Part shown: in pieces, positions 1 to 64,000 of the stretch
Numbering within the stretch: position 1 is the stretch's first letter
Layout of the letters: every line of letters starts with the position of its first letter
Source: an uncultured Candidatus Rokubacteria bacterium
Lineage (GTDB): Bacteria; Methylomirabilota; Methylomirabilia; Rokubacteriales; DASRDR01
Length of the DNA stretch: 64,000 nt
Reading direction: 5' to 3'
NCBI GenBank assembly: GCA_963826115.1
Contig: CAWGVS010000010.1
Span: 224,001 to 288,000, forward strand
Notes under the pieces: model-generated
What the model saw: the letters and a program-made list of their open reading frames with translations, nothing else
What the model was told of the DNA's origin: nothing
The model's database searches: none
Program-made: the position numbers and the translations under genes

Positions 1-1
1 C

Positions 2-916
2 GCCCGGGCGGGCAAGCACGTCATCGTCGAGAAGCCGCTCACCGGGTTCTTCGGGCCGCCCGAGACGCCGCGGGCGGAGATGCTGCGCGCGGCGCTCGCC
101 TCGGCCGACGCGCTGATCGGGGCCTGCCAGGCGGCCGGCGTGCGGCTCTGCTACGCGGAGAACTGGGTCTACGCGCCGCCGATCCAGAAGGCGCGCCGAC
201 TCCTCGCGGCGGCGGGCGGGCCGATCCTCCGGATGGTGGGCGAGGAGAGCCACTCGGGCACGCACGCGCCCGCGAACAAGCGCTGGGTGACGGCGGGCGG
301 GGGATCGCTCCTCGGGAAGGGCTGCCATCCGCTCGGCGGCATCCTCTACCTGAAGGCCGACGAGGGCGTCCGGCTCCGGGGGCGGCCGGTCCGGCCGGTG
401 TCGGTGCTGGCCGAGGTCGCGCAGCTCGCCGACACGGAGACCTTCCGCGGCGCCGCGCCCCGCTACCTCAACGTCGTCGAGGGTGCCGACGTCGAGGACT
501 GGGGCAGCATGCTCGTGCGCTTCGACGACGGCACCGTCGCCCAGGTCTCGGCCGCCGACGTCGTCCTGGGCGGCATCCGGAACCAGCTGGCGATCTACGC
601 GGCCAAGGCCCTGATCTTCTGCAACATCAACCCGAACGACTCCGTCCAGGCCTACGCCCCCGATCCGGCGGTCTTCGGCGCCGAGTACATCACCGAGAAG
701 ATCGAGACCAAGGCGGGCTGGACGTTCCCCCAGCCGGACGAGGACTGGATGACCGGCTATCCGGCGGAGATCCAGGACTTCATGGAGAGCGTGGCCTTCG
801 GCCGCGAGCCCCTGTCGGGCGGCGCGCTCGCGCGGGACGTCGTCGCGGTCACCTACGCGGCGTACCTGTCGGCGGCGGAGGGGCGACGGGTGGCGCTCGG
901 TCCTCACCTCCGCTGA
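2..916 (+). CDS. Gfo/Idh/MocA family oxidoreductase (5' truncated by window edge)
   Basis: The frame is open from base 2: ARAGKHVIVEKPL is the family EKP motif. Also YAENW and GGGSLLGKGCHP. Confidence 0.9.
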   Translation, partial: ARAGKHVIVEKPLTGFFGPPETPRAEMLRAALASADALIGACQAAGVRLCYAENWVYAPPIQKARRLLAAAGGPILRMVGEESHSGTHAPANKRWVTAGGGSLLGKGCHPLGGILYLKADEGVRLRGRPVRPVSVLAEVAQLADTETFRGAAPRYLNVVEGADVEDWGSMLVRFDDGTVAQVSAADVVLGGIRNQLAIYAAKALIFCNINPNDSVQAYAPDPAVFGAEYITEKIETKAGWTFPQPDEDWMTGYPAEIQDFMESVAFGREPLSGGALARDVVAVTYAAYLSAAEGRRVALGPHLR

Positions 917-1054
917 GCGGAGGGCCGGGAGCCCCGCCGCGACCACGGGCAAGGGTCGCGCCCGCCGCCGCGTGGTGCGGTTGACCCGGGCGCGGGGACC
1001 GGCTAGGGTCGAGTGGGTCCCATCACACTCCGCCGCGCAGAGGAGACAGCAGGC

Positions 1055-2932
1055 ATGGCAGCGGTGACAGCGAAGATCCTCCACGTGGACCTCACCACCC
1101 GGACCACCCGCACCGAGGAGATACCCGAGCCGATCCTCAGGCGACACCTGGGCGGAGGTGGCCTCGCGGCGTACCTGCTCCTCCGCGACATGCCCGCCGG
1201 GGTCGACCCGCTCGGGCCCGACAACGTGCTGGTCTTCACGACCAGCATCATCAACGGGCTGTCGCTCTCGGGCACCAACCGCTACACCGCGGCGGCCAAG
1301 TCCCCGCTGACCGGCGGGTACGGCGAGTCGGAGGCGGGCGGCTGGTGGGCGCCGGAGCTGCGCGCGGCCGGCTACGACGGGATCGCGGTGCGGGGGCGCG
1401 CGGAGTCCCCGGTCTACCTCTGGATCAAGGACGGCCAGGTCGAGTTCCGCGACGCCTCGGCGTACTGGGGCAAGCTCTCCGGCGAGGTCCAGGAAGGGCT
1501 CGAGCAGGAGCTTGGCGACAAGCGGATCCGCGTGCTCCAGACCGGGATCTCCGGCGAGCGCGGCGTGCGCTACGCCGCCATCGTCAACCAGCTGAAGCAC
1601 TTCCACGGCCGGTGCGGGCTCGGCGCCGTCATGGGCGCGAAGAACCTGAAGGCCATCGCGGTCCGCGGCTCGAAGGTCAACGCGCCGGTGGACAAGGTCG
1701 GGGCCAAGTCCACGCTCACCTTCTTCAAGGACCACTACGACCGCGCCCGGGACCGGTTCCACCAGACGGGCACGGCCGGCGGCCTCCTGAACCTCGAGGC
1801 GAGCGGCATCCTGCCCACGCGGAACTTCCGCGACGGCTCCTTCGAGCACGCCAAGCAGATCAGCGGCCAGAAGATGGCGGAGACCATCCTCGTCAACCGC
1901 GGCACGTGCTACGCGTGCATGGTGGCCTGCAAGCGCGAGGTCGAGGTGAAGGAGCTCGGCGTGACGCCGCGGTTCGGCGGGCCCGAGTACGAGTCGCTGG
2001 CGGCCACGGGGTCGCTCTGCGGCGTGGGCGATCTCAACGCGCTCGCGAAGATCAACCAGCTGCTGGCGCAGTACGTGCTGGACTCGATCTCCACCGGCGT
2101 GGCCATCGCGTTCGCGATGGAGTGCTACGAGCACGGCATCATCACGAAGGCCGACACGGGCGGGGTCGAGCTCGTGTGGGGCAGCGCCGAGGCCGTCGAG
2201 CAGATGGTGCACCTGATCGGCCGGCGGGAAGGGATCGGCCGGCTTCTGGGCGAGGGCGTGAGGCGGGCGGCCGAGCACCTTGGCCGCGGCGCCGACCGAT
2301 TCGCCATGCACGTCAAGGGGCAGGAGCTCCCGATGCACGACCCGCGCGGGAAGAAGAGCCTGGCGCTCGCCTACGCGCTGTCGCCCACGGGGGCCGACCA
2401 CATGGAGGCCCCGCACGACCCGCTCTACGAGGGCTTCCACCCGGACGGCCCGCTCGGGGGGCTCGGTCTCATCGAGCCGGTGAAGATGCTCGACTTCGGA
2501 CCCCGCAAGGTGCGGGCGTACTACTACACGCAGCAGGTCTGGAGCTTCTACAACTCGGTGGGGATGTGCGACTTCGTCGCGACGCCGCTCAACGCGCTCG
2601 CCCTCGAGCGGTTCGTGGACTACATCAACGCGGTCACCGGCTGGAACATGAGCCTCTACGAGCTGATGAAGGTCGGCGAGCGGTCCAACACCCTCGCCCG
2701 CCTCTTCAACTGCCGCGAGGGCTTCACGCCGGCCGACGACGTTCTGCCGCAGCGGATGCACGAGGGGATCGGCAACGGGGCGCTGAAGGGCGAGCGGGTC
2801 GATCCCGAGCAGTTCCTGACGGCGCGCCGCCTCTACTACGAGATGGCGGGCTGGGACGGGGACACCGGCCGGCCGACGGCGGCGCGCCTCGCCGAGCTCG
2901 AGGTGGACACGTCGGTCTTCCAGACCGCCTGA
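1055..2932 (+). CDS. Aldehyde:ferredoxin oxidoreductase family (W/Mo-pterin)
   Basis: Motifs AKSPLTGGYGES, GRCGLGAVMGAKNLKAI, CYACMVAC, GPEYES and HVKGQELPMHDPRG. AGGAG RBS at 1041. Confidence 0.93.
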   Translation: MAAVTAKILHVDLTTRTTRTEEIPEPILRRHLGGGGLAAYLLLRDMPAGVDPLGPDNVLVFTTSIINGLSLSGTNRYTAAAKSPLTGGYGESEAGGWWAPELRAAGYDGIAVRGRAESPVYLWIKDGQVEFRDASAYWGKLSGEVQEGLEQELGDKRIRVLQTGISGERGVRYAAIVNQLKHFHGRCGLGAVMGAKNLKAIAVRGSKVNAPVDKVGAKSTLTFFKDHYDRARDRFHQTGTAGGLLNLEASGILPTRNFRDGSFEHAKQISGQKMAETILVNRGTCYACMVACKREVEVKELGVTPRFGGPEYESLAATGSLCGVGDLNALAKINQLLAQYVLDSISTGVAIAFAMECYEHGIITKADTGGVELVWGSAEAVEQMVHLIGRREGIGRLLGEGVRRAAEHLGRGADRFAMHVKGQELPMHDPRGKKSLALAYALSPTGADHMEAPHDPLYEGFHPDGPLGGLGLIEPVKMLDFGPRKVRAYYYTQQVWSFYNSVGMCDFVATPLNALALERFVDYINAVTGWNMSLYELMKVGERSNTLARLFNCREGFTPADDVLPQRMHEGIGNGALKGERVDPEQFLTARRLYYEMAGWDGDTGRPTAARLAELEVDTSVFQTA

Positions 2933-2952
2933 GTCGGGCCCGCGACAGGACG

Positions 2953-2985
2953 CGAGGGGCCGCGGCGTTCGCTGCGGCCCCTTCG
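2953..2985 (+). terminator. GC-rich hairpin after AOR, probable terminator
   Basis: Inverted repeat gaggggccgcggcg-ttcg-ctgcggcccctt with a weak U-tail. Confidence 0.5.
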
Positions 2986-3011
2986 TCGTCTCGGCGGAGG
3001 GAAGGATCGGG

Positions 3012-5705
3012 ATGACGCCGGGCTCCGGGAAGGGCCGCGCGCTCGCCGGGCTCGCGATCCTCCTGGGCGTCGGCGTGGCGATTCGCGCCGGCGCGGCCGC
3101 CACCGCCGCGCTCTGGTTCGACGAGGCGACCGCCGGCCTGATGGGCCGCCGCACGCTCCTCGGCGACTTCCTCCTGTACTTCCACGGGCAGGCCTACATG
3201 GGCGCCGTCGACGGCTACCTCCATGCCGTCCCGTTCGCGCTCCTCGGGTCGTCGCTCGACACCATCCGGCTCCTCCCGGTCCTGCTCTCGCTTCTTCACG
3301 TGGCCCTCGTCGCGCTCTTCGTCCGGCGCGTCACGGGCGACGGCCGGTGGGCCGCGGTGGTGGCGCTCGTTCCCACGCCGATGCTGCTCAAGTTCGCCCA
3401 CGACGGCCGGCTCTTCTACGACCTCGTCCCCGTCTGCACGCTCCTCCTCCTGCTCCTTGGGCTCCAGGCCGTCGAGGCTCCCACGGCCCCCGGACGCAGC
3501 CGCGCCCTCCTCGTCGCCGGGCTCCTGGCGGGGCTGGCCTGGTGGACGAACCTCATCCACACGGTCGCGATCGTGGCGGTCGCCGGCGTGGTCGTCCTCG
3601 GCCGCCCGCGCCTCCGCCTCGCCGCGCTCGCGGTGCCGGCGACGTTCCTGCTGGGCAGCGCCCCGTTCTGGGTCTTCGCCGCCACGCGCGGCCACCTCGC
3701 GGCGATCCGCACGCCGCTGGCCGCGACCGCGGCGCTGCCCGGTCAGGCGCATCTCCTCCTGACGCACGCGCTCCCGATCCTCCTCGGCCTGCCTCCCCGC
3801 GCGTTGGCGGGCGCGGCCGGACCGGGCCTCGTCGGGATGAGCCTGGTCGTGCTGGCGGCGGCCCTCGCCGTCTGCCTCGCGCGCGGCGGGACGGGCGGCT
3901 GGCTCGTCGCGGGCGTCGTGGCCGTCGGGTCGGCCGCGGTCGTGGTGGCGGAGCACGGGCGGCTGCTCCGAGGCGACGAGCCGCTCTATCTCCTGCCCGT
4001 GGCCGCCGTGCTGCCGGCCGTGCTCGGCATCCTGCTCGCGCAGATCGCCCGGCGCACCGTGGTCGGCGCGCTCGCCCTCACCCTCGTCCTCCTCGGCGGC
4101 CACGCGGCCGGGCTCCGGGCCGCGTACCCCCAGTTGTTCTCGTGGCGGGAGCTGGAAGCCCGGCGCCAGGAGACCCGATGGCCGGTCGCGATGGTCGAGC
4201 GCCTGGTCGCCGCGGGCGAGACCGCGGTCTACACCCACGACCCCGAGGTGCTGACGTTCGCCAGCGCCGAGCGAGTGACGGTCTCGCACTTCTACCAGGA
4301 GCGCTACCCGCCCCTCGCCGACCGCGTGGACGCGGCCCCGAAGGTCGCGTACTTCGCGCCGGAGCGGATCCCGGCGGGCCTGCTCGAGAGCCTGGCCGCC
4401 GCGGGGATCCGCTTCGACCGGGAGGAGACGCCGCGCGGGCCGCTCCTCAGCGGGTTCCGGCTGGAGCCGACCGAACTGCGCGAGATCCCGCCCACCGGGT
4501 GGAGCGCGACGGCGTCGATCCGTCCCGAGCTGGCGGGACACGCGATCGACCGGGACGCGGGCACGCGATGGCGCACCACCGGCCGTCCGGCGGACGCATG
4601 GCTCCAGGTGGACCTCGGTCGCGTGCGCCAGGTCGGCATGGTCGCGTGGCTGCCGGGGAGCTACCAGGAAGTGCCGCTCGGGTTTCGGCTCGAGACGTCC
4701 GTCGACGGCGGCCAGTTCACCGTCGCGCGGGAGGTGCCGGCCTACTACGGCCCGCTGTACTGGGCGGCGGGGCATCCGATGGGACGCGTGCGCTGGGGCC
4801 GCGTGGAGGTCCGCTTCCCGATCCGGCCCGCGCGCCACGTGCGGCTCACGCACCTCGGCCAGGACGACCGCTACCCGTGGACCGTGCGGGAGCTGTTCGC
4901 CTACGAGGCCGGCCAGCCGGACACCGGGTCGCCCGTCGATCCGCGCGAGGCCGCCAGCGCGCTCCTCGCGATGGGCGCCCGGCACGTCTACGCGGACCAC
5001 GGCGAGGGCCCGCGCCTCGTGGCGGCGTCGGGGGAGCGCCTCCTCGCGCCGCCGGACAACGTCGGCGTGGACCGGTACGGTCTCACGCCGCCGCTCGAGC
5101 GGCTCCCGTTCCTGTCGGTCGCGACGGACGCGGCCATCGCCTTCCCGCGCGGCGCGCCGTCGGGGCCGTCGATCGAGGCCGAGCTCCGGGCGGCCGGCGT
5201 CGGCTTCGTCACGCGGGACGCGGGGGGCTACCGGCTCCTCGGCCGGCTGGACGCGGCGGCCCCGCCGGCCCACGCCGCGAGCGCCGTCCCGGTCCGTGTG
5301 TCGGCGGAGCCCGCCGGCGATGACCCGCGCGCCGCGGTGGATGGCCGCGTCTCGACGCGATGGTCGACGCGGGCCCCGCAGGCGCCGGGTCAGTGGCTCG
5401 AGGTCGAGCTGGACGAGCCGGCCGAGCTCGGCGGGCTCGAGCTGGACCTGGGCGGCGCGACGCTCGAGTACCCGCGCGACCTCGCGGTCCGCGTTCCGCG
5501 CGCCGGGGGCTGGGAGGACCTCCGGATCACCGTCCGCTGGGTGGGACCGCTCGTGTGGACCGGCACCCACGTCCTCCGGGCCGGCGTCGAGCGGATCCTC
5601 GTGACGTTCCCGCCCGCGCGGGTCCGCGCCCTCCGCGTGGTCCAGACCGGACGGGAGGCGTTCCATCCGTGGTCGGTGGCGGAGCTCCGGCTGCTCGCGC
5701 CGTGA
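3012..5705 (+). CDS. Membrane protein: GT-C/ArnT-like multi-TM N-terminus plus two discoidin (F5/8 type C) domains
   Basis: WFDEA..GLMG after TM1 and about 10 hydrophobic segments. Two discoidin-like repeats: AIDRDAGTRW..WLQVDLG and AVDGRVSTRWST..QWLEVELD..WSVAEL. Confidence 0.75.
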   Translation: MTPGSGKGRALAGLAILLGVGVAIRAGAAATAALWFDEATAGLMGRRTLLGDFLLYFHGQAYMGAVDGYLHAVPFALLGSSLDTIRLLPVLLSLLHVALVALFVRRVTGDGRWAAVVALVPTPMLLKFAHDGRLFYDLVPVCTLLLLLLGLQAVEAPTAPGRSRALLVAGLLAGLAWWTNLIHTVAIVAVAGVVVLGRPRLRLAALAVPATFLLGSAPFWVFAATRGHLAAIRTPLAATAALPGQAHLLLTHALPILLGLPPRALAGAAGPGLVGMSLVVLAAALAVCLARGGTGGWLVAGVVAVGSAAVVVAEHGRLLRGDEPLYLLPVAAVLPAVLGILLAQIARRTVVGALALTLVLLGGHAAGLRAAYPQLFSWRELEARRQETRWPVAMVERLVAAGETAVYTHDPEVLTFASAERVTVSHFYQERYPPLADRVDAAPKVAYFAPERIPAGLLESLAAAGIRFDREETPRGPLLSGFRLEPTELREIPPTGWSATASIRPELAGHAIDRDAGTRWRTTGRPADAWLQVDLGRVRQVGMVAWLPGSYQEVPLGFRLETSVDGGQFTVAREVPAYYGPLYWAAGHPMGRVRWGRVEVRFPIRPARHVRLTHLGQDDRYPWTVRELFAYEAGQPDTGSPVDPREAASALLAMGARHVYADHGEGPRLVAASGERLLAPPDNVGVDRYGLTPPLERLPFLSVATDAAIAFPRGAPSGPSIEAELRAAGVGFVTRDAGGYRLLGRLDAAAPPAHAASAVPVRVSAEPAGDDPRAAVDGRVSTRWSTRAPQAPGQWLEVELDEPAELGGLELDLGGATLEYPRDLAVRVPRAGGWEDLRITVRWVGPLVWTGTHVLRAGVERILVTFPPARVRALRVVQTGREAFHPWSVAELRLLAP

Positions 5706-5760
5706 ACCCGGGACCGTGTGGGAGAATGGGCGCCGCGCACCCGCGCGAGGAGGCTTCGGC

Positions 5761-7047
5761 ATGCACGACTTGACGGCGCCGGTCGAGACGCTGCCGCGCC
5801 CGGAGCTCGGGCGGCTCCAGCTCGAGCGGCTGCGCGCGCTCGTGGCGCGGGCAGCCCGCGTGCCGCTCCACCGGGACCGGCTCGCCGCGGCCGGCGTGAC
5901 GCCGGACGGAATCCGCGCGCTCGGCGACATCCGGCGGCTCCCGTTCACGACGAAGACGGACTTCCGCGACACGTACCCGTTCGGCCTCCTTGCTGTGCCC
6001 ATGGACGAGATCGTGCGCATCCACGCGTCCTCGGGGACCACGGGCAAGGCGACCGTCGTCGCCTACACGCGCGGGGACCTGGACGCGTGGACCGAGGTGA
6101 TGGGCCGGACGCTCCGGGCGGGCGGGGTCCGTCCGGGCGACGTCGTGCAGAACGCCTACGGGTACGGGCTCTTCACGGGCGGCCTCGGCTTCCACTACGG
6201 CGCGGAGCACGTGGGCGCGGCCGTCATCCCGGTATCCGGCGGCTTCACCGAACGCCAGCTCGTCGCCTTCCAGGACCTCGGCAGCACCGTGCTCTGCTGC
6301 ACCCCGTCGTACGCGCTCCACCTGGCGGAGGCCATCGAGGAGGCCGGTCTGCCCGCGGCGTCGCTGCGGCTCCGGGTCGGGTTCTTCGGCGCGGAGCCGT
6401 GGACCGAGGCCATGCGGACGGCGATCGAGACGCGCCTCCGCCTGATGGCGCTGAACGTCTACGGGCTGTCGGAGATCACCGGCCCGGGCGTGGCCGTCGA
6501 GTGCCCCGAGCGCCAGGGCATGCACGTGGCCGAGGACCACTTCTTCCCGGAGGTCGTCGACCCGCAGACCCTCGAGCCCGTGCCGCCGGGCGCGACGGGC
6601 GAGCTCGTGCTCACGACGCTCAGCAAGCAGGGGATGCCGCTCCTCCGCTACCGCACCCGCGACCTCACGGCGCTCGATCCCTCGCCGTGCCGCTGCGGCC
6701 GGACGCTGGTGCGCATCGGGCGCATCATGGCGCGGTCCGACGACATGCTGATCATCCGGGGCGTGAACGTCTATCCCTCGCAGGTGGAGCACACGCTCCT
6801 CCAGGTGCCGGAGCTCGCCCCCCACTACCTCCTGGTCATCCGGCGGGAGCACGCCCTCGACACGCTCGAGGTGCAGGTCGAGACGCAGCCCGGCGCCGCT
6901 CCGGCTGACGCGCTGGCGGCCCGCGTCCGCCGGCGCCTGGTCGAGACGCTCGGCGTGACGGCGGTGGTCAGCCTCGTGGCGCCGAAGACGATCGAGCGGA
7001 GCGCCGGCAAGGCCAAGCGCGTCCTCGACCTGCGCCACCAGGCCTGA
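5761..7047 (+). CDS. paaK: Phenylacetate--CoA ligase
   Basis: Motifs RIHASSGTTGK, YGYGLFTGGLGFHYG, YGLSEI.GPG and GKAKRVLDLR. GGAGG RBS at 5748. Confidence 0.92.
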   Translation: MHDLTAPVETLPRPELGRLQLERLRALVARAARVPLHRDRLAAAGVTPDGIRALGDIRRLPFTTKTDFRDTYPFGLLAVPMDEIVRIHASSGTTGKATVVAYTRGDLDAWTEVMGRTLRAGGVRPGDVVQNAYGYGLFTGGLGFHYGAEHVGAAVIPVSGGFTERQLVAFQDLGSTVLCCTPSYALHLAEAIEEAGLPAASLRLRVGFFGAEPWTEAMRTAIETRLRLMALNVYGLSEITGPGVAVECPERQGMHVAEDHFFPEVVDPQTLEPVPPGATGELVLTTLSKQGMPLLRYRTRDLTALDPSPCRCGRTLVRIGRIMARSDDMLIIRGVNVYPSQVEHTLLQVPELAPHYLLVIRREHALDTLEVQVETQPGAAPADALAARVRRRLVETLGVTAVVSLVAPKTIERSAGKAKRVLDLRHQA

Positions 7048-7054
7048 CCCGCGG

Positions 7055-8551
7055 TCAGGCGGCGCGGGCCGAGCCGCGCGCGAGCCGGTGAAGCGTCTCC
7101 GGCGTGACCGGGTCGCCGGCGGGCGGCCGCGGGCCGGCCGGCGACCGGAGCAGGTAGAAGCCCTTGAAGGCGTGCTGCCCCGTGAACTTCAGCCCGACCG
7201 CGGGCGCCGCCGCGCGCGGCTCGGCGAGGCGGAGCGGCGAGCCGAAGGTCGAGTCGTCCCAGTACACGACCACGTCCGGCAGGCGGGACGCGAGGGCCGC
7301 GGCGGCGTCGGGGGCGGTGCGGAACACCCGGTGGACGATGGGCCGGCCGTCGCCGCCCCGCGCCGCGCGGAGAGTCTCCTCGATGCGCCCGACCACGTCG
7401 TCGTAGCCCTCGGGCGGGACGATGCCGCGCGCCTCGCGCCCGCGCAGGTTGACGCGGACCCAGCCGTGCTGGTCGGTCGGCAGCGCGAACGCGGCCGTGC
7501 GCGACCAGTCGTAGGTGGGCACGGCCATCGCGGGCTGCGACAGCGCGCCGGTGATCGTCCGGGGCACGTGCCGGTAATAGAGGTGCTTCACGCCGTCGGG
7601 CAGGCTCCGCTTGACCGCGCGCGCGGCCCGCTCCGCCGCCTCCGACCAGGAATGGTCCCGCCACGGCCGGGGGACGGCGAAGCCGCTCGCGCGGAGCAGG
7701 GCCTCGAGGATCGTCGGGATACCGCGGGCGGGCCGCATCCCGTGGAGCGAGAACACCAGGAGCGTCGCGTGCGGCCCCGCCGCGTCCCGGAGCCGGCCGA
7801 TCTCGCGATCGACGGCCTGGAGCAGCGCGGCCAGGCCGGGCCCGCGCGGCGCGGGCAGGCCGTGGTCCGGGTGCGTGGGATCGACGGTGTGCCACAGGAG
7901 GTGCTCCATGTGGTGCACCTCCGGGAAGACCAGGACGAACAGGTCGGGCCTCGTGTCCGAGAGCAGGCGCAGCGCCAGCCGCCCCCGCTGCTCGACCCCC
8001 TGGATGCAGGTCGCCAGCGCGCCCGCGAGCCCGTCGAGGTCTCGGGGGCCGATTGCGTCGACCCCGCCCGCCGCGAAGGGATGCATTCCGCCCGCGCTGC
8101 GGACGACCGGCTCGAGGGTGGCCGGGAAGACCTCGAGCCGGCCCTTCAGGTAGTCGTGCGCGCCCCAGTCGAGGACCTCGTGGCATCCGGGAATCCCGAG
8201 GAGCGGCGCGAACGGGACGTCGAGCACCGTGACCGACCGGCCCGCCTCCGCATCGCCGCGCCAGAACGGATCGAGGTGGTCCCACGACGGCCGCGCGAGG
8301 TCGAGCGAGTCCGGCCGCCACGCCCATTCCCCGTAGAGCCCGTGCTCGCCGAGTGGCCTGCCGCTCAAGAACGAGGGCCAGAGCCCGCTGCTGCAGGTGG
8401 GTGGCGCCGGCACGACCGGGCCCCAGACGCCCTCCGCGGCGAGGTCGCGCAGGGAGGGGAGGTCGCCCCGCTCCATCAGCCGGCGCACGAGCGTGGGCTC
8501 GGCCGCGTCGATGCCGATCAGGAGGACGGGGCCGGCCTCAGATGGGCTCAT
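7055..8551 (-). CDS. Alkaline phosphatase family / type I phosphodiesterase-nucleotide pyrophosphatase
   Basis: Motifs VLLIGIDAAE, WPSFLSG...HGLY, VFSLHG, VRVNLRGRE..GIV and TGQH. Its start overlaps the stop of the upstream gene. Confidence 0.82.
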   Translation of the reverse strand: MSPSEAGPVLLIGIDAAEPTLVRRLMERGDLPSLRDLAAEGVWGPVVPAPPTCSSGLWPSFLSGRPLGEHGLYGEWAWRPDSLDLARPSWDHLDPFWRGDAEAGRSVTVLDVPFAPLLGIPGCHEVLDWGAHDYLKGRLEVFPATLEPVVRSAGGMHPFAAGGVDAIGPRDLDGLAGALATCIQGVEQRGRLALRLLSDTRPDLFVLVFPEVHHMEHLLWHTVDPTHPDHGLPAPRGPGLAALLQAVDREIGRLRDAAGPHATLLVFSLHGMRPARGIPTILEALLRASGFAVPRPWRDHSWSEAAERAARAVKRSLPDGVKHLYYRHVPRTITGALSQPAMAVPTYDWSRTAAFALPTDQHGWVRVNLRGREARGIVPPEGYDDVVGRIEETLRAARGGDGRPIVHRVFRTAPDAAAALASRLPDVVVYWDDSTFGSPLRLAEPRAAAPAVGLKFTGQHAFKGFYLLRSPAGPRPPAGDPVTPETLHRLARGSARAA

Positions 8552-9557
8552 CGAATAGCTCCTGGGGGTTGATCCAGCGCCCCTCCGACGCGGACCGCGC
8601 GCACGCCTCGAGGAGGGCGATCGTCTGGAGGTTGTCGCGGCCGCTCGACTCCGGCTCCACGCCCTCGGCGACGGCGCGTGCGAGCTGGCGGAGCAGCGTG
8701 ACCTCCTCGACCTCGGGTCGCGGGCCGCGGCGGACCAGGCGCGGCAGCCGCCCCCGCTCGCACCACACGAGCCACCGGTGGAAGACATGGAGCGTCCCCC
8801 GGTCGGTGACGGCCCGGAGGTAGAACTCCTGGCCCCGCTCGAAGAACTCGTGGCCGCGCGAATCGTAGGTGGCGGAGAGGGACGCGCGGACGCCGTCCTC
8901 GAACTCGAGCAGGATCTGCATCGACGCGCCGGGCGGCGCCTCGCCCCACGGGAGCGTGAACCGCTGGGCGAGCGCGCGCACGGCGCGCCGGCCCAGCACG
9001 TGGCGAAGACCATCGAGGTGGTGGACGGCGGCCTCCCAGAGCACGGTGTCCCTCATGGTCTGGAGGGCCGGCGCCATCTCCTTCACGCTCCGGTAGGTCT
9101 GCGCCACGATCATGCCGACGCGACCCAGCTCGCCGCCGCGGAGGAGCCGCCCGAGGGTCTGCGGCATCCGCGTGTAGCGGTAGTTCTGGCCCACCATCAG
9201 GGGGACGCGCCGCGCCTCGGCCTGCGCGACGAGCCCGCGCGCCTCGCGGAGGCTCAGGGTGAACGGCTTCTCCACGAGGACGCCGAGACCGCGATCCAGC
9301 GCCGCCCGGCTCGGCTCGACGTGGCAGTCGATCGACGTCGCGACGATGGCCGCCTGCGGCTTTCCGGCGTCCATCGCGGCGTCGAGGCCGGGGTGGACGA
9401 GACCCTCGGCGAGCCCGAGCTCGCGCGCGGCCGCCGTTCGCCGGCCGGCGTCGGGCTCGACCACCCCCGCGAGCTCGAAGCCGGGCGTGGCCTCGAGAAG
9501 GCGGGCCCACTGCCGGCCTCGCGCCCCGAGCCCGAGGACGACTACAGGGAGCGTCAC
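8538..9557 (-). CDS. Gfo/Idh/MocA family oxidoreductase
   Basis: Rossmann GLGARG, VLVEKPF, VGQNYRY and VHHLD. Confidence 0.9.
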   Translation of the reverse strand: MTLPVVVLGLGARGRQWARLLEATPGFELAGVVEPDAGRRTAAARELGLAEGLVHPGLDAAMDAGKPQAAIVATSIDCHVEPSRAALDRGLGVLVEKPFTLSLREARGLVAQAEARRVPLMVGQNYRYTRMPQTLGRLLRGGELGRVGMIVAQTYRSVKEMAPALQTMRDTVLWEAAVHHLDGLRHVLGRRAVRALAQRFTLPWGEAPPGASMQILLEFEDGVRASLSATYDSRGHEFFERGQEFYLRAVTDRGTLHVFHRWLVWCERGRLPRLVRRGPRPEVEEVTLLRQLARAVAEGVEPESSGRDNLQTIALLEACARSASEGRWINPQELFDEPI

Positions 9558-9573
9558 CGCGCGCCCTCGTCTC

Positions 9574-10717
9574 TAGTGTTCCGTCCGCGAAGTCATGTTA
9601 ACGGCCACGCCGGACGGCCTTGGCGATGATGTCCGCCGGGGTCTTGGTCCAGACGAAGGGCGTCGGGTGATCGTTCCAGTGCGCGATGTACTGGTCGATG
9701 TGGCGGATCAGGGCCCGGACGGTGTCGAACGACCCGCGACGCACCGACTTCCGGGTCAGGATCCCGAACCACGCTTCGATCATGTTCAGCCAGGACGCGC
9801 CCTTCGGGGTGAAGTGCAACTGGACCGTCGGATGCGCCTGCGAGCCAGGCCTGCACCGCCGGGGTCGAGTGGGTGGACGAGTTGTCCACCACGACGTGCA
9901 ACTCGCGCCCGCGATACGCACGCGCGAGCCGCTTGAGAAACGCCAGGAAGTCGGCCCCGGTATGCCGGGGGCGACATTCGCCGAGGACCCGCCCACTGGC
10001 CACCTCGAGCGCGGCGTACAGACTCGTCAGGCCGTTCCGCCGGTAGTCATGCGTCTGGCGGGCGGGCAACCCGGGTCGCAACGGGAGCAGCGGCTGCGTG
10101 CGGCTCAGGGCCTGAATCTGCGTCTTCTCATCGAGGCAGAGCACGACCGCGTGCGTGGGCGGATTCAGATACAACCCGACCACGTCTTCGATCTTCTCCG
10201 CCGCCTGCGGATCGGTGGTGAACTTGAACGTCGTCACCCGGTGCGGCTGCAGGGCATGCGCTTTCCAGATCCGATGCACCGTGGTGTGGGACACCCCCGC
10301 CCGGCGGGCCAGCTCCCGGGTCGTCCAGTGGGTTGTTCCCGCCGCGGGGGGGCGGAGCGTGAGGGCCACGACCTGCGCCCGCTGCCGCGCGCTCAGCGTG
10401 GGCGGCCGGCCCGACCGGGGGCGCTCGTGCAAGCCCGCGACGCCGCCCTCGGCAAAGCGGCGCCGCAGGCGACTGACCTGCACCACGGTGTACCCCGTGC
10501 GGTCGGCGATCTCCACGCCGGACAACCCCTGGACCATCAGGAGCACCGCGCGGACGCGGCGACTGAGGCCGGCTCGGACCGACGGGGACCGCTGCAGCCG
10601 CTCCAACTCATGCCGGTCCGCCTCGGTCACGGTGATGGGCCGGATGCGATTGGCCATGGCGATCCTCCTGGAGCATGCCATGGCTAATATTAACTCTACT
10701 TCGGTGACGGAACACTA
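9574..10717. mobile_element. IS630-family insertion sequence with TA target duplication in a CTAG site
   Basis: Imperfect terminal inverted repeats: ctagtgttccgtccgcgaagtcatgtta (9573-9600) versus the reverse complement of taactctacttcggtgacggaacactag (10691-10718). TA at 9574-75 and 10716-17. Confidence 0.92.
9598..10657 (-). CDS. IS630 family transposase (one frameshift near 9840)
   Basis: HTH region WTTRELA, then DEKTQIQAL, THDYRRNG and VVDNSSTH. It continues in another frame as HPTVQLHFTPKGASWLNMIEAWF...PFVWTK. Confidence 0.9.
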
Positions 10718-11155
10718 GCGCGGTCACTCGTGCCGGTCACGATGAGCGCCCGTCGTTCCTTCGGGAGCTTCTCTCCGCTCGGTCTCCTGGAGCTCATCGA
10801 CGCGGTGGCCAACAGGGCGTCCTCGCGTTCCGGCCCGAAATGTTCGACTGGTTCGCACCCGATGGTGGATCTGGTCGAAGGCCTGTTTCCGCGCCTGGTC
10901 TCGAGCGGCGGCTTCTTGCCCACGCGCCACGCCGCGACCCGGACGGGTCCGGTGGTCTCGGTCCGCATCGCGGCTCGCCCTGGAGGATAGCCGAGGCCAC
11001 GGCGCGTCGCCAGTGTGGCGATGGCGCCTCGTCGCGCGCGGTGGTAGCGTCCCCTCGATGCCGGACGCGAGCGCGGAGAAGCGAACGACACGGCGGGTAA
11101 GGAACCCGATGCGGGTGGTCCTCGCGCGGGCCGTCAACCGGGGGTCGGCCCGGCT

Positions 11156-11824
11156 GTGGGGATCCTCCTCGGGTTCCGGCTGCGGGGCGCGTGGCAGCGA
11201 TGGCGTTGGGAGCGGCGCTGGAACGACCTCACCGTCCGGCCGAAGTGGAACGTCGACGTGCCCCGGGAGGTCGTGGCGGCGGTCGAGAGCGGGTGGTTCC
11301 CCCGGAGCGCGCGGGTCCTCGACATCGGCTGCGGCAGCGGGCAGGTCGCCGCGTGGCTGGCCGCCCAGGGCTATCCGGCGGTCGGCATCGACTTCTCGAG
11401 GACGGCGCTCGAGCTCGCGCGGCGGCGCTTCCCGGAGACCCCGGGCCGGCTCGAGTTTCACGAGCTCGACGTCTGCCGGACGCTCCCGCCCGGCCCCGAG
11501 TACGGCGTCCTGATCGACTTCCGCTGCTATCACCAGATCCCGCCCGAGGATCGGCGCGGGTACTGGCGGACGATCGCCCGCGCCGCGGCCCCCGGGGCCC
11601 GGCTCCTGCTCATCTCGAAGGCCTTTCGGGGTCGACGGCCGCTGGGCGATCCGATCGAGGTCCAGCAGGTCACGGGCGCGATCGAGGACGGACAGGACGG
11701 CGCGTTCGCGATCGAGCGCGTCACGGAGACCGTGTTCGAGCCGTATCCCGGCGTCGATCCGGATCGGCCGCGTCCCGGCCTTGCCTTCTGGATGGTCCGC
11801 CGGGACGTGCCCGGGCCCACCTGA
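11156..11824 (+). CDS. Class I SAM-dependent methyltransferase
   Basis: Motif I VLDIGCGSG, then GIDFS and CYH. The start is uncertain. Confidence 0.8.
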   Translation: MGILLGFRLRGAWQRWRWERRWNDLTVRPKWNVDVPREVVAAVESGWFPRSARVLDIGCGSGQVAAWLAAQGYPAVGIDFSRTALELARRRFPETPGRLEFHELDVCRTLPPGPEYGVLIDFRCYHQIPPEDRRGYWRTIARAAAPGARLLLISKAFRGRRPLGDPIEVQQVTGAIEDGQDGAFAIERVTETVFEPYPGVDPDRPRPGLAFWMVRRDVPGPT

Positions 11825-11865
11825 GCGCCGCCCGCGATCGACCGGCCTGCTCGGTCGGCTACACC

Positions 11866-14800
11866 TCAGGGAGGCGGGTCCAGGATCCAGACGACGACGG
11901 ACGACGGGCTGCCGAGGGCAGCCTGCCCACCCGCGTCGTGGAGGGTTACCCGGAACGCGCGCGGTCCCGGCGCGCCGTCGCGCGGTAACAGGGCGATCTC
12001 CACCGTGCGGCTGGGCGTGCCCGAGTCGAACGTGAGCGTCGTCGGCGGCAGCGCGGCGTAGTCCACGTCCACCAGCGCGTCCGCGCCGGGGGTGGCGTCG
12101 TCGCCGTCGTGCGCCGTCACGCCGACCGTGACGGCGCTCGCCGCGCCTCCCGTTCGGGTCACGGTGAGGACGATGGTGCCTCCTGCGACGCCGCTCGCGT
12201 CGGTGACGCTCCACCGGAGCGTGCCGGCCACGTCGTTGTCCGTGAAGCTCACCGTCGCGATGGACGGGGTGGTAAGGGTGGCGCCGGACGGGCTCTGCAG
12301 GGCAAGTCCGAAGCTCTCCGTTCCCTCGGCCCGGGTGTCGGGGCAGAGCGTCACCGGCACCGTCTTGGACCCCTGGCCGGCCGGGATGGTGACGGGGATC
12401 ACCGCGCTCGAGAAGTCCGCGCCGCCCACGCCGCACGCGCCGCCGGTCGCGGAGCTGATCTGCTGGGGCACCAGGTTGACCGACACCGCCGCCGTCGTGG
12501 GACCCGAGCGCAACACGGTGACGTTGAAGCTCGCGCTCGCCTCTCCCACCACGTAGGTGGCGCTGTTGAGCCGGAGCTTCGGCTCGTTGTCGTTGATCGT
12601 CAGGGTGGCCTGGCTGGGGTTGCCGAGCGAGGCGAGGCCGACCGGCAGCGGGTCCGAGAGCTCAACGACGACCGTCCGCGGGCCATCCGCCGCCGACGTG
12701 TTCACGAGCGGGATCGTGATGGTCTGGCTGGTCTCCCCGGACGCGAACGGGATGTCGCCCTCGGTCGGACCCGTGTAGTCCGTGCCGTGGACCGCCGAGC
12801 CCCCGATGATCGCCCAGTGCACCGTGACGCCGCCGCCGCTCCCCGTCCGGGTCACGATGAGGGTCCCGTTCTGGCCCTCCGTACCGGCGTACGTCGCGCT
12901 CGAGAACCGGACCGCACCCGCAACATCGTTCTCGGTGATGGTGAGGACGGCGGAGGCCCCCGGAGGCCCGACGACGGCGGGGCCGCTCACCACGGCGAGC
13001 GTGAGCGTCAGATCCTCGTTGCCCTCCACCCCGCCGTCGCCGCAGAGCGGGACGCTGAACGTCTTGCTGGTCTGCCCGGGGCTGAACGTCAGCGTGCCGC
13101 TGACAGGCCGGTAGTCCGCGCCGGGCGCGCAAGCTCCCGATGTCGGGGCCGGTGTCGCGGAGCCGGGCGGCCCGGCGGCGTAGCCCACCGTCACGGCGTA
13201 CGTCGCCACCCCGCTCCGTGTGACGGTGACGGTCTTGCTCCCGCTGCCCTCGCTCACGGTCAAGGGGAGACCCGAGAACTGGACGGTCCCCTCCACGAGT
13301 GTCAGCGTCGTCGCCGTTATCGAGCCGAGGGCCCAGCCCGTGCTCGGGTTCCCGAGGGCGAGCTCCACGGTTTCGGACGGCGTCTCGAGCACGCCGTCGA
13401 AGCTGACGGCGAGCGTGAGGGGCAGCGTGGGCGTCGACTGTCCGGGCGCGAACGTCAGGGTGCCGCTCGGCGCCGACACGTAGTCGATGCCCCCGCCGGC
13501 CACGTCTCCCCGGGTCGCGCTGCCGCCGGTGATGGTCCAGTCGATCGTGGCCGCCTCGCCGAGATTCCCCGTTCGCGTCACGGGGATCGTCACGCTCGCG
13601 TTCGCCTCGGCCGCGTTGAGGACCGGCGCGGAGAACTGGATCGTTCCCTTGCGGTCGCTGTCGACCACGACGAGGGTCGCCTTCTTGATGGTCCCTAGCA
13701 CGCCGCCGGGCGTCGGCGTCCCGAGCCCGAGGACCACGGTCTCGTTGGGCTCCACCTCCGGGTCGCTCACGATCGTGGCCTGGATCGTCTTGGTCAGGAC
13801 ATTCGGGCCGAAGCTGAGCGTGCCCGACGGCGCGATCCAGACGTCGACGCTCGGGGTGCCGGTCACCCCGGTGCTGGCGGTGCCGCCGGTGATGCTCCAC
13901 GGGACCTCCACGGTCCCCCCGGCGCCGCCGGTGCGCGCGACGGTGATGGTCACGTTGACGTTGCCGGTCGCGCCCTCGGTTCCCGTGTAGGTCGCGCTGG
14001 TGAACTGGAAGGTCCCCGCGGTGTCGTTGTCGGCGACCCCGATGGTCGTCATGCTCGGATCGCCCAGCGTGCCGGCGGAGGGGCTCGAGAGCTTGAGCTT
14101 CACGGTCCGGAGCCCGTCCAGCATCACGTCGTTCTTCAGCGGCACGGTGAACACCCTCGACGTCTGGTTTGCCGCGAAGGACAGGATCGTCGTGGTGGGC
14201 ATGTAGTCGGTGCCGGCGGCCGCAGTCCCGGCCTGGACGTCGGGTACGTCGACGGTGCCGACGGTGACGCTCGCGGCGGCCTGGGCCGGGCCGGTGCGGA
14301 GCACGGTGACCGTCTGGCTCCCGCTGATCTCGTTCGTCGCGTAGGCGGCCTTGTCGAACCGGAAGCCGACCTCGTCGTCGAGCAGCGTCAGCTTGAGGAC
14401 CTTCGCGGATCCGAGGGCCGCGCCGCCCGTCTGGTTGCTGAGGGTGACCTCGATCGTCCGGCTCCCGTGTGGGCCGGCGGGGTTGAGGAGCGAGATCGTG
14501 ACGGGGACGACCGGGACGCCGCTGTTGGCCGCGAACTGGACGGGGCCGGTCGTGGCCCCGGTGTAGTCCACGCCGAATACGGCGTTGCCGCCCGTGATGG
14601 TCCACGTCGCGCCGACGGGGCCGGCCGCGCCGCCGGTCCGGACGGCGTTGAGCGTGACCGTCGGGGCGCTCTCGAGCACGCTGACATTCGCGGGACTCCA
14701 CTGGATGGTTCCGCCGACGTCGTTGTTGCCGATGGTGATCGTGGCGGTGGCGGGGCTGCCGATGCCCGACAGTCCGACCGGCCCGGCGTCCTGGAGCGCG

Positions 14801-15750
14801 AGCTGGATGGTGCGCACCGCCTCGACGGTGGCGTTGCTGGCCGTGAGCGAGACGAACACGGTCTGGCTCGAAATGTCGGCGGGGAAGGAGACGACCTGGT
14901 TGATCGGCACGTAGTCGACGTTCGGTGTCGCGGTGCCCGCGCCGGTCGAGACGACGCGGACCTTGCCATTCCCCGCCGCGCCGTTGCTCCGGGTCACGAC
15001 GACGGCCACGGTGGTCGCCGCCTCGCTGACGTTGTACGTCGACGCGCCGAACCGGAACGTGCCGCCCGCGTCGTTGTCGACGATCGTGAGCACGGCGGTC
15101 TGCCGGGGACCGAGGATCGCGCCGACCGTGGGGCTCGAGAGCTGCAGGAGCACCGTCTCCGGCCCCTCGGCCAGCTTGTCGTTGACGGTGGGGATCGTGA
15201 ACGTGCGCGAGGTCTGGTTCGCCGCGAACGCGAGCGGCGCCGTGGAGAGGCCGCCGTAGTCGGCGCCTGGCGTCGCCGACCCCGGCAGGACGGTGTACGT
15301 CACGCCCACCGGGTACTGCGCGGGCCCGCTGCGCGTCACGGTGATCGTGGCGCTTCCGCCCTCGCCGGCGCTGTAGCTGGCCTGGCTGAACTGGAGGGCG
15401 ATCTCGTCGTCGACGATGGTCAGCACCGCGGTCTTCTGGCCACCCAGCGTGCCTCCACCCCCGGCAGCGCTGAGCGTCAGGTTCACGGTGCGGTTACCGT
15501 CGACGGCGCCGTTGTTGACGATGGGCACGGTGAAGGTCTGCGTCGTCGCGCCCGGGCCGCTCGGATCGAAGGTCAGGGTGCCGCTCTCGGTCTGGTAGTC
15601 GCCCGGAGCGTGTGCGCTTCCGTCGGACGTCGCGTAGTGGACGGTGACGCCGCCGGCGCTGCCGCCGGTGCGCTTGACCGTGATGGTTGCAATACCCGTG
15701 CCCTCGAGGACGCTGAAGGTGCTCGCGCTGAACTGGATCGACCCCGCCAC
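11866..15750 (-). CDS. Calx-beta repeat region (about 11 repeats), C-terminal part of a giant S8 peptidase/Calx-beta protein
   Basis: Repeated (G)xIQFS..Y...EG...ITVTR.G......V.Y....A..G.DY....L.F....T units ending in L.I.DND. Confidence 0.88.
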   Translation of the reverse strand: MAGSIQFSASTFSVLEGTGIATITVKRTGGSAGGVTVHYATSDGSAHAPGDYQTESGTLTFDPSGPGATTQTFTVPIVNNGAVDGNRTVNLTLSAAGGGGTLGGQKTAVLTIVDDEIALQFSQASYSAGEGGSATITVTRSGPAQYPVGVTYTVLPGSATPGADYGGLSTAPLAFAANQTSRTFTIPTVNDKLAEGPETVLLQLSSPTVGAILGPRQTAVLTIVDNDAGGTFRFGASTYNVSEAATTVAVVVTRSNGAAGNGKVRVVSTGAGTATPNVDYVPINQVVSFPADISSQTVFVSLTASNATVEAVRTIQLALQDAGPVGLSGIGSPATATITIGNNDVGGTIQWSPANVSVLESAPTVTLNAVRTGGAAGPVGATWTITGGNAVFGVDYTGATTGPVQFAANSGVPVVPVTISLLNPAGPHGSRTIEVTLSNQTGGAALGSAKVLKLTLLDDEVGFRFDKAAYATNEISGSQTVTVLRTGPAQAAASVTVGTVDVPDVQAGTAAAGTDYMPTTTILSFAANQTSRVFTVPLKNDVMLDGLRTVKLKLSSPSAGTLGDPSMTTIGVADNDTAGTFQFTSATYTGTEGATGNVNVTITVARTGGAGGTVEVPWSITGGTASTGVTGTPSVDVWIAPSGTLSFGPNVLTKTIQATIVSDPEVEPNETVVLGLGTPTPGGVLGTIKKATLVVVDSDRKGTIQFSAPVLNAAEANASVTIPVTRTGNLGEAATIDWTITGGSATRGDVAGGGIDYVSAPSGTLTFAPGQSTPTLPLTLAVSFDGVLETPSETVELALGNPSTGWALGSITATTLTLVEGTVQFSGLPLTVSEGSGSKTVTVTRSGVATYAVTVGYAAGPPGSATPAPTSGACAPGADYRPVSGTLTFSPGQTSKTFSVPLCGDGGVEGNEDLTLTLAVVSGPAVVGPPGASAVLTITENDVAGAVRFSSATYAGTEGQNGTLIVTRTGSGGGVTVHWAIIGGSAVHGTDYTGPTEGDIPFASGETSQTITIPLVNTSAADGPRTVVVELSDPLPVGLASLGNPSQATLTINDNEPKLRLNSATYVVGEASASFNVTVLRSGPTTAAVSVNLVPQQISSATGGACGVGGADFSSAVIPVTIPAGQGSKTVPVTLCPDTRAEGTESFGLALQSPSGATLTTPSIATVSFTDNDVAGTLRWSVTDASGVAGGTIVLTVTRTGGAASAVTVGVTAHDGDDATPGADALVDVDYAALPPTTLTFDSGTPSRTVEIALLPRDGAPGPRAFRVTLHDAGGQAALGSPSSVVVWILDPPP

Positions 15751-15779
15751 GTCGTTGTCGTTGATGTTGAGCGTCGGCA

Positions 15780-17463
15780 GTGTCCCGGGTGCCGAGCAGC
15801 CCGCCCCCGCCCGGGTTCGACAGCGTCAGCGTAGACCTTCCGCTGACCGTCGGCTGTCGTGTCGTTGCCGATCGGCACGGTGAAGGTCTTGGAGGTTTCG
15901 CCGTCGCTGAACGTGAGGGTGTCGGCGACGTCGGTGTAGTCCGAGCCCGGGACGGCGCCGCTGGGACTCCCCGGGCTCGTCGCGTAGTCCACGGTGACAG
16001 CCCCGGAACTCGCGCCGGAGCGGGTCACGGTGATGGTGGCCGACGACGCGCCCTCGGTGACGTTGTAGACGCTCGCGCTGAACTGGAGGACCGTGAAGGC
16101 GATGCGCGAGGTCGTGACATCGTTGACATCGGTGATCGGCTTGCCTGTGTTCTGGAGACCCGCCAGGATCTCGTCGACGGAGGCGTCAGGATTCGCCTGC
16201 TTCATAACGGCCCACGCGCCGGCCACGTGTGGCGTGGCCATCGATGTGCCTTGCAAGGTGTTGAACCCACCGCCGGGGACCGATGAGTGATCCACTGGCC
16301 CGGCGCGAGAAGAGACAGGAAGTATGCGCTGTTTGAGAAAAGGGACACCGCGTCGGCCGGCGTACCACCGGACCCGGATCCGTCCTTGGTTGCTCCGACG
16401 CTGATGGCGCCAGAGATGCAGGCCGGGAACGACATGCTGTCGATCCATCCGTTGTTGCCGGAGGCGACGACGGTAGCCACGCCGGCGCTCCGAAGGTTCG
16501 CGATCGCGGCCGTGATCATGGGGTTCTCCGAGTCGCACGGATCGAAGAACCTGTCGCCGCCGAGGCTCAGGTTGGCGGCAGCGATGGAAAGGGTCGCGCT
16601 CAGTTCGAGCACGCGCTCGAGCCCGTGGGCGATGTCCATGTCCCAGGCGCGTGCGCACGGGTTCCCGCTGCACGTCGAGAGAGAGAGACGCGGATGGCCG
16701 CCAGGCTGGCCCCCCGGGCAATCCCGTCGAAGTCCGACCCATTGCCCGCGGCGATCCCCGCGACGTGCGTGCCGTGATAGCAGTCGGGCGCGAACGTGCA
16801 CGGCACCCCGGCGCCGTCGCTGGTGTCGGTGTCGAGCCCGTTCGGGCAGGTGGAGAGGGGCGAGGAGTCGTAACACGCTTCCGCGACGACCTTGCCCGCC
16901 AGGAACGGATGGATCTTGTCCACTCCGGTATCGAGGACGGCGATCACCTGGCCGGTGCCGTCCCATCCGGCATTCCACGCATCGGGAGCGTTGACGAGTG
17001 GTGCACTCTGCGCGAGTGTCGGGGCATACGACTTTGACTCGTAAACACGGGTGACCAAACCGGGTAGGGCGTCGAGCATCCTCAGCGTGTCGTGGTCGAC
17101 TTCGAGCCCCATGTAGGGAATTGTCTTGAGTTCCCGGAGCACGCGGTGACGGAGGCCGCGCAGTGCGCTACGCAGCGCGGACCTGTCCGCGGCGATCCGC
17201 CCCCGCTGGGCGGCGATGGCACTCGGGCTGGTGAGACGGTGCTCGGGTTCGACACGGGCTCCACCGAGCTCCACGATCACTTGCACGGAACCCTCGACCC
17301 ACGCCTTCTGGAGAAGCTCGGAGGGCACGGGATGCGACACGCGAGTCTGGCTCAGGGCCGGTGCGGGAAGAAGGCCGAAAGCGGCGACGAGTAGGTGCAG
17401 CACGATGGTATGGCACCGTCGGGTGCCCACTCCCCACGCGCCAGGAATCACCGACAGGATCAC
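15780..17463 (-). CDS. S8 (subtilisin) serine peptidase with signal peptide, prodomain and first Calx-beta repeat; frameshifted near 16680, 16285 and 15830/15780
   Basis: Catalytic motifs are spread over three frames: IAVLDTG (Asp), HGTHVAGIAAG (His), ANLSLG and VVASGN (oxyanion Asn), GTSMATPHVAG (Ser). Confidence 0.87.
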
Positions 17464-17891
17464 GGAGACCCTGGAGCTAGCGGCGCCCTTAGCTTGTCCT
17501 CGCGGATGCCGGCGACGCCCCGCGACACGGTGAGGCTCCTGAGCGCATCCGCAGAGACCTCGAGCCCGAGGAACGGGATCGTCGTGAATCGCCGGAGCAC
17601 GCGATGGCGCGTGCCGGCGAGCTCCTGGAGCACGAGGTCCTGGGCGGCGGCGATCGCCTCGCGGCTTGGGCTCGGGTCGGTCTTGAGCTCCACGATCACG
17701 CGGATCGAGCCCTCCCGGGTTGCCTTGGCGATCAGGTCATCGATGGAGGGGGGGACCACCTGCGCCGCGGTCGGTCCGGCCAGGAGCACCAGTCCGAACA
17801 GGAGGGCGGGGCTCGGCCAGGGGCCGGCCCCTCGGGCCCAGCGTTGGTCGTGGGGGCGAGCGTTTCGTGCCGCGGCTGATCGAGTAATCAT
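17460..17891 (-). CDS. Secreted stand-alone subtilase prodomain-like (I9-like) protein
   Basis: Signal peptide, then LIAKATREGSIRVIVEL...RHRVLRRFTTIPFLGLEV. This matches the peptidase prodomain LLQKAWVEGSVQVIVEL...RHRVLRELKTIPYMGLEV. Its stop overlaps the peptidase GTG. Confidence 0.75.
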   Translation of the reverse strand: MITRSAAARNARPHDQRWARGAGPWPSPALLFGLVLLAGPTAAQVVPPSIDDLIAKATREGSIRVIVELKTDPSPSREAIAAAQDLVLQELAGTRHRVLRRFTTIPFLGLEVSADALRSLTVSRGVAGIREDKLRAPLAPGSP

Positions 17892-17906
17892 CAGGCATTG
17901 ACGCGG

Positions 17907-17922
17907 TGCAGCAACGGTGCCA
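17907..17922 (-). promoter_or_regulatory. Candidate sigma-54 (-24/-12) promoter for the prodomain/peptidase operon
   Basis: The minus strand reads TGGCACCGTTGCTGCA (TGGCAC-N5-CTGCA). An AT-rich tract and the palindrome GCACCC-N5-GGGTGC lie upstream (17976-17992). Confidence 0.5.
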
Positions 17923-18363
17923 AGTTGGTGGGCATCTAAATATTTGAAAAGACACGCCAAATTATGATACACGCCGCACCCAATTCGGGTGCAGGGACAA
18001 TATCCGCAGAAATCTGCCCCAACTCCGTCAGCGTGACCCGGCGAGGTCGATTGTGAACGAGCCCGAGGCGATGGGTCGACGGCCACCGCACTCACCGGCG
18101 CACAGCTTCCGGTCTCGCGCTTCGACCACGCTGGGCGGCACGCTACTCGATCGCCTCGACGCGGTCAACTTTCGATCTCCAGGACGTGGCTCGGGAGTGG
18201 TCCCGCCCCAGGCGACAGGGCGCCCTTGACAGGGTCCTCGCCACGCCCCGAGAATCACGCCGTCACGGGGACGATGGTCGCGCCACGGCCGGGCGTCGGT
18301 GCCCCGCGCCAGCGCCGACCCACCACATCCGACTCGACGGCCGACTCGACCGGGAGGGACGCC

Positions 18364-19659
18364 ATGAGACGACTGGATCGCCGGACCTTCCTCAAGGGCG
18401 CGGGAATGCTCGGAGCCTCGACGGCGCTCGCCGGAGCGGTCGCCCGGCCCGCGCGGGCCGACAAGCCCATCAACTTCAGCGGCTGGGTCTTCAAGCCGGA
18501 CACCGTCAAGGACTACGTCGACTACTTCAACCAGAAGCACGCCGGCCAGGTGAAGTACGAGGCGATCCCGTGGGCCCAGTACCACCCCACGATGGAGACG
18601 CGCACCTTCGCGGGCGAGATCGTGGACGTGATGTACTGCGCGCACAACTTCCGCGAGCGCTGGAACGAGAACGGGCTCCTCCGGAAGGTCGACGACCTGC
18701 CGGGGATGGACGAGCTCAAGAAGAAGATGACGCCGGCCAACCTGGAGAGCCTGAAGAACAAGGACGGCTCGCTCTCCTCGGTCCCGTACTTCACGAGCCT
18801 GTTCATCCTGATCTACAACGAGCCGATGCTCCAGCAGGCCGGGATCAAGGCGCCCGCCAAGACCTGGGACGAGCTGATGGACCACTCCATGAAGCTCAAG
18901 AAGGACAAGGTCAGCGAGACGCCCTACCTGCCGAACTGGAACAACAGCCCGTCGGGGACGATGCCCCAGTTCATGAGCGACTGCTTCTCGGAAGGGGCGA
19001 ACGTCTTCGACGCGAAGAACCAGGTGATCGTCGACCAGGAGCCGGCGGCCGCCCGCGCCATGGAGCGCTGGCAGAAGGCATGGAAGGCCGAGCTGGTGAA
19101 CCCCGAGGTCCTCACCAAGACCTCGTCGACCGACACGCACCGCCTCTTCTGGAGCGGCCGGTACGCGTACACCACGACCCACTCCTACTACCTGAAGTCG
19201 AGCGCCGGCGAGCCCGAGAACTCGAAGCTCGCGCCGAAGAAGGCCAAGATGGCGATGTACCCGGGCACCGGCCAGAGCTACATGTGGACGGACGGGTACA
19301 CGATCAACGCGAAGACGAAGAACCTGGAGGAATCCTGGAAGCTCGCCCGGTTCCTCGGCGGGAACCTGAACGGCGACTGGTACGTCCAGCGGCAGTGGTG
19401 CCTGCTCGCCGGCCTGGACAACCCGTACCCCGAGATGTACGACCATCCCGAGATCGTGAAGTCCTACGACAACTGGGTCGACCTGAAGCTCCTGAAGGCG
19501 CAGTATCAGAAGGGCAAGGTCATCGCGGCCTACAAGGAGCCGTGGTACGGCGAGTACGACACGAAGTCGATCGCCATCGTGCAGAACATCATCCGCGGCG
19601 CCCTGACGGTGCCGCAGGGCCTGAAGGACCTGGCGAAGCTCCAGAAGTCGCTGGCGTAA
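18364..19659 (+). CDS. Sugar ABC transporter substrate-binding protein with Tat signal
   Basis: Twin-arginine signal MRRLDRRTFLKG and family-1 SBP motif LIYN..ML..AGIKAP.KTWDEL. Confidence 0.88.
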   Translation: MRRLDRRTFLKGAGMLGASTALAGAVARPARADKPINFSGWVFKPDTVKDYVDYFNQKHAGQVKYEAIPWAQYHPTMETRTFAGEIVDVMYCAHNFRERWNENGLLRKVDDLPGMDELKKKMTPANLESLKNKDGSLSSVPYFTSLFILIYNEPMLQQAGIKAPAKTWDELMDHSMKLKKDKVSETPYLPNWNNSPSGTMPQFMSDCFSEGANVFDAKNQVIVDQEPAAARAMERWQKAWKAELVNPEVLTKTSSTDTHRLFWSGRYAYTTTHSYYLKSSAGEPENSKLAPKKAKMAMYPGTGQSYMWTDGYTINAKTKNLEESWKLARFLGGNLNGDWYVQRQWCLLAGLDNPYPEMYDHPEIVKSYDNWVDLKLLKAQYQKGKVIAAYKEPWYGEYDTKSIAIVQNIIRGALTVPQGLKDLAKLQKSLA

Positions 19660-19686
19660 GGCTCGCGCCGGGTAGCGAGCGCGGGC

Positions 19687-20691
19687 ATGTGCGCCGAGGG
19701 CGCGGGGGCGCCCGGAGCCCTCAGCATCGAGAGGACCGGCCGGAGGCGGACGCGCGCCTTCCTCCGGCCGGCCGCTCTCTCGGAAGCGGCGTTCGCCTGG
19801 CTCCTCATCGTTCCCGCCGTTCTCGGCATCCTCCTCGTCGTCGTCTTCCCGCTCGTCTACTCGTTCTGGATGAGCTTCACCGAGGTCAACCTCCTCCGGG
19901 CCACCGGGCCCGCCATCGAGCTGTTCGGGGTGCGGCTGCCGCTGTTCCGGTTCGTGGGTCTCGATAACTACGCGCGGACATTCGCCGATCCCGTGTACTG
20001 GAGCTCGCTCTGGCGCACCCTCTACTTCGTTGCGGCGTTCGTGCTCGAGGCCACGCTGGTCGGCCTCGCGATGGCGCTCGTCCTCCACGAGCGCTTCGCG
20101 GGCCGCCCGCTGATGCGGAGCCTCCTCCTCGTCCCCTGGTCGCTCTCGCGCGTGGTCGTGGGGCTCCTGTGGGTCGGGCTCCTCGACTTCGAGTTCGGGG
20201 CGCTGAACGGCGTCCTCCACCGGCTGGGTCTCATCGACGGCTACATCTCGTTTTTCAAGGAAGGCTTCCGGGCGCTCAACGTGCTCGTCTCGGTCTACAT
20301 GTGGAACCAGGCGCCCTTCGCCACGCTCCTGTTCCTGGCGGGCATGCAGTCGATCCCCGACGAGCTCTACATGGCGGCGGCGGTGGACGGGGCCGGCTAC
20401 TGGCGGCGGCTCTGGTACGTGACGCTGCCGGCGCTCCGGCCTATCCTGTTCCTGATCCTGGTGCTCAGCACCGTGAACGGCTTCCTCATGCTCGACCTGA
20501 TCTACGTCCTGACGATGGGCGGGCCCGGCCAGGAGACGACGACGATCTCGTGGCTCGGGTTCCAGACCGCCTTCAGCTTCTTCAAGTTCGGCCCGGGCAC
20601 GGCGATCCTCTACACGCTGACCGCGCTGTGCCTCCTCCTGACCTTCGTGTACCGCTGGCTGGTGCTCCGCCGGTTCGAGGCCGAGGCCTGA
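19687..20691 (+). CDS. Carbohydrate ABC transporter permease
   Basis: FVGLDNY and the EAA loop GMQSIPDELYMAAAVDGA. Confidence 0.9.
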   Translation: MCAEGAGAPGALSIERTGRRRTRAFLRPAALSEAAFAWLLIVPAVLGILLVVVFPLVYSFWMSFTEVNLLRATGPAIELFGVRLPLFRFVGLDNYARTFADPVYWSSLWRTLYFVAAFVLEATLVGLAMALVLHERFAGRPLMRSLLLVPWSLSRVVVGLLWVGLLDFEFGALNGVLHRLGLIDGYISFFKEGFRALNVLVSVYMWNQAPFATLLFLAGMQSIPDELYMAAAVDGAGYWRRLWYVTLPALRPILFLILVLSTVNGFLMLDLIYVLTMGGPGQETTTISWLGFQTAFSFFKFGPGTAILYTLTALCLLLTFVYRWLVLRRFEAEA

Positions 20692-21566
20692 TGGGCGGGA
20701 CGATCGTCGGCGAGCGCGGCGTGGCCCGCCGGGTCCTGGTCTACGGCCTGGTGGCCGCGGTGGCGCTCTGGCTCGTCGGCCCCTTCGTGTGGCTCTTCGT
20801 CACCAGCGTCTCGTACCAGAGGAACCTGCTCGCGCGGCCCTTCTCGTTCATTCCCCCCGAGATCACCTTCGACAACTACCGGATGATCTTCGGGCTGGTG
20901 CGGTTCCACGCCGAGGGGCAGGCGGCGAAGATCCTGCCCTCGATGCTGAACACGATGATCGTGGCCACGGTCGTGACGGCGCTGAACCTCGTCATCGGCA
21001 CCACCGCCGGGTACGCGTACGCGCGGTTCCGGTTCCCGCTGAAGGGCCTGTCGCTCTACGGGCTCCTCTTCACGCGGATGCTGCCCACGATCGTGCTGAT
21101 CCCGGCGTTCTTCCTCATGTTCCGCGCGCTGGGACTCCAGAACTCCCTGACGGGGCTCACGGTGGCGTATTGCGCGTTCACGCTCCCGTTCACGATCTGG
21201 ATCATGAAGGCGTACTTCGAGACGATCCCGGCCGAGCTCGACCGGAGCGCCCTGGTCGACGGCTGCAATCGCCTCCAGGCCTACTACCGGGTCGTCCTGC
21301 CGGTGTCGGGGCCGGGCCTCGTGGCGGGCGGCGCCTTCACCTTCATGTTGTGCTGGAACGAGTTCCTGGTGGCGCTGGTGCTCAACACGAAGCCCGGCAC
21401 CACGACGCTGCCGCCCGTCATCGCGGCGATGAACGCCCAGATCAACATCGACTACTCGGTCATCGCGGCCTCGGGCTTTCTCGGCGCGCTGCCGGCGGTG
21501 CTCCTGGTGCTGATCTTCCAGCGCTACCTGGTCCAGGGCCTGACCGCAGGCTCGGTCAAGGGCTAG
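20691..21566 (+). CDS. Carbohydrate ABC transporter permease
   Basis: FETIPAELDRSALVDGC, WNEF and QRYLVQGLTAGSVKG. TGATG overlap with the previous gene. Confidence 0.92.
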   Translation: MGGTIVGERGVARRVLVYGLVAAVALWLVGPFVWLFVTSVSYQRNLLARPFSFIPPEITFDNYRMIFGLVRFHAEGQAAKILPSMLNTMIVATVVTALNLVIGTTAGYAYARFRFPLKGLSLYGLLFTRMLPTIVLIPAFFLMFRALGLQNSLTGLTVAYCAFTLPFTIWIMKAYFETIPAELDRSALVDGCNRLQAYYRVVLPVSGPGLVAGGAFTFMLCWNEFLVALVLNTKPGTTTLPPVIAAMNAQINIDYSVIAASGFLGALPAVLLVLIFQRYLVQGLTAGSVKG

Positions 21567-21753
21567 CCGCCCGGGCCGCGGGCAGCACTGCGGCGCCCAC
21601 TCCATCGAGTGATCGGGGACCCACCGCCGGCGGCGATGCGTTGCTGGTCGCCCGTCTCCGGTCGTAGGCGGGACGGGCACAGGGGCTCGCGCGGGCCGGT
21701 TCGGTGGCGTTCGCCCCGCCGGCCCGCGCGGTGGCCTCGACCTGCCGAGCGTC

Positions 21754-22548
21754 CTACTTCTTGAAGGCGTCCTGGAAGAACTTCGCCGCCTCGGCCTTGG
21801 ACTCCTTGTCGACCTCGGCGTTGTAGGCGAGCGGGAGGTTGAACTTCTTGCCGGCCTCGGTCGCCTCCGGATTCGTGAAGGCGTGCACCGCCCCGGGGTA
21901 GTTGATGAACTGGTAGCTCACCTTCGCGGCGTCCATCTCCTTCTTGAAGCTCTCGATCTGCTCCGGCTTCACGAACGGGTCGTCCGCGCCGTTCAGCACC
22001 AGGACCTTGGCCTTGACCGTGCCCGGCGCCGGCGCCGGCGTGTTGGCTCCGAGGGACCCGTGAAACGTGGCCACGCCCACGAGGTCGGCTCCGGTGCGCG
22101 CCATGTTGAGCACGACCGCGCCCCCGAAGCAGTAGCCGGCGGCGCCGATGCGGCTCGGATCCACCGTCGCGTGCTTCGCGAGGGTCTCGCGCGCGGCGTT
22201 GAAGCGGGACTGCATCGCCTTCGGATCCTTCATGACCCCGCCCGACAGCGCGCCCGCGTCCTTGGGATTGTCCGCGGTCTTCCCGTCGCCATACATGTCG
22301 GCGATGAATGCCGTGTAGCCCTGCGCGGCGAACTTGCCAGCCTCGCCGTGCACGTGCTTCGTGATGCCCCACCATTCGTGCACGAGGACGATTCCGGGCC
22401 GCTTGCCCGCGACGGCGTCGTCGTAGACGATGAACCCCTTCATCTCCGTGGCGCCGTCCTTGTACGTCACCGGCTCCTCGCGGATCGCGGCGAACGCCGG
22501 GACGGCGAAGGACAGCACGAACAGAGCGCTCGCTACCAGCCTCTTCAT
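21754..22548 (-). CDS. Dienelactone hydrolase family protein (secreted)
   Basis: Signal peptide, HEWWG, nucleophile motif GYCFGG, GADD and HAFTNP. Confidence 0.92.
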   Translation of the reverse strand: MKRLVASALFVLSFAVPAFAAIREEPVTYKDGATEMKGFIVYDDAVAGKRPGIVLVHEWWGITKHVHGEAGKFAAQGYTAFIADMYGDGKTADNPKDAGALSGGVMKDPKAMQSRFNAARETLAKHATVDPSRIGAAGYCFGGAVVLNMARTGADLVGVATFHGSLGANTPAPAPGTVKAKVLVLNGADDPFVKPEQIESFKKEMDAAKVSYQFINYPGAVHAFTNPEATEAGKKFNLPLAYNAEVDKESKAEAAKFFQDAFKK

Positions 22549-22844
22549 GGGAATCTCCTTTCGGTGATGCTCGGCGGTCCGGAGCCACCGGCGCTCCTCG
22601 CCGGCGTCCCCGGGTGACCCGTGGCCGATCTCTGCCTACGAGTGTAGCGCGCCCGCCACCACCCGCGACGGCCTCTCCGGGACGTGTTCCTGCGCTGCGT
22701 GAATCTGGGCGCGCGGCTCGACTGCGGGCAGCGCGGGCTGTTCGGGAGACGCGTTGCTGGGCGCCTCGTCGCGGTATAGATTTGCCAGTGCGGCGGTCGA
22801 CTGACCGCGCGGAGACCACCGGACGGAAAGAGAGGAACGAGGGC

Positions 22845-24071
22845 ATGCGCGAGGTGAAGTGGCCGTACGGGTGGGGCCGGGTCGGCTACTCGTGGGAGGA
22901 GCGCAAGCCGTGGCTCCACCTGCCGTTCCCGGTGGCGGAGTACGAGGGCCGCGTCGAGAAGATCCGCCGGCTCATGCGGGACCGCGGGCTCGACGGCCTG
23001 GTCGTTCACGGCAACCGCGCCGAGCGGGCGCCGGTCCGCTACCTGTCGAACTTCGAGGACTACTACGGCGGCGACACGCTGATCGTCATCCCGCTGGCGG
23101 GCCCGGTCGGGCTGACGACGAACGCGGTCATGCACGGCGAGCCCATGCACTCGGGCATCCAGGACACCTGGATCCACGACGTCCGGTGCGCCCCGCACCC
23201 GCGCACCGTCGACTACCAGACGACGACGATCTACGACCACCTGGCGGACTTCCTCGCCGAGCGCGGGCTGGCTCAGGGGACGGTCGGCATCTCGGGCGAG
23301 TACGCCTACCACGCGCGGGAGTTCCTGAAGAAGCGCTTCCCGGCCGTCAAGCAGGTGGAGGCCGCCGCGATCATCGGCGAGGCGATGATGCGGAAGAGCG
23401 ACGCCGAGGTGGCGCTGATGAAGGAGGTCGCTCTGATGAGCGACCAGGGCCTGATCGCCTTCATGAAGGCGGTCAAGCCCGGGGTGAGCGAGCACGATCT
23501 CGCCGCCGAGGCGAACTACGCCATGTTCAAGGCGGGCGCCGAGGACACGGCCTTCCCCATCGCGGCCTGCGGCGGCCCGCGGAGCGGCTTCAAGCACGTG
23601 GTCCCGAGCGGCCGCAAGCTCCAGGCCGGGGAGATCGCCTTCACCGACCTGGGCGCCCGGCTCAAGGGATACTGCAGCGACACGGCGCGCGGGAAGGTGG
23701 TGGGCGACGCGCCGACCCCCGAGCAGCGGCGGTTCCTGAACGCGCAGATCGACATCGTCCACGCGACGATCGCTATGATCCGGCCGGGCGTGCGCATCGG
23801 CGACGTCGCCGCGCGCGGGGCCGAGATGGCCAAGGAGTTCGGTTACGAGGAGTGGTTCTACTTCCGCGGGCACGGCATCGGGGCCACGACGCACATCCCT
23901 CCGAGCTTCGTTCCCGGGAGCAACGCCATCCTCGAGAAGAACATGACGTTCGCCTACGAGCCGATGTTCGTCCGCAAGGACTTCGGGACCGCGTGCGTCG
24001 AGGACCTCTACGTCGTGACCGCCGACGGCTGCGAGCGGCTCTCCGAAGCCCCCGAGAAGTGGTGGGAGTAG
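22845..24071 (+). CDS. Xaa-Pro peptidase (M24) family protein
   Basis: Creatinase-like N-domain. Metal ligands in DLGARLKGYCSD, GHGIG, YEP and VED. Confidence 0.87.
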   Translation: MREVKWPYGWGRVGYSWEERKPWLHLPFPVAEYEGRVEKIRRLMRDRGLDGLVVHGNRAERAPVRYLSNFEDYYGGDTLIVIPLAGPVGLTTNAVMHGEPMHSGIQDTWIHDVRCAPHPRTVDYQTTTIYDHLADFLAERGLAQGTVGISGEYAYHAREFLKKRFPAVKQVEAAAIIGEAMMRKSDAEVALMKEVALMSDQGLIAFMKAVKPGVSEHDLAAEANYAMFKAGAEDTAFPIAACGGPRSGFKHVVPSGRKLQAGEIAFTDLGARLKGYCSDTARGKVVGDAPTPEQRRFLNAQIDIVHATIAMIRPGVRIGDVAARGAEMAKEFGYEEWFYFRGHGIGATTHIPPSFVPGSNAILEKNMTFAYEPMFVRKDFGTACVEDLYVVTADGCERLSEAPEKWWE

Positions 24072-24135
24072 AGGGAGCGGGACCGGACCGACCCTCGGAT
24101 CGGGACCTCGGGCGGCGGGCGGCGACGATCGGCGC

Positions 24136-25060
24136 GTGATCCGGTTCGCCGCCCGCCGGCTCGGCTTCATGCTGCTGATCTTCGTGGTCAGCAGCGTCGT
24201 CGTGTTCGTGGTGGGCCGCCTTGCCCCGGGCGACCCGGTGCAGCTCCTGATGGGGGATCTCCGCGACCCGGTGTCCGAGGCGCGCCTCCGCCGGGAGCTC
24301 GGCCTCGACCTGCCGCTCTGGGGTCAGTACCTCCACTTCGCCGGGCGGGCGCTGCGCGGCGACCTCGGCCAGTCCTACGCGAACCCCGGCCGGTCGATCA
24401 ACCGCATGATCGCCGAGGCGGTGCCACCGACCGCGCGCCTCGCGCTGGCGACGGTGACGCTGGCCATCCTCGTTGGCGTCCCGCTCGGGGTCTACTCCGC
24501 GGTCGGCCCGGCAGTCGACGGGTGACGTCCTGGCGCGGCTGGTCGCGCTCGGCGGCATGTCGCTCCCGAGCTTCGTCGTCGCGGTGCTGCTCATCCGGTG
24601 GCTCGCGCTCGGCTGGCACGTCGCGCCGGTGTCGGGGTGGGGGGACCTCCGGCACTACGTGCTGCCGGTCCTCGTCCTCCTCGTCCAGCCGCTCGCCTAC
24701 ATCACGCGCGTGACGCGCGCCGGCGTCCTCCGGGTCCTGCCCGAGGACTACGTGCGCACCGCCCACAGCAAGGGCCTGTCGCCCTGGCGTGTCCTCTCGC
24801 GGCACGTGCTCCCGAACGCCGCGATCTCCGTCCTGACGATCGTCGGCCTGGCGTTCAGCTACGCGCTCACCGGCGCGTTCGTCGTCGAGACCATCTTCCG
24901 CATCCCCGGGCTCGGGCAGGCCGCCATCGGCGCGCTCTTCTCGCGGGACTACCCGATGGTGCAGGCGGTGGGGCTCCTCTACGCGACGGTCTTCATCGGG
25001 ATCAACTTCCTGGTGGACCTCGGGTACGCGTACCTCGATCCGCGGATCCGGTATCGATGA
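24136..25060 (+). CDS. Peptide ABC transporter permease (DppB/OppB-like), frameshift near 24510
   Basis: PGDP..LGLDLPLWGQY in ORF 24136-24525. EDYVRTAHSKGL...DPRIR in ORF 24473-25060. Confidence 0.85.
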
Positions 25061-25959
25061 TCGGCCAGGCGGCGCCGCTCGCCCCGTCCGCGCTGGGGCC
25101 GGCCGCCCGGCCGGCCGCCCGTCGCGCGCAGTGGCTCCGCGCGGTGCGTCGGGACCGGACGACGGTGGCGGCCGGCCTGCTGGTCCTCCTGATCGTCGCG
25201 GGGAGCCTCGTCCTGCCCGAGATCCTGCCGTACCGCTACGACAAGCAGAGCCTCGACCACACCTTCGAGGGCCCGAGCGCGCGGCACTGGCTCGGGACCG
25301 ACCAGTACGGCCGGGACCTGCTCGTCCGCCTGGCGCAGGGCGGCCGTATCTCGCTCGCGGTGGCCCTGGTCACCGTCCTCGCCGAGGTGCTCCTGGGCGG
25401 GGTCCTGGGCGGCGTGGCCGGCTACGCGGGCGGCGTGCTCGACGAGTGGCTGATGCGGCTGACGGACATGATGCTCGCCTTCCCGGCGCTCCTGCTCGCG
25501 CTCCTCCTGGCGGCCATGCTGGGTCCGGGCGCGACGACGGTCGTGGCCGCCCTGACCCTCGCCGGCTGGCCCGCGATGGCCCGTACCGTGCGCGGCGAGG
25601 TGCTGAGCCTGAAGGAGCGGGAGTTCGTGGTCGCGGCGCGGGCCCAGGGCGCGAGCGTGGCCCGCGTGCTCCTCCGGCACCTCCTCCAGAACACCGCCCA
25701 CCTCATCGTCGTCCGCGCCACGCTCGACGTGGGGCCGATCATCCTCACCGAGGCGACGCTCTCCTTCCTGGGCCTCGGCGTGCAGCGGCCGATGCCGTCG
25801 TGGGGCGTCCTGATCGCGGACTCCTTCCAGTACCTCCAGAGCGCGCCGGCGCTCGCGGTGATCCCGTGCGTCACCCTGTCCGTCACCATCCTGGCGCTCA
25901 ACTTCCTCGGCGAGGGCGCAGCCGAGGCGCTGGACCCCAGCGTGCGCGAGGCACCTTGA
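25057..25959 (+). CDS. Peptide ABC transporter permease (DppC/OppC-like)
   Basis: HWLGTDQYGRD, EFVVAARAQGA and LSFLGLG..P.PSWG. Confidence 0.92.
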   Translation: MIGQAAPLAPSALGPAARPAARRAQWLRAVRRDRTTVAAGLLVLLIVAGSLVLPEILPYRYDKQSLDHTFEGPSARHWLGTDQYGRDLLVRLAQGGRISLAVALVTVLAEVLLGGVLGGVAGYAGGVLDEWLMRLTDMMLAFPALLLALLLAAMLGPGATTVVAALTLAGWPAMARTVRGEVLSLKEREFVVAARAQGASVARVLLRHLLQNTAHLIVVRATLDVGPIILTEATLSFLGLGVQRPMPSWGVLIADSFQYLQSAPALAVIPCVTLSVTILALNFLGEGAAEALDPSVREAP

Positions 25960-26061
25960 CGCCGCCGGGCCGGTGTCCGATTCTGGCCTCGATGTCGCTC
26001 GCGCCGCCGACCGGATCTGCGGCGGGCCGGCACGACTGTTGCGCAACGCACTGAGTGGAGG

Positions 26062-27669
26062 ATGACGATGCCACGCTACGGGTTCGGATTCCGCGCCGTC
26101 CTGGCCGCCGCGGCCGTGCTCCTGACCGCGACGCTGCCGGGCGGCGCCCTGGCTCAGACCACGTTCCGCTCGGTCCTCGTGGGAGAGCCGCCGCACATCG
26201 ACCCGCAGCGGATGGCCGACTTCGGCTCGTACACGGTCACGAGCCAGGTCTACTCCACGCTCACGGTCCTGGACGAGAAGCTCCAGATCGTGCCGTACAC
26301 GGCCGAGAAGTGGACGGTATCCCGCGACGGGCTCACCTGGACGTTCAAGCTGCGCGACAACATCGTCTTCCACAACGGGCGGAAGGCGGACGCCAACGAC
26401 GTCAAGTACTCGCTGACCCGGCTGGCCTCGCCAGACTCGCGCTCCCCGAGCTCCTTCCTGCTCCTGTCGGACGTCGTGGGCTTCGAGGCCGTCAACAAGC
26501 AGGGGGAGAAGGACCTGGCCGGAGTCAGGGTGATCGACCCGCTGACGGTCGAGATCAAGCTCCAGTCGCCGCCGAAGGGTGATCTGGCGACACGACTGTC
26601 CCACATCTCGACGGCCATCATCGCCAAGGAAGCGGTGGAGGCGGGCGGACCCAACTGGGCGGAGGCCCAGCCGATCGGGACGGGGCCGTGGAAGCTGAAG
26701 GAGTGGGCCCACCGCTCCAAGGTGGTGTACGACGCGTTCCCGCAGTTCTTCGAGGGGAAGCCGAAGGTCGATCGACTCGAGATGCCGATCGTCCAGGAGC
26801 CGGCGACGCAGCTCGCGATGTACCAGAACGGCGAGCTGGACGTCCTGCTGGTTCCGCTGGGCGACTACCCGCGTCTCAAGGCCGATCCCCGGTTCGGCAA
26901 GGAGATGAAGGTGTGGGACCGGGCGCAGGTGCAGTTCCTCGCCCTCAACCCGCGCGTCTACGCCCCGTTCAAGGACGTCCGGGTCCGCCAGGCATTCGCC
27001 CAGTCCATCGACCGGCAGAAGGTGATCAGCCAGGTGTTCCACGGCCTCTACCTCCCCGCGGCGGGGATGCTGCCGCCGGGCATTCCGGGCCACGACGCCC
27101 AGCTGAAGCCGCTCCCGTACGACCCGGCGCGGGCCAAGCAGCTCCTGGCCGAGGCGGGCTTCCCCGACGGCAAGGGGCTGCCGCCCCTGCCCATGTCGGT
27201 CAACCCGGTGACGGCCGACTACCGGATGATGGCCGAGCCGATCGCCGCGATGCTGAAGGACACCCTCGGCGTCAACATCGAGGTGCAGATGATGGAGTTC
27301 GCGGCCTACACCGCGGCGATGAACCGGCGGGACGTGCTCCCGTCGTTCATGACCGGGTGGAGCGCGAGCACCCTCGACGCCGCCTACTTCCACGAGCTGT
27401 GGCTCTTCAGCAAGTCGCCGATGAACCGCGTGAACTTCGAAAGCCCGGCGTTCGACAAGCTCATCGAGCAGGTGAACTCGGCGCCCGACCGGTCGCGGCG
27501 CATCGCGCTCATCAAGCAGGCGGAGGAGGTCATCACGAAGGAGGTGCCCCTCATCCCGATCATGTACACCCGCTTCGTGTACCTGATCAGCCCGCGGGTG
27601 AAGGGCCTCGAGATGGTGCCGCTGAGCCTCGGCTTCGGGCCGTTCCGCGGCGTCGAGGTCGTCCGCTAG
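26062..27669 (+). CDS. Peptide ABC transporter substrate-binding protein (family 5)
   Basis: Signal peptide, TWTFKLR...FHNG, IGTGPWKL and YDPARAKQLLAEAGF. Confidence 0.92.
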   Translation: MTMPRYGFGFRAVLAAAAVLLTATLPGGALAQTTFRSVLVGEPPHIDPQRMADFGSYTVTSQVYSTLTVLDEKLQIVPYTAEKWTVSRDGLTWTFKLRDNIVFHNGRKADANDVKYSLTRLASPDSRSPSSFLLLSDVVGFEAVNKQGEKDLAGVRVIDPLTVEIKLQSPPKGDLATRLSHISTAIIAKEAVEAGGPNWAEAQPIGTGPWKLKEWAHRSKVVYDAFPQFFEGKPKVDRLEMPIVQEPATQLAMYQNGELDVLLVPLGDYPRLKADPRFGKEMKVWDRAQVQFLALNPRVYAPFKDVRVRQAFAQSIDRQKVISQVFHGLYLPAAGMLPPGIPGHDAQLKPLPYDPARAKQLLAEAGFPDGKGLPPLPMSVNPVTADYRMMAEPIAAMLKDTLGVNIEVQMMEFAAYTAAMNRRDVLPSFMTGWSASTLDAAYFHELWLFSKSPMNRVNFESPAFDKLIEQVNSAPDRSRRIALIKQAEEVITKEVPLIPIMYTRFVYLISPRVKGLEMVPLSLGFGPFRGVEVVR

Positions 27670-27689
27670 GGCGGCGGGAGGAGGCGGCG

Positions 27690-28382
27690 ATGGCGATCTG
27701 GGACGACGTCGTTCCGCGCGCCGAGCAGCAGATCTACGAGGACGGGGGATGGGGCGGGCGCGTGGGCTTCGGCGCGCGCCCCGCGCTCCTGGTCGTGGAC
27801 ATGTACACCGCCTTCGTGGACCCCGCGTACCCCTTCGCGAGCCCCGGCGCTCGCGAGACCGCGCGGGTCATCGCCGAGCTCCTCGACGCGGCGCGGGCGG
27901 GCGGGACGCCCGTCTTCTACACGCGCGGCGAGCGGGCGACCTGGCCGATCGAGCGCGGGCGCTGGAAGACCCGCGGGACGCTCCGGCCGATCATGGCCCG
28001 CCCCGAGGCCTACCAGATCGTGCCGGAGCTGGCGCCCCGGCCCGAGGAGCCCGTGATCGTCAAGGCGTACCCGAGCGGCTTCGTGGGCACCAACCTGCTC
28101 GCGTATCTCGTCTACCACGGCGTGGACACGCTCATCGTGACCGGGGCCGTCACGAGCGGCTGCGTCCGCGACACGGTGCTGGACGCCTTCAACCACAACT
28201 ACCGGGTCATCGTGCCGGAGGAGGCCGTCTGCGACCGGGGCGCCACCTCCCACAAGGTGACGCTCTTCGACATCCACATGAAGTACGGCGACGTGATCCC
28301 GCAGGCGGAGGTGCGCGAGTATCTGAAAACGGTCCGCGGCGGCGAGGCGAGTCTCGCGCTCGAGGAGGCCGCGGCGCGCTGA
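27690..28382 (+). CDS. Isochorismatase family cysteine hydrolase
   Basis: ALLVVD, K..PSGF.GT and TSGCVR.TV.DA. Confidence 0.9.
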   Translation: MAIWDDVVPRAEQQIYEDGGWGGRVGFGARPALLVVDMYTAFVDPAYPFASPGARETARVIAELLDAARAGGTPVFYTRGERATWPIERGRWKTRGTLRPIMARPEAYQIVPELAPRPEEPVIVKAYPSGFVGTNLLAYLVYHGVDTLIVTGAVTSGCVRDTVLDAFNHNYRVIVPEEAVCDRGATSHKVTLFDIHMKYGDVIPQAEVREYLKTVRGGEASLALEEAAAR

Positions 28383-28422
28383 CGGGTCCGGCGGCGCTCG
28401 CCGCCGCGCGAGGCCGGGACGG

Positions 28423-29389
28423 TCAGGGTCGGCCGTCTCGGCCGACGATGTCCTGCACGCGGGCGAGGTCCACGTTCCCGCCGCTCAGCACGGCCACGAC
28501 CGTCCGGCCGCCGAGCCCGTCGATCCGGCCGGCGAGGAGCGCGGCCACTGCCGCGGCGCCCGCGCCCTCCACCAGGAGCTTCGCGCGCTCGAGGAGACCG
28601 CGCATCGCCTCCCGGATCTCGTCCTCCGACACCGCGACGAGGTCGTCGACGTGGCGGGCGACCGTCTCGACCACGAGCTGGCTCGTCGTGGGCGAGGCGA
28701 GCCCGTCGGCGACGCTCGGCGCGCGCTTGATCCATTGCGGCTTGCCGGCGGCCAGGGAGTCGTGCACGAGCCGCCCGGGGAGGCACTCGACGCCGACCAC
28801 GCGCACCTCCGGGCGGCGTAGCTTGATCGCGGCGGCGATCCCCGAGATGAGCGTGCCCCCGCCGACGGGCACCACGACGGCCTCCACGTCCGGAAGGTCC
28901 TCCAGGATCTCGGCGCCGATCGAGCCGTAGCCGGCGATCAGCGCGGCGTCGGCCCACGCGTCGATGAGCACCGCGCCGTGCCGGGCCCGGAGCGCCTCGA
29001 CCCCGTCGAACCAGGTCGCGGGATCCGGGTGGAGGACGACCTCGGCGCCGTAGCCCCGCACCGCGTCGATCTTCGCGGCGGACGCCGTCGCGAGCATCGA
29101 CACCCAGCAGCGCACGCCGGCCTGGCGCGCGGCGTAGGCGACGCCCTGGGCCAGGTTGCCCGCGGACATGACGATGACGCCGCGTCGCTTCTCGTCCGCG
29201 CTCGAGCTGGGCGATCCGGTTGACGCCGCCGCGCGGCTTGTAGGAGCCGGTCTTCTGGAGGTTCTCGCACTTGACGTGGAGCCGCACGCCGCACCGGGCG
29301 CCGAGGCTCGCCGTCGACAGGAGGGGCGTCCGGTGCACCTGCCCGCGGATGACGGCCCGCGCGCCGTCGAGCTCTTCTCGCGTGATCAC
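28423..29389 (-). CDS. Threonine/serine dehydratase family PLP enzyme, frameshift near 29200
   Basis: KCENLQKTGSYKPRG in one frame. SAGNLAQGVA, PVGGGTLISG and LSGGN in the next. Confidence 0.85.
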
Positions 29390-29432
29390 CCGCGGCCCGC
29401 CGGCGCGCGCGATCCCGCCACGTCGCGCGGGG

Positions 29433-30209
29433 TCACGGAGTCGCCGGGTCGACCTCGGCGCGAGTGGCCCCGCGACGGAACCGGCCGAGCATGATCGTCA
29501 TCGGGAAGGGAAGGGTGTCGCGATACAGCCCGATCTTGAAGTACACGCTGTCGAGGTCGTCCGGGTAGCCCAGGGAGCCCTTGTAGTCGACGACCTGGCG
29601 GCCGTTGAGCCAGGCCTGGAGGAAACCGTCGGGCGTGGGCGTCAGCTTGAGGTGGTAGACGAGCTGGTTCCAGCGCCCGCGGATGTCGGCCTTCTCCTCG
29701 AAGAGCACGACGCGCTTGTCGGCCTCCTGGATGGTGATCGAGAAGACGCCGTTCCGGTAGCGGTTGGCGATGGCGGGGCTGTGGTCCGCCGTGCAGTCGC
29801 CGCAGGCCTGCTTCCACTGCCCGAGGACGAGGCGTCGGTCGACCACCGGAAAGTCGGTCGGGATGTAGAGCTGGAAGCTGTACCAGACGTCGGTGCCGGT
29901 CGGGAGATGGAAGCGGTTGGCCTCGGACAGCTCCGCGCGCTCCGCGACGCCTCCGCTCTCGGCCATGTCGCCGGTCCGGAGCGTGATCGCCAGGACGCTC
30001 CGATCCTGCCCCGCCGGATCGGGGACGGACTTGAGCCCGTCGGACTTGATCCGCTGGAGCTGCCAGACGGAGCCCGGGCCGCTCGGGAAGTCGTCCGCGA
30101 GCGTCAGCGTCGGCCCGTCGGCGACCGAGCGCGCCGGCCCGACTCCCGTCAGGACGAGCATGACCAGAACCAGTCCGCACAACCGGATCGCTCCCGCACC
30201 GTGACGCAT
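29433..30209 (-). CDS. Polysaccharide lyase-like (heparin lyase I-like beta-jelly-roll) secreted protein
   Basis: Signal peptide, ERAEL, WYSFQLYIP.DF, GQWKQ and YFKIGLYR. Confidence 0.75.
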   Translation of the reverse strand: MRHGAGAIRLCGLVLVMLVLTGVGPARSVADGPTLTLADDFPSGPGSVWQLQRIKSDGLKSVPDPAGQDRSVLAITLRTGDMAESGGVAERAELSEANRFHLPTGTDVWYSFQLYIPTDFPVVDRRLVLGQWKQACGDCTADHSPAIANRYRNGVFSITIQEADKRVVLFEEKADIRGRWNQLVYHLKLTPTPDGFLQAWLNGRQVVDYKGSLGYPDDLDSVYFKIGLYRDTLPFPMTIMLGRFRRGATRAEVDPATP

Positions 30210-30429
30210 GGCCTCGTCCCGCCTCCCGCTCGGATGATCGCTGCCCTCCCGGCATGCTAGCACGCGACCGCGCCGGGGGCTGGCGCCGGCCGGCCTCGCG
30301 CCCGAGGAGGGGCGCGCGCTTGACAGGCTGTCGTTCCCCCCCGATCATGCGTCAAACGCCGGGCCCGGACCCCGTGACGCCGCCTGCCTGCGCTCCCGGG
30401 GCCGAGGCCCCCATCGAAAGGAGCCGTTC

Positions 30430-32009
30430 ATGAAGAGGGTCACCTGGCTGCGTCGCGGCGATGGTCCTGCTCGCCGGTCCCGCCCTGGCGGCGACGCCCA
30501 AGGACACGGTCGTCATGGCCAAGCAGATCGACGACATCATCTCGCTGGATCCCGCCGAGTCGTTCGAGTTCTCGGGCAGCGAGGTGACCGGCAACATCTA
30601 CGAGCGGCTCATCGCCTACGACCTGAAGGACGTCAGCAAGCTCAAGGGCGAGCTGGCGGAGAGCTGGTCGGCCGGCGCCGACGGGAAGACCTACACCTTC
30701 AAGATGAAGAAGGGCATCAAGTTCCACTCGGGCAACCCGGTGACCGCGCAGGACGCCGCCTACTCGCTCCAGCGGGCGGTGATCATGAACAAGACGCCCG
30801 GGTTCATCCTCACCCAGTTCGGCTTCACCAAGGAGAACGCGAAGGAGAAGATCCGGGCGACCGACGACCAGACGCTGGTCGTCGAGACGGGCGAGGCGGT
30901 GGCGCCGACCTTCTTCTACTACTGCCTGACCGCCGTCATCGGCGGGGTGGTGGACATGAAGACCGTCCAGGCGCACGAGAAGGACGGCGACTTCGGGAAC
31001 GAGTGGCTCAAGACGAACTCGGCCGGCTCCGGGCCGTTCAAGCTCGTCAGCTGGAAGGCGAAGGAGTCCTACACGCTCGAGCGCTGGGACGGGTACTGGG
31101 GCACGAAGGCGCTGCCGCGCCGCGTGGTCGTCCGCCACGTCCCGGAGGCCGCGACCCAGCGCCTCCTTCTCGAGAAGGGCGACATCGACTACGCGCGGGA
31201 CCTCAGCAAGGACCAGCTCGACGCCGTCCGCGGCAACGCGAACATCAAGCTCCAGCAGGCGCCCAAGGGCTCGATCTTCTACGTCAGCCTGAACCAGAAG
31301 AACGCGACCCTGGCCAAGCCCGAGGTCCGCGAGGCGCTCAAGTGGCTCACGGACTACGCCTCGATCGAGGAGAGCCTGCTGCGCGGGCTCTACGTCGTCC
31401 ACCAGGCGTTCCTCCCCAAGGGCTTCCTGGGCGCGGTCGAGGACAAGCCGTACAAGTTCGACCTCGCCAAGGCGAAGGCGCTCCTGGCCAAGGCCGGCGT
31501 GCCGGACGGCTTCAACGTGACCATGGACGTCCGCAACTCGTTCCCGACCAACGACATCGCGCAGGCGATCCAGGCCAACTGGGCCAAGGCCGGCGTCAAG
31601 GTCGAGCTCATCCCGGGTGACGGCAAGCAGGTCCTGACGAAGTACCGCGCCCGCAACCACGACATCTACATCGGCTCGTGGGGCCCCGACTACCAGGACC
31701 CGCACACGAACGCCGAGACGTTCGCGATGAACGTGGACAACACGGACGCCGCCAAGTCGAAGACCCTGGCCTGGCGGAACACCTGGGACATCCCGGACAT
31801 GACCAAGCAGACCCAGGCCGCCGTGCTGCGAGCGGGACGCCAAGAAGCGCGCGGAGATGTACCAGGCGATCCAGCGCGAGCACCAGCGGAGCTCGCCGTT
31901 CATCATCATGTTCCAGCAGACGGAAGTGGCCGCTCACGGCAAGGACGTGGACGGCTTCGTGATCGGGCCGAGCTTCGAGAACAACCTCTACGCGGGGATC
32001 AAGAAGTAG
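30430..32009 (+). CDS. Dipeptide ABC transporter substrate-binding protein (DdpA/DppA-like), frameshifts near 30450 and 31830
   Basis: DDIISLDPAE.FE, AGSGPFKL and WGPDYQDPHTNA. The signal peptide and the C-terminus lie in other frames. Confidence 0.85.
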
Positions 32010-32034
32010 CTGACGGCTCGATGATCACCGACCG

Positions 32035-33105
32035 GTGACCGGCGCGCCGGCCGGGACGCGGCTTCCGGGAGCGAGGGCGCCCTCGCTCCCGGTTCGTGTC
32101 CTGTGGCCGGTCGCGCGGGTCGCCGGGTCGGTCGCCCTGACCTTCCTCGGCCTCCTGCTCGTCACCTTCCTGATCGGGCGCGTCGTCCCGATCGACCCGG
32201 TCCTCGCGGCGGTCGGCGACCGCGCGCCCGCGGCGGTCTACGAGCGGGTCAAGCAGGAGCTCGGCCTCAACCTCCCGCTCTGGCAGCAGTTCTGGATCTA
32301 CCTGAAGAAGGTCCTGCGCGGGCGACTTCGGACGCTCGGTCCTGACCTCCAACCCGGTCCTCGTCGACATCCGCCGCTTCTTCCCGGCCACGCTCGAGCT
32401 GGCGACCGTCGCCACGCTCATCGGCGTGGTGCTCGGGATCCCCATGGGCGTGATCGCCGCCGTGTCGCGCGGGCCGACTGGCCGGACCAGGTGATCCGCG
32501 TGGTGAGCCTCCTCGGCTACTCGGTGCCGGTCTTCTGGCTCGGCCTGATGGGGCTCCTCCTCTTCTACGGGCGGCTCGGCTGGGTGGCGGGGCCGGGCCG
32601 CATCGACGTGGCCTTCGAGGACCTCGTGACGCCGGTGACCGGCGTGATCCTGGTCGACTCCGCGCTCGCCGGCGAGTGGGAGGTGTTCTGGAACGCGTTC
32701 AGCCACGTGATCCTGCCGGCGTCGATCCTCGGCTACCTGTCGCTCGCGTATCTCGCCCGGATGACGCGGAGCTTCATGCTGGCCGAGCTCGGCCAGGAGT
32801 ACGTGACGACGGCGCGGATCAAGGGGCTCGCCGAGCGGCGGGTCGTGTGGCGCCACGCGCTCGGCAACGTGATGGTGCCGCTGATCACGGTCGTCGCCCT
32901 CGCCTACGCGAACCTCCTCGAGGGCTCGGTGCTGACGGAGACGGTCTTCGCCTGGCCGGGGCTCGGGCAGTACATCACGAGCTCGCTCCTGAGCGCCGAC
33001 ATGAACGCCGTGCTCGGCGGGACGATCGTCGTCGGCTCGATCTTCATCGGCCTCAACCTCCTCTCCGACCTCCTCTACCGTCTCGTGGACCCGCGCGCGC
33101 GATGA
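32035..33105 (+). CDS. Dipeptide ABC permease (DdpB/DppB-like), with a compensating frameshift pair at about 32320-32470
   Basis: IGRVVPIDPV and QEYVTTARIKGL. The out-of-frame segment reads GDFGRS...FFPATLELA in an alternate frame. Confidence 0.85.
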   Translation: MTGAPAGTRLPGARAPSLPVRVLWPVARVAGSVALTFLGLLLVTFLIGRVVPIDPVLAAVGDRAPAAVYERVKQELGLNLPLWQQFWIYLKKVLRGRLRTLGPDLQPGPRRHPPLLPGHARAGDRRHAHRRGARDPHGRDRRRVARADWPDQVIRVVSLLGYSVPVFWLGLMGLLLFYGRLGWVAGPGRIDVAFEDLVTPVTGVILVDSALAGEWEVFWNAFSHVILPASILGYLSLAYLARMTRSFMLAELGQEYVTTARIKGLAERRVVWRHALGNVMVPLITVVALAYANLLEGSVLTETVFAWPGLGQYITSSLLSADMNAVLGGTIVVGSIFIGLNLLSDLLYRLVDPRAR

Positions 33106-34027
33106 CGCCGCCGGGCGGGCTCGCGTCGCGCCCCGGGTGGCGCGCCTGGCTCCTCGACGAGACTCCCGCGTCGCGGACGCAGGCGCGGCTCGGCCAGGCG
33201 TACGTCAGCTGGCTCGGCTTCCGCCGGAACCCGCTCGCCATGGCGGGCCTGGCGGTCCTGATCGGCCTGCTGCTGCTGGCGCTCCTGACCCCGATGCTGA
33301 CCGACCGGTCGCCGGTGACCCAGGACCTCAGCGCCCGGCTCCAGCCGCCGAACGCGGCAGTACTGGTTCGGGACCGACGAGCTCGGGCGCGACATCTACA
33401 CGCGGGTGCTCTACGGGTCGCGCATCACGCTCGGGATCGTGGGGCTCGTGGTGATCATGGTCGCCCCCGTCGGCCTCCTCATCGGCACCGCCGCCGGCTA
33501 CCTGGGCGGCTGGGTCGACACGGTGCTGATGCGGGTGACCGACGTGTTCCTCGCCTTCCCGCGGCTGATCCTCGCGCTGGCGTTCGTGTCGGCCCTGGGC
33601 CCGGGCATCGAGAACGCGGTCATCGCCATCGCCTGCACGGCGTGGCCGCCCTACGCGCGGGTCGCGCGCGCGGAGACGCTGACGATCCGGCAGCAGCGAC
33701 TTCATCGCGGCGATCCGCCTCCAGGGCGCGGGCCCGCTCCGGATCGTGCTGGGCCACGTCGTGCCGCTCTGCACCTCGTCCCTGATCGTGCGCGTCGGCC
33801 TCGACATGGCCGGCATCATCCTGACCGCGGCCGGGCTCGGCTTCCTCGGGCTCGGGGCCCAGCCGCCCGCGCCGGAGTGGGGCGCCATGATCGCCTCGGG
33901 CCGGCGGTTCCTCCTCGACCAGTGGTGGGTGGCCACGGTGCCCGGCATCGCCATCCTCGTGGTGAGCCTCGGCTTCAACCTGCTCGGCGACGGGCTGCGC
34001 GACGTGCTCGACCCGAAGGTCGGGTGA
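33102..34027 (+). CDS. Dipeptide ABC permease (DdpC/DppC-like), frameshifts near 33355 and 33690
   Basis: RNPLAMAG, WFGTDELGRD, WPPYARVARAETL and GLGFLGLGAQPPAPEWG across three frames. Confidence 0.83.
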
Positions 34028-34037
34028 GGGCAGGGGC

Positions 34038-34884
34038 ATGACGCCGATCCTGACCGTCGAGGACCTCCGGGTCCGCTTCCCGGGACGGGTCGGCACCGTG
34101 GAGGCGGTCCGGGGCGTCAGCTTCGAGGTCGGCCGCGAGAAGCTCGGCATCGTCGGCGAGTCCGGGTCCGGGAAGTCGATGACCGGCCGCGCCATCCTGC
34201 GCCTGGTGCCGCCGCCCGGCCAGGTCACCGCCCGCCGGCTGGACTTCGAGGGGATGGACCTCCTCACGGCGAGCGAGGCGGCGATGCGCGACATCCGGGG
34301 CCATCGGATCGCGATGGTCCTCCAGGACCCGAAGTTCTCGCTGAACCCCGTGATGCCGGTCGGCGTCCAGGTGGCCGAGGCCTGGCGCGTCCACTCGGGC
34401 GCGTCCTGGAAGGAGGCGCGCCGGCGGGCGCTCGAGATGCTGGAGGCGGTGCGGATCCGGAATCCCGCGCGCGTGTACGACGCCTATCCGCACGAGGTCT
34501 CGGGCGGCATGGGGCAGCGGGTCATGATCGCCATGATGCTGGCCGCCGGCCCGGACCTCCTGATCGCCGACGAGCCGACCTCGGCTCTCGACGTCACCGT
34601 GCAGATGCAGGTCCTGGCGATCCTCGACGACCTGGTCAGCGAGCGCGGGATGGGGCTCGTCTTCATCAGCCACGATCTCAACCTGGTCGCGTCGTTCTGC
34701 GACCGGGTCCTGATCATGTACGCGGGGCGGATCGTCGAGACCTGCGCGGCGCGCGACCTCGCGAACGCCCGCCACCCCTACACCCAGGGCCTCCTCCGCG
34801 TCGCTGCCCCGCATCGACCGGCCGGTCGCCGAGCTGGCGGTGCTCGAGCGGGACCCCGCCTGGCGCGACGGGGCCGGCGCGTGA
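34038..34884 (+). CDS. Peptide ABC transporter ATP-binding protein (DppD-like), frameshift near 34800
   Basis: GESGSGKS, SGGMGQRV, IADEPT and HPYTQGLL. The natural C-terminus SLPRIDRP...RDPAW ends at TGA 34884. Confidence 0.85.
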
Positions 34885-35684
34885 GCCTGTCGCCCGCGAT
34901 CCTCGAGGTCGAAGGGCTCCACGTGGTCTTCGGCCACGGCGAGGACGCCGTGCGCGCCGTCCGCGACGTGTCCTTCCGCGTGGCCGAGGGCGAGGCGTTC
35001 GGCCTGGTGGGCGAGTCGGGCTCGGGGAAGACCACCGTGCTGCGGGCGGTCGCGGGCCTGGTAGCGCCGGCGGGCGGGCGGATCGCGGTGGCCGGCCGGA
35101 CGCAGGGGCCGCATCGCGAGCGGGCGTTCGCCCGCGTCTGCCAGATGGTCTTCCAGGATCCGTACGGGTCGCTGCACCCGCGCCACACGGTGGACCGGGT
35201 GCTCATCGAGCCGCTCGCCATCCACGGGCTCGCCCGGCGGGGCGAGGCCGACCGCCGCGTCGAGCGCGCGCTCCGCGAGGTCGGACTCGGCCCGAGCTTC
35301 CGGTTCCGCTACCCGCACCAGCTGTCCGGCGGCCAGCGCCAGCGGGTGTCGATCGCGCGGGCCCTCATGCTCGAGCCGCGCGTCCTCCTGCTCGACGAGC
35401 CGACGTCGGCGCTCGACGTGTCCGTGCAGGCGGAGATCCTGAACCTCCTCGCCCGCCTGCGCCGGGAGCACGGCCTGACGTACGTGCTCGTGAGCCACAA
35501 CCTCGCGATCGTGGCGCACCTCTGCGAGCGCCTCCTGGTGATGAACCACGGCCGGGTGGTCGAGGAGCTGACGGCGGGCCAGCTGCGGGCGTCGACGCCG
35601 TCTGAGCCCTACACGCGCCAGCTGCTCCAGGCGAGCCTCGGCTACGATCGCCAGGCCGCCGCCCAGCTCACGACGTTCGACTAG
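34881..35684 (+). CDS. Peptide ABC transporter ATP-binding protein (DppF-like)
   Basis: GTG start in a GTGA overlap. GESGSGKT, LSGGQRQR and LLDEPT. Confidence 0.87.
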   Translation: MSLSPAILEVEGLHVVFGHGEDAVRAVRDVSFRVAEGEAFGLVGESGSGKTTVLRAVAGLVAPAGGRIAVAGRTQGPHRERAFARVCQMVFQDPYGSLHPRHTVDRVLIEPLAIHGLARRGEADRRVERALREVGLGPSFRFRYPHQLSGGQRQRVSIARALMLEPRVLLLDEPTSALDVSVQAEILNLLARLRREHGLTYVLVSHNLAIVAHLCERLLVMNHGRVVEELTAGQLRASTPSEPYTRQLLQASLGYDRQAAAQLTTFD

Positions 35685-35726
35685 GGGCGCCGCGGCCCGG
35701 GCCGGCGCGGGTCCCCGTTGGACGCG

Positions 35727-36596
35727 TCAGCGCAGCGTGAAGGGGAACTCGCTCTCCACCACGTGGCCGTCGACGGAAAGGACGCGGAACTTGACCTTGT
35801 AGGTGCCGCGGCCGAGCGGCTTCACGCCGACCGTGAGGTGCTTCGGATCCTCGGGCTCCACGCGGGCGTCTCCCAGGTCCACCTGCTGGCCGGCGGCATC
35901 CCAGACGGACACGCTCGAAAATTTCGGCTCGATGGCCTCGTTGAACCAGAGCTGGACGCGGTCCGGCGCGGTCGCGAGCGTGGCGCGCCGGGCGGGGCTC
36001 GATCGGACCAGCGAGGCATGGGGCCAGGCCGGCGTTGCCGGGAGCAGGAGCAGGAGGACGCCCAGCGTGGCGGCGGCCAAACGGCGCCGGCGGACGACCG
36101 TGACCGCCATCATCAGGACGAGTGCGGCAGCGCCGAGGACCGCCCCGGGCCACCAGCGGCTGTTCGCCGGCGCGACGTCGACCGGGAAGCTGACCGCCGC
36201 CGGCCCCGCCGGCCCCGCGACGGAGACCGACACCATCCAGGGCCCCGCGGCGCGGAGCGTGAGCGCCGCCCGGTAGCGCACGCCGAGCGGGTCGTCGGCG
36301 CGGCGGGCGTCCGTCTCGACCGAGCCGCCGCCCCCGCCGACGGGCTCGGCGCGCACCCGGACCACGGCGTCCGCCACGGGTAGACCGCCATCCCGCATCA
36401 CCGCCACGTCGACCTGCCAGGGTCCAACCTGGGGCGGTGAGGGCTGGGTCCAGACCGACAGGGCATAGTGGCCCGCGTCGACTCGGTTCAGCTGCATCAC
36501 GCCGCCATGACCCGCCCACGTCGATCGCGCGCCGAGCGAGCCGCTCAGGACGAGGCCTGCAAGAACGAGGTATTGGACCAAGGTCCTACATTTCAT
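35727..36596 (-). CDS. CopC-domain copper-binding protein with an N-terminal exported Ig-like (YtkA/FixH-like) domain
   Basis: C-terminal CopC: HASLVRSSP...FNEAIE...YKV.FRVLSVDGH. N-terminal signal peptide and a TM segment. Confidence 0.75.
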   Translation of the reverse strand: MKCRTLVQYLVLAGLVLSGSLGARSTWAGHGGVMQLNRVDAGHYALSVWTQPSPPQVGPWQVDVAVMRDGGLPVADAVVRVRAEPVGGGGGSVETDARRADDPLGVRYRAALTLRAAGPWMVSVSVAGPAGPAAVSFPVDVAPANSRWWPGAVLGAAALVLMMAVTVVRRRRLAAATLGVLLLLLPATPAWPHASLVRSSPARRATLATAPDRVQLWFNEAIEPKFSSVSVWDAAGQQVDLGDARVEPEDPKHLTVGVKPLGRGTYKVKFRVLSVDGHVVESEFPFTLR

Positions 36597-36746
36597 GCGC
36601 CCAGAGTACGCCAAACCGGCTCCGGTTGCTCGGGCCGTCTCGCCCGGGTCGAAGTCGAGTTTGCGCATATGTATTAGCTACTTACAAATAATAGATGACA
36701 TCGATCCTGGCAAGCGGGTGAGGGGATGCCCCCTGTCAGGTTTTTC

Positions 36747-36774
36747 TTGACCCGCGGTCCGACCAGTGTATACT
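36747..36774 (+). promoter_or_regulatory. Sigma-70-type promoter of the cold-shock gene
   Basis: TTGACC-16 bp-TATACT about 145 nt upstream of the csp ATG, consistent with the long csp 5' UTR. Confidence 0.6.
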
Positions 36775-36920
36775 TCCGCCAGCTTCGTGGTTCAGTGGGA
36801 AGGCAGTCGAGTGAAGGCAACGCCGCGTGAACCCGGGTTCTCGCGGCGTTTTCCTTTGTCCCCCGATGTGGGGGAGGCACCGCCGCATCGGCGGGAACCA
36901 AGCAAGGAGGAGTACTGAGT

Positions 36921-37121
36921 ATGGCGCAGGGACTGGTGAAGTGGTTCAACGACGCGAAGGGCTACGGGTTCATCACCCAGGAGGACGGGCAGGACGTGTT
37001 CGTCCACTACTCGGCCATCCAGGCGAGCGGGTTCCGCAGCCTGGCCGAGGGTGACCGGGTCGAGTTCGAGGTGACCCGGGGTCCGAAGGGCCTCCAGGCG
37101 TCGAACGTGAAGAAGGTCTAA
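36921..37121 (+). CDS. cspA: Cold-shock protein (CspA family)
   Basis: [15 protein letters not shown] (RNP1) and DVFVHYS (RNP2). AGGAGG RBS. Confidence 0.95.
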
Positions 37122-37137
37122 CCAAGCCTTCCCAAGC

Positions 37138-37178
37138 GCACGGCCCGGCTCCCCTAACGGGAAGCCGGGCCGTCGTGC
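37138..37178. terminator. Hairpin between convergent csp and cupin genes
   Basis: acggcccggct-cccctaacggga-agccgggccgt inverted repeat. Confidence 0.6.
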
Positions 37179-37223
37179 GTTCTAGAACCCGCCGAGCTCG
37201 CCCGAGCCGCGGGCCCCTTCGCT

Positions 37224-37586
37224 CTAGAATTCGATCCCGTCGACGAAGTACGTCCCGACGTTCACGCTCGGGTAGGCGATGCAGAGGACGGCCGGAGTCC
37301 GCCCGACGTTCCGCAGCGCATGCACCGTGTTCGCCGGCGCCAGGAAGGTGGCCGGCGCGTCGACCTCGGCGACGTCGGTCCCGATCAGGACGCGAAGCCG
37401 TCCCTCGAGGAGCGTCATCGATTCTTCGACCCGGTGGGTGTGCGGCCGCGTCTGCTTCCCGGGCTCGATCGTGACCATGCCCTGGGTGATCGCGCCCGCG
37501 CCGAGATTCTGGTCCATGACGACGATGCGGAAGAGCCCCGGGCTCGGCGAGGCGCGCTCGAGCTCCTGGTGGCGATGAAGGATCAT
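37224..37586 (-). CDS. Cupin domain protein
   Basis: PHTHRVEESMTLLEG and APANTVHALRN cupin motifs. Confidence 0.85.
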   Translation of the reverse strand: MILHRHQELERASPSPGLFRIVVMDQNLGAGAITQGMVTIEPGKQTRPHTHRVEESMTLLEGRLRVLIGTDVAEVDAPATFLAPANTVHALRNVGRTPAVLCIAYPSVNVGTYFVDGIEF

Positions 37587-37597
37587 CGACCCGCTCC

Positions 37598-38938
37598 CTA
37601 GGCGCGGCTGGCCGGGACCCGGTCGGCCCGGCGTGCGGGCGCGCCGAGCGTCGCGAACACGCGGTCCACGGCGGCGAGCGTCTCCTCGACCTCGGCGACC
37701 GTGTGGACGGCCGAGACGTAGAAGCGGCCGTCCGGGAGCACGTGGAGCCCTTCCTCGAGGGCGCCGCGAAGGAAGCGATCCAGGAGCTCGGCGTCGTCGT
37801 CGAGCGTGTCGCGATAGTCGCGGAGCTCGGTCCGCTTCGTGAAGTGGACCGTGAACGCCGCCCCGAAACCGGTGACCAGGACCGGCAGGCCATGCTGCCC
37901 GGCGCGCTCCCGGATGCCCTCCATCAGCGCCTGCCCGGCGCGATTGGCCTGGACGACCGCCGCGCCGCCGTCCTTGGCGAGCTCCTCCAGCGTGGCGTCG
38001 GCGATCGCGAGCGACAGCGGGTTGCCGTTGAAGGTCCCGCCGAACGCGACGCCCGAGCCGTGGAGCTGCTCCATGATCTCCCGACGGCCGGCCACGACCG
38101 ACAGGGGCGCGCCGCCCGCCACGGCCTTCCCGAACGTCGAGAGGTCCGGCGTGACGCCGAAGTGCGCCTGGGCGCCGCCGAGGGCGATCCGGAAGCCCGT
38201 GATGACCTCGTCCATGATGAAGAGCGTCCCGTTCCGGCGGCAGAGGTCGCGGACGCCCTCGAGATAGCCCCGCACGGGCATGAGGCACCCGCTGTTGCAG
38301 AGGACCGGTTCCATCATGACCGCCGCCACGCGGTCGGGGTGGGTCCGGAACAGGCCCTCCAGCAGGCCGAGGTCGTTCCACGGCGCGACGACGACGTTCT
38401 CCACGACGTTCGGCACCTGGCCGAAGGACCCCGGGATGACGTTCGGGGTCTCGCGGGGGCCAAGCCCCTCGCGCGGGTGATAGCTCACCAGCGCGCCGTC
38501 GATCCAGCCGTGATAGTGGCCCTCGAACTTCAGGATGAGGTTCCGGCGCGTGTACGCCCGGGCGAGCCGGTGCACGAGCTGGACGACCTCGCTGCCGCTC
38601 GAGCTGAACGCCACGCGCTCGGCGGAGGGGACGGCCGCCTGGACCCGCTCCGCCACGGAGATCTCGAGCTCGTGCTGGGCCCCGTAGGTGAACGGGCGGT
38701 CCGCCGCGCGGTGGGCGGCGGCGACGAGGGCGGGGTGGGAGTAGCCCAGGATCACCGGTCCCCACGCGGCGGCGTAGTCGATGTACCAGTTCCCGTCGGC
38801 GTCCTGCAGCCGGGGGCCGACTCCGCGCGTGAAGTAGAGGGGAACGGGTGCGGTGCCGCGAACGGGGCTCGACACGCCTCCCGCCAGGGACCGGCGGGCG
38901 CGCTCCAGGAGGGCTCGGGATCGGTCGAACGTGCGCAT
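37598..38938 (-). CDS. Class III aminotransferase, glutamate-1-semialdehyde 2,1-aminomutase-like
   Basis: AGGVSSPVR, DADGNWYIDY, FEGHYHG, DEVITGFR, PLP lysine motif TFGK and GGTFNGNP. Confidence 0.88.
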   Translation of the reverse strand: MRTFDRSRALLERARRSLAGGVSSPVRGTAPVPLYFTRGVGPRLQDADGNWYIDYAAAWGPVILGYSHPALVAAAHRAADRPFTYGAQHELEISVAERVQAAVPSAERVAFSSSGSEVVQLVHRLARAYTRRNLILKFEGHYHGWIDGALVSYHPREGLGPRETPNVIPGSFGQVPNVVENVVVAPWNDLGLLEGLFRTHPDRVAAVMMEPVLCNSGCLMPVRGYLEGVRDLCRRNGTLFIMDEVITGFRIALGGAQAHFGVTPDLSTFGKAVAGGAPLSVVAGRREIMEQLHGSGVAFGGTFNGNPLSLAIADATLEELAKDGGAAVVQANRAGQALMEGIRERAGQHGLPVLVTGFGAAFTVHFTKRTELRDYRDTLDDDAELLDRFLRGALEEGLHVLPDGRFYVSAVHTVAEVEETLAAVDRVFATLGAPARRADRVPASRA

Positions 38939-39030
38939 GGTCGCTCCTCTGATCGGGGTCACACCTCGGCTGGCCCACACGCGGGGCTCTTTGAGCTTGC
39001 CCCGAAACGGACGGAAGGGAAAGGCCGGCC

Positions 39031-41262
39031 CTAGTTGGTGCCCGCGCGCCAGCGGAAGGCGGTCAGGAGGCTGGAGAAGTTGTCGGTCCAGGGCGCGAGG
39101 TCCGGCGGCGCGTCGAGGGCCCGCCAGTGCGGGTCGTCGAGCAGCGCGCCGAGGTCCTTCCCGCGCCGGGCCAGCACCACCCACTGGGACTCGACCTTAC
39201 CCACGAGGCGCTCCTGGGGGTCGATGTGCGAGTCGTTCCGCGTGCGCGCGACGAGTCCCGCCGCCCGCGCGATGGCGCCGACGACGGGCTCGAGCACCAG
39301 GTGGCGGTTCGAGATGTTGAGGATCAGCACGCCGCCGGGGGCGAGCTTCGTCAGGTAGAGCTGGAACGCGTCGAGCGTGATGAGGTGGAGCGGCGGCGCG
39401 TCCGAGCTGTAGGCGTCGAGCACGATGAGGTCGTAGGCGGCGTCGGGGGCGCGGGCGATCGTGAGGCGAGCGTCGCCCAGGATGACGAGGGGCTTCGGCC
39501 CGCAGTCACGGAGCAGCGTGAAGAACCGGGGGTCGTTCGCGATCCGGAGCACCGTGGGGTCGATCTCGTAGAACGTCCACCGCTGGCCGGCCTGGCCGTA
39601 GCACGCGATCGATCCGGCCCCGAGGCCGACGACCGCCACTGCGGGCCGCGGCCCGACGGCGTAGATCGCCGGGAAGACCTGCCCGAGCGGCCCGCTCCGG
39701 TAGTAGTAGGTCAAGAGCTCCCGCCGCCGTCCCGGCGCGAGGGCCTGCATCCCGTGGAGCGTCGTCCCGTGGAGCAGCATGTGGTACGCGCCGCTCGGCG
39801 GCCGGGTGACACGCGAGACGCCGAAGAAGCTCCGCTCGGCGTAGAGGACTGGCCCTTCCTCGCCCCGGTAGACGGATCCGGCGACGAGCAGGACCGCGAG
39901 CCCGAGGGCGAAGCGCACCGGCCGGCGCGCGAAGGTGAGACAGATGAGCGTGACCACGCCCACGGCCGGCCCGATCGCTCCCGGTCCGGCGCCCACGCGC
40001 TCGAGGCCCCGGATCAGCCCGACCGTGACGCCCCCGAGCGCCAGGGGCAGCACCACGTCCAGGACCTGGCGCCGCGTCCCCGACCAGGCCGCGGGGGCCC
40101 GGGCCGGCAGGAGGGGGAGCAGCACCAGGACCAGCGGGTACTCGAAGATGTCGCGGAACACGCGCGGCGCGACCAGCGCCGTGAACGCGCCGCCGACCAC
40201 GCCGCCGCCGGCCATCCAGAGATAGAAGGCGGTGAGGTGCCGCGGATCGGGCCGGTCTTGCGCGAGCTCGCCGTGGCAGACCATCGCGGCGACGAAGAAG
40301 ACCGCGAGGTGTGTGCCGATCACGAGGACCAGCGGCTCGTTGGCCCGGGCCACCAGCACGAGCACGAGCGGCAGCAGGGCGACCGGGAGCACCTCCACCC
40401 ACAGGCGGTGCGGGACGATCCGCCGGCGGCCGAACACGAGGGCGAACGTCAGGAGGTAGAGCGCCAGCGGCACGATCCAGAGGAGCGGGATCGCCGCGAT
40501 GTCGGTGGAGAGATAGGTCGTGACGCTCAGCATGAGGCTCGACGGCACCGCGGCGAGGACGACCCATCGCGCGCAGCGGCCCGCGCCCAGCGGGGCGACG
40601 GCCGACGGCGCGGTCGCGCCGGCCGGCTCCCGGGCGGCGGGAGGCGCGGCCACCGGGTCGCCCGCCCGGGCTCGCGACCGCCACAGGGCGAGCGCGCAGC
40701 CGGCGGCGAGCAGGAGGAGCGCGCCGTAGCCCCAGGCCCAGAGCCGGCTTTGCGCCGGGAGCGGGAGGAGCCGCTCCACGACCAGCGGGTACGCGAGGAG
40801 CGCCAGCATGCTCCCGACGTTGCTCGCCGCGTAGAGCACGTACGGATCCCGGGCGGCCGGGTGGCCGGTGGCCGCGAACCACGCCTGGAGGACCGGGCTG
40901 GTCGCGGACACCGCGAAGAACGGGAGCCCCACCGCGGCGGCGAGAAGCCCCAGGAGCCACGGGATCGGGCTCGTGTGCCCGGGCGGGGTCCAGCCCGCCG
41001 GCAGGGCGATCGGCAGCGCGAGGAGCGGGACAAGAAGGATCAGGAGGTGGAGGCCGGCCTGCCGATGGACGCCGAGCCAGCGCGTGGTGACGTGGGCGTA
41101 CCCGTATCCGATCAGGAGCACCGCCTGGTAGAAGACCATCGCCGTGTTCCAGACCGCCGGCGCGCCGCCGAGGAGCGGCAGCGCCATCCGGGCGAACATG
41201 GGCTGGACCAGGAAGAGGAGGCTTGCGCCGACGAAGATCGTGGCGCCGAACAGGATCAGCAC
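39031..41262 (-). CDS. Fused MFS-like / spermidine synthase-like membrane protein
   Basis: FLVQPM, DPY.LYAASN.GS, HGTTLHG.Q, VGLGAG, YEIDP, GDAR, DAYSSD and WTD.FS. Confidence 0.88.
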   Translation of the reverse strand: MLILFGATIFVGASLLFLVQPMFARMALPLLGGAPAVWNTAMVFYQAVLLIGYGYAHVTTRWLGVHRQAGLHLLILLVPLLALPIALPAGWTPPGHTSPIPWLLGLLAAAVGLPFFAVSATSPVLQAWFAATGHPAARDPYVLYAASNVGSMLALLAYPLVVERLLPLPAQSRLWAWGYGALLLLAAGCALALWRSRARAGDPVAAPPAAREPAGATAPSAVAPLGAGRCARWVVLAAVPSSLMLSVTTYLSTDIAAIPLLWIVPLALYLLTFALVFGRRRIVPHRLWVEVLPVALLPLVLVLVARANEPLVLVIGTHLAVFFVAAMVCHGELAQDRPDPRHLTAFYLWMAGGGVVGGAFTALVAPRVFRDIFEYPLVLVLLPLLPARAPAAWSGTRRQVLDVVLPLALGGVTVGLIRGLERVGAGPGAIGPAVGVVTLICLTFARRPVRFALGLAVLLVAGSVYRGEEGPVLYAERSFFGVSRVTRPPSGAYHMLLHGTTLHGMQALAPGRRRELLTYYYRSGPLGQVFPAIYAVGPRPAVAVVGLGAGSIACYGQAGQRWTFYEIDPTVLRIANDPRFFTLLRDCGPKPLVILGDARLTIARAPDAAYDLIVLDAYSSDAPPLHLITLDAFQLYLTKLAPGGVLILNISNRHLVLEPVVGAIARAAGLVARTRNDSHIDPQERLVGKVESQWVVLARRGKDLGALLDDPHWRALDAPPDLAPWTDNFSSLLTAFRWRAGTN

Positions 41263-41375
41263 GGCTCTTCCCGGGCCGCGACGGCTCGCGCGGCCGCCCG
41301 GGCCGTCAGGATGGGTGGGTGCATACTGGGGACCGGGCGCGCGGCGGCGTGCCGCCCTCGAGAGGAGGCACGGTC

Positions 41376-41768
41376 ATGGGGTTCCTGGTCCGGGCGCTCG
41401 TGAACGCGCTCGCCATCTGGCTTGCCACGGAGATCGTCCCCGGCATCGAGGCGCGGAGCTGGGCGACGGTCGCCGCGGCCGCGCTGGTGCTCGGCCTGGT
41501 CAACGCGATCGTGCGGCCGGTGCTCCTCGTGCTCACACTGCCGCTGACCCTGGTCACGCTCGGCCTCTTCCTGTTCGTGCTGAACGCGCTCTGCCTCTGG
41601 CTCACGTCGGTGATCGTGCCGGGCTTCGAGGTGCATGGGTTCTGGCCGGCCTTCTGGGGCGCGCTGATCGTGAGCGCGCTCAGCTGGATCGTGAACGGGT
41701 TCGTGAGCGACCGAGGCCGCGTCGTCGTCATCACCCAGCGCGAGCGCCCGGCCCTGCCGCCCCGCTGA
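41376..41768 (+). CDS. Phage holin family 4 / DUF360 membrane protein
   Basis: LGLVNAIVRP.L..LTLPLTLVTLGLF..VLNA. GGAGG RBS. Confidence 0.88.
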   Translation: MGFLVRALVNALAIWLATEIVPGIEARSWATVAAAALVLGLVNAIVRPVLLVLTLPLTLVTLGLFLFVLNALCLWLTSVIVPGFEVHGFWPAFWGALIVSALSWIVNGFVSDRGRVVVITQRERPALPPR

Positions 41769-41806
41769 GCGGCGACGCCGCGCTCCGGTGGGGCCGATCC
41801 CGGGCC

Positions 41807-42847
41807 TCACCACGCGCGCGTCTCCCCGTGGCGGAGGATCCACACCCGCCCGGGGTCGAGGCTCAGGCGCCGGGCCTCGGCCAGGGTGCGGACCGGCGGC
41901 TCGCCGATGGGCTCGTCGGCGAGGTTGAAGGTCCCCCAGTGGATCGCGATCAGCCGGCGCGCGCCGATGTCCGTGAAGACCTGGAGCGCCTCCTCCGGCG
42001 TCAGGTGCGAGAACTGCATCATGGCCCGGGGCATGTACGCGCCGACCGGGAGCGCCCCGAGATCGAAGGGCCCGTAGCGCCGCCCGATCTCCTGGAAGAT
42101 CGGGGCGTAGTAGCCCGTATCCCCCGCGAAGTAGAAGCGCCGCTCCCGTCCGATCACCGCCCAGCCCGCCCAGAGGCGCTGGTTCTGGTCGAAGAGGGTG
42201 CGCGCGCTCCAGTGCTGGGTCGGCAGGCACACCACCGTGAGGCCCCGGACGGTGCGGCTCTCCCACCAGTCGAGCTCCTCGACGTCGTCGATCCCGATCT
42301 CGGCGAACCAGGCCTTGAGCCCGAGCGGCACGAGGAATTGCGGGCGATGGGTCGCCCAGAGGCGTTTGACCGTGGCGACGTCCAAGTGGTCGTAGTGGTC
42401 GTGCGAGACGACGACGAAATCGATCGGCGGCAGATCCTCGAACCGGAGGCCCGGCGGCGTCACGCGCCGCGGGCCGGCGAACGAGAAGGGACTCGCGCGC
42501 TCCGACCACTGGGGATCGGTCAGGAAGCTCACGCCCTCGAGCTGGACCAGGACGGTCGAGTGCCCGACCCAGGTCACGGTGGGCTCGCTCCCGTTCTCGC
42601 GAAGGGCGGCCCCGTCGTTCACCGCGACCGGGAACTCGGCGGACCGCGAGAACGTCGACTTGAGAAGGCGCGGGATGACGAAGCTCCAGCGCGTCCAGAA
42701 GCCGGGACGGGCGTACCCGGGGTTGAGGTTGCGGAAGCCGTGGTCGAGGTGATGGGACGGCCCGTCCGGATTCGGGGCGCCGGTTCCCTGGCAGGCCGCG
42801 CCCAGCAGGACGACGATCGCCAGGAGGCAGGGGAGGCCGGCCCGCAC
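41807..42847 (-). CDS. MBL-fold metallo-hydrolase (NAPE-PLD/RomA-like), probable lipoprotein
   Basis: LLGAAC lipobox-like segment, WVGHST, SHDHYDHLD, QHWSAR, FAGDTGY and IHWGTF. Confidence 0.87.
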   Translation of the reverse strand: MRAGLPCLLAIVVLLGAACQGTGAPNPDGPSHHLDHGFRNLNPGYARPGFWTRWSFVIPRLLKSTFSRSAEFPVAVNDGAALRENGSEPTVTWVGHSTVLVQLEGVSFLTDPQWSERASPFSFAGPRRVTPPGLRFEDLPPIDFVVVSHDHYDHLDVATVKRLWATHRPQFLVPLGLKAWFAEIGIDDVEELDWWESRTVRGLTVVCLPTQHWSARTLFDQNQRLWAGWAVIGRERRFYFAGDTGYYAPIFQEIGRRYGPFDLGALPVGAYMPRAMMQFSHLTPEEALQVFTDIGARRLIAIHWGTFNLADEPIGEPPVRTLAEARRLSLDPGRVWILRHGETRAW

Positions 42848-42931
42848 GGGGCGAGTATACGCGACGGGGTCGCGCTGGACCGAGTTTGGCGGGGCTTGAC
42901 ACTCCGGGCCGGGTTGTCTGAAGTACGCCTC

Positions 42932-43702
42932 GTGAGCCGGAAGGGTTACCTCCGCCTCGTCGACGCCTGCGCCCTGCCGGGCTGCCCGGTCTGCGCGTGC
43001 CTCCGCGACGTGGCGGGCCGCCACCTCGCGGCCGTCCTCGCCGAGCACGTGACGGATCCGGCGTCGCGCGCCCGCCTCGCCGAGGCGTGGGGGTTCTGCG
43101 CGGCGCACGCGACGGCGCTCCGCGAGATGCCGGAGGCCGCGCTCGGCACGGCGATCGTCTACCACGCCCTCGTGGAGCGCGCGTGCCGATGGCTCGACGA
43201 GGCGGCGCGGGCCGTGGCGCCGCCGCCCCGGCGGCGCGGCTGGCGCGCCCTCGTCGGGGACGCGGGGCGCGCGGCGACCGCGGCGCGGCCCCGCCGCGCG
43301 CCCTGCCCGGTGTGCGTCGAGCTGGTGGCGGCCGAGGCGAACCAGCTGGACGCGCTTCTCGCCGGCCTGGCCGCTCCGCCGCTCGGGCCCGCCTACGTGG
43401 CCTCGGACGGCCTCTGCCTCCCGCACCTCGACCTCGCCCTCGCGCGCGGCGGCGCCCGGCCGGAAACGGCGCGCCTCGTTGCCCTCACGCGGGAGAAGCT
43501 CCGGGCCCTCGCCGACGACCTGAAGCAGTTCGTCGACAAGCACGACCACCGCGTCGCCCGGCCGGTCTTCACCGACCGCGAGGCGGGCGCCTGGCGCCAG
43601 GCGCTCTCCCTCCTGGCGGGACGAGTGGAGGTCTTCGGCCCCGAGATGCCGCGAGGCCGGGCCGCGGGAGGCCGTCCTCCGCGGGCGAAGCGGACGCCGT
43701 GA
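42932..43702 (+). CDS. DUF6062-like protein with two CPVC...C..H metal-binding motifs
   Basis: GCPVC...GFCAAH and CPVC...GLCLPH, plus F..KHDHR. Confidence 0.7.
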   Translation: MSRKGYLRLVDACALPGCPVCACLRDVAGRHLAAVLAEHVTDPASRARLAEAWGFCAAHATALREMPEAALGTAIVYHALVERACRWLDEAARAVAPPPRRRGWRALVGDAGRAATAARPRRAPCPVCVELVAAEANQLDALLAGLAAPPLGPAYVASDGLCLPHLDLALARGGARPETARLVALTREKLRALADDLKQFVDKHDHRVARPVFTDREAGAWRQALSLLAGRVEVFGPEMPRGRAAGGRPPRAKRTP

Positions 43703-44496
43703 GCCACGAGGCGATCCCGGGACTCCGCCGCGTTCTGATCGGGATGGTCCACCTCCTCCCGCTGCCCGGCAGCCCGCGGTGGGGCGGCTCCATGGACGAG
43801 GTGGTCGCCCGCGCGGTGGCCGACGCGCGCGCGCTCGAGGCCGGCGGCTTCCACGCGTGCCTCGTGGAGAACTTCGGCGACGCGCCGTTCAGCCCGGGGC
43901 GCGCCGACCCGGCGAGCGTGGCGGCCGTCGCGCTCGCCGCCGCCGAGGTGCGCCGCGCCGTGGGCCTCCCCGTCGGGATCAACGTGCTGAAGAACGACGC
44001 CCAGTCGGCGCTCGCGGTGGCGGCGGCCGTGGGCGCCGCCTTCATCCGTGTCAACGTCCACGTGGGCGCGGTGGTCGGAGACCAGGGCGTGCTCCAGGGC
44101 GACGCCTACGGGACCCTCCGCTACCGGCGCCTCCTCGGGACGACGACCCGCCTCTTCGTCGACGTGGGCGGCAAGCACGCGGTCCCGCTCGCGCCGGTCG
44201 AGCTCGAGCAGGTCGCGCGGGACGCCGCGCACCGGGGGCTGGCCGACGCCCTCGTCGTCTCGGGCGTCGCCACCGGCGAGCCGACGCCGCTCGGCGACGT
44301 CAAGCGCGTGCGGGCCGCGGTCCCCGACCGGCCGATCCTGGTCGGCTCGGGCGTCGAGCCGGACACCGTGACGGAGCTCCTCCGCGTGGCCGACGGCGCC
44401 ATCGTCGGGACCTGGGTGAAGCGCGACGGCCGGACGACGGCGCCCGTCGATCCGGCTCGCGTCGCCGCCGTCGCCCGCGCCGCCCGCGCGGAGTAG
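43699..44496 (+). CDS. BtpA/SgcQ family TIM-barrel protein
   Basis: IGMVHLLPLPGSP, ENFGDAPF, GINVLKND, VSGVATG and GAIVGT.VK.DG. Confidence 0.9.
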   Translation: MSHEAIPGLRRVLIGMVHLLPLPGSPRWGGSMDEVVARAVADARALEAGGFHACLVENFGDAPFSPGRADPASVAAVALAAAEVRRAVGLPVGINVLKNDAQSALAVAAAVGAAFIRVNVHVGAVVGDQGVLQGDAYGTLRYRRLLGTTTRLFVDVGGKHAVPLAPVELEQVARDAAHRGLADALVVSGVATGEPTPLGDVKRVRAAVPDRPILVGSGVEPDTVTELLRVADGAIVGTWVKRDGRTTAPVDPARVAAVARAARAE

Positions 44497-44759
44497 CGCG
44501 TCGCCCTGCCGGATTGCGCCGTCCGTCCGGCAGGGGGCGAGAGAGCGCAGCGGTCTCCTGGAGATTCGTGGAGAGCGCCGCTCAGGGAAAGCTCGTACGC
44601 TCCTCGCGCATGGACGAGAGGGAACGGCGCATGCCTGAGTGGCTGCAGCCCGACCACTGTCCGTTCTGCGAGACCTGAGCCGGGGGAACGGGAACCGGCC
44701 ACTCCAACCGGGACCGTCGACCGGCGCAGTCTCGGTCGACCGAGCCCCGGACCGCTAGC

Positions 44760-45821
44760 TCAGACGCTCACCCAGCCCGAGCGGGCGGACTGGCGGACGG
44801 CGTCCAGCACCTTCTGGACGGCCACGCCGTCGCGGAACGTCGCGGCGGGCGCCACCGGCGCGCCGTCGAGGGCGGCCTGGACGAGGTGGTCCACCAGGCG
44901 GACGAACGACAGGCCCCAGAGCGACACGTACTGCATGCCCGGGGGCGTGGGGAGCGTCTCCGCCTCGGTCAGCTCCTGGAGCGTGTCGCCGAGCTTCCCG
45001 CCCCAGAGTCGGTCCGCCTCGTCGAGGACGAGTGAGCCGCCGTCGCCCCACACTTCCGCGCGCGGCCCGATGGCGTGCGTGGCGACGGAGCTGAGCACCA
45101 CCGTGGCGACCGCGCCGGAGCGGAAGCGGAGGGAGAAGCTCGAATAGTCGTCGGCGGTCACCCGGCGCCGGCCATGGCCGTCGGGGGCGGGCCGCTCCGG
45201 GACGAACGCGCCGATGGTGCCGGTGACGGCGACGATCTCCCCGAGCCAGTAGCGCAGGAGGTCGACCTGGTGGGACCCGACCGCGCCGAGGAGGCCGCCG
45301 CCCTGCGTCTCGTCGTACCACCAACCCCACGGCTTCGTGGGATCGTGGCGACCGGAGTTCACGATCGTCAGGAGCGCGTGGCGCGGCACGCCGATGAACC
45401 CGTCGTCGATCAGCCGCCGCACCTTCCGGCGGTTCGGATTGAAGCGGAGCTCGTGGTCGATCACGTGCACGCGTCGGGCCCGGTCGCCGTGCGCCAGCAT
45501 GTCCTCGGCCTCGGCCGTCGACATCGCCATCGGCTTCTCGCACAGGACGTGCCGGCCGGCGGCGAGCGCGGCGAGCGCCATCGGGTGGTGGAGCGACGGC
45601 TGCGTCGTGATGCTCACCAGGTCGAGGTCGGCGGCGACGAGCTTCCGCCAGTCGTCGAAGGCGTGCGGCACGCCGAGGGCGTCGGCCGTCTTCTTCGCCT
45701 TGCCGGGAGTCCCGCTCGCCACCGCCACGACCTCCGCGCGCGCGTGCGCCCGGAAGGCGGGAATCTGGACGAGCGAGCCGAAGCCAGTGCCAATCATGCC
45801 GACGCGGAGCCGCGAGGCCAT
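44760..45821 (-). CDS. Gfo/Idh/MocA family oxidoreductase
   Basis: IGTGFG, HVLCEKPM, HELRF and GGGLLGAVGSH. Confidence 0.9.
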   Translation of the reverse strand: MASRLRVGMIGTGFGSLVQIPAFRAHARAEVVAVASGTPGKAKKTADALGVPHAFDDWRKLVAADLDLVSITTQPSLHHPMALAALAAGRHVLCEKPMAMSTAEAEDMLAHGDRARRVHVIDHELRFNPNRRKVRRLIDDGFIGVPRHALLTIVNSGRHDPTKPWGWWYDETQGGGLLGAVGSHQVDLLRYWLGEIVAVTGTIGAFVPERPAPDGHGRRRVTADDYSSFSLRFRSGAVATVVLSSVATHAIGPRAEVWGDGGSLVLDEADRLWGGKLGDTLQELTEAETLPTPPGMQYVSLWGLSFVRLVDHLVQAALDGAPVAPAATFRDGVAVQKVLDAVRQSARSGWVSV

Positions 45822-45852
45822 CCGGGATCCCTCCGAGGTGGTGAGTCGGTGG

Positions 45853-46992
45853 TCAGGGGGTCTTGAGTGCCGCCAGGATCGGGCGCCCGAAGGCGTCGAC
45901 GCGCCAGCGGCGGAGCCCGGGCACGCTCCGGAGCCCCGCGAGGTCGGTCGGCGGGTCGAGCGCGAGCGCGTCGATCAGGCGCTGGGGGAGGAGCACCCCC
46001 GGGTCGAGGCCCGAGCCTTCGGAGGTCTCCGTCCGCCACTTCTTGAGCGACTCCGCGCGCAGGCGGCTGGCGTTCGTGACGACCGGCCGCATCGGCCGTG
46101 GCGCCCGGGGCGGCTCGGGCATGGGCTCCGTGAGCCCGCGCGCCGTGGCCGCCAGGAGGCCCTCGCCGTACCGCTCGACGAGCCGAGGGCTCAGGCCCGG
46201 CACGCCCGCGAGCGCGGCCGGCTCGGCCGGCAGCCGCTCGGCGAGCGCGATGAGGGTCTCCGGGCTCAGGACCTTGAAGGGCGGCCGGTGCTCGGCCCGC
46301 GCCCACGCCTCCCGCTGGAGATAGAGCGCGCGGAGCACGGCCAGCCCGCGCGGCAGGAGCCGCGAGGCCCCCCGGATCCGGCGGTACGCGTCCTCGTCGG
46401 AGAGTCGCTCGGGGACGGGCAGCGCCGCCAGCGCCTCGCACTCCTCGTCGAGCCAGCTCTCGCGACCGATCGCGCGGAGCTCGACGACGAGCCGCTCCCG
46501 GAGCGGGATCAGATGGCGCACGTCCTCCGCGGCGTAGTGCTCCTGCGCCGGCGTCAGCGGCCGGCGCGCCCAGTCCGTCTTCTGCTGCGACCGGGCCGCC
46601 GGGACGTCCATGTACTTCAGGAGCAGACGCTCCAGGCCGAGCTCCCGGACGCCCAGGAAGCGCGCCGCGAGCATGGTGTCCGACAGGCCCGCGAACGCGA
46701 GACCGAACCGGCGCTTCAGGTACACCACGTCGTTGTCGCCGCTGTGGAACACCTTCAGGGTCGCGGGGTCCGCGAAGAGGGGACGGAGGGGCTCGAGGTC
46801 CACGAGGGCCAGCGCGTCCAGGAAGAAGACGCGACTCCCGGGGTCGGCCACCTGGATCAGGCAGAGGCGCTCGGGATAGTGGTGGAGGCTGTCCGCCTCG
46901 GTGTCGATGGCGATGGCCGGGACGCCCTGGAGGTCGCGGGCGAGCGCCTCGGCCTCGTCAGCGGTCCGGATCCAGACGGGGGCGGGCCACAC
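45853..46992 (-). CDS. rnd: Ribonuclease D-like 3'-5' exonuclease with HRDC domains
   Basis: AIDTEADS..HY...LCLIQ, KVFH...D, DW..RPL...Q..YAAEDV, and C-terminal HRDC regions. Confidence 0.85.
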   Translation of the reverse strand: MWPAPVWIRTADEAEALARDLQGVPAIAIDTEADSLHHYPERLCLIQVADPGSRVFFLDALALVDLEPLRPLFADPATLKVFHSGDNDVVYLKRRFGLAFAGLSDTMLAARFLGVRELGLERLLLKYMDVPAARSQQKTDWARRPLTPAQEHYAAEDVRHLIPLRERLVVELRAIGRESWLDEECEALAALPVPERLSDEDAYRRIRGASRLLPRGLAVLRALYLQREAWARAEHRPPFKVLSPETLIALAERLPAEPAALAGVPGLSPRLVERYGEGLLAATARGLTEPMPEPPRAPRPMRPVVTNASRLRAESLKKWRTETSEGSGLDPGVLLPQRLIDALALDPPTDLAGLRSVPGLRRWRVDAFGRPILAALKTP

Positions 46993-47041
46993 GCCCCAAG
47001 GATACCAGGGGGCGCCGGCCAGCGGGGGCCGGCCGTCCGGG

Positions 47042-48004
47042 TCAGTCCTCCTCGGTCCAGCGCTCCATCAGGCGGGCGCCGAGCGACCGGTGACCGAGGA
47101 AGAAGTACGTGATCATCGCGACCGACGCGAGCAGGTTCCCGATCGCCACGTTCCACCAGGGGAGCGCCCCGGCCAGCAGGGCGTCGAGCGCCTCGAGGAA
47201 CCCGAAGAAGAAGATCTGGAAGCAGAGGAACAGGACGAAGAGGCCCAGCAGGATCCGCGGCTCTCGCTCGGCGCCCAGGAGGAACGCGGCGACCGCGATC
47301 CCGAAGAACGCGAAGACCGCGAAGTGGAAGACGGTGTACCCGGCCACGACGTCGAGCCGTGGGATCAGGTGCTCCGGGTCGCGGAGCCCCTGGAGGACCG
47401 CCGCGCCCAGGAGCGCGGGCGTGTAGAGGGGCCGCAAGCGGATGGCGTCGTAGAGGAGGAACCACACCGCGACGACCGAGCCGCCGAGGAGTCCGGCCAC
47501 CATTCCCTCGCGGACGACGTCGACCCAGCGGCCGATCAGGCTCCGCGCGAGCCCGGGGTGGCACCGGTGGAAGTAGTAGAGCATCGCCGCCGAGGCGACG
47601 AGGTTTCCGGCCAGGATCTCCCACCACGCGAGCACCCCCAGGACGGGGAGCGCCCAGAAGGCGATCAGCGCCAGGAAGAAGACCTCGAAGGCCGCGAAGA
47701 AGATGAGGAGCGCGAGGACCATCGCCGGCTCGCGCTCGGCGCTCGCCACCAGGAACGCGGCGATGAGCCCGACCGCGATGAAGCCGAGGCCGTGGATGAT
47801 CGTGTAGCCGAGGATCGAACCTGCCGACACGGTCGCGAGGTTCGGGTCGCGGATGCCCTTCAGGATCGCCGACCCGAGGATCGCGGGGCTCTGAAGCGGC
47901 GCGCCGCCCGCGATGTCGAAGAGCAGGATGAGGATCGCCACCGCGGCGGCGCCGATGAGACCCGCCACGACTCCCTCGCGGACGATGCGACTCTCAGCCG
48001 CCAT
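47042..48004 (-). CDS. Uncharacterised multi-TM protein with an internal duplication, last gene of the oxidase operon
   Basis: Two homologous halves beginning IVREGVVAGLIG and VVREGMVAGLLG. It overlaps the ctaG stop. Confidence 0.8.
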   Translation of the reverse strand: MAAESRIVREGVVAGLIGAAAVAILILLFDIAGGAPLQSPAILGSAILKGIRDPNLATVSAGSILGYTIIHGLGFIAVGLIAAFLVASAEREPAMVLALLIFFAAFEVFFLALIAFWALPVLGVLAWWEILAGNLVASAAMLYYFHRCHPGLARSLIGRWVDVVREGMVAGLLGGSVVAVWFLLYDAIRLRPLYTPALLGAAVLQGLRDPEHLIPRLDVVAGYTVFHFAVFAFFGIAVAAFLLGAEREPRILLGLFVLFLCFQIFFFGFLEALDALLAGALPWWNVAIGNLLASVAMITYFFLGHRSLGARLMERWTEED

Positions 48005-48821
48005 GCGCCGTCGCCTCCACCGGACCGACCGGGGCCTCGCCGTCCTCGCGGGCCTCGGGTCCGGCCCACCGGAAGAACACCACCGTCCCCGCCACCAGGT
48101 AGCCGAACGTCCCGCCCACCCACATGAGGACCCCGGCCAGCTCCTGGTCCAGCCGGGGCGCGAGCGGCCACGCGCCGCCGGCCGTCGCGTAGAAGGGGTA
48201 GAGCAGGTCCTCGGCGAGCGTGATCGGGGCGGCGATCGCCATCATCGGGATCGTGGCCAGGAAGAGATAGAGGAGCTGGGCGGGCGGGCCCGGCCGCGGC
48301 CACTCGGGCGCCGGGCCGGCGACCGGCCACCAGAGCAGCAGCCCCGACGCGAGGAACGTCACGTGCTCCAGCGCGTGGAGCCGCTCCACGCGGAGGGCGG
48401 CGTCGAACGCCAGCGGCAGGTGCCAGACGACCTGGACCGCGGAGGCGATGGCGAGCGCGGCGAGCGGCCGGGTGAGCCACCAGCCGGCTCGCCCGACGAC
48501 GGGCGTCCGGGCGAGCGGCGCGACGAGTCCGGGCGGCAGCCCCCGGAGCCACAGGAGCGGCACGACCAGGATCAGCAGAAGGTGCTGGACCATGTGGGCC
48601 GAGAGCGCGGCGTGCTCCGCCCAGCCGGCCAGCGGTCCGAGGACCGAGCCGGCGAGGATCAGGGTGCCTCCGAGGAACGCCGCCACGCGCGCTCGCCCGG
48701 GGGGCGGGCCCCAGCCGAACCGGCGCCGCAGCACGCCGGTCGCCAGGAGATAGCCCGCCACGAGGGCCTCCAGGCCCAGCGCCACCTCCGGGTGCCAGTG
48801 GAACGCGGTCATCGCGCTCAC
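47994..48821 (-). CDS. ctaG: Cytochrome c oxidase assembly factor (caa3-type CtaG)
   Basis: SAHMVQHLLL, WHLP, HALEH and DQELAGVLMW. Confidence 0.85.
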   Translation of the reverse strand: MSAMTAFHWHPEVALGLEALVAGYLLATGVLRRRFGWGPPPGRARVAAFLGGTLILAGSVLGPLAGWAEHAALSAHMVQHLLLILVVPLLWLRGLPPGLVAPLARTPVVGRAGWWLTRPLAALAIASAVQVVWHLPLAFDAALRVERLHALEHVTFLASGLLLWWPVAGPAPEWPRPGPPAQLLYLFLATIPMMAIAAPITLAEDLLYPFYATAGGAWPLAPRLDQELAGVLMWVGGTFGYLVAGTVVFFRWAGPEAREDGEAPVGPVEATAHGG

Positions 48822-49174
48822 CCGGCGCCCGCCGGCGTCCCGCCGGTCGTGCCGATGTGATGGAAGAGCCAGAGAAGGGCCACGGCGAGCCCGACCGCCA
48901 TGATGAGGGGCACGACGAAGACGTAGGAGAACCAGGCGTGGTCGAACCGGAGGTGCATGTAGAACATGGCGACCAGCGCGAACTTGAGCGTCGAGAGGAT
49001 CAGGAGGATCGGGACGAGGACGCGGGCCAGGGCCGGGACGTAGAAGATCCAGACCTCCATCACGGTGATCGCCAGCAGGAAGGCCGCGACCACCAGATAG
49101 GTCCGGGCGCCCGCGCCCGTGTGGACCGCGCCGGTCGAGTGCCCGGCCTCGCTCTTCGTTGCCTCTCCGCTCAC
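48818..49174 (-). CDS. Cytochrome c oxidase subunit IV
   Basis: LLAIT..EV and KFALVAMFYMHLRFD. Confidence 0.85.
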   Translation of the reverse strand: MSGEATKSEAGHSTGAVHTGAGARTYLVVAAFLLAITVMEVWIFYVPALARVLVPILLILSTLKFALVAMFYMHLRFDHAWFSYVFVVPLIMAVGLAVALLWLFHHIGTTGGTPAGAG

Positions 49175-49205
49175 GTCCGCCGCCTTCCTCGAAGCCGCCC
49201 TGATC

Positions 49206-51668
49206 CTACTGGATCAGGTAGACCAGGGTGAAGATCGCGATCCACACGACGTCCACGAAGTGCCAGTAGAGCCCGACCATGTCCACGACCGCCTCGTCCC
49301 GGGCGCCGAGCCGGCCGCGCGTCAGGAGGACCCAGAGCGTCAGGAGCCAGAGCACGCCGACGGTGACGTGGGCGCCGTGGAAGCCGACCATCACGTAGAA
49401 CGTCGCGGCGAAGAGGTTCGTCGTGAGCCCGAGCCCCTCGTGGACGAAGTGGCTGAACTCGTAGACCTGGCCGGCGAGGAACACGCCCCCGAGGGCGGCC
49501 GTCGCCAAGAGCCAGCGTCTGGCCGCGCGGACGTCGCGCGCCTGGATCGCGGCCACGCCGAGCACCATCGTCAGGCTCGACATCAGGAGGACGAAGGTGC
49601 TGATCGTGATCAGCGGGATGTTCAGGACGTCGTGGGGGTAGGGGCCCTGGAGGCTCCGGCCCCGGTAGACCATGTAGGTCGAGATCAGCGTGCCGAAGAA
49701 GAGGCACTCCGAGCCGATGAACACCCACATGCCGAGCTTCCGGTGGTCGAGGCCCGTCGCCCCGATGTGGGGATCCTCGCGGCCGTGGGCCGCGTGGCCG
49801 CTCTCGTCCGCGCGGGCCGGGACGAGCTCGGTCGCGAACCCGAGGACCGCGAGCGCGGTCAGGAGGCCCCCGAGGATCACGACCCCCAGGTGGAGCAGTG
49901 CCCCCGACACCAGCACGATCATCGCGAGGGCGGTCAGGAGGGGCCAGTGGGACGGCGCCGGCATGTGGATCGCCCCGACCGGCGCGACGAGCGCGCGGGG
50001 ATCCTCGAGGCCCGGCCCGCGCGCGTCGGGATGCTTGGTGAGCCAGAGGGCGTCCCGGCGGCGGACCGTCGGGAGCGACGCGAAGTTGTAGGCGGGGGGC
50101 GGGGAGGGGATCGCCCACTCGAGCGTCCGGCCGTCCCAGGGGTCGGGGCCCGCGGGGGCGCCCGCCCGGAGGCTCCGCGCGACGTTCGCGAGGAACACGA
50201 GCATCGAGACGCCCTGGGTGATTGCGCCGATCGTGCAGACCAGATTCCAGAAGTCCCAGCCGAGCCCCGGCGCGTAGGTGTAGATCCGCCGCGGCATGCC
50301 CATGAGCCCCAGGAAGTGCATGGGAAAGAACGTCAGGTTGAAGCCGATCAGCATGAGCCAGAAGTGGACGATCCCCAGGCGCTCGTCGAGGAGCCGCCCC
50401 GTCATCTTCGGGAACCAGTAGTAGATACCGGCGAAGAGCCCGAGCACCATGCCGCCGAACAACACGTAGTGGAAGTGCGCCACGATGAAGTAGGAGTCGG
50501 TCTGCTGGAGGTCCACGGGCGGTGAGGCGTGCATGATCCCGGAGAGGCCGCCGATCGTGAACATGGCCACGAACGAGGCGGCGAAGCAGAAGGCCGTCCG
50601 GAACCGAAGCGAGCCGCCCCAGAGGGTCGACAGCCAGTTGAAGATCTTGATGCCGGTCGGGATGGCGATCAGCATCGTCATCAGCGAGAAGGCCGAGTCG
50701 GCAATCGGGCCCATGCCGACCGCGAACATGTGGTGGGCCCATACGCCGAAGCCCAGGAAGCCGATGAGCGCCGTCGCGTAGACCATCGACGGGTAGCCGA
50801 AGAGCGGCTTCCGCGCGAAGGCCGGCAGCACCTCAGAGACGATCCCCATCGCCGGGAGGATCAGGATGTACACCTCGGGATGGCCGAAGATCCAGAAGAG
50901 GTGCTGCCAGAGGAGCGGCGAGCCGCCGCCGGCGGGGATGTAGAAGGAGGTCCCGAAGAAGCGGTCGAACATCAGGAAGATCAGGGCGACCGTGACCGGC
51001 GGGAAGGCGAGGAGGATGAGGACGTTCGTGACGATCGTCGTCCAGACGAAGATCGGCAGCCGGAGGAAGGTCATTCCCGGCGCGCGTAGGTTGAGGATGG
51101 TGACCAGGAAGTTGATGGACGCGAGGATGCTCGACGTCCCGAGGAAAATGAGACCGAAGAGCCAGAAGTCCGAGTTCGGGCCGAGGGAGAACGGCTTGGT
51201 CGTGAGTGGCGCGTAGCCGAACCACCCGGCGTCCGGCGCGGCGCCCACGAACCAGCTGGCGTTCAGGAACAGCCCGCCGAGGAGGAAGACCCAGTAGGAG
51301 AAGGCGTTGAGCCGCGGGAAGGCGACGTCCCGCGCGCCGATCATGAGCGGGATCATGTAGTTGAAGAACGCGGCCGAGAGCGGCATCACTGCCAGGAAGA
51401 CCATGCTCGTCCCGTGCATGGTGAAGAGCTCGTTGTAGCGCTGGGCGCTCAGCAGCTGGCCGTCGGGGCGCGCCAGCTGGAACCGGATCAGCAGCGCCTC
51501 CACCCCCGCGATCAGGAAGAACGCGAGCGCCGTCGAGCCGTAGAGCAGACCGATCCGCTTGTGGTCGACCGTGGTGAGCCACGCGGCGAGACCGCGGCCC
51601 TCGGCGGCCGGCATGGCGTGAGCGGCGGCGGCGACCGACGCGGCGTGACCGTGGGTGGGTGGGCTCAC
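49206..51668 (-). CDS. ctaD: Cytochrome c oxidase subunit I fused to subunit III (A1-type, caa3-like)
   Basis: TVDHKRIG, TMHG, GHPEVY, WAHHMF, AHFHYV and GMPRR. Then in frame GMWVFIGSE, FHGAHV and LYWHFVDVVW. Confidence 0.92.
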   Translation of the reverse strand: MSPPTHGHAASVAAAAHAMPAAEGRGLAAWLTTVDHKRIGLLYGSTALAFFLIAGVEALLIRFQLARPDGQLLSAQRYNELFTMHGTSMVFLAVMPLSAAFFNYMIPLMIGARDVAFPRLNAFSYWVFLLGGLFLNASWFVGAAPDAGWFGYAPLTTKPFSLGPNSDFWLFGLIFLGTSSILASINFLVTILNLRAPGMTFLRLPIFVWTTIVTNVLILLAFPPVTVALIFLMFDRFFGTSFYIPAGGGSPLLWQHLFWIFGHPEVYILILPAMGIVSEVLPAFARKPLFGYPSMVYATALIGFLGFGVWAHHMFAVGMGPIADSAFSLMTMLIAIPTGIKIFNWLSTLWGGSLRFRTAFCFAASFVAMFTIGGLSGIMHASPPVDLQQTDSYFIVAHFHYVLFGGMVLGLFAGIYYWFPKMTGRLLDERLGIVHFWLMLIGFNLTFFPMHFLGLMGMPRRIYTYAPGLGWDFWNLVCTIGAITQGVSMLVFLANVARSLRAGAPAGPDPWDGRTLEWAIPSPPPAYNFASLPTVRRRDALWLTKHPDARGPGLEDPRALVAPVGAIHMPAPSHWPLLTALAMIVLVSGALLHLGVVILGGLLTALAVLGFATELVPARADESGHAAHGREDPHIGATGLDHRKLGMWVFIGSECLFFGTLISTYMVYRGRSLQGPYPHDVLNIPLITISTFVLLMSSLTMVLGVAAIQARDVRAARRWLLATAALGGVFLAGQVYEFSHFVHEGLGLTTNLFAATFYVMVGFHGAHVTVGVLWLLTLWVLLTRGRLGARDEAVVDMVGLYWHFVDVVWIAIFTLVYLIQ

Positions 51669-52696
51669 TGGAGGCTCTGGAGGTAGGCGACCAGCGCGGC
51701 CACCTGATCGTCGGTCAGCGACTGGTCCGGCATCAGGGAGCCGGGTTTCACCGCCCGCGCGTGCCGCACCCATCGCGCGAGGCTCTCGGGCGTGTTCGGG
51801 AGGATGCCGCCCGCGAGGGTCCGCCGCGAGCCCACGTGCGTGAGGTCGGGTCCGATCCCGCCGCCCGAGACGCCGCGAATCGTGTGACAGCCGACGCAGG
51901 TGCCGGTCCGGAAGAGCTGGAGCCCGAGCGCCGCGGGCGACCCGTCGGGCGGAGTCGGGGCCGGCTCCTTCTGCTTCGCCACCCACGCCTGGAACGCCTC
52001 GGGCGCCTCCACGACGGCGAAGTGCCGCATGTTGGCGTGGGAGACGCCGCAGAACTCCGCGCACTGACCGTAGTACACCCCGGGGGTGTCCGCGGTGAGC
52101 ACGATGCGCGTCCGGGTACCGGGCATCGCGTCGCGCTTGCCGCCGAGGCCCGGGACCCAGAAGCTGTGGATCACGTCGACGCTGCCGATCTCGAGGCTCA
52201 CCGGCCGGCCGGCCGGCAGGTGGAGATCGCTCGCGGTCACGATCCCGAGCTCCGGGTACTGGAACTCCCACCACCACTGGTGGCCGATCACCTTCACGCG
52301 AAGCGCGTCCTTGGGCGGCGCGGCCTGCGTCCGGAAGATCGCCGACACGGTCGGGAAGGCGATGAACGTGAGGATCACCGCGGGGATGAGCGTCCAGATG
52401 ATCTCGAGCATCGCGCTGCCCCGGACCTGCCGGGGGATCGCCTTCGGGTCGCGCTCGCGGAACCGGAACACGGCGACCAGGAGGAGCACCTGCACGATGA
52501 GGAAGATCGCCGTGTCCCACCGGAGGATCTGCATGAAGATGCGATGCGAGAGCCAGGCGAAGTCCGATCGCGGCAGGAGGGTGGTCGCCGGCGAGTCGAG
52601 GAGGCCGCACCCGGCCAGCAAGAGGCCGAAGGCCAGCGCCCCGAGTCGCAAGACCGGGGTCGGCCGCGCGCGCCTGAGGGCCGGTGTCGAGTCCAT
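51665..52696 (-). CDS. ctaC: Cytochrome c oxidase subunit II with fused cytochrome c
   Basis: GHQWWW, DVIHSFW, CuA motif CAEFCGVSHANM and heme motif CVGCH. Lipobox LAGC. Confidence 0.93.
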   Translation of the reverse strand: MDSTPALRRARPTPVLRLGALAFGLLLAGCGLLDSPATTLLPRSDFAWLSHRIFMQILRWDTAIFLIVQVLLLVAVFRFRERDPKAIPRQVRGSAMLEIIWTLIPAVILTFIAFPTVSAIFRTQAAPPKDALRVKVIGHQWWWEFQYPELGIVTASDLHLPAGRPVSLEIGSVDVIHSFWVPGLGGKRDAMPGTRTRIVLTADTPGVYYGQCAEFCGVSHANMRHFAVVEAPEAFQAWVAKQKEPAPTPPDGSPAALGLQLFRTGTCVGCHTIRGVSGGGIGPDLTHVGSRRTLAGGILPNTPESLARWVRHARAVKPGSLMPDQSLTDDQVAALVAYLQSLQ

Positions 52697-52902
52697 GTCG
52701 AGAGCGATCGGAGGAAGTCCGATCAACGGGCGCCGGGGGACAGCCTAGCGCAAACGCATCGGGCCTGCCAGGGCGCGTTGGCCGTCCGGACCCGGCGCAA
52801 CGAGGCACGCGGCCGCGCGCGCCTCGGCACGGGCCCGGGTCTTGCTACACTCCGAGATGGATGCGGTCTCACGCCGAATCTCGCCGCTCCGAGGCTCCCG
52901 CG

Positions 52903-54894
52903 ATGGTGTCGGAAGGGACACGCCCCGTCGACGGCGCCGTCCGGCTCGACCTCGACGCCGGCCTCCGTCGACTGGGCTACGCCGACTTCCGGCCCGGTCA
53001 GCGGGAGGCCATCGAAGAGCTCCTCACCGTCGGGCGTCTCCTCCTCGTCGCGCCGACCGGAGGAGGCAAGAGCCTCGTCTACCAGCTCCCCGCCGTGCTC
53101 CTCGACGGGACCACGCTGGTCGTGTCGCCGCTCATCTCCCTCATGCAGGACCAGGTGCGCGCCCTCGAGTCGCGCGGCATCGCGGCCACCTACCTGGCCT
53201 CGACGCTCGACCCTGGCGAGATGCGGCGACGGCTGGCCCAGCTCGAGGCCCGACGTCTCGCCATCGCCTACGTCGCCCCCGAGCGGCTCGCCTATCCCGG
53301 ATTCCTGGCGCTCCTCCGGCGACTCGCGTGTCCGCTGGTCGCCATCGACGAGGCCCACTGCATCAGCGAGTGGGGCCACGATTTCCGCCCCGAGTACCTC
53401 CAACTGGGGGCCGTCCTGGCCGAGCTCGGGGCGCCACGCGTGCTCGCGTGCACGGCCACCGCGACGCCGGTCGTCCGCGACGAGATCCTGGCTCGGCTCC
53501 GCCTTCCCGCCGGCACGCCGCAGATCGTGCAGGGCTTCGCGCGACCCAACCTCGCGCTGCGCGCGGCGGAGGTGGACGGCAACCCGAGCCGCGCCCTGCG
53601 GGTGGATGCCCTACTTGCCGAGGCGCTCCGGCAGCCCGGGGCAGGGGCCGGGGCGGCGATCGTCTATGCGGCGACCCGGCGGGAGACCGAGTCGGAGTGC
53701 GCGCGCCTGGCGGCGGGCGGCTGGAACGTCGCCGCCTACCACGCGGGTCTGGACGGCCGGCGGCGCGACCTCGTCCAACGAGCCTTCTCGGAGGGGCGGG
53801 TGGAGGTCGTCGTCGCCACGAACGCCTTCGGCATGGGGATCGACCGGGCCGACGTCCGGGCCGTGGTGCATCTGACGCCGCCCGGGTCGATCGAGGCGTA
53901 CTACCAGGAGGTGGGCCGGGCAGGGCGCGACGGAAGGCCGGCGGTCGGACTGCTCCTCACTGGTCCCGGAGACATGGCGCTCCGACGGCGCCTCATCGAG
54001 CGAGCCGCTGACGGCGAGGTCGTCGACGAGGCGGCGATCGAGCACAAATGGACCCTGTTCCTGGAGCTCATGCGCTGGACGGAGGGCGGCAGCTGCCGAC
54101 ACGACGCCATCCTGCGCTACTTCGGTGACGAGGCGGAGGCCCTCGACGGCTGCGGGCGCTGCGACGAGTGCCTGACCTTCCGCCGCGTGGAGGACGCCGA
54201 TCCGGCCGCGACGACGCTCGTCGTACGCAAGGCCCTCAGTGGCGTGGCCCGCGTCAGTGGACGGTTCGGCATCCAGCTGGCGGTGAAGCTCATCCGGGGA
54301 GAAGCCGATCCCCGGCTCGAGCGGGCCGGTCTCACCTCGACGCCGACGTTCGGCAACCTCAAGGCGCATTCGGCCGCCTGGCTCCTGAGCCTGCTCCGAC
54401 GGTGCGTGACCGCGGGGTGGGCGACCTTCAGCGGCGGCGACCGACCCGTGCTGGTGCTGACCGAGGACGGGCGCCTGGTCATGCGGGGCGAGCGGCCGGC
54501 TCGCCTCCGGTTGCCTCCGGCCGCGGCCGGGCGAGCGCCGCGGCGGGCGTCGGTCTCGACGCAGACCGGCGGCCCGCGCGGCGCGACGACCGGAGCCGCT
54601 CCGGGCGGGGAGTCGGGACCCCGGCCGGCTCCCGTCGAGGCCGACCCGATCGCGCGCGACATCTTCGAGGCCCTCCGGCAGCACCGGCTGGCGTTGGCGC
54701 GCGAGGAGGGGCTGCCGCCGTACGTGATCGCGAGCGACCGGACACTCCGGGAGGTGGCCGAGCTCCGGCCGCGCACCCTCGCCGACCTGCGGCTCGCCCA
54801 CGGCATCGGCCCGCACAAGGTCGACCGCTACGGGGCGGGGCTCCTGGCCGTCGTGGCGGGAATCCTGACGGCGCGCGACGCCGGATCGGCCTGA
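52903..54894 (+). CDS. recQ: ATP-dependent DNA helicase RecQ
   Basis: PTGGGKS, DEAHCISEWGHDFRPEY, ATNAFGMGID, QEVGRAGRDG, Zn motif CGRCDEC, RQC and HRDC regions. Confidence 0.92.
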   Translation: MVSEGTRPVDGAVRLDLDAGLRRLGYADFRPGQREAIEELLTVGRLLLVAPTGGGKSLVYQLPAVLLDGTTLVVSPLISLMQDQVRALESRGIAATYLASTLDPGEMRRRLAQLEARRLAIAYVAPERLAYPGFLALLRRLACPLVAIDEAHCISEWGHDFRPEYLQLGAVLAELGAPRVLACTATATPVVRDEILARLRLPAGTPQIVQGFARPNLALRAAEVDGNPSRALRVDALLAEALRQPGAGAGAAIVYAATRRETESECARLAAGGWNVAAYHAGLDGRRRDLVQRAFSEGRVEVVVATNAFGMGIDRADVRAVVHLTPPGSIEAYYQEVGRAGRDGRPAVGLLLTGPGDMALRRRLIERAADGEVVDEAAIEHKWTLFLELMRWTEGGSCRHDAILRYFGDEAEALDGCGRCDECLTFRRVEDADPAATTLVVRKALSGVARVSGRFGIQLAVKLIRGEADPRLERAGLTSTPTFGNLKAHSAAWLLSLLRRCVTAGWATFSGGDRPVLVLTEDGRLVMRGERPARLRLPPAAAGRAPRRASVSTQTGGPRGATTGAAPGGESGPRPAPVEADPIARDIFEALRQHRLALAREEGLPPYVIASDRTLREVAELRPRTLADLRLAHGIGPHKVDRYGAGLLAVVAGILTARDAGSA

Positions 54895-54984
54895 ACGGTC
54901 GCCCGCGCTCCGATTCGCGGCGGCGACGCGGGTCGGGGGGACTCACCGGCGGTCTCGCCCCGAGCGAGGTCGCCGGTCCTGGCG

Positions 54985-55827
54985 TCAGTGCATGACGGTG
55001 CCCCCGGCGAGGTTGATGGCCTGGCCGGTGACGTAGGCGGACGCGTCCGATCCGAGGAAGGCGGCCAGCTCCGCGACGTCCTCGGCGCTCGCGACGCGCC
55101 CGAGGGGGATCTGGGCGGCCCGGTCGGCGAGCGCGCGCGCGTGGAGCGCGGGGTCGTAGCTCCCGTCCGCGCGCCGTCCGAGAAAGTCGAGCCGGTCGGT
55201 GTCCGCCGAGCCGGGGCAGATCGCGTTCACCGTGATGCGATGGGGTGCGAGCTCCATCGCGAGCGCCTGCGTGAGCCCGATCACGCCGAACTTCGAGGCG
55301 CAGTACGCGGCGAGCCGCGCGTAACCCACCTTCCCGCAGTTCGAGGACATGTTGACGATCCGGCCCGGCGTCCCGCGCGCCACCATGAGCCCGGCGACGG
55401 CCTTGCTGCAGAGGTACGTCCCCGTCAGGTTGGTCTCGAGCACCACGTGCCACGCCTCCTCCGGCAGCTCGACCACCGGGACGCGGTCGGCGCCGGGCGG
55501 GGCGGCGGCGTTGTTGACGAGGATGTCGATCCGGCCGAACGTCCGGTCGGCCAGGTCGACGGCGCGCTGGATCTGGTCGGCGGCCCGCACGTCGACCAGG
55601 GCCGTCACGGCCCGGCGGCCGGCCTGGCGGACCTCGTCGGCCACGGCGTCGAGCCCGCGCCACCCGCCGGCGGGCTTCGTGGCCACGACGCGAGTGCCGG
55701 CCGGCGCGACGTCCGTGAGGACGAGGTCCGCGCCCTCGGCCGCCAGCCGCCGGGCGATCGCCCGGCCGAACCCGCGCTCGCCTCCGCTTCCCGTCACCAT
55801 CGCCACCTTGCCCTCGAGACGGCCCAT
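54985..55827 (-). CDS. Short-chain dehydrogenase/reductase
   Basis: VTGSG...GFG, ILVNNA, YCASK and VNAICPG. Confidence 0.92.
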   Translation of the reverse strand: MGRLEGKVAMVTGSGGERGFGRAIARRLAAEGADLVLTDVAPAGTRVVATKPAGGWRGLDAVADEVRQAGRRAVTALVDVRAADQIQRAVDLADRTFGRIDILVNNAAAPPGADRVPVVELPEEAWHVVLETNLTGTYLCSKAVAGLMVARGTPGRIVNMSSNCGKVGYARLAAYCASKFGVIGLTQALAMELAPHRITVNAICPGSADTDRLDFLGRRADGSYDPALHARALADRAAQIPLGRVASAEDVAELAAFLGSDASAYVTGQAINLAGGTVMH

Positions 55828-55950
55828 CCGGAGACCCCCTGTGCTCGGCGCTGGTCGAATTTTCGGCGGCCATCATACCGTGCGTTGGCTGTGGTACGCT
55901 CGCCCCGCACGCCGGGCGGGCCCGAGGACGCTGGGTGCGGAGGTCCTCGC

Positions 55951-56616
55951 GTGAGCGTGACGCCTCTCGGTCAGGAGTCGGTGCCGGGCCGCGTGGTCCG
56001 GGTGATGGAGATTCCCGCGCGCCACGGCGCCGCGGTCGAGGTCGCCCGCGGGCTCGTGCTGCGCGTGATCGACGTCGAGGGCCAGCAGGTCGGCGACTTC
56101 GTCTGCTTCAACCGGGACGACCTCGACGAGCGGTACTCGCCTCAGAACACCGTGCTCTTCAACCGCACGATCTACCCGAAGGCGGGCGCCGCGCTCGTCT
56201 CCGACCGCGGACGGCCCATGATGCGCCTCGTCGCCGACACCGTGGGCATCCACGACCTCATCTGCGGGTCGTGCAGCGAGGAGTACTACCGGAACCGCCT
56301 CGACTACACGGGCCCGCACCGGAGCTGCCGCTCGAACCTGGCCGAGGCGTTGGCGCCCTGGGGCATCGAGCTCCAGGATGTGCCGTTCTCGTTCAACTTC
56401 TTCATGCAGTGGCCGGTGCAGCCCGACGGGGCGGTGCGGCCCATGGCGGCGCCCTCGCGGGCGGGCGACTACGTCGACCTCCTCGCCGAGATGGACGTGC
56501 TCGCGGCGAACTCCGCGTGCCCCTCGGACATCACGCCCACCAACGCCCACCGCCCGACGTCCATGCGGTTCGTGCTCTACGAGCCGGATCCCGGAGCCGC
56601 CGGGGCCGCCCGCTGA
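55951..56616 (+). CDS. Urea carboxylase-associated family protein (DUF1989)
   Basis: DVEGQQVGDF, HDLICGSC, SCRSNL, FNFFM, GDYVDLLAEMD and SACP. Confidence 0.87.
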   Translation: MSVTPLGQESVPGRVVRVMEIPARHGAAVEVARGLVLRVIDVEGQQVGDFVCFNRDDLDERYSPQNTVLFNRTIYPKAGAALVSDRGRPMMRLVADTVGIHDLICGSCSEEYYRNRLDYTGPHRSCRSNLAEALAPWGIELQDVPFSFNFFMQWPVQPDGAVRPMAAPSRAGDYVDLLAEMDVLAANSACPSDITPTNAHRPTSMRFVLYEPDPGAAGAAR

Positions 56617-56621
56617 CGCGC

Positions 56622-58051
<1,430 letters not shown>

Positions 58052-58061
<10 letters not shown>

Positions 58062-58206
58062 ACTGTGCACCCTGCACTGTCTAGTGTGCAGCGTGGCATA
58101 ACATATTGATTCTGAACGAGTAATCACGCCGGAGGTCCCGTCGGGGCGCTCACTCCCGTGTAGGAAGTGCACAAGAAACAGTGCACCGTGAACTAGTGAC
58201 GATACA
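58052..58206. promoter_or_regulatory. Enhancer-like palindromes TGCAC-N8-GTGCA (candidate bEBP binding sites)
   Basis: Perfect sites at 58052-58069, 58073-58090 and 58168-58185. Degenerate TGAAC-N8-ATACA at 58189-58206. They form two pairs, each 21 bp apart. Confidence 0.75.
58099..58111 (-). promoter_or_regulatory. IHF consensus site
   Basis: The minus strand reads AATCAATATGTTA, an exact match to WATCAANNNNTTR. Confidence 0.6.
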
Positions 58207-58285
58207 CCCCACCTGCTGTCGCTCCGATTCGGATTCATCCGTAACGGCCAGCACTTAGATCTCCGAAGCGGGCTCGGATCCCCCG

Positions 58286-58301
58286 TGGCCCCGCCATTGC
58301 T
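58286..58301 (+). promoter_or_regulatory. Sigma-54 -24/-12 promoter for the peptide array
   Basis: TGGCCCCGCCATTGCT has GG and GC at the canonical spacing (TGGCNC-N5-TTGCW), about 60 bp before the first peptide ATG. Confidence 0.75.
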
Positions 58302-58363
58302 CTCCGAGCCTGCGACACCCACACAAGGCGTCCCGTCTCGGGACGCATGGAGGAGGCCTGCCC

Positions 58364-58510
58364 ATGACCAAGAAGCTCACCGCAATCCTGGCGCTCATCG
58401 CGTCGTTCCTGCTGGTCGCGCCCGTGCTCGAGTCCGGGACGCCGAACCAGGTCCACGTCTTCCAAGCGGTCGGCGACGCGTGCGACAGCGGCGGTGGCGG
58501 CGGCTGGTAA
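58364..58510 (+). CDS. Small secreted peptide precursor 1 (48 aa; missing from the ORF track)
   Basis: GGAGGAGG RBS. MTKKLTAILALIASFLLVAPVLESGTPNQVHVFQAVGDACDSGGGGGW-TAA. Confidence 0.88.
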   Translation: MTKKLTAILALIASFLLVAPVLESGTPNQVHVFQAVGDACDSGGGGGW

Positions 58511-58580
58511 GCCCGGGTCCGATGCGGCGATTCCGAACCCAGTCCGAACCTGGTGGCGCGCTGCGGCGCGCCGGGAGGCC

Positions 58581-58727
58581 ATGATGGCAAGACTATTGGC
58601 GGCGCTGGTGGTGGTGGTGTCCTTCCTGCTCGTGGCGCCCGTGATCGAGTCCGGGACCCCGAGCCACGTGCACGTCTTCCAGGCGGTCGGCGACGCGTGC
58701 GACAGCGGCGGTGGCGGCGGCTGGTAG
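58581..58727 (+). CDS. Small secreted peptide precursor 2 (48 aa)
   Basis: GGAGG RBS. MMARLLAALVVVVSFLLVAPVIESGTPSHVHVFQAVGDACDSGGGGGW-TAG. Confidence 0.88.
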   Translation: MMARLLAALVVVVSFLLVAPVIESGTPSHVHVFQAVGDACDSGGGGGW

Positions 58728-58798
58728 GCCCGGGCCCGGTGCGACGACTCTCAACCCCTTTCCGAACCCAGAGGCGCGCGACGGCGCGCATGGAGGCC

Positions 58799-58945
58799 AT
58801 GATGGCGAGACTATTGGCGGTGCTGACGGTGGTGGTGTCCTTCCTGCTCGTGGCGCCGGTGATCGAGTCCGGGACGCCGAACCAGGTCCACGTGTTCCAG
58901 GCGATCGGCAACGCCTCCGACAGCGGTGGTGGCGGCGGCTGGTAG
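58799..58945 (+). CDS. Small secreted peptide precursor 3 (48 aa)
   Basis: GGAGG RBS. MMARLLAVLTVVVSFLLVAPVIESGTPNQVHVFQAIGNASDSGGGGGW-TAG. Confidence 0.88.
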   Translation: MMARLLAVLTVVVSFLLVAPVIESGTPNQVHVFQAIGNASDSGGGGGW

Positions 58946-59016
58946 GCCCGGGCCCGATGCGGCGACTCTCAACCCCTTTCCGAACCCAGAGGCGCGCGGC
59001 GGTGCGCTTGGAGGCT

Positions 59017-59163
59017 ATGATGGCGAAGTTATGGGTCGTGCTCGCGGTAATGGTGTCCTTCCTGCTCGTGGCGCCGGTGATCGAGTCCGGGACCCCGAGT
59101 CACGCGCGTGTGTTCCAGGCCGTGGGCGACGCCTGCGACAGCGGCGGCGGCGGCGGCTGGTAA
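59017..59163 (+). CDS. Small secreted peptide precursor 4 (48 aa)
   Basis: GGAGG RBS. MMAKLWVVLAVMVSFLLVAPVIESGTPSHARVFQAVGDACDSGGGGGW-TAA. Confidence 0.88.
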   Translation: MMAKLWVVLAVMVSFLLVAPVIESGTPSHARVFQAVGDACDSGGGGGW

Positions 59164-59180
59164 CCTCTCCGCAGGTTCGA

Positions 59181-60833
59181 ATGCGTCTCGCCGGGGCGGG
59201 ACCCCGCCCGCGACGCGGGCGGCAGGCCGCGGGTCTCCTCCTCGGGGCGATCGCGGGGGCGCTCTGGCTCTCGCTGGGCCTCTGGCCGTCGATGGCCGAG
59301 GCCCAGGAGCGCCCGCCGGCCCAGGCGGGCGGAGTGTACCGTCGCCCGCTCGGCAACGACCCGGCGACCCTCGACCCCGCTCGTCTGCGGGACATCTACA
59401 GTCTCGCGGTCGGGCAGCAGCTCTTCGACGGGCTGGTCCAGTTCGACCAGACGCTGAACATCACCCCGGCGCTGGCGCAGTTCTGGGTCGCCTCGCGTGA
59501 CTGGCTGACCTGGACCTTCACGCTGCGGAAGGGGGTCAAGTTCCACCACGGACGCGAGGTCACCTCGGACGACGTCGTGTACTCGTTCACGCGCCTCCTG
59601 GATCCCCGCCTGCGCTCGGGCGGGGCGGACCACTTCATGACGATCCAGGGGGCGCCGGAGTTCCGGGAAGGGAAGGCCAAGCAGGTCGCCGGCCTGGCGG
59701 CTCTCGATCGCTACACGGTGCGCGTCACCCTCACCGAGGCGTCGGTGCCGTTCGTCTCCATCCTCGCGGTCGGCCAGGCGAAGATCGTGCCGCGGGAGCT
59801 GGTCGAAGAGCAGGGGGAGGCGTTTGGGCTCCAGCCGGTGGGAACCGGCCCCTTCAAGTTCGTCCGCTGGGAGCGCGGGAAGGAGATCGTTCTCGCGGCC
59901 AATCCCGACTACTTCGACGGGCCGCCGAAGCTCGCGCGGCTCGTGTTTCGCATCTTTCCGGGCGAGCGCCTCGACAGCGTGTTCGCGGACTTCCAGGCCG
60001 GGAACCTCGAGGACAGCCCGATCCCGTCCAAGGACTACCGCCAGATCATTGCGAGCCAGGCCTACCAGTACTTCCGCCGGCCGATCTTCAGCCTGCGGCA
60101 CTACGGGCTCAACACCCGGATGAAGCCGCTGGACGACCGGCGGGTGCGCCAGGCGCTCGTCTACGCCATCGACCGCGAGGCCATCGTCGCGGATCCGTGG
60201 CTCGGCCGCTACGCGCTCGCGCGCGGCATCCTGCCGCCCGGGACGCTCGGGTTCAATCCGAAGCTTCGGGGCTATCCGTACGATCCCCCGCGCGCCCGGG
60301 AGCTCCTGGTCCAGGCGGGCTACCCCGGCGGGAAGGGCCTGCCCCCGATCGCGATCTGGTCCAGCGTACGCTCCGAGGAGATGCTGCGCGAGCACGAGCG
60401 CATCCGGAAGGACCTCGAGGCCGTCGGGGTGACCGCGGAGTTCCAGTACAGCCCGGACTGGCCGACGTACTCCAAGGCCATGTCCGAGCGGAAGCTGCCG
60501 GTCTTCCTCCGGGGCTGGCTCGCCGACGTGCCGGACCCCGAGAACTTCCTGGCCAAGCTCTTCCACTCCGCCAGCCCGTGGAACTACATGGGCTACGCGA
60601 ACGCGACCGTGGACGGCCTCCTCGAGAAGGCCCGGGCCGAGCCGGACGTGCCGCGCCGGGTCGAGGTTTACCGCCGGGCCGAGGAGCTCGTCATGGATGA
60701 CGCGCCCGTGATCCCGGTCTGGCACCAGACCTACGAGCGCCTCTTCCAGCCGTACGTCAAGGGTGTCGAGGTGAGCGGCCTCGGCGACGCGTACATCCCC
60801 TTCCGAAAGGTGTGGCTCGAGCGACCGCGCTGA
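59181..60833 (+). CDS. Orphan peptide-binding protein (ABC family 5 SBP, DppA/OppA-like)
   Basis: Signal peptide ending AEA, DPATLDPA, TWTFTLRKGVKFHHG, PVGTGPFKF and GWLADVPDPENFL. No adjacent permease or ATPase. Confidence 0.92.
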   Translation: MRLAGAGPRPRRGRQAAGLLLGAIAGALWLSLGLWPSMAEAQERPPAQAGGVYRRPLGNDPATLDPARLRDIYSLAVGQQLFDGLVQFDQTLNITPALAQFWVASRDWLTWTFTLRKGVKFHHGREVTSDDVVYSFTRLLDPRLRSGGADHFMTIQGAPEFREGKAKQVAGLAALDRYTVRVTLTEASVPFVSILAVGQAKIVPRELVEEQGEAFGLQPVGTGPFKFVRWERGKEIVLAANPDYFDGPPKLARLVFRIFPGERLDSVFADFQAGNLEDSPIPSKDYRQIIASQAYQYFRRPIFSLRHYGLNTRMKPLDDRRVRQALVYAIDREAIVADPWLGRYALARGILPPGTLGFNPKLRGYPYDPPRARELLVQAGYPGGKGLPPIAIWSSVRSEEMLREHERIRKDLEAVGVTAEFQYSPDWPTYSKAMSERKLPVFLRGWLADVPDPENFLAKLFHSASPWNYMGYANATVDGLLEKARAEPDVPRRVEVYRRAEELVMDDAPVIPVWHQTYERLFQPYVKGVEVSGLGDAYIPFRKVWLERPR

Positions 60834-60844
60834 TCGGGGCTGGG

Positions 60845-62764
60845 ATGAGGCGCCCGGTGTTCGTCTCGCTCCGCACGAAGCTCCTCACCGGCACGCTGCT
60901 CATCGTCGCCGTCCTCATGGCCGCCGTGACCGCGGTCGTCGAGCACCGGCAGCGGACGACCATCATCGAGGAGGTTCACCGGCGCGGGACGGCGATGGCG
61001 GAGGGCCTGGCCGGGGTCTCGGCGGGCGCGCTCCTCCTGTACAACTTCACCGCGCTCGAGCAGAACGTCGTCCGCTTCGACCGCGAGACCGACGTCGTCT
61101 CCGCGATGATCCTCGACCGTTTCGGCCAGGTGGTGGCGCACAGCCGGACGCCCGCCGCGGTGGGGTCGACGCTGTCGGACCCGGTGTCGCTCCGCGCCCT
61201 CTCGGCCGCGCCCGTGCTCCAGGAGACGGCCGGGCCGGACGGCGAGGCTCTCTACGACGTCGCCGTGCCCATCCTCGTCGAGGGAGTCCGGTGGGGCACG
61301 GTGCGGATCGCGCTGTCGCGCCAGCGCATGGACGCGGAGATCTCGGGCACGCGGCGCGAGCTGGCCATGGTCGCGGTGGTCGCCCTCGTGCTGGGCGGGC
61401 TGGCGACGGTGATCGTCGGCCGCCGGATGACCCGGCCGGTCCGCCAGCTCGCCGACGGCGTCGCCGCGATCGCGCGCGGCGAGCTGGACCAGCGCATCGA
61501 ACCCGGCCGGTCCGACGAGCTGGGTCGCCTGGCGCTCGCCTTCAACGAGATGGCGGCCCAGCTCCGGCAGCAGCGGACGGACCTCGAGGTTGCCGACGCC
61601 GCGCTCCGCCAGCGGTTCGCGGAGCTCTCCGACCTCAAGAGCTACACCGACCACATCCTCCGGTCGTTCGTGAACGGCCTGGTGACGCTCGACCTGGACG
61701 GCCGGGTGGTCACCGTGAACCCCGCGGCGGAGGCCCTCACGGGCCGCGCGGCGGCCGAGCTCACCGGGCGCCCGACGACGGAGACGTTCCAGAACGCGCC
61801 GGAGCTCCGGGACCTGCTCCTCGAGACGCTGCGAACCCGGGTCGGCGTGCCCCACGTGTCGCTGATGCTGCCCCGGGGCGACGGCCCGCCGGTCCCGGTG
61901 GAGGTCACCACGACGCCCCTCCGCGGGGCCGAGGGGCAGGCGCTCGGCGTGGTGGCGATCCTCCGCGACCTCACCCCCGTTCGCCAGCTGGAGGAGCAGC
62001 TGCGGCGCTCCGACCGCCTCGCGGCGCTCGGCACCCTGGCCGCCGGCCTGGCCCACGAGATCAAGAACCCGCTCACCTCCATCATGACGTTCAGCCGCCA
62101 CATCGCCCGGCGATTCGACGACGAGCGGTTTCGGCAGCGGTTCCAGAGCGTCGTCCCGCGGGAGCTCGAGCGCATCAACGCGATCGTCGACGGGCTCCTC
62201 CGGCTCGCCCGGCCCGCGCGCCTGGTCCTGGCGCCGGTGCACGTGCCGCCCCTCATCGAGCAGGCCCTCGAGCTCTACGCTCCGCAGATCGAGGCCCGCC
62301 GCATCCGCGTGCGGCGCGAGTGGCCGATCGGCATGCCGCCCATCCCGGGGGACACGGAGCACCTCTACCAGGCCTTCCTGAATCTCGTCGCGAACGCGAT
62401 CGACGCGATGGAAGAGGAAGGGGGGACGCTCACCCTGCGCCTCGGCTGGCCCCGGGACGCCGACGGGCTCGGCCACGCCGTGCGCGACCGGGTGGTGCTG
62501 GAGGTGATCGACACGGGGAGCGGCATCAAGCCCGAGGAGACGCCCGAAGTCTTCAACCCGTTCTTCACCACGAAGTCGGGGGGCACCGGGCTCGGTCTCG
62601 CCATCGCCCACAAGATCATCGAGGATCACGGAGGCACGGTGACGTTCCGGAGCAGCCCCGGCCAGGGGACGGTGTTCACCGTGGTGCTCCCGGTCCGCGC
62701 CGGCCGGCACGCCGAGCCCCTGGTCCGCGGGGAGTGGCGAGTCGGGGGTCAGGCTCCCCCGTGA
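60845..62764 (+). CDS. Membrane sensor histidine kinase (TM-periplasmic Cache-like-TM-HAMP-PAS-HisKA-HATPase; NtrB/AtoS-like)
   Basis: HAMP motif DELGRLALAFNEM, PAS segment, H-box AHEIKNPL, N-box NLVANAIDAM, DTGSGI and FFTTK.GGTGLGL. Confidence 0.94.
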   Translation: MRRPVFVSLRTKLLTGTLLIVAVLMAAVTAVVEHRQRTTIIEEVHRRGTAMAEGLAGVSAGALLLYNFTALEQNVVRFDRETDVVSAMILDRFGQVVAHSRTPAAVGSTLSDPVSLRALSAAPVLQETAGPDGEALYDVAVPILVEGVRWGTVRIALSRQRMDAEISGTRRELAMVAVVALVLGGLATVIVGRRMTRPVRQLADGVAAIARGELDQRIEPGRSDELGRLALAFNEMAAQLRQQRTDLEVADAALRQRFAELSDLKSYTDHILRSFVNGLVTLDLDGRVVTVNPAAEALTGRAAAELTGRPTTETFQNAPELRDLLLETLRTRVGVPHVSLMLPRGDGPPVPVEVTTTPLRGAEGQALGVVAILRDLTPVRQLEEQLRRSDRLAALGTLAAGLAHEIKNPLTSIMTFSRHIARRFDDERFRQRFQSVVPRELERINAIVDGLLRLARPARLVLAPVHVPPLIEQALELYAPQIEARRIRVRREWPIGMPPIPGDTEHLYQAFLNLVANAIDAMEEEGGTLTLRLGWPRDADGLGHAVRDRVVLEVIDTGSGIKPEETPEVFNPFFTTKSGGTGLGLAIAHKIIEDHGGTVTFRSSPGQGTVFTVVLPVRAGRHAEPLVRGEWRVGGQAPP

Positions 62765-63216
62765 GCGGGCCGGCCGCGGGCGCGCAGCACGAAGGCGCGC
62801 CGCCGCCCCCGGGGGATCCCCCGCGAGCCCTCCTCGTCGAGGACGAGCGCTTCGTGGGCGAGCTCCTGGCCGAGTACCTCTCCCTGGAAGGGTACGAGGT
62901 CGATCGGGCGATGGACGGGCGGGAGGCGCTCGCACTCGTGCGGCAGCGCGACTATGCTCTGATCGTCAGCGACGTGCGGATGCCGGACGTCGACGGCCCG
63001 ACTCTCTACCGCGAGCTCCAGGTCGCGCGCCCCGAGCTGGCGCGGCGCATGGTGTTCGTCACCGGGGACGTCGTCAGCACCGGGACGCGCCGGTTCCTCG
63101 ACGAGACGTGCCTCCGCTACCTGGAGAAGCCGTTCACGATCGCGCAGTTCCAGAGGGTGGTGCAGGGGGTGCTGGCGGCGCCACCGCCGCCGGGCCGCGG
63201 ACCGGCGGCTACTTGA
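62761..63216 (+). CDS. Single-domain response regulator (receiver)
   Basis: LLVEDE, IVSDVRMPDVDG, FVTG and LEKPF. GTGA overlap with the kinase stop. Confidence 0.87.
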   Translation: MSGPAAGAQHEGAPPPPGDPPRALLVEDERFVGELLAEYLSLEGYEVDRAMDGREALALVRQRDYALIVSDVRMPDVDGPTLYRELQVARPELARRMVFVTGDVVSTGTRRFLDETCLRYLEKPFTIAQFQRVVQGVLAAPPPPGRGPAAT

Positions 63217-64000
63217 GCCGCTTGAAGCGCAGACGATGCGGCCGCTCGGCGTCGGCGCCGAGCCGCTTCTTCCGGTCCGCCTCGTAGTCGGCGTAGCTGC
63301 CCTCGGACCAGATCACCCGCCCCTCGTCCTCGAAGGCGAGGATGTGGGTCGCGATCCGGTCGAGGAACCAGCGGTCGTGGCTGATCACCACGACGCAGCC
63401 CGCGAAGATCAGGAGCGCCTCCTCGAGCGCGCGCAGCGTGTCGACGTCGAGGTCGTTCGTGGGCTCGTCGAGCAGCAGGAGGTTGCCGCCCTGCTTGAGG
63501 AGCTTCGCCAGGTGGACGCGGTTCCGCTCGCCGCCCGAGAGCTCGGCGGTGCGCTTCTGCTGGTCGGCGCCCTTCAGGTTGAACGACGCCACGTAGCTCC
63601 GCGAGTTGAGCTGGCGCTTGCCGAGCGTCAGCACGTCCGCGCCCTCGGAGATCTCCTCCCACACCGTCTTCTTCCCGTCGAGCGAGTCGCGGCTCTGGTC
63701 CACGTAGGACGGGACCACGGTGTCGCCCACCCGGATCGCGCCCTGGTCGGGCTTCTCCTGGCCGATGATCATCCGGACCAGCGTCGTCTTGCCGGCGCCG
63801 TTCGGGCCGACCACCCCGACGATCGCCCCGGGGGGGATCGACAGGGAGAGATCGTCGATGAGCACCCGGTCGCCGTAGCCCTTCGTCAGGTGGTCGGCGA
63901 CGACGACGACGTCGCCGAGGCGCGGGCCGGGCGGGATCACGATCTCGATGTCGTCGGACCGGCGCTCGACCTCCTGCTGGAGGAGCGTCTCGTAGGCGGT
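63209..64000 (-). CDS. ettA: ABC-F translational throttle protein EttA (5' truncated by window edge)
   Basis: IPPGPRLGD, GPNGAGKTT, YVDQSRDSLD, LSGGERNRVHLAK, SHDRWFLDRIATHIL and RKKRLG.DA..PHR..FK.L. Confidence 0.92.
   Translation of the reverse strand, partial: TAYETLLQQEVERRSDDIEIVIPPGPRLGDVVVVADHLTKGYGDRVLIDDLSLSIPPGAIVGVVGPNGAGKTTLVRMIIGQEKPDQGAIRVGDTVVPSYVDQSRDSLDGKKTVWEEISEGADVLTLGKRQLNSRSYVASFNLKGADQQKRTAELSGGERNRVHLAKLLKQGGNLLLLDEPTNDLDVDTLRALEEALLIFAGCVVVISHDRWFLDRIATHILAFEDEGRVIWSEGSYADYEADRKKRLGADAERPHRLRFKRLK

Follow-up and report, generated by a model that had tools for sequence, protein, structure and literature searches.

The question raised by this locus is what the DNA at 58052-58301 controls, and through which regulator. 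The stretch analysed here (the window) is 64,000 nt of a Rokubacteria contig with a G+C content of 72%, and the original prediction had proposed that the region is a sigma-54 enhancer linking the adjacent bEBP gene to expression of the small peptides encoded downstream. The features discussed are collected in Table 1; distances are counted from a predicted +1 at 58312, obtained by taking C58300 as -12.

Table 1. Features of the locus, in window coordinates
Feature	Position	Strand	Remarks
NtrC/AtoC-type bEBP	56658-58061	+	Receiver, sigma-54 AAA+ with GAFTGA, Fis-type HTH; Pfam Response_reg, Sigma54_activat, HTH_8
Upstream activator site 1	58052-58069		Centre -251.5; holds the bEBP stop codon; column identity 0.88 (9 close relatives)
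Upstream activator site 2	58073-58090		Centre -230.5; 21 bp from site 1; column identity 0.87
IHF consensus	58099-58111	-	Centre -207; between the distal pair and site 3
Upstream activator site 3 (proximal)	58168-58185		Centre -135.5; column identity 0.93
Weak candidate fourth site	58189-58206		3/10 mismatches; outside the conserved architecture
Sigma-54 -24/-12 promoter	58286-58301	+	TGGC-N7-TTGCT; predicted transcription start 58312
5'-UTR hairpin	58328-58346	+	Predicted fold; directly before the Shine-Dalgarno
Peptide precursor 1	58364-58510	+	ORF, 48 aa; no Pfam/NCBIfam family
Peptide precursor 2	58581-58727	+	ORF; tandem copy
Peptide precursor 3	58799-58945	+	ORF; Ser at position 40
Peptide precursor 4	59017-59163	+	ORF
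Family-5 (DppA/OppA-like) SBP	59181-60833	+	SBP_bac_5; no neighbouring permease; predicted peptide receptor
Sensor histidine kinase (AtoS-like)	60845-62764	+	Two membrane helices, sCache_3, HAMP, PAS, HisKA, HATPase, by domain matches
Single-domain response regulator	62794-63216	+	Pfam match; accessory; start approximate

Palindromic activator sites

Three perfect TGCAC-N8-GTGCA palindromes begin at 58052, 58073 and 58168, just where they had been predicted, and all three are kept in relatives. No other perfect TGCAC-Nx-GTGCA match with a spacer of 3 to 14 nt is present in the whole 64 kb, and none of 3,000 dinucleotide shuffles of the 324-nt region contained any 5-mer palindrome occurring three times with one spacer; across the window the same criterion selects 2 of 637 tiles, both over the enhancer region. 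With one mismatch tolerated there are four TGCAC-N8-GTGCA sites, a number equalled in 9 of 100 shuffles, so the count alone is unremarkable. A one-mismatch site at 22365 lies far from any relaxed sigma-54 match, and a matrix scan found no other enhancer-type site above 9 bits in the window; a wider regulon within the window was rejected on both grounds. The palindromes were also considered as structured RNA or a repeat, an idea set aside as Rfam gave one CRISPR-repeat match that is sub-threshold (E 0.38) and outside the region.

In the 520 nt ahead of peptide genes the exact N8 site is found 41 times, and the rest of the 1.15 Mb of related loci has none; a lack of such conservation upstream of homologous peptide genes had been named beforehand as a refuting outcome, and the check is in favour of the prediction. 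At least one palindromic site is found in 63 of 70 loci, using a matrix trained on those same regions, and 15 of 72 loci are without any site of at least 14 bits. N9 matches in loci L047, L052 and L063 were discarded, as they seem to fall within coding sequence.

The sites had been described as two pairs, each 21 bp apart. This holds for 58052/58073 and fails for 58168/58189: with a matrix built from relatives, sites 1 to 3 score 22-26 bits and the fourth scores 3.7 bits, and the window contains 217 sites with as many mismatches. The column identity of the fourth site among nine close relatives is 0.34, within the background of 0.34-0.39 (compared with 0.87-0.93 for sites 1 to 3), and an equivalent is absent in all 13 relatives checked, which rules it out as a conserved element. 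It does rank 11th of 63,982 window positions and lies exactly 21 bp from site 3, and given this rank and register a weak local fourth site is possible in the window. The conserved layout is a pair, an IHF match and a single site.

The further proposal that 21 bp represents two helical turns is not borne out. Neighbouring sites are separated by 21-22 bp in 15 of 16 N8 pairs and mostly by 19-20 bp (13 of 21) in N7 pairs, so that the constant is a gap of ∼3 bp; the spacing of adjacent sites thus reflects a short gap between dimers rather than two strict turns. Helical phasing over distinct site positions is insignificant (R of 0.05 for N7 and 0.22 for N8), and strict phasing of all sites was dropped for this reason. 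The distance from site 2 to site 3 in three-site loci is either 81-86 or 94-95 bp, which is suggestive only.

IHF match, promoter and leader

The IHF consensus WATCAANNNNTTR is matched exactly on the minus strand at 58099-58111, the sole match in the window, and 1 of 100 shuffles contains one. Nine close relatives carry WATCAR-N4-TTR at the same place exactly (six), with one mismatch (two) or not at all (one), with a column identity of 0.62 for the match; exact copies are present in 9 of 71 intergenic regions, compared with 1 of 710 shuffles and none of 291 coding windows. The exact match had been predicted to lie between two pairs of sites; the match is sound, but its neighbours are the distal pair and the single proximal site. 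At -207 it sits between sites 2 and 3 and not between the enhancer and the promoter. Other subclades have a promoter-proximal IHF-like site near -60 that is degenerate in the clade of the window.

The predicted TGGC-N7-TTGCT is present at 58286 and is the only match in the window, yet 28 of 100 shuffles yield such an element, and confidence in it therefore rests on conservation. In 72 of 74 loci a -24/-12 element (at least 8/9) precedes the peptide start by 58-97 nt, compared with 4 of 728 control windows, and the column identity of the promoter among the nine close relatives is 0.88; of the two exceptions, L011 is truncated and in L025 the promoter lies ∼300 nt further up. A search of 57900-59300 found no sigma-70 promoter or terminator. 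These sequence data support the interpretation of 58052-58301 as a sigma-54 promoter with upstream activator sites and an IHF site, upstream of the peptides. It is a real and conserved enhancer/promoter, and taken by itself an ordinary, well-built one of the sigma-54 type with a new spacer variant.

The leader has features of its own. A hairpin ahead of the Shine-Dalgarno is present in the 5' UTRs of most loci and has changes on both sides in 8 of 9 pairs among 33 chosen UTRs, which are 82% paired, a result seen in none of 500 shuffles; its loop in relatives is often AUGGG or AUGGU, the sequence in the window's clade differs from the majority one, and there is no Rfam match. An inverted repeat also precedes each tandem peptide copy in the window. 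Loci L048 and L066 have two -24/-12 matches ∼330 nt apart upstream of the peptide, suggesting a duplicated promoter or a second small gene.

The adjacent activator and the spacer of the sites

The bEBP, whose true start may be slightly upstream of 56658, has the GAFTGA motif, Walker A and B motifs, receiver and HTH expected of a cognate activator. Its best NCBIfam match is AtoC, although it falls under all listed cut-offs, and it is not an NtrC equivalog (451 bits against a cut-off of 559 for TIGR01818, and 368 against 620 for NF008176); a PDB search with the HTH region returned NtrX only. GAFTGA is present in 55 of 61 related bEBPs and [H/Q]RN in the HTH of 66 of 66. We consider it highly likely that the adjacent bEBP binds the palindromic sites.

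Site 1 does overlap the bEBP stop codon as originally described, the stop at 58059-58061 falling inside 58052-58069. As a functional link this overlap was rejected: of 59 loci, 10 have the first called site across the stop, 48 have it after the stop and one has it inside the gene. A distance of 226-2516 nt separates the sites from the bEBP stop in L009, L017, L044 and L060, where they remain with the promoter, and because they do so across separations of 0.2-2.5 kb the overlap is incidental. The site sequence reads Ala-Gln-stop, which would give N7 and N8 bEBPs their shared C-terminal ends.

The half-site resembles that of NtrC, and the additional spacer base had been taken as a sign of dedicated specificity. 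The resemblance and the N8 spacer are confirmed, and the window contains N8 sites only, without the 17-bp TGCAC-N7-GTGCA box of NtrC; the inference of specificity is not supported, as N8 is a clade variant. Spacer classes in 72 loci are N7 in 35, N8 in 19, mixed in 3 and no strong site in 15, and five loci (L016, L018, L023, L031 and L035) have an exact TGCACCA-N3-TGGTGCA, the Escherichia coli NtrC consensus within a 17-bp box (PMC8743547). Since 35 of 72 loci are N7, some with the textbook NtrC box, the module does not need a non-NtrC spacing.

A quick bEBP tree, covering 61 of 67 rows with six left out, places 14 of 15 N8 loci in one clade (SH-aLRT 97). However, the difference between N8 and N7 needs two changes on each of the SBP, kinase and bEBP trees (43 loci), and because all three trees agree the pattern is one of linkage, not of a bEBP reading its spacer; spacer type is non-discriminating and was rejected as proof of bEBP specificity. 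A candidate determinant of the spacer is the dimer-helix residue after a conserved Ala, which is Arg or Leu in 12 of 13 N8 rows and Thr, Ser or Ile in N7 rows.

Single loci depart from this arrangement. L008 has no bEBP or kinase nearby and has lost site 1 (a single case); alone among 73 promoters (72 loci and the window), its promoter has a substitution of the T preceding the -12 GC. L047 (8594-9660) and L052 (8153-9216, minus strand) carry a second sigma-54 activator that lacks a receiver and has its own -24/-12 match upstream.

A conserved module and probable operon of peptide, SBP and kinase

The gaps between the last peptide gene and the SBP gene (17 nt) and between the SBP and kinase genes (11 nt) are so short that peptides, SBP and kinase probably form one operon. 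A genome scan with the SBP alignment gave 149 relatives, the best 80 of which make up the locus set; 70 of these 80 are labelled Rokubacteria/Methylomirabilota, and 5 carry other names, four of them on contigs of <8 kb and possibly mis-binned. Among the loci of this set with enough flank, the peptide is present in 74 of 74, the bEBP upstream in 57 of 59 and the kinase after the SBP in 71 of 72. As judged from gene content and order, the module of sigma-54 bEBP, peptide precursor, family-5 SBP without a permease and sCache kinase is a conserved unit. A close orthologue of the single-domain response regulator occurs in 8 of the best 80 loci.

No Opp/Dpp-type permease, exporter or peptidase is present among the 31 of 60 recurrent neighbour clusters annotated with Pfam, many of the remaining clusters being opposite-strand shadow frames. 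The SBP gene lies beside a Cache-domain kinase gene and without its own permease, as in systems where an SBP stimulates the kinase. Distance correlations are 0.87 for kinase and bEBP and 0.62-0.67 for pairs with the SBP, a weak measure as all are co-inherited.

The wider surroundings are variable. Genes that recur 4-10 kb from the SBP are, on the upstream side, dnaK, dnaJ, lon and those for a MerR-type regulator and a lytic transglycosylase, each in 11-23 loci; on the downstream side, a branched-chain-type ABC transporter in convergent orientation recurs in 24-27 loci. The window's clade instead carries a DUF1989 gene on the upstream side and a gene for an ABC-F ATPase on the downstream side. 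The window also encodes cytochrome c oxidase genes at 49206-52726 (minus strand), with subunits I and III seemingly in one long open frame. A PemK/MazF-like gene is located between the bEBP and the promoter in L060 (3400-8210), which has two SBP copies, and L032 has a second, truncated SBP copy at 11521-12003.

The window's four tandem peptide ORFs code for 47-48 aa each and repeat every ∼218 nt, and precursors across the loci are 41-48 aa and signal-peptide-like. Precursor 1 has a basic N-terminus, an 18-residue uncharged stretch, P-x-x-E-S, the core F-Q-A-V-G-D-A-C-D and a Gly-rich tail. The 85 peptides compared share the basic N-terminus, the uncharged stretch (18 residues in 73), an invariant P-x-x-E followed by Ser or Thr in 84, and, after a variable linker, F-Q-A-[I/V]-G-[T/N/D]-A-[D/E/C] and a Gly-rich tail; by eye, this pattern fits a signal peptide cut after P-x-x-E-S. 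Pfam and NCBIfam contain no family for the peptide. Its relatives (42 matches in the 90% protein set and 56 among 50% representatives) are 'hypothetical' or without a name, and the ESM Atlas gave hypothetical clusters only, with a recognition value under threshold.

Some peptide genes vary in ways worth recording. Copy 3 (58799-58945) has Ser for Cys at position 40 and Asn at 38 and may thus provide a second of two signal variants; outside the close clade, Cys40 occurs only in L071. L008 has five peptide copies at 8470-11850, three of them frameshifted, possibly through assembly errors. A thioamide-forming YcaO and TfuA pair is encoded between the bEBP and the peptide promoter in L017 (3479-5970) and L025 (2261-4755) and just upstream of the bEBP in L031 (5593-8081). 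These are 3 of the best 80 loci and belong to different bEBP clades; the pair is absent from the window and from 77 of the 80 loci, and the peptide may be thioamidated in the lineages of the three.

Predicted pairing of the peptide with the SBP

Named relatives of the SBP are from Methylomirabilota/Rokubacteria, and its PDB relatives include PrgZ. Covariation and a model of the complex, which may not be fully independent lines, indicate that the peptide is very probably the ligand of the co-encoded SBP. The covariation set has 70 loci including the window (10 of 80 were left out for a missing or frameshifted peptide or a broken SBP, and one for a gap); all 39 loci with peptide Asp40 have SBP Arg75, and all 31 with another residue at peptide position 40 have a residue other than Arg at SBP position 75, so that all 70 are concordant. 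The choice of this pair was post hoc, out of 14 x 493 pairs, and its independent contrasts agree in 8 of 8 cases on the SBP tree (p 0.008), built with the tested column removed, in 9 of 9 on the bEBP tree (p 0.004) and in 10 of 10 on the kinase tree (p 0.002). The next-best SBP column agrees in 55 of 70 and the best kinase column in 41 of 50; peptide-receptor specificity groups (Asp40/Arg75) are therefore found with the SBP and not with the kinase. An acidic peptide residue 41 agrees with SBP Arg444, but the tree shows a single change in the peptide trait, and this pair was rejected as independent evidence.

The complex was modelled with SBP residues 48-550 and peptide residues 19-48 and scored 0.84, compared with 0.01 for the best of three controls, whose peptides are not Gly-rich; the mark used is reached by 116 of 157 solved pairs and 2 of 215 mismatched pairs. 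The runs share at least 72% of contacts, with partner pLDDT of at least 54. Peptide residues 35-48 are placed against SBP 69-75, 394-401, 427-434 and 443-450, with the C-terminal core in the cleft. SBP strand 443-450 aligns with the GW-x-x-D strand of DppA, and because of this the model's pass may come from likeness to solved DppA/OppA-peptide structures. In DppA and OppA the Asp of that strand binds the free alpha-amino group of the peptide, and the corresponding Asp449, like Ala448, is invariant in 71 of 71 sequences. Of the covarying pairs, the first 4 in rank, and 8 of the first 15, fall in the modelled interface, which has 11% of columns. The list of the 25 lowest-error contacts does not include the 40-75 pair, and conservation of interface columns is 0.75, compared with 0.77 for the rest.

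A proposed self-regulating loop and its alternatives

These findings suggest that the genes form a peptide-signalling loop, apparently an undescribed one, and we favour a self-regulating operon in which the signal runs from peptide to SBP, kinase, bEBP and the promoter at 58286-58301, with a probability of roughly 0.6. Dimers of the neighbouring bEBP would bind the palindromic sites, in the simplest wiring one dimer at each of the three, by analogy with NorR. A bend made by IHF at -207 would draw the distal pair toward the proximal site and help the three dimers to build an active ring, and the phosphorylated bEBP would then open the promoter, giving a transcript for four peptide precursors, SBP and kinase. 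We infer that the signal-peptide-like N-terminus directs export of the precursor and that trimming leaves a short core from the C-terminal end, approximately G-x-A-[D/E/C]-x-G-G-G-x, which would occupy the cleft of the co-encoded SBP. The SBP would modulate the sCache kinase, and the kinase would set bEBP phosphorylation, closing the loop on the promoter. The computational evidence extends to the sites, the promoter, the gene order and, by covariation and model, the peptide-SBP pairing; the SBP-kinase contact and kinase-bEBP pairing are proposed by analogy and from linkage. That the enhancer links the adjacent bEBP to the peptides, the core of the original prediction, is supported as the most plausible account, to which the analysis adds the proposed link through SBP and kinase that the prediction lacked.

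The main rival keeps the same promoter and partners and differs in the fate of the peptide, which would stay anchored in the membrane with its periplasmic tail as a tethered SBP ligand, or be released to the periplasm only. The system would then serve feedback in one cell, as a monitor of export or envelope proteolysis or, in the form that competes most strongly with the favoured loop, in the manner of MgrB, and not cell-to-cell signalling. The 18-residue uncharged stretch in 73 of 85 peptides can span a membrane, the P-x-x-E is invariant, no exporter or peptidase is annotated among the conserved neighbours, and an outer membrane would hinder peptide release from Rokubacteria, which we take to be diderm. 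On the other hand, the variable positions of the peptide change with the SBP rather than with the kinase, and repeated, matched D/R versus E/L switches and tandem copies (4 here) suit a diffusible, type-specific signal; free-amino binding at the invariant Asp449, aligned as it is to the DppA strand, would imply a cut peptide. MgrB, a membrane peptide of 47 aa under PhoP control with feedback on PhoQ (PMC2789325), is a precedent, but on balance we regard a tethered or periplasmic peptide as unlikely.

Covariation and model indicate binding and not agonism, and the peptide could thus be a plug or antagonist that competes for the SBP with the true inducer, one from elsewhere, for example an environmental peptide, making it a self-made shut-off like iCF10; the Enterococcus I and C peptides compete in this way at PrgZ/PrgX (PMC5552905). 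The pocket has changed in step with the peptide at least 8-10 independent times, which is hard to fit to a fixed external ligand and makes this role improbable. Still more remote is a palindrome reader other than the neighbouring bEBP, such as a nitrogen regulator of the NtrC type, with the bEBP acting on targets elsewhere. The five loci with exact NtrC consensus boxes are in keeping with such a reader, as is L012, which retains the sites with no bEBP within 10 kb, but the N8 sites of the window are confined to one clade of the linked bEBP, the exact motif and further sites above 9 bits are missing elsewhere (in 1.15 Mb and in the window, respectively), the bEBP itself is under the NtrC cut-offs and the annotated conserved neighbours include no nitrogen genes.

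Relation to known systems

The DNA resembles NtrC/glnAp2-type promoters in its -24/-12 element, palindromic upstream sites, IHF site and adjacent receiver-AAA+-HTH activator; the TGCAC half-site is common to the 17-bp NtrC box (PMC8743547), and three sites are also required in NorR (PMC4987338). It departs from these in its 18-bp (N8) sites, two of which, at -230 and -251, are beyond the usual enhancer distance of 80-150 bp (PMC4987338), in the position of the exact IHF match between sites and not next to the promoter, and in a bEBP that is under both the NtrC and AtoC cut-offs.

The combination of SBP, Cache-domain kinase and sigma-54 activator is shared with AioX-AioS-AioR (arsenite) and LuxP-LuxQ-LuxU-LuxO (AI-2). 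AioS has an sCache-like domain and kinase-stimulating SBPs are encoded beside signalling genes (PMC8050422), and AoxR/AioR activates a sigma-54 promoter (PMC2848651). Unlike these systems, the ligand here appears to be a peptide encoded in the same operon and the SBP is of family 5; no Hpt or sRNA layer of the Lux kind was seen at the locus. Family-5 control of a membrane kinase is known from CBP-ChiS of Vibrio cholerae (PMC8050422; PMC12704726), but the ligands of CBP are chitin oligosaccharides and it works with a transporter as well, ChiS itself binds DNA, and there is neither a bEBP nor a self-made ligand. The SBP-activated kinases listed in one review respond to small molecules or sugars (PMC8050422), and section 14 of another source names only ChvE-VirA and BctC-BctE as further SBP-kinase models (PMC12704726).

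In agr and ComCDE the peptide binds the kinase directly, the regulator is of the LytTR type, and export and processing are dedicated (AgrB, ComAB). The locus differs in having a sigma-54 bEBP and a peptide that tracks the SBP, with no conserved exporter or peptidase among annotated neighbours; it is alike in that a small precursor gene is co-located with receptor and regulator genes, under a promoter of that regulator's type, as in the loops by which agr and ComCDE activate their own operons (PMC8895600). Peptide signalling through kinases is described there as a Gram-positive trait (PMC8895600). Rap-Phr also has an exported precursor of ∼40 aa giving a short active peptide (PMC3601957), and PrgZ is a dedicated peptide-binding protein (PMC5552905), but in those systems Opp takes up the peptide, whose targets are RRNPP proteins of the cytoplasm, whereas at the present locus the SBP is followed by a membrane kinase and no permease was found. 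MgrB-PhoQ likewise includes a hydrophobic peptide, of 47-48 aa, induced by the system it may control (PMC2789325); MgrB contacts the kinase, whereas the sequence signal here points to the SBP.

The module is a member of none of these systems, its regulator being neither LytTR-type nor NtrC and its ligand self-encoded; by analogy, the best reading is agr-like autoinduction built from LuxPQ/AioXSR-type parts. A full-text literature search, covering few subscription papers, found no description of it, and a term search of the main text of a sigma-54 regulon survey (PMC12316311) found no Rokubacteria.

Implications

The value of the enhancer is that it would close the loop, uniting a self-encoded peptide, a dedicated SBP, a kinase and a sigma-54 activator in one conserved unit of an uncultured lineage. 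Every step is testable without culturing the host, using synthetic peptides, one soluble protein and a 260-bp promoter; the Asp40/Arg75 residue pair predicts cross-talk, and the split between N7 and N8 among close orthologues is a natural experiment on operator spacing by NtrC-like dimers.

The hosts of the module are uncultured soil and groundwater bacteria (Rokubacteria). A more far-reaching and tentative proposal, which we think somewhat doubtful at present, is that Rokubacteriales have ribosomal-peptide quorum sensing of a new architecture, in which an exported precursor yields a Gly-rich pheromone that acts through a family-5 SBP, an sCache kinase and a sigma-54 activator on a three-site enhancer, with signal types set by peptide and pocket, dose by copy number, and some signals thioamidated. 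If so, the pheromone would be read outside the inner membrane, the Asp40-Arg75 and acidic 41-Arg444 swaps would define strain-specific signal types, tandem gene copies would raise the dose, and some lineages would thioamidate their signal via the co-located YcaO-TfuA.

Follow-up and report, generated by a model that had tools for sequence, protein, structure and literature searches.

A small-peptide gene family of uncultured Rokubacteria linked to a sigma-54-dependent regulator, an orphan SBP and a sensor kinase: candidate self-encoded ligands of a two-component system

The genome of an uncultured soil Rokubacteria bacterium carries four tandem open reading frames (ORFs) of 48 codons each on the plus strand, at 58364–59163 of the 64,000-nucleotide stretch analysed here (the window). 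Judged from sequence comparison, these ORFs are real protein-coding genes under purifying selection. They lie between the gene of a response regulator and the genes of a solute-binding protein (SBP) and a sensor kinase (Table 1), and because of this position their products most likely serve as the cell's own ligand of this sensor. We propose, with a probability of roughly one half, that the peptide is the exported, self-encoded ligand of an SBP-dependent two-component system and that both together form an autoregulatory loop. Comparison of genomes showed that gene order, promoter motif and protein-level selection are conserved throughout a class of uncultured Methylomirabilota/Rokubacteria.

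Table 1. Predicted features of the peptide locus (positions within the window; peptide genes including the stop codon).
Feature	Position	Strand	Remarks
Sigma-54-dependent response regulator	56622–58061	+	REC, AAA+ Sigma54_activat with GAFTGA, HTH_8
Upstream activator-type palindrome 1	58052–58069		TGCAC-N8-GTGCA; overlaps regulator gene end
Upstream activator-type palindrome 2	58073–58090		21 bp after palindrome 1
Upstream activator-type palindrome 3	58168–58185		
Sigma-54 promoter	58286–58301	+	-24 TGGC / -12 TTGCT (TGGCCCCGCCATTGCT)
Peptide copy 1	58364–58510	+	48 aa, leader type MTKK..., profile E 9.6e-34
Peptide copy 2	58581–58727	+	48 aa from first ATG, 47 aa from ATG 58584
Peptide copy 3	58799–58945	+	Ser instead of Cys40, Asn for Asp38
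Peptide copy 4	59017–59163	+	
Orphan periplasmic SBP, family 5 (DppA/OppA-like)	59181–60833	+	Pfam SBP_bac_5 8.3e-87
Sensor histidine kinase	60812–62764	+	Pfam sCache_3_2, HAMP, PAS, HisKA, HATPase_c

Results

Four tandem peptide genes

The sequence-only reading of the window had described four exact 48-codon ORFs in tandem, each behind a GGAGG site and each encoding a basic and then hydrophobic N-terminus. This description was borne out. All four ORFs comprise 48 codons when counted from the first ATG, a GGAGG-type site was seen ahead of every start, and the blocks named as fixed, SFLLVAPV(L/I)ESGTP, VFQA and DSGGGGGW, are present in all four copies. The length has to be qualified for copies 2–4, which possess two adjacent ATGs; since a mere 2 nt separate the GGAGG from the first of them, the second one, giving a peptide of 47 aa, is the likelier start. 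The repeat unit of the peptide genes measures 217–218 bp, and copies 1–4 terminate with TAA, TAG, TAG and TAA, respectively. The N-terminal part consists of Lys3/Lys4, an uncharged stretch of 18 residues, which would suffice in length for a membrane anchor, and I/L-E-S before Gly25, so that the stretch is bordered by Lys and an invariant Glu. A profile search for further copies elsewhere in the genome (6.24 Mb, E≤10) returned only these four frames. A profile match of 439 aa (P0055) was set aside, as it looks like a chimeric ORF call.

The source genome has a G+C content of 72%, and many overlapping ORFs are found in the window; long spurious ORFs are common under such conditions. The four frames might therefore represent tandemly repeated DNA or repeated elements of a regulatory RNA rather than genes, and the GC-rich hairpins preceding each ribosome-binding site and start would suit this explanation. 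However, Nei-Gojobori dN/dS values between the copies were 0.15–0.38 overall and 0.07–0.30 over residues 14–48 at dS values of 0.26–0.86. These ratios well below 1, together with many synonymous differences, corroborate the protein-level selection that had been read from synonymous codon changes. The reading frame is kept in 49 distinct homologues, and across the class frame, length and motif persist while intergenic DNA diverges; moreover, 31 of 41 genomes contain just a single peptide gene. The folding energies of the hairpins were no better than those of shuffled sequences (z -0.94 to +1.41) and an Rfam search gave only a chance match (E 0.38), for which reasons the interpretation as an RNA element was dropped. 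Taken from these comparisons, the notion that the ORFs are not genes is close to refuted. Part of the stretch is contained in 20 sequencing runs, two of which are RNA libraries and probably represent one data set filed twice. The RNA contigs, derived from a ~93% relative, cover only parts of the SBP gene and the 3′ end of the regulator gene and are uninformative on peptide expression.

An unnamed peptide family

Homologous ORFs with preserved frame were found at E≤0.001 in 112 of the 251 genomes of the phylum, a tally which takes in two flagged unpublished genomes (G244 and G113). The family, with members of 39–48 aa, is confined to one class of Methylomirabilota/Rokubacteria and is widespread, with 1860 sequence clusters in public metagenomes. 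No match to a known protein family was obtained: Pfam gave no family for copies 1 and 2, and NCBIfam gave none for copies 1–3 and a chance-level match only (E 0.2) for copy 4. Likewise, Pfam domains were absent from the 120 listed homologues, and the neighbours of the peptides in the protein atlas are unnamed clusters. The expectation that annotation would miss the family proved partly right, but public records do call homologues, with 'hypothetical protein' as the sole name given. A literature search, conducted mostly at abstract level, found no paper on this peptide family.

Residues P20, E23, F33, G37 and A39 are invariant in the 49 distinct homologues, and P20, E23, G37 and A39 stay so when other orders are added. 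The conserved C-terminal block has the form V-F-x-x-x-G-x-A-acidic-Gly run. DSGGGGGW had been regarded as an invariant C-terminus, which holds inside this genome only. The last residue across 41 genomes is W (14), D (14), G (5), Y (3), F (2), E (2) or M (1), and A, S, D or E take the position of Cys40 across the family. As neither Trp nor Cys is conserved family-wide, DSGGGGGW is a genome-specific sequence. The proposed division into a variable leader and a conserved core was confirmed with respect to the C-terminal block, but within the order the peptide is best conserved in the 12 residues with which its hydrophobic segment ends (SFLLVAPVIESG). In all lineages, the small residues Ser or Gly follow the invariant Glu. 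Tandem copies number four here, two to five in kin, and two and three in another family, where they presumably arose independently.

The end of the hydrophobic segment is conserved beyond the level usual for a cleaved Sec signal, which fits a retained anchor or special processing. The sequence A-P-V-I-E-S/Y-G found there resembles the Flp processing motif; an assignment to Flp or type IV pilins was set aside because this sequence stands behind the hydrophobic segment, whereas the Flp motif stands ahead of it.

Regulator, promoter and upstream sites

The regulator gene likely starts with GTG at 56622, matching orthologues of 479 aa. Its product showed Pfam similarity to Sigma54_activat (2.6e-71), Response_reg (1.6e-30) and HTH_8 (1.3e-11), and GAFTGA is visible in the translation. 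The putative sigma-54 promoter is located 78 nt before the first peptide ATG. Within the 200 nt ahead of the first peptide gene, a TGGC-N7-TTGC motif was identified in 38 of 40 genomes, against a background of at most 0.032 hits per 200 nt; in G239 it is present with a relaxed last base. All 10 loci from other orders have the motif upstream of the peptide gene as well. Among genomes, the -24 and -12 elements of the promoter stay the same and its spacer varies. The genome also encodes rpoN, as indicated by a Sigma54_DBD hit of 203 bits (C5:818494-818967). With a conserved promoter, rpoN and a GAFTGA activator, the peptide, SBP and kinase genes thus have the predicted make-up of a sigma-54 operon.

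Palindrome 1 is a conserved feature of the window's family, in which it lies at about -310 relative to the peptide ATG. TGCAC-N8-GTGCA occurs 24 times in the genome compared to 1.6 expected copies, including about ten other sites or clusters, of which three show a sigma-54-like motif and unrelated genes downstream. Examples of the genes beside the other palindromes are those of a ferredoxin with a GAF-kinase and a regulator, that of a patatin-like protein and an ORF of 138 aa with unknown product. As the motif is generic in this genome and occurs beside unrelated genes, the palindromes cannot define the regulon of this regulator and were ruled out as its marker. That the adjacent regulator drives the peptide promoter we infer from adjacency and co-conservation, and from these only.

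SBP and sensor kinase

The SBP gene starts 17 nt after the stop codon of copy 4, and the SBP has a signal-like N-terminus. Its best NCBIfam hits were DppA and Opp4A, all far below the cut-offs. Among solved structures it is closest to the chains 8upi, HbpA and DppA, and PrgZ also belongs to the solved relatives (E 3.8e-33). The kinase gene overlaps the end of the SBP gene; sCache_3_2 spans residues 49–180 of the kinase and is followed by HAMP at residues 202–253. The best named relatives of the kinase are AtoS and ZraS, both below cut-offs. In the loci examined, the SBP gene is always followed by the kinase gene and never by permease genes, and the neighbouring ABC protein of the window, encoded on the other strand, is of the ABC-F type (ABC_tran_Xtn). 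By the linkage of SBP and kinase genes without permease or ATPase and by the predicted extracytoplasmic sensor domain, the pair can be classified as a putative SBP-dependent two-component sensor. Genes of SBPs which stimulate sensor kinases are described as lying among signalling genes (review PMC8050422).

Conservation of the four-part module

Regulator, peptide, SBP and kinase genes form a complete module in 18 of 20 loci of 16 kb taken from 20 other genomes. Of the two incomplete loci, one breaks off at a contig end within the SBP gene, and the other, in G004, is without regulator and kinase genes. The peptide genes are preceded by an orthologue of the regulator gene in 19 of these loci, and the SBP gene is followed by an orthologue of the kinase gene in 18; of the remaining two kinase genes, one is lost to a contig end and one deleted. 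In G004, deletion of the regulator and kinase genes goes along with a -12 element reading ATGC and with frameshifts in three of the five peptide copies; the best kinase match elsewhere in this genome is only 49% identical. The same module was found in all 10 loci from two other families with divergent peptides and with SBPs only 48–56% identical. Here, the regulator is upstream in eight loci, the other two being cut by contig ends, and the kinase is present in all 10. In all long loci examined but a decayed one, the peptide gene or genes come first behind the sigma-54 promoter. Flanking genes beyond the module differ between families, and the only genes common to all 30 loci are those of regulator, SBP and kinase, with an extra hybrid kinase in one family. 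Neither a peptide nor an SBP orthologue was found in six genera (40 genomes), and most genera with one of them have both.

These loci also bear on the suggestion that the peptides are precursors of RiPPs, whose modifying enzymes would then have to be encoded at another place of the genome. The presence of short precursor-like genes in several copies, whose products share a C-terminal core, would agree with it, as would the Cys and Trp residues in this genus. Yet these two residues are not conserved, and no modifying enzyme, protease or exporter was detected beside the module by Pfam searches of the window and three other loci, in agreement with the initial statement that the window contains no modifying enzyme; tblastn searches with the conserved genes of all 30 loci revealed no modifying enzyme or dedicated exporter conserved beside the peptides. 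Furthermore, the N-terminus is Sec-like and differs from a RiPP leader. Bufferin-type exceptions with a Sec-like N-terminus have MNIO enzymes adjacent; no such enzyme is adjacent here. A RiPP precursor is thus very improbable.

Model of the SBP-peptide complex

A structural model of the SBP with the peptide reached a score of 0.71 (runs 0.77, 0.71 and 0.58), which is the model's own confidence obtained with shallow alignments, while the best of three controls with unrelated 35-residue partners scored 0.00. Among 80 solved complexes, 58 attained the mark of 0.71, compared with 2 of 110 mismatched pairs. The runs agree in at least 72% of their contacts, with a partner pLDDT of at least 46; the fold of the partner itself is uncertain (pLDDT 47–55). 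The interface comprises peptide residues 32–48, with residues 39–44 packed tightest against SBP residues 443–448. The model supports a location of the conserved C-terminal block in the SBP cleft, although the complex may pass through its likeness to solved OppA/DppA-peptide structures.

Discussion

A proposed autoregulatory circuit

In the circuit that we favour, the pre-peptide would be inserted or exported by means of its N-terminal Lys residues and the 18-residue hydrophobic segment. Cleavage, probably shortly after the invariant P-x-x-E, e.g. after VIES, would release a peptide of ~24 aa, or of ~14–15 aa in other orders, whose C-terminal block would occupy the ligand cleft of the orphan SBP of DppA/OppA type encoded in the same operon. 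Depending on whether it is loaded or not, the SBP would set the activity of the sCache kinase, as LuxP, TorT, AioX and CBP do for theirs, and the kinase would phosphorylate the adjacent regulator. This regulator, presumably bound at the TGCAC-N8-GTGCA sites, would act on the sigma-54 promoter ahead of the peptide genes. The loop could be either auto-inducing or a negative feedback of the CpxP/ZraP kind, and it could operate either within the periplasm of one cell or between cells. A peptide gene amplified in tandem would raise the peptide dose relative to the sensor.

Two other functions of the peptide deserve consideration. The main rival, which we judge somewhat doubtful, is an uncleaved single-pass inner-membrane protein (N-in, periplasmic tail) which modulates the kinase within the membrane and might tether the SBP. 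MgrB, acting on PhoQ, and the pre-pilin PilA, acting on PilS, are feedback accessories of kinases, and the peptide gene would resemble those of known small-protein feedback regulators in being predicted to stand under control of the same two-component system. The uncharged stretch framed by Lys and Glu also suits such an anchor, and strongest conservation in the C-terminal half of the segment and in P-x-x-E is unusual for a disposable signal peptide. Two to five tandem copies in several lineages, however, fit a consumable better than a stoichiometric kinase partner, the Ser or Gly after the invariant Glu is compatible with signal-peptidase cleavage, and an anchored modulator would need the modelled placement of the C-terminal block in the SBP cleft only as an add-on.

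Alternatively, the peptide could be the output of the system, a sigma-54-induced effector in the periplasm or outside the cell such as an envelope-stress protectant, a metal-binding peptide or a glycine-rich antimicrobial of the microcin kind, with SBP and kinase sensing an external peptide or nutrient. We consider this unlikely. As the first gene behind a regulated promoter, amplified in copy number and encoding a glycine-rich C-terminus with His and Cys in this genome's copies, the peptide gene has traits of an effector gene, and AtoS and ZraS as nearest named relatives of the kinase (below cut-offs) point in the same direction. Metal binding through H-x-H and Cys was nevertheless dropped as a family trait, since these residues are not conserved. 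In addition, no immunity or export genes lie beside the module in the flanks examined, and the model fits the conserved block specifically to the SBP, as judged by the controls. Since the four-part module is kept at class-level distances without any other conserved gene, the peptide is the only conserved non-sensor product, an argument which both the ligand and the effector interpretation can claim.

Returning to the self-encoded ligand, the sequence-only reading had noted a resemblance to signalling pre-peptides or RiPP precursors. The signalling pre-peptide is partly supported, by the context of regulator, promoter, SBP and kinase and by the modelled position of the block in the SBP cleft, but not in the Phr and ComX forms named at the time. 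No RRNPP receptor was found among the conserved genes of the 30 loci or in the Pfam-checked flanks, and a ComX-like Trp at the terminus is restricted to the minority of genomes counted above, with no ComQ-like gene adjacent here. With regard to range, Rokubacteria are predicted to be diderm (PMC5712423) and no outer-membrane exporter is linked to the module; for both reasons, cell-to-cell signalling by a peptide of 14–24 residues is unsupported. One can speculate, tentatively and with the odds against it, that an SBP-gated Cache kinase and a sigma-54 regulator with a Sec-exported ribosomal peptide as ligand represent the first SBP-mediated, gene-encoded auto-induction (quorum-type) circuit in a diderm bacterium, in which the lineages would differ in pherotype through their C-terminal residue (W, D, Y, E, G, M) and amplification would tune the dose.

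Relation to known systems

The Gram-positive pheromone systems Phr/Rap, PapR/PlcR and cCF10/PrgZ use Sec-exported precursors sensed through OppA-type proteins. They share with the present peptides a small basic-hydrophobic precursor, a C-terminal candidate active region and a binder of the OppA family, here a predicted one, and the extreme C-terminus, which varies by lineage, is reminiscent of pherotypes. In those systems, however, the SBP serves a permease and the peptide meets its RRNPP receptor in the cytoplasm. In the present case, a predicted diderm, the partners of the SBP are a membrane kinase and a sigma-54 regulator, and no permease or RRNPP gene is linked. ComX and RiPP-type peptides likewise originate from short precursors, and Trp near the C-terminus is shared in this genus; the differences are the absence of an adjacent ComQ-like or other modifying enzyme and the lack of Trp conservation.

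Small-protein feedback partners are known from CpxP/CpxA, ZraP/ZraSR (sigma-54 dependent), MgrB/PhoQ and PilA/PilS-PilR, and the promoters of ZraP and PilA are sigma-54 dependent. As proposed here, a small exported or membrane protein is in these cases the most direct target of the two-component system on which it acts, but they show no sequence similarity to the peptides by Pfam or NCBIfam, have no SBP intermediary and differ in gene order and size. AioR, the regulator of the AioX-AioS-AioR system, is a sigma-54 activator.

The closest counterparts of the sensor part are AioX-AioS-AioR, LuxP-LuxQ, TorT-TorS and CBP-ChiS, in which, like here, the SBP gene lies beside the kinase gene without transporter genes (PMC8050422). 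AioS is described as sCache-like, and the present kinase is likewise of the periplasmic Cache type; CBP-ChiS, DppA-Tap and AibA-TlpB involve a family-5 SBP, as here (PMC8050422). The ligands of the SBP-dependent systems listed in this review are small molecules or sugars of external or metabolic origin, and none of the listed systems has a ribosomal ligand encoded in the same operon, as is proposed here (PMC8050422). The literature search, again mostly at the level of abstracts, found no paper on a gene-encoded ligand for an SBP-dependent kinase.

Even if the peptide turned out to be a kinase modulator or an effector, the family of small proteins to which it belongs would be unnamed, widespread and clearly placed in its regulatory setting. 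To our knowledge, gene-encoded peptide signalling is textbook matter for Gram-positive bacteria and nearly unknown in diderm bacteria, and we know of SBP-dependent kinases only with small-molecule or sugar ligands. If the proposed circuit is true, the module would unite both principles in four self-contained parts conserved across a class of abundant uncultured soil bacteria. Consisting of peptide, SBP, kinase, regulator and one promoter, it would be of a size that allows its reconstruction in a laboratory host, and it would offer a defined peptide-SBP pair for structures and possibly a new orthogonal sensor part. Cell signalling in Rokubacteria would thereby become accessible to experiment for the first time.

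Tandem peptide genes in the window

The four tandem 48-codon ORFs of the sequence-only reading were recovered with translations that agree with its description, in a repeat unit of 217–218 bp (see table). Their products are, from copy 1 to copy 4, MTKKLTAILALIASFLLVAPVLESGTPNQVHVFQAVGDACDSGGGGGW, MMARLLAALVVVVSFLLVAPVIESGTPSHVHVFQAVGDACDSGGGGGW, MMARLLAVLTVVVSFLLVAPVIESGTPNQVHVFQAIGNASDSGGGGGW and MMAKLWVVLAVMVSFLLVAPVIESGTPSHARVFQAVGDACDSGGGGGW. A six-frame profile search (E ≤ 10) of the source genome (6.24 Mb, 72% G+C; window on contig C10) matched these four peptide frames only and thus yielded no further copies. Copies 2–4 contain two ATGs each, and because GGAGG ends just 2 nt before the first, the second (47 aa) is the likelier start. 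Selection at the protein level had been proposed for these repeats. The dN/dS values among the copies (Nei-Gojobori), 0.15–0.38 over the whole length and 0.07–0.30 over residues 14–48 (dS 0.26–0.86), bear this out and indicate that the copies diverged at synonymous sites under constraint at the protein level. The probability that the ORFs are not genes at all is considered negligible.

GC-rich hairpins precede copies 1–3, and a weaker counterpart precedes copy 4. Their folding energies are no better than those of shuffled sequences; the hairpins between the tandem genes might play a role in mRNA processing or stability.

Features of the peptide locus, in window coordinates
Feature	Position	Strand	Description	Basis
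SDR gene	54985–55872	-	beside DUF1989 gene, divergently oriented	
DUF1989 gene	55873–56616		ends 5 nt before regulator start	
Sigma-54-dependent response regulator	start GTG 56622		REC, AAA+ with GAFTGA, HTH_8; upstream of peptides	Pfam
Three TGCAC-N8-GTGCA palindromes	58052, 58073, 58168		conserved in the window's family	
Sigma-54 promoter TGGCCCCGCCATTGCT	58286–58301		78 nt before first peptide ATG	
GC-rich hairpin	58326–58348		7–8 bp stem, just 5' of copy 1 ribosome-binding site	
Peptide copy 1	58364–58510	+	48 codons from first ATG	ORF
GC-rich hairpin	58555–58575		7–8 bp stem, just 5' of copy 2 ribosome-binding site	
Peptide copy 2	58581–58727	+	48 codons from first ATG	ORF
GC-rich hairpin	58773–58790		7–8 bp stem, just 5' of copy 3 ribosome-binding site	
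Peptide copy 3	58799–58945	+	48 codons from first ATG	ORF
Peptide copy 4	59017–59163	+	48 codons from first ATG	ORF
Family-5 solute-binding protein (SBP)			starts 17 nt after copy 4	Pfam
Histidine kinase			sCache_3_2, HAMP, PAS, HisKA, HATPase_c; overlaps end of SBP gene	Pfam
Window flanks			one side SDR, DUF1989, RecQ; other side ABC-F protein, methyltransferase, Fpg	

Distribution and conservation of the peptide family

No Pfam or NCBIfam model matched the peptide. A single-copy query gave matches at E ≤ 0.001 in 112 of the 251 genomes searched from the phylum. These belong without exception to four families within a single order (f1, 18/20; f2, 91/159; f3, 1/1; f5, 1/1); none of 69 genomes from the other nine families matched. 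The phylum tallies of the peptide and of SBP orthologues take in two genomes flagged as unpublished (G244 and G113), on which no other claim rests. The relatives found are MAGs labelled Candidatus Rokubacteria, Rokuibacteriota or Methylomirabilota. A profile built from 49 distinct sequences found 65 matches (E ≤ 0.001) among 1.84 billion cluster representatives, all short or ORF-calling run-ons, and 1860 clusters in a 5.8-billion collection. Among the matches listed (120 of the 1860 clusters) no Pfam domain occurred and the sole name was ‘hypothetical protein’, which implies that annotation pipelines do call many members; the expectation that standard annotation would miss the family thus holds only in part. 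The family itself is still nameless. A literature search found nothing on these peptides, which does not prove them unpublished.

Over 41 genomes, copy number was 1 (31 genomes), 2 (7), 4 (1) or 5 (2). P20, E23, F33, G37 and A39 are invariant within the order (49 distinct sequences), where the S14–G25 block (SFLLVAPVIESG) is almost fixed. The DSGGGGGW terminus, described as invariant, is so within this genome but is specific to it: Cys40 is replaced elsewhere by A, S, D or E, and the final residue is W in 14 genomes, D in 14, G in 5, Y in 3, F in 2, E in 2 and M in 1. Such variation of the last residue does not support the ComX-type chemistry suggested earlier.

A conserved regulator–peptide–SBP–kinase module

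The main finding is the genomic context of the peptides. The closest relatives of the SBP are DppA, Opp4A, HbpA and PDB 8upi. Comparison with 20 loci of about 16 kb, one from each of 20 other genomes, revealed the peptide in all of them and the complete order regulator, peptide, SBP and kinase in 18; one of the remaining two ends with its contig inside the SBP, and the other, from genome G004, lacks regulator and kinase. Genes beyond the module differ from family to family, and synteny of the DUF1989 and SDR genes is limited to the window's genus. The only RNA-library contigs found map, in a relative, to genes beside those of the peptides.

Many loci of family f2 (e.g. L035:11642–12913 and L041:11605–12987) have a second kinase after the main one, a hybrid HisKA-HATPase-REC protein without a sensor. 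In L040 and L045 the two apparently form a single protein (993 and 1029 aa); the window's genus is without the hybrid kinase.

Pfam searches of the flanks in the window and three other loci revealed no permease, RiPP-type enzyme, peptidase or exporter beside the module. This argues against the earlier RiPP reading, and a RiPP precursor served by enzymes encoded at a distance is very improbable.

At the G004 locus (L050, G004:C18, 7650–9300) the regulator and kinase genes are deleted, the SBP is intact and the –12 element is mutated to ATGC. Three of its five near-identical peptide units carry a frameshift (+1/–1) immediately 3' of the codons for ESGT. Outside this locus, no kinase of G004 matches at more than 49% identity, compared with 81–89% for orthologues in the genus. 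Loss of regulator and kinase together with decay of promoter and peptides supports a functional link between the module parts.

Sigma-54 promoter and palindromes

Of 40 genomes with sufficient upstream sequence, 38 carry the motif TGG[CT]-N7-[TC]TGC within 200 nt 5' of the first peptide gene (background at most 0.032 per 200 nt); in genome G239 the motif is present but its last base differs. The –24 and –12 elements are fixed and are separated by a variable spacer. The source genome encodes rpoN.

The genome contains 24 copies of TGCAC-N8-GTGCA, where about 1.6 would be expected. Besides that of the window there are some 10 sites or clusters, three of them with a sigma-54-like motif 166–182 bp downstream and unrelated genes. 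The palindromes were therefore rejected as a sign of this particular regulator; the type marks NtrC-type regulation generally. Palindromes are mostly paired at a spacing of exactly 21–22 bp (e.g. C6:39022/39043, C6:778055/778076, C6:805717/805738, C6:1035917–1036020, C10:55132/55153, C12:568900–569004; window 58052–58185), and four loci carry a sigma-54-like motif 166–186 bp downstream. Pairs and motif together look like an enhancer grammar common to several NtrC-type regulators. Elsewhere in the genome lies a paralogous sigma-54 module (L067, G000:C6:565000–571000, at 1655–5200). Its palindromes and sigma-54-like motif are followed by genes for a small ferredoxin (2x[4Fe-4S]), a histidine kinase with a GAF domain and, last, a sigma-54 regulator with 48% identity to that of the window.

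The module beyond the order

Families f7 (13/21) and f10 (3/6), which belong to the same class, also have SBP orthologues, of 50–57% identity; there the single-copy query gave no peptide match. By profile search, a divergent peptide ORF was found directly 5' of the SBP in all ten loci fetched from these families (e.g. MKKIMLLVLVVLGLLAIMPAMEIDSSTQVFSRSGFAEGGM in L075). The kinase follows the SBP and the promoter motif is present in 10/10; the regulator precedes the peptide in 8/10, the other two being cut by contig ends. No peptide ORF of this kind accompanies the SBP at two paralogous loci (42% and 50% identity). P20, E23, G37 and A39 remain invariant with the divergent peptides added, and the tail is still an acidic residue plus Gly-Gly. 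At genus level, peptide and SBP orthologue mostly occur together, and six genera (40 genomes) have neither. Three identical tandem copies occur in G061 (L072, G061:C2, 6394–6999) and two in G059 (L074, G059:C43, 6234–6609); amplification in this different family presumably arose independently.

Predicted SBP–peptide complex

A complex of SBP residues 42–550 (alignment of 30 rows) and peptide residues 14–48 (family alignment) was predicted with a score of 0.71 (runs 0.77, 0.71 and 0.58), the best of three controls reaching 0.00; 58 of 80 solved complexes attain this mark, as do 2 of 110 mismatched pairs. At least 72% of contacts are common to the runs. Partner pLDDT is at least 46, which leaves the fold of the peptide itself uncertain. 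The interface predicted with confidence comprises peptide residues 32–48, i.e. the conserved C-terminal block, and excludes the variable residues 26–31 and the conserved hydrophobic block. It is tightest between peptide 39–44 and SBP 443–448, part of a strand that includes W446 and D449 (among SBP relatives, W446 is invariant and D449 near-invariant); in DppA/OppA structures this strand lines the ligand cleft. A peptide in an SBP is a textbook pair and a passing score can stem from likeness to solved complexes; the model is therefore taken as support, not proof, that the SBP binds the conserved block.

A putative peptide feedback loop

Comparison of sequences establishes coding constraint, class-wide conservation of the four-part module and of the promoter motif, and co-loss in G004. 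The sequence-only reading is partly supported: its signalling pre-peptide is plausible, its RiPP and ComX-type chemistry is not. The pre-peptide would be exported via its N-terminal Lys and 18-residue hydrophobic segment and probably cleaved a few residues past the invariant P-x-x-E, which Ser and Gly follow in all lineages. The hydrophobic block is unusually conserved, as might befit an uncleaved, membrane-anchored peptide that modulates the kinase, an alternative we regard as somewhat unlikely. If the peptide is instead released, the orphan SBP would bind its C-terminal block and control the sCache kinase in the manner of SBP-stimulated kinases such as LuxQ/LuxP, TorS/TorT, AioS/AioX and ChiS/CBP (described in passages of PMC8050422). 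The kinase may pass phosphate to the adjacent regulator, which would activate the peptide promoter. Induction of this promoter would also suit a peptide that is the effector output of the system, which we consider distinctly unlikely. The signalling chain would constitute a feedback loop, of either sign, with a self-encoded ligand. The signal may act within one cell's periplasm or between cells; as Rokubacteria are predicted to be diderm (PMC5712423), a peptide of 14–24 residues would have to cross an outer membrane for the latter. No gene-encoded ligand of an SBP-dependent kinase was found in the literature, which is no proof of its being unpublished. In this uncultured lineage, the system would join SBP-dependent two-component sensing to a peptide signal that is itself gene-encoded.
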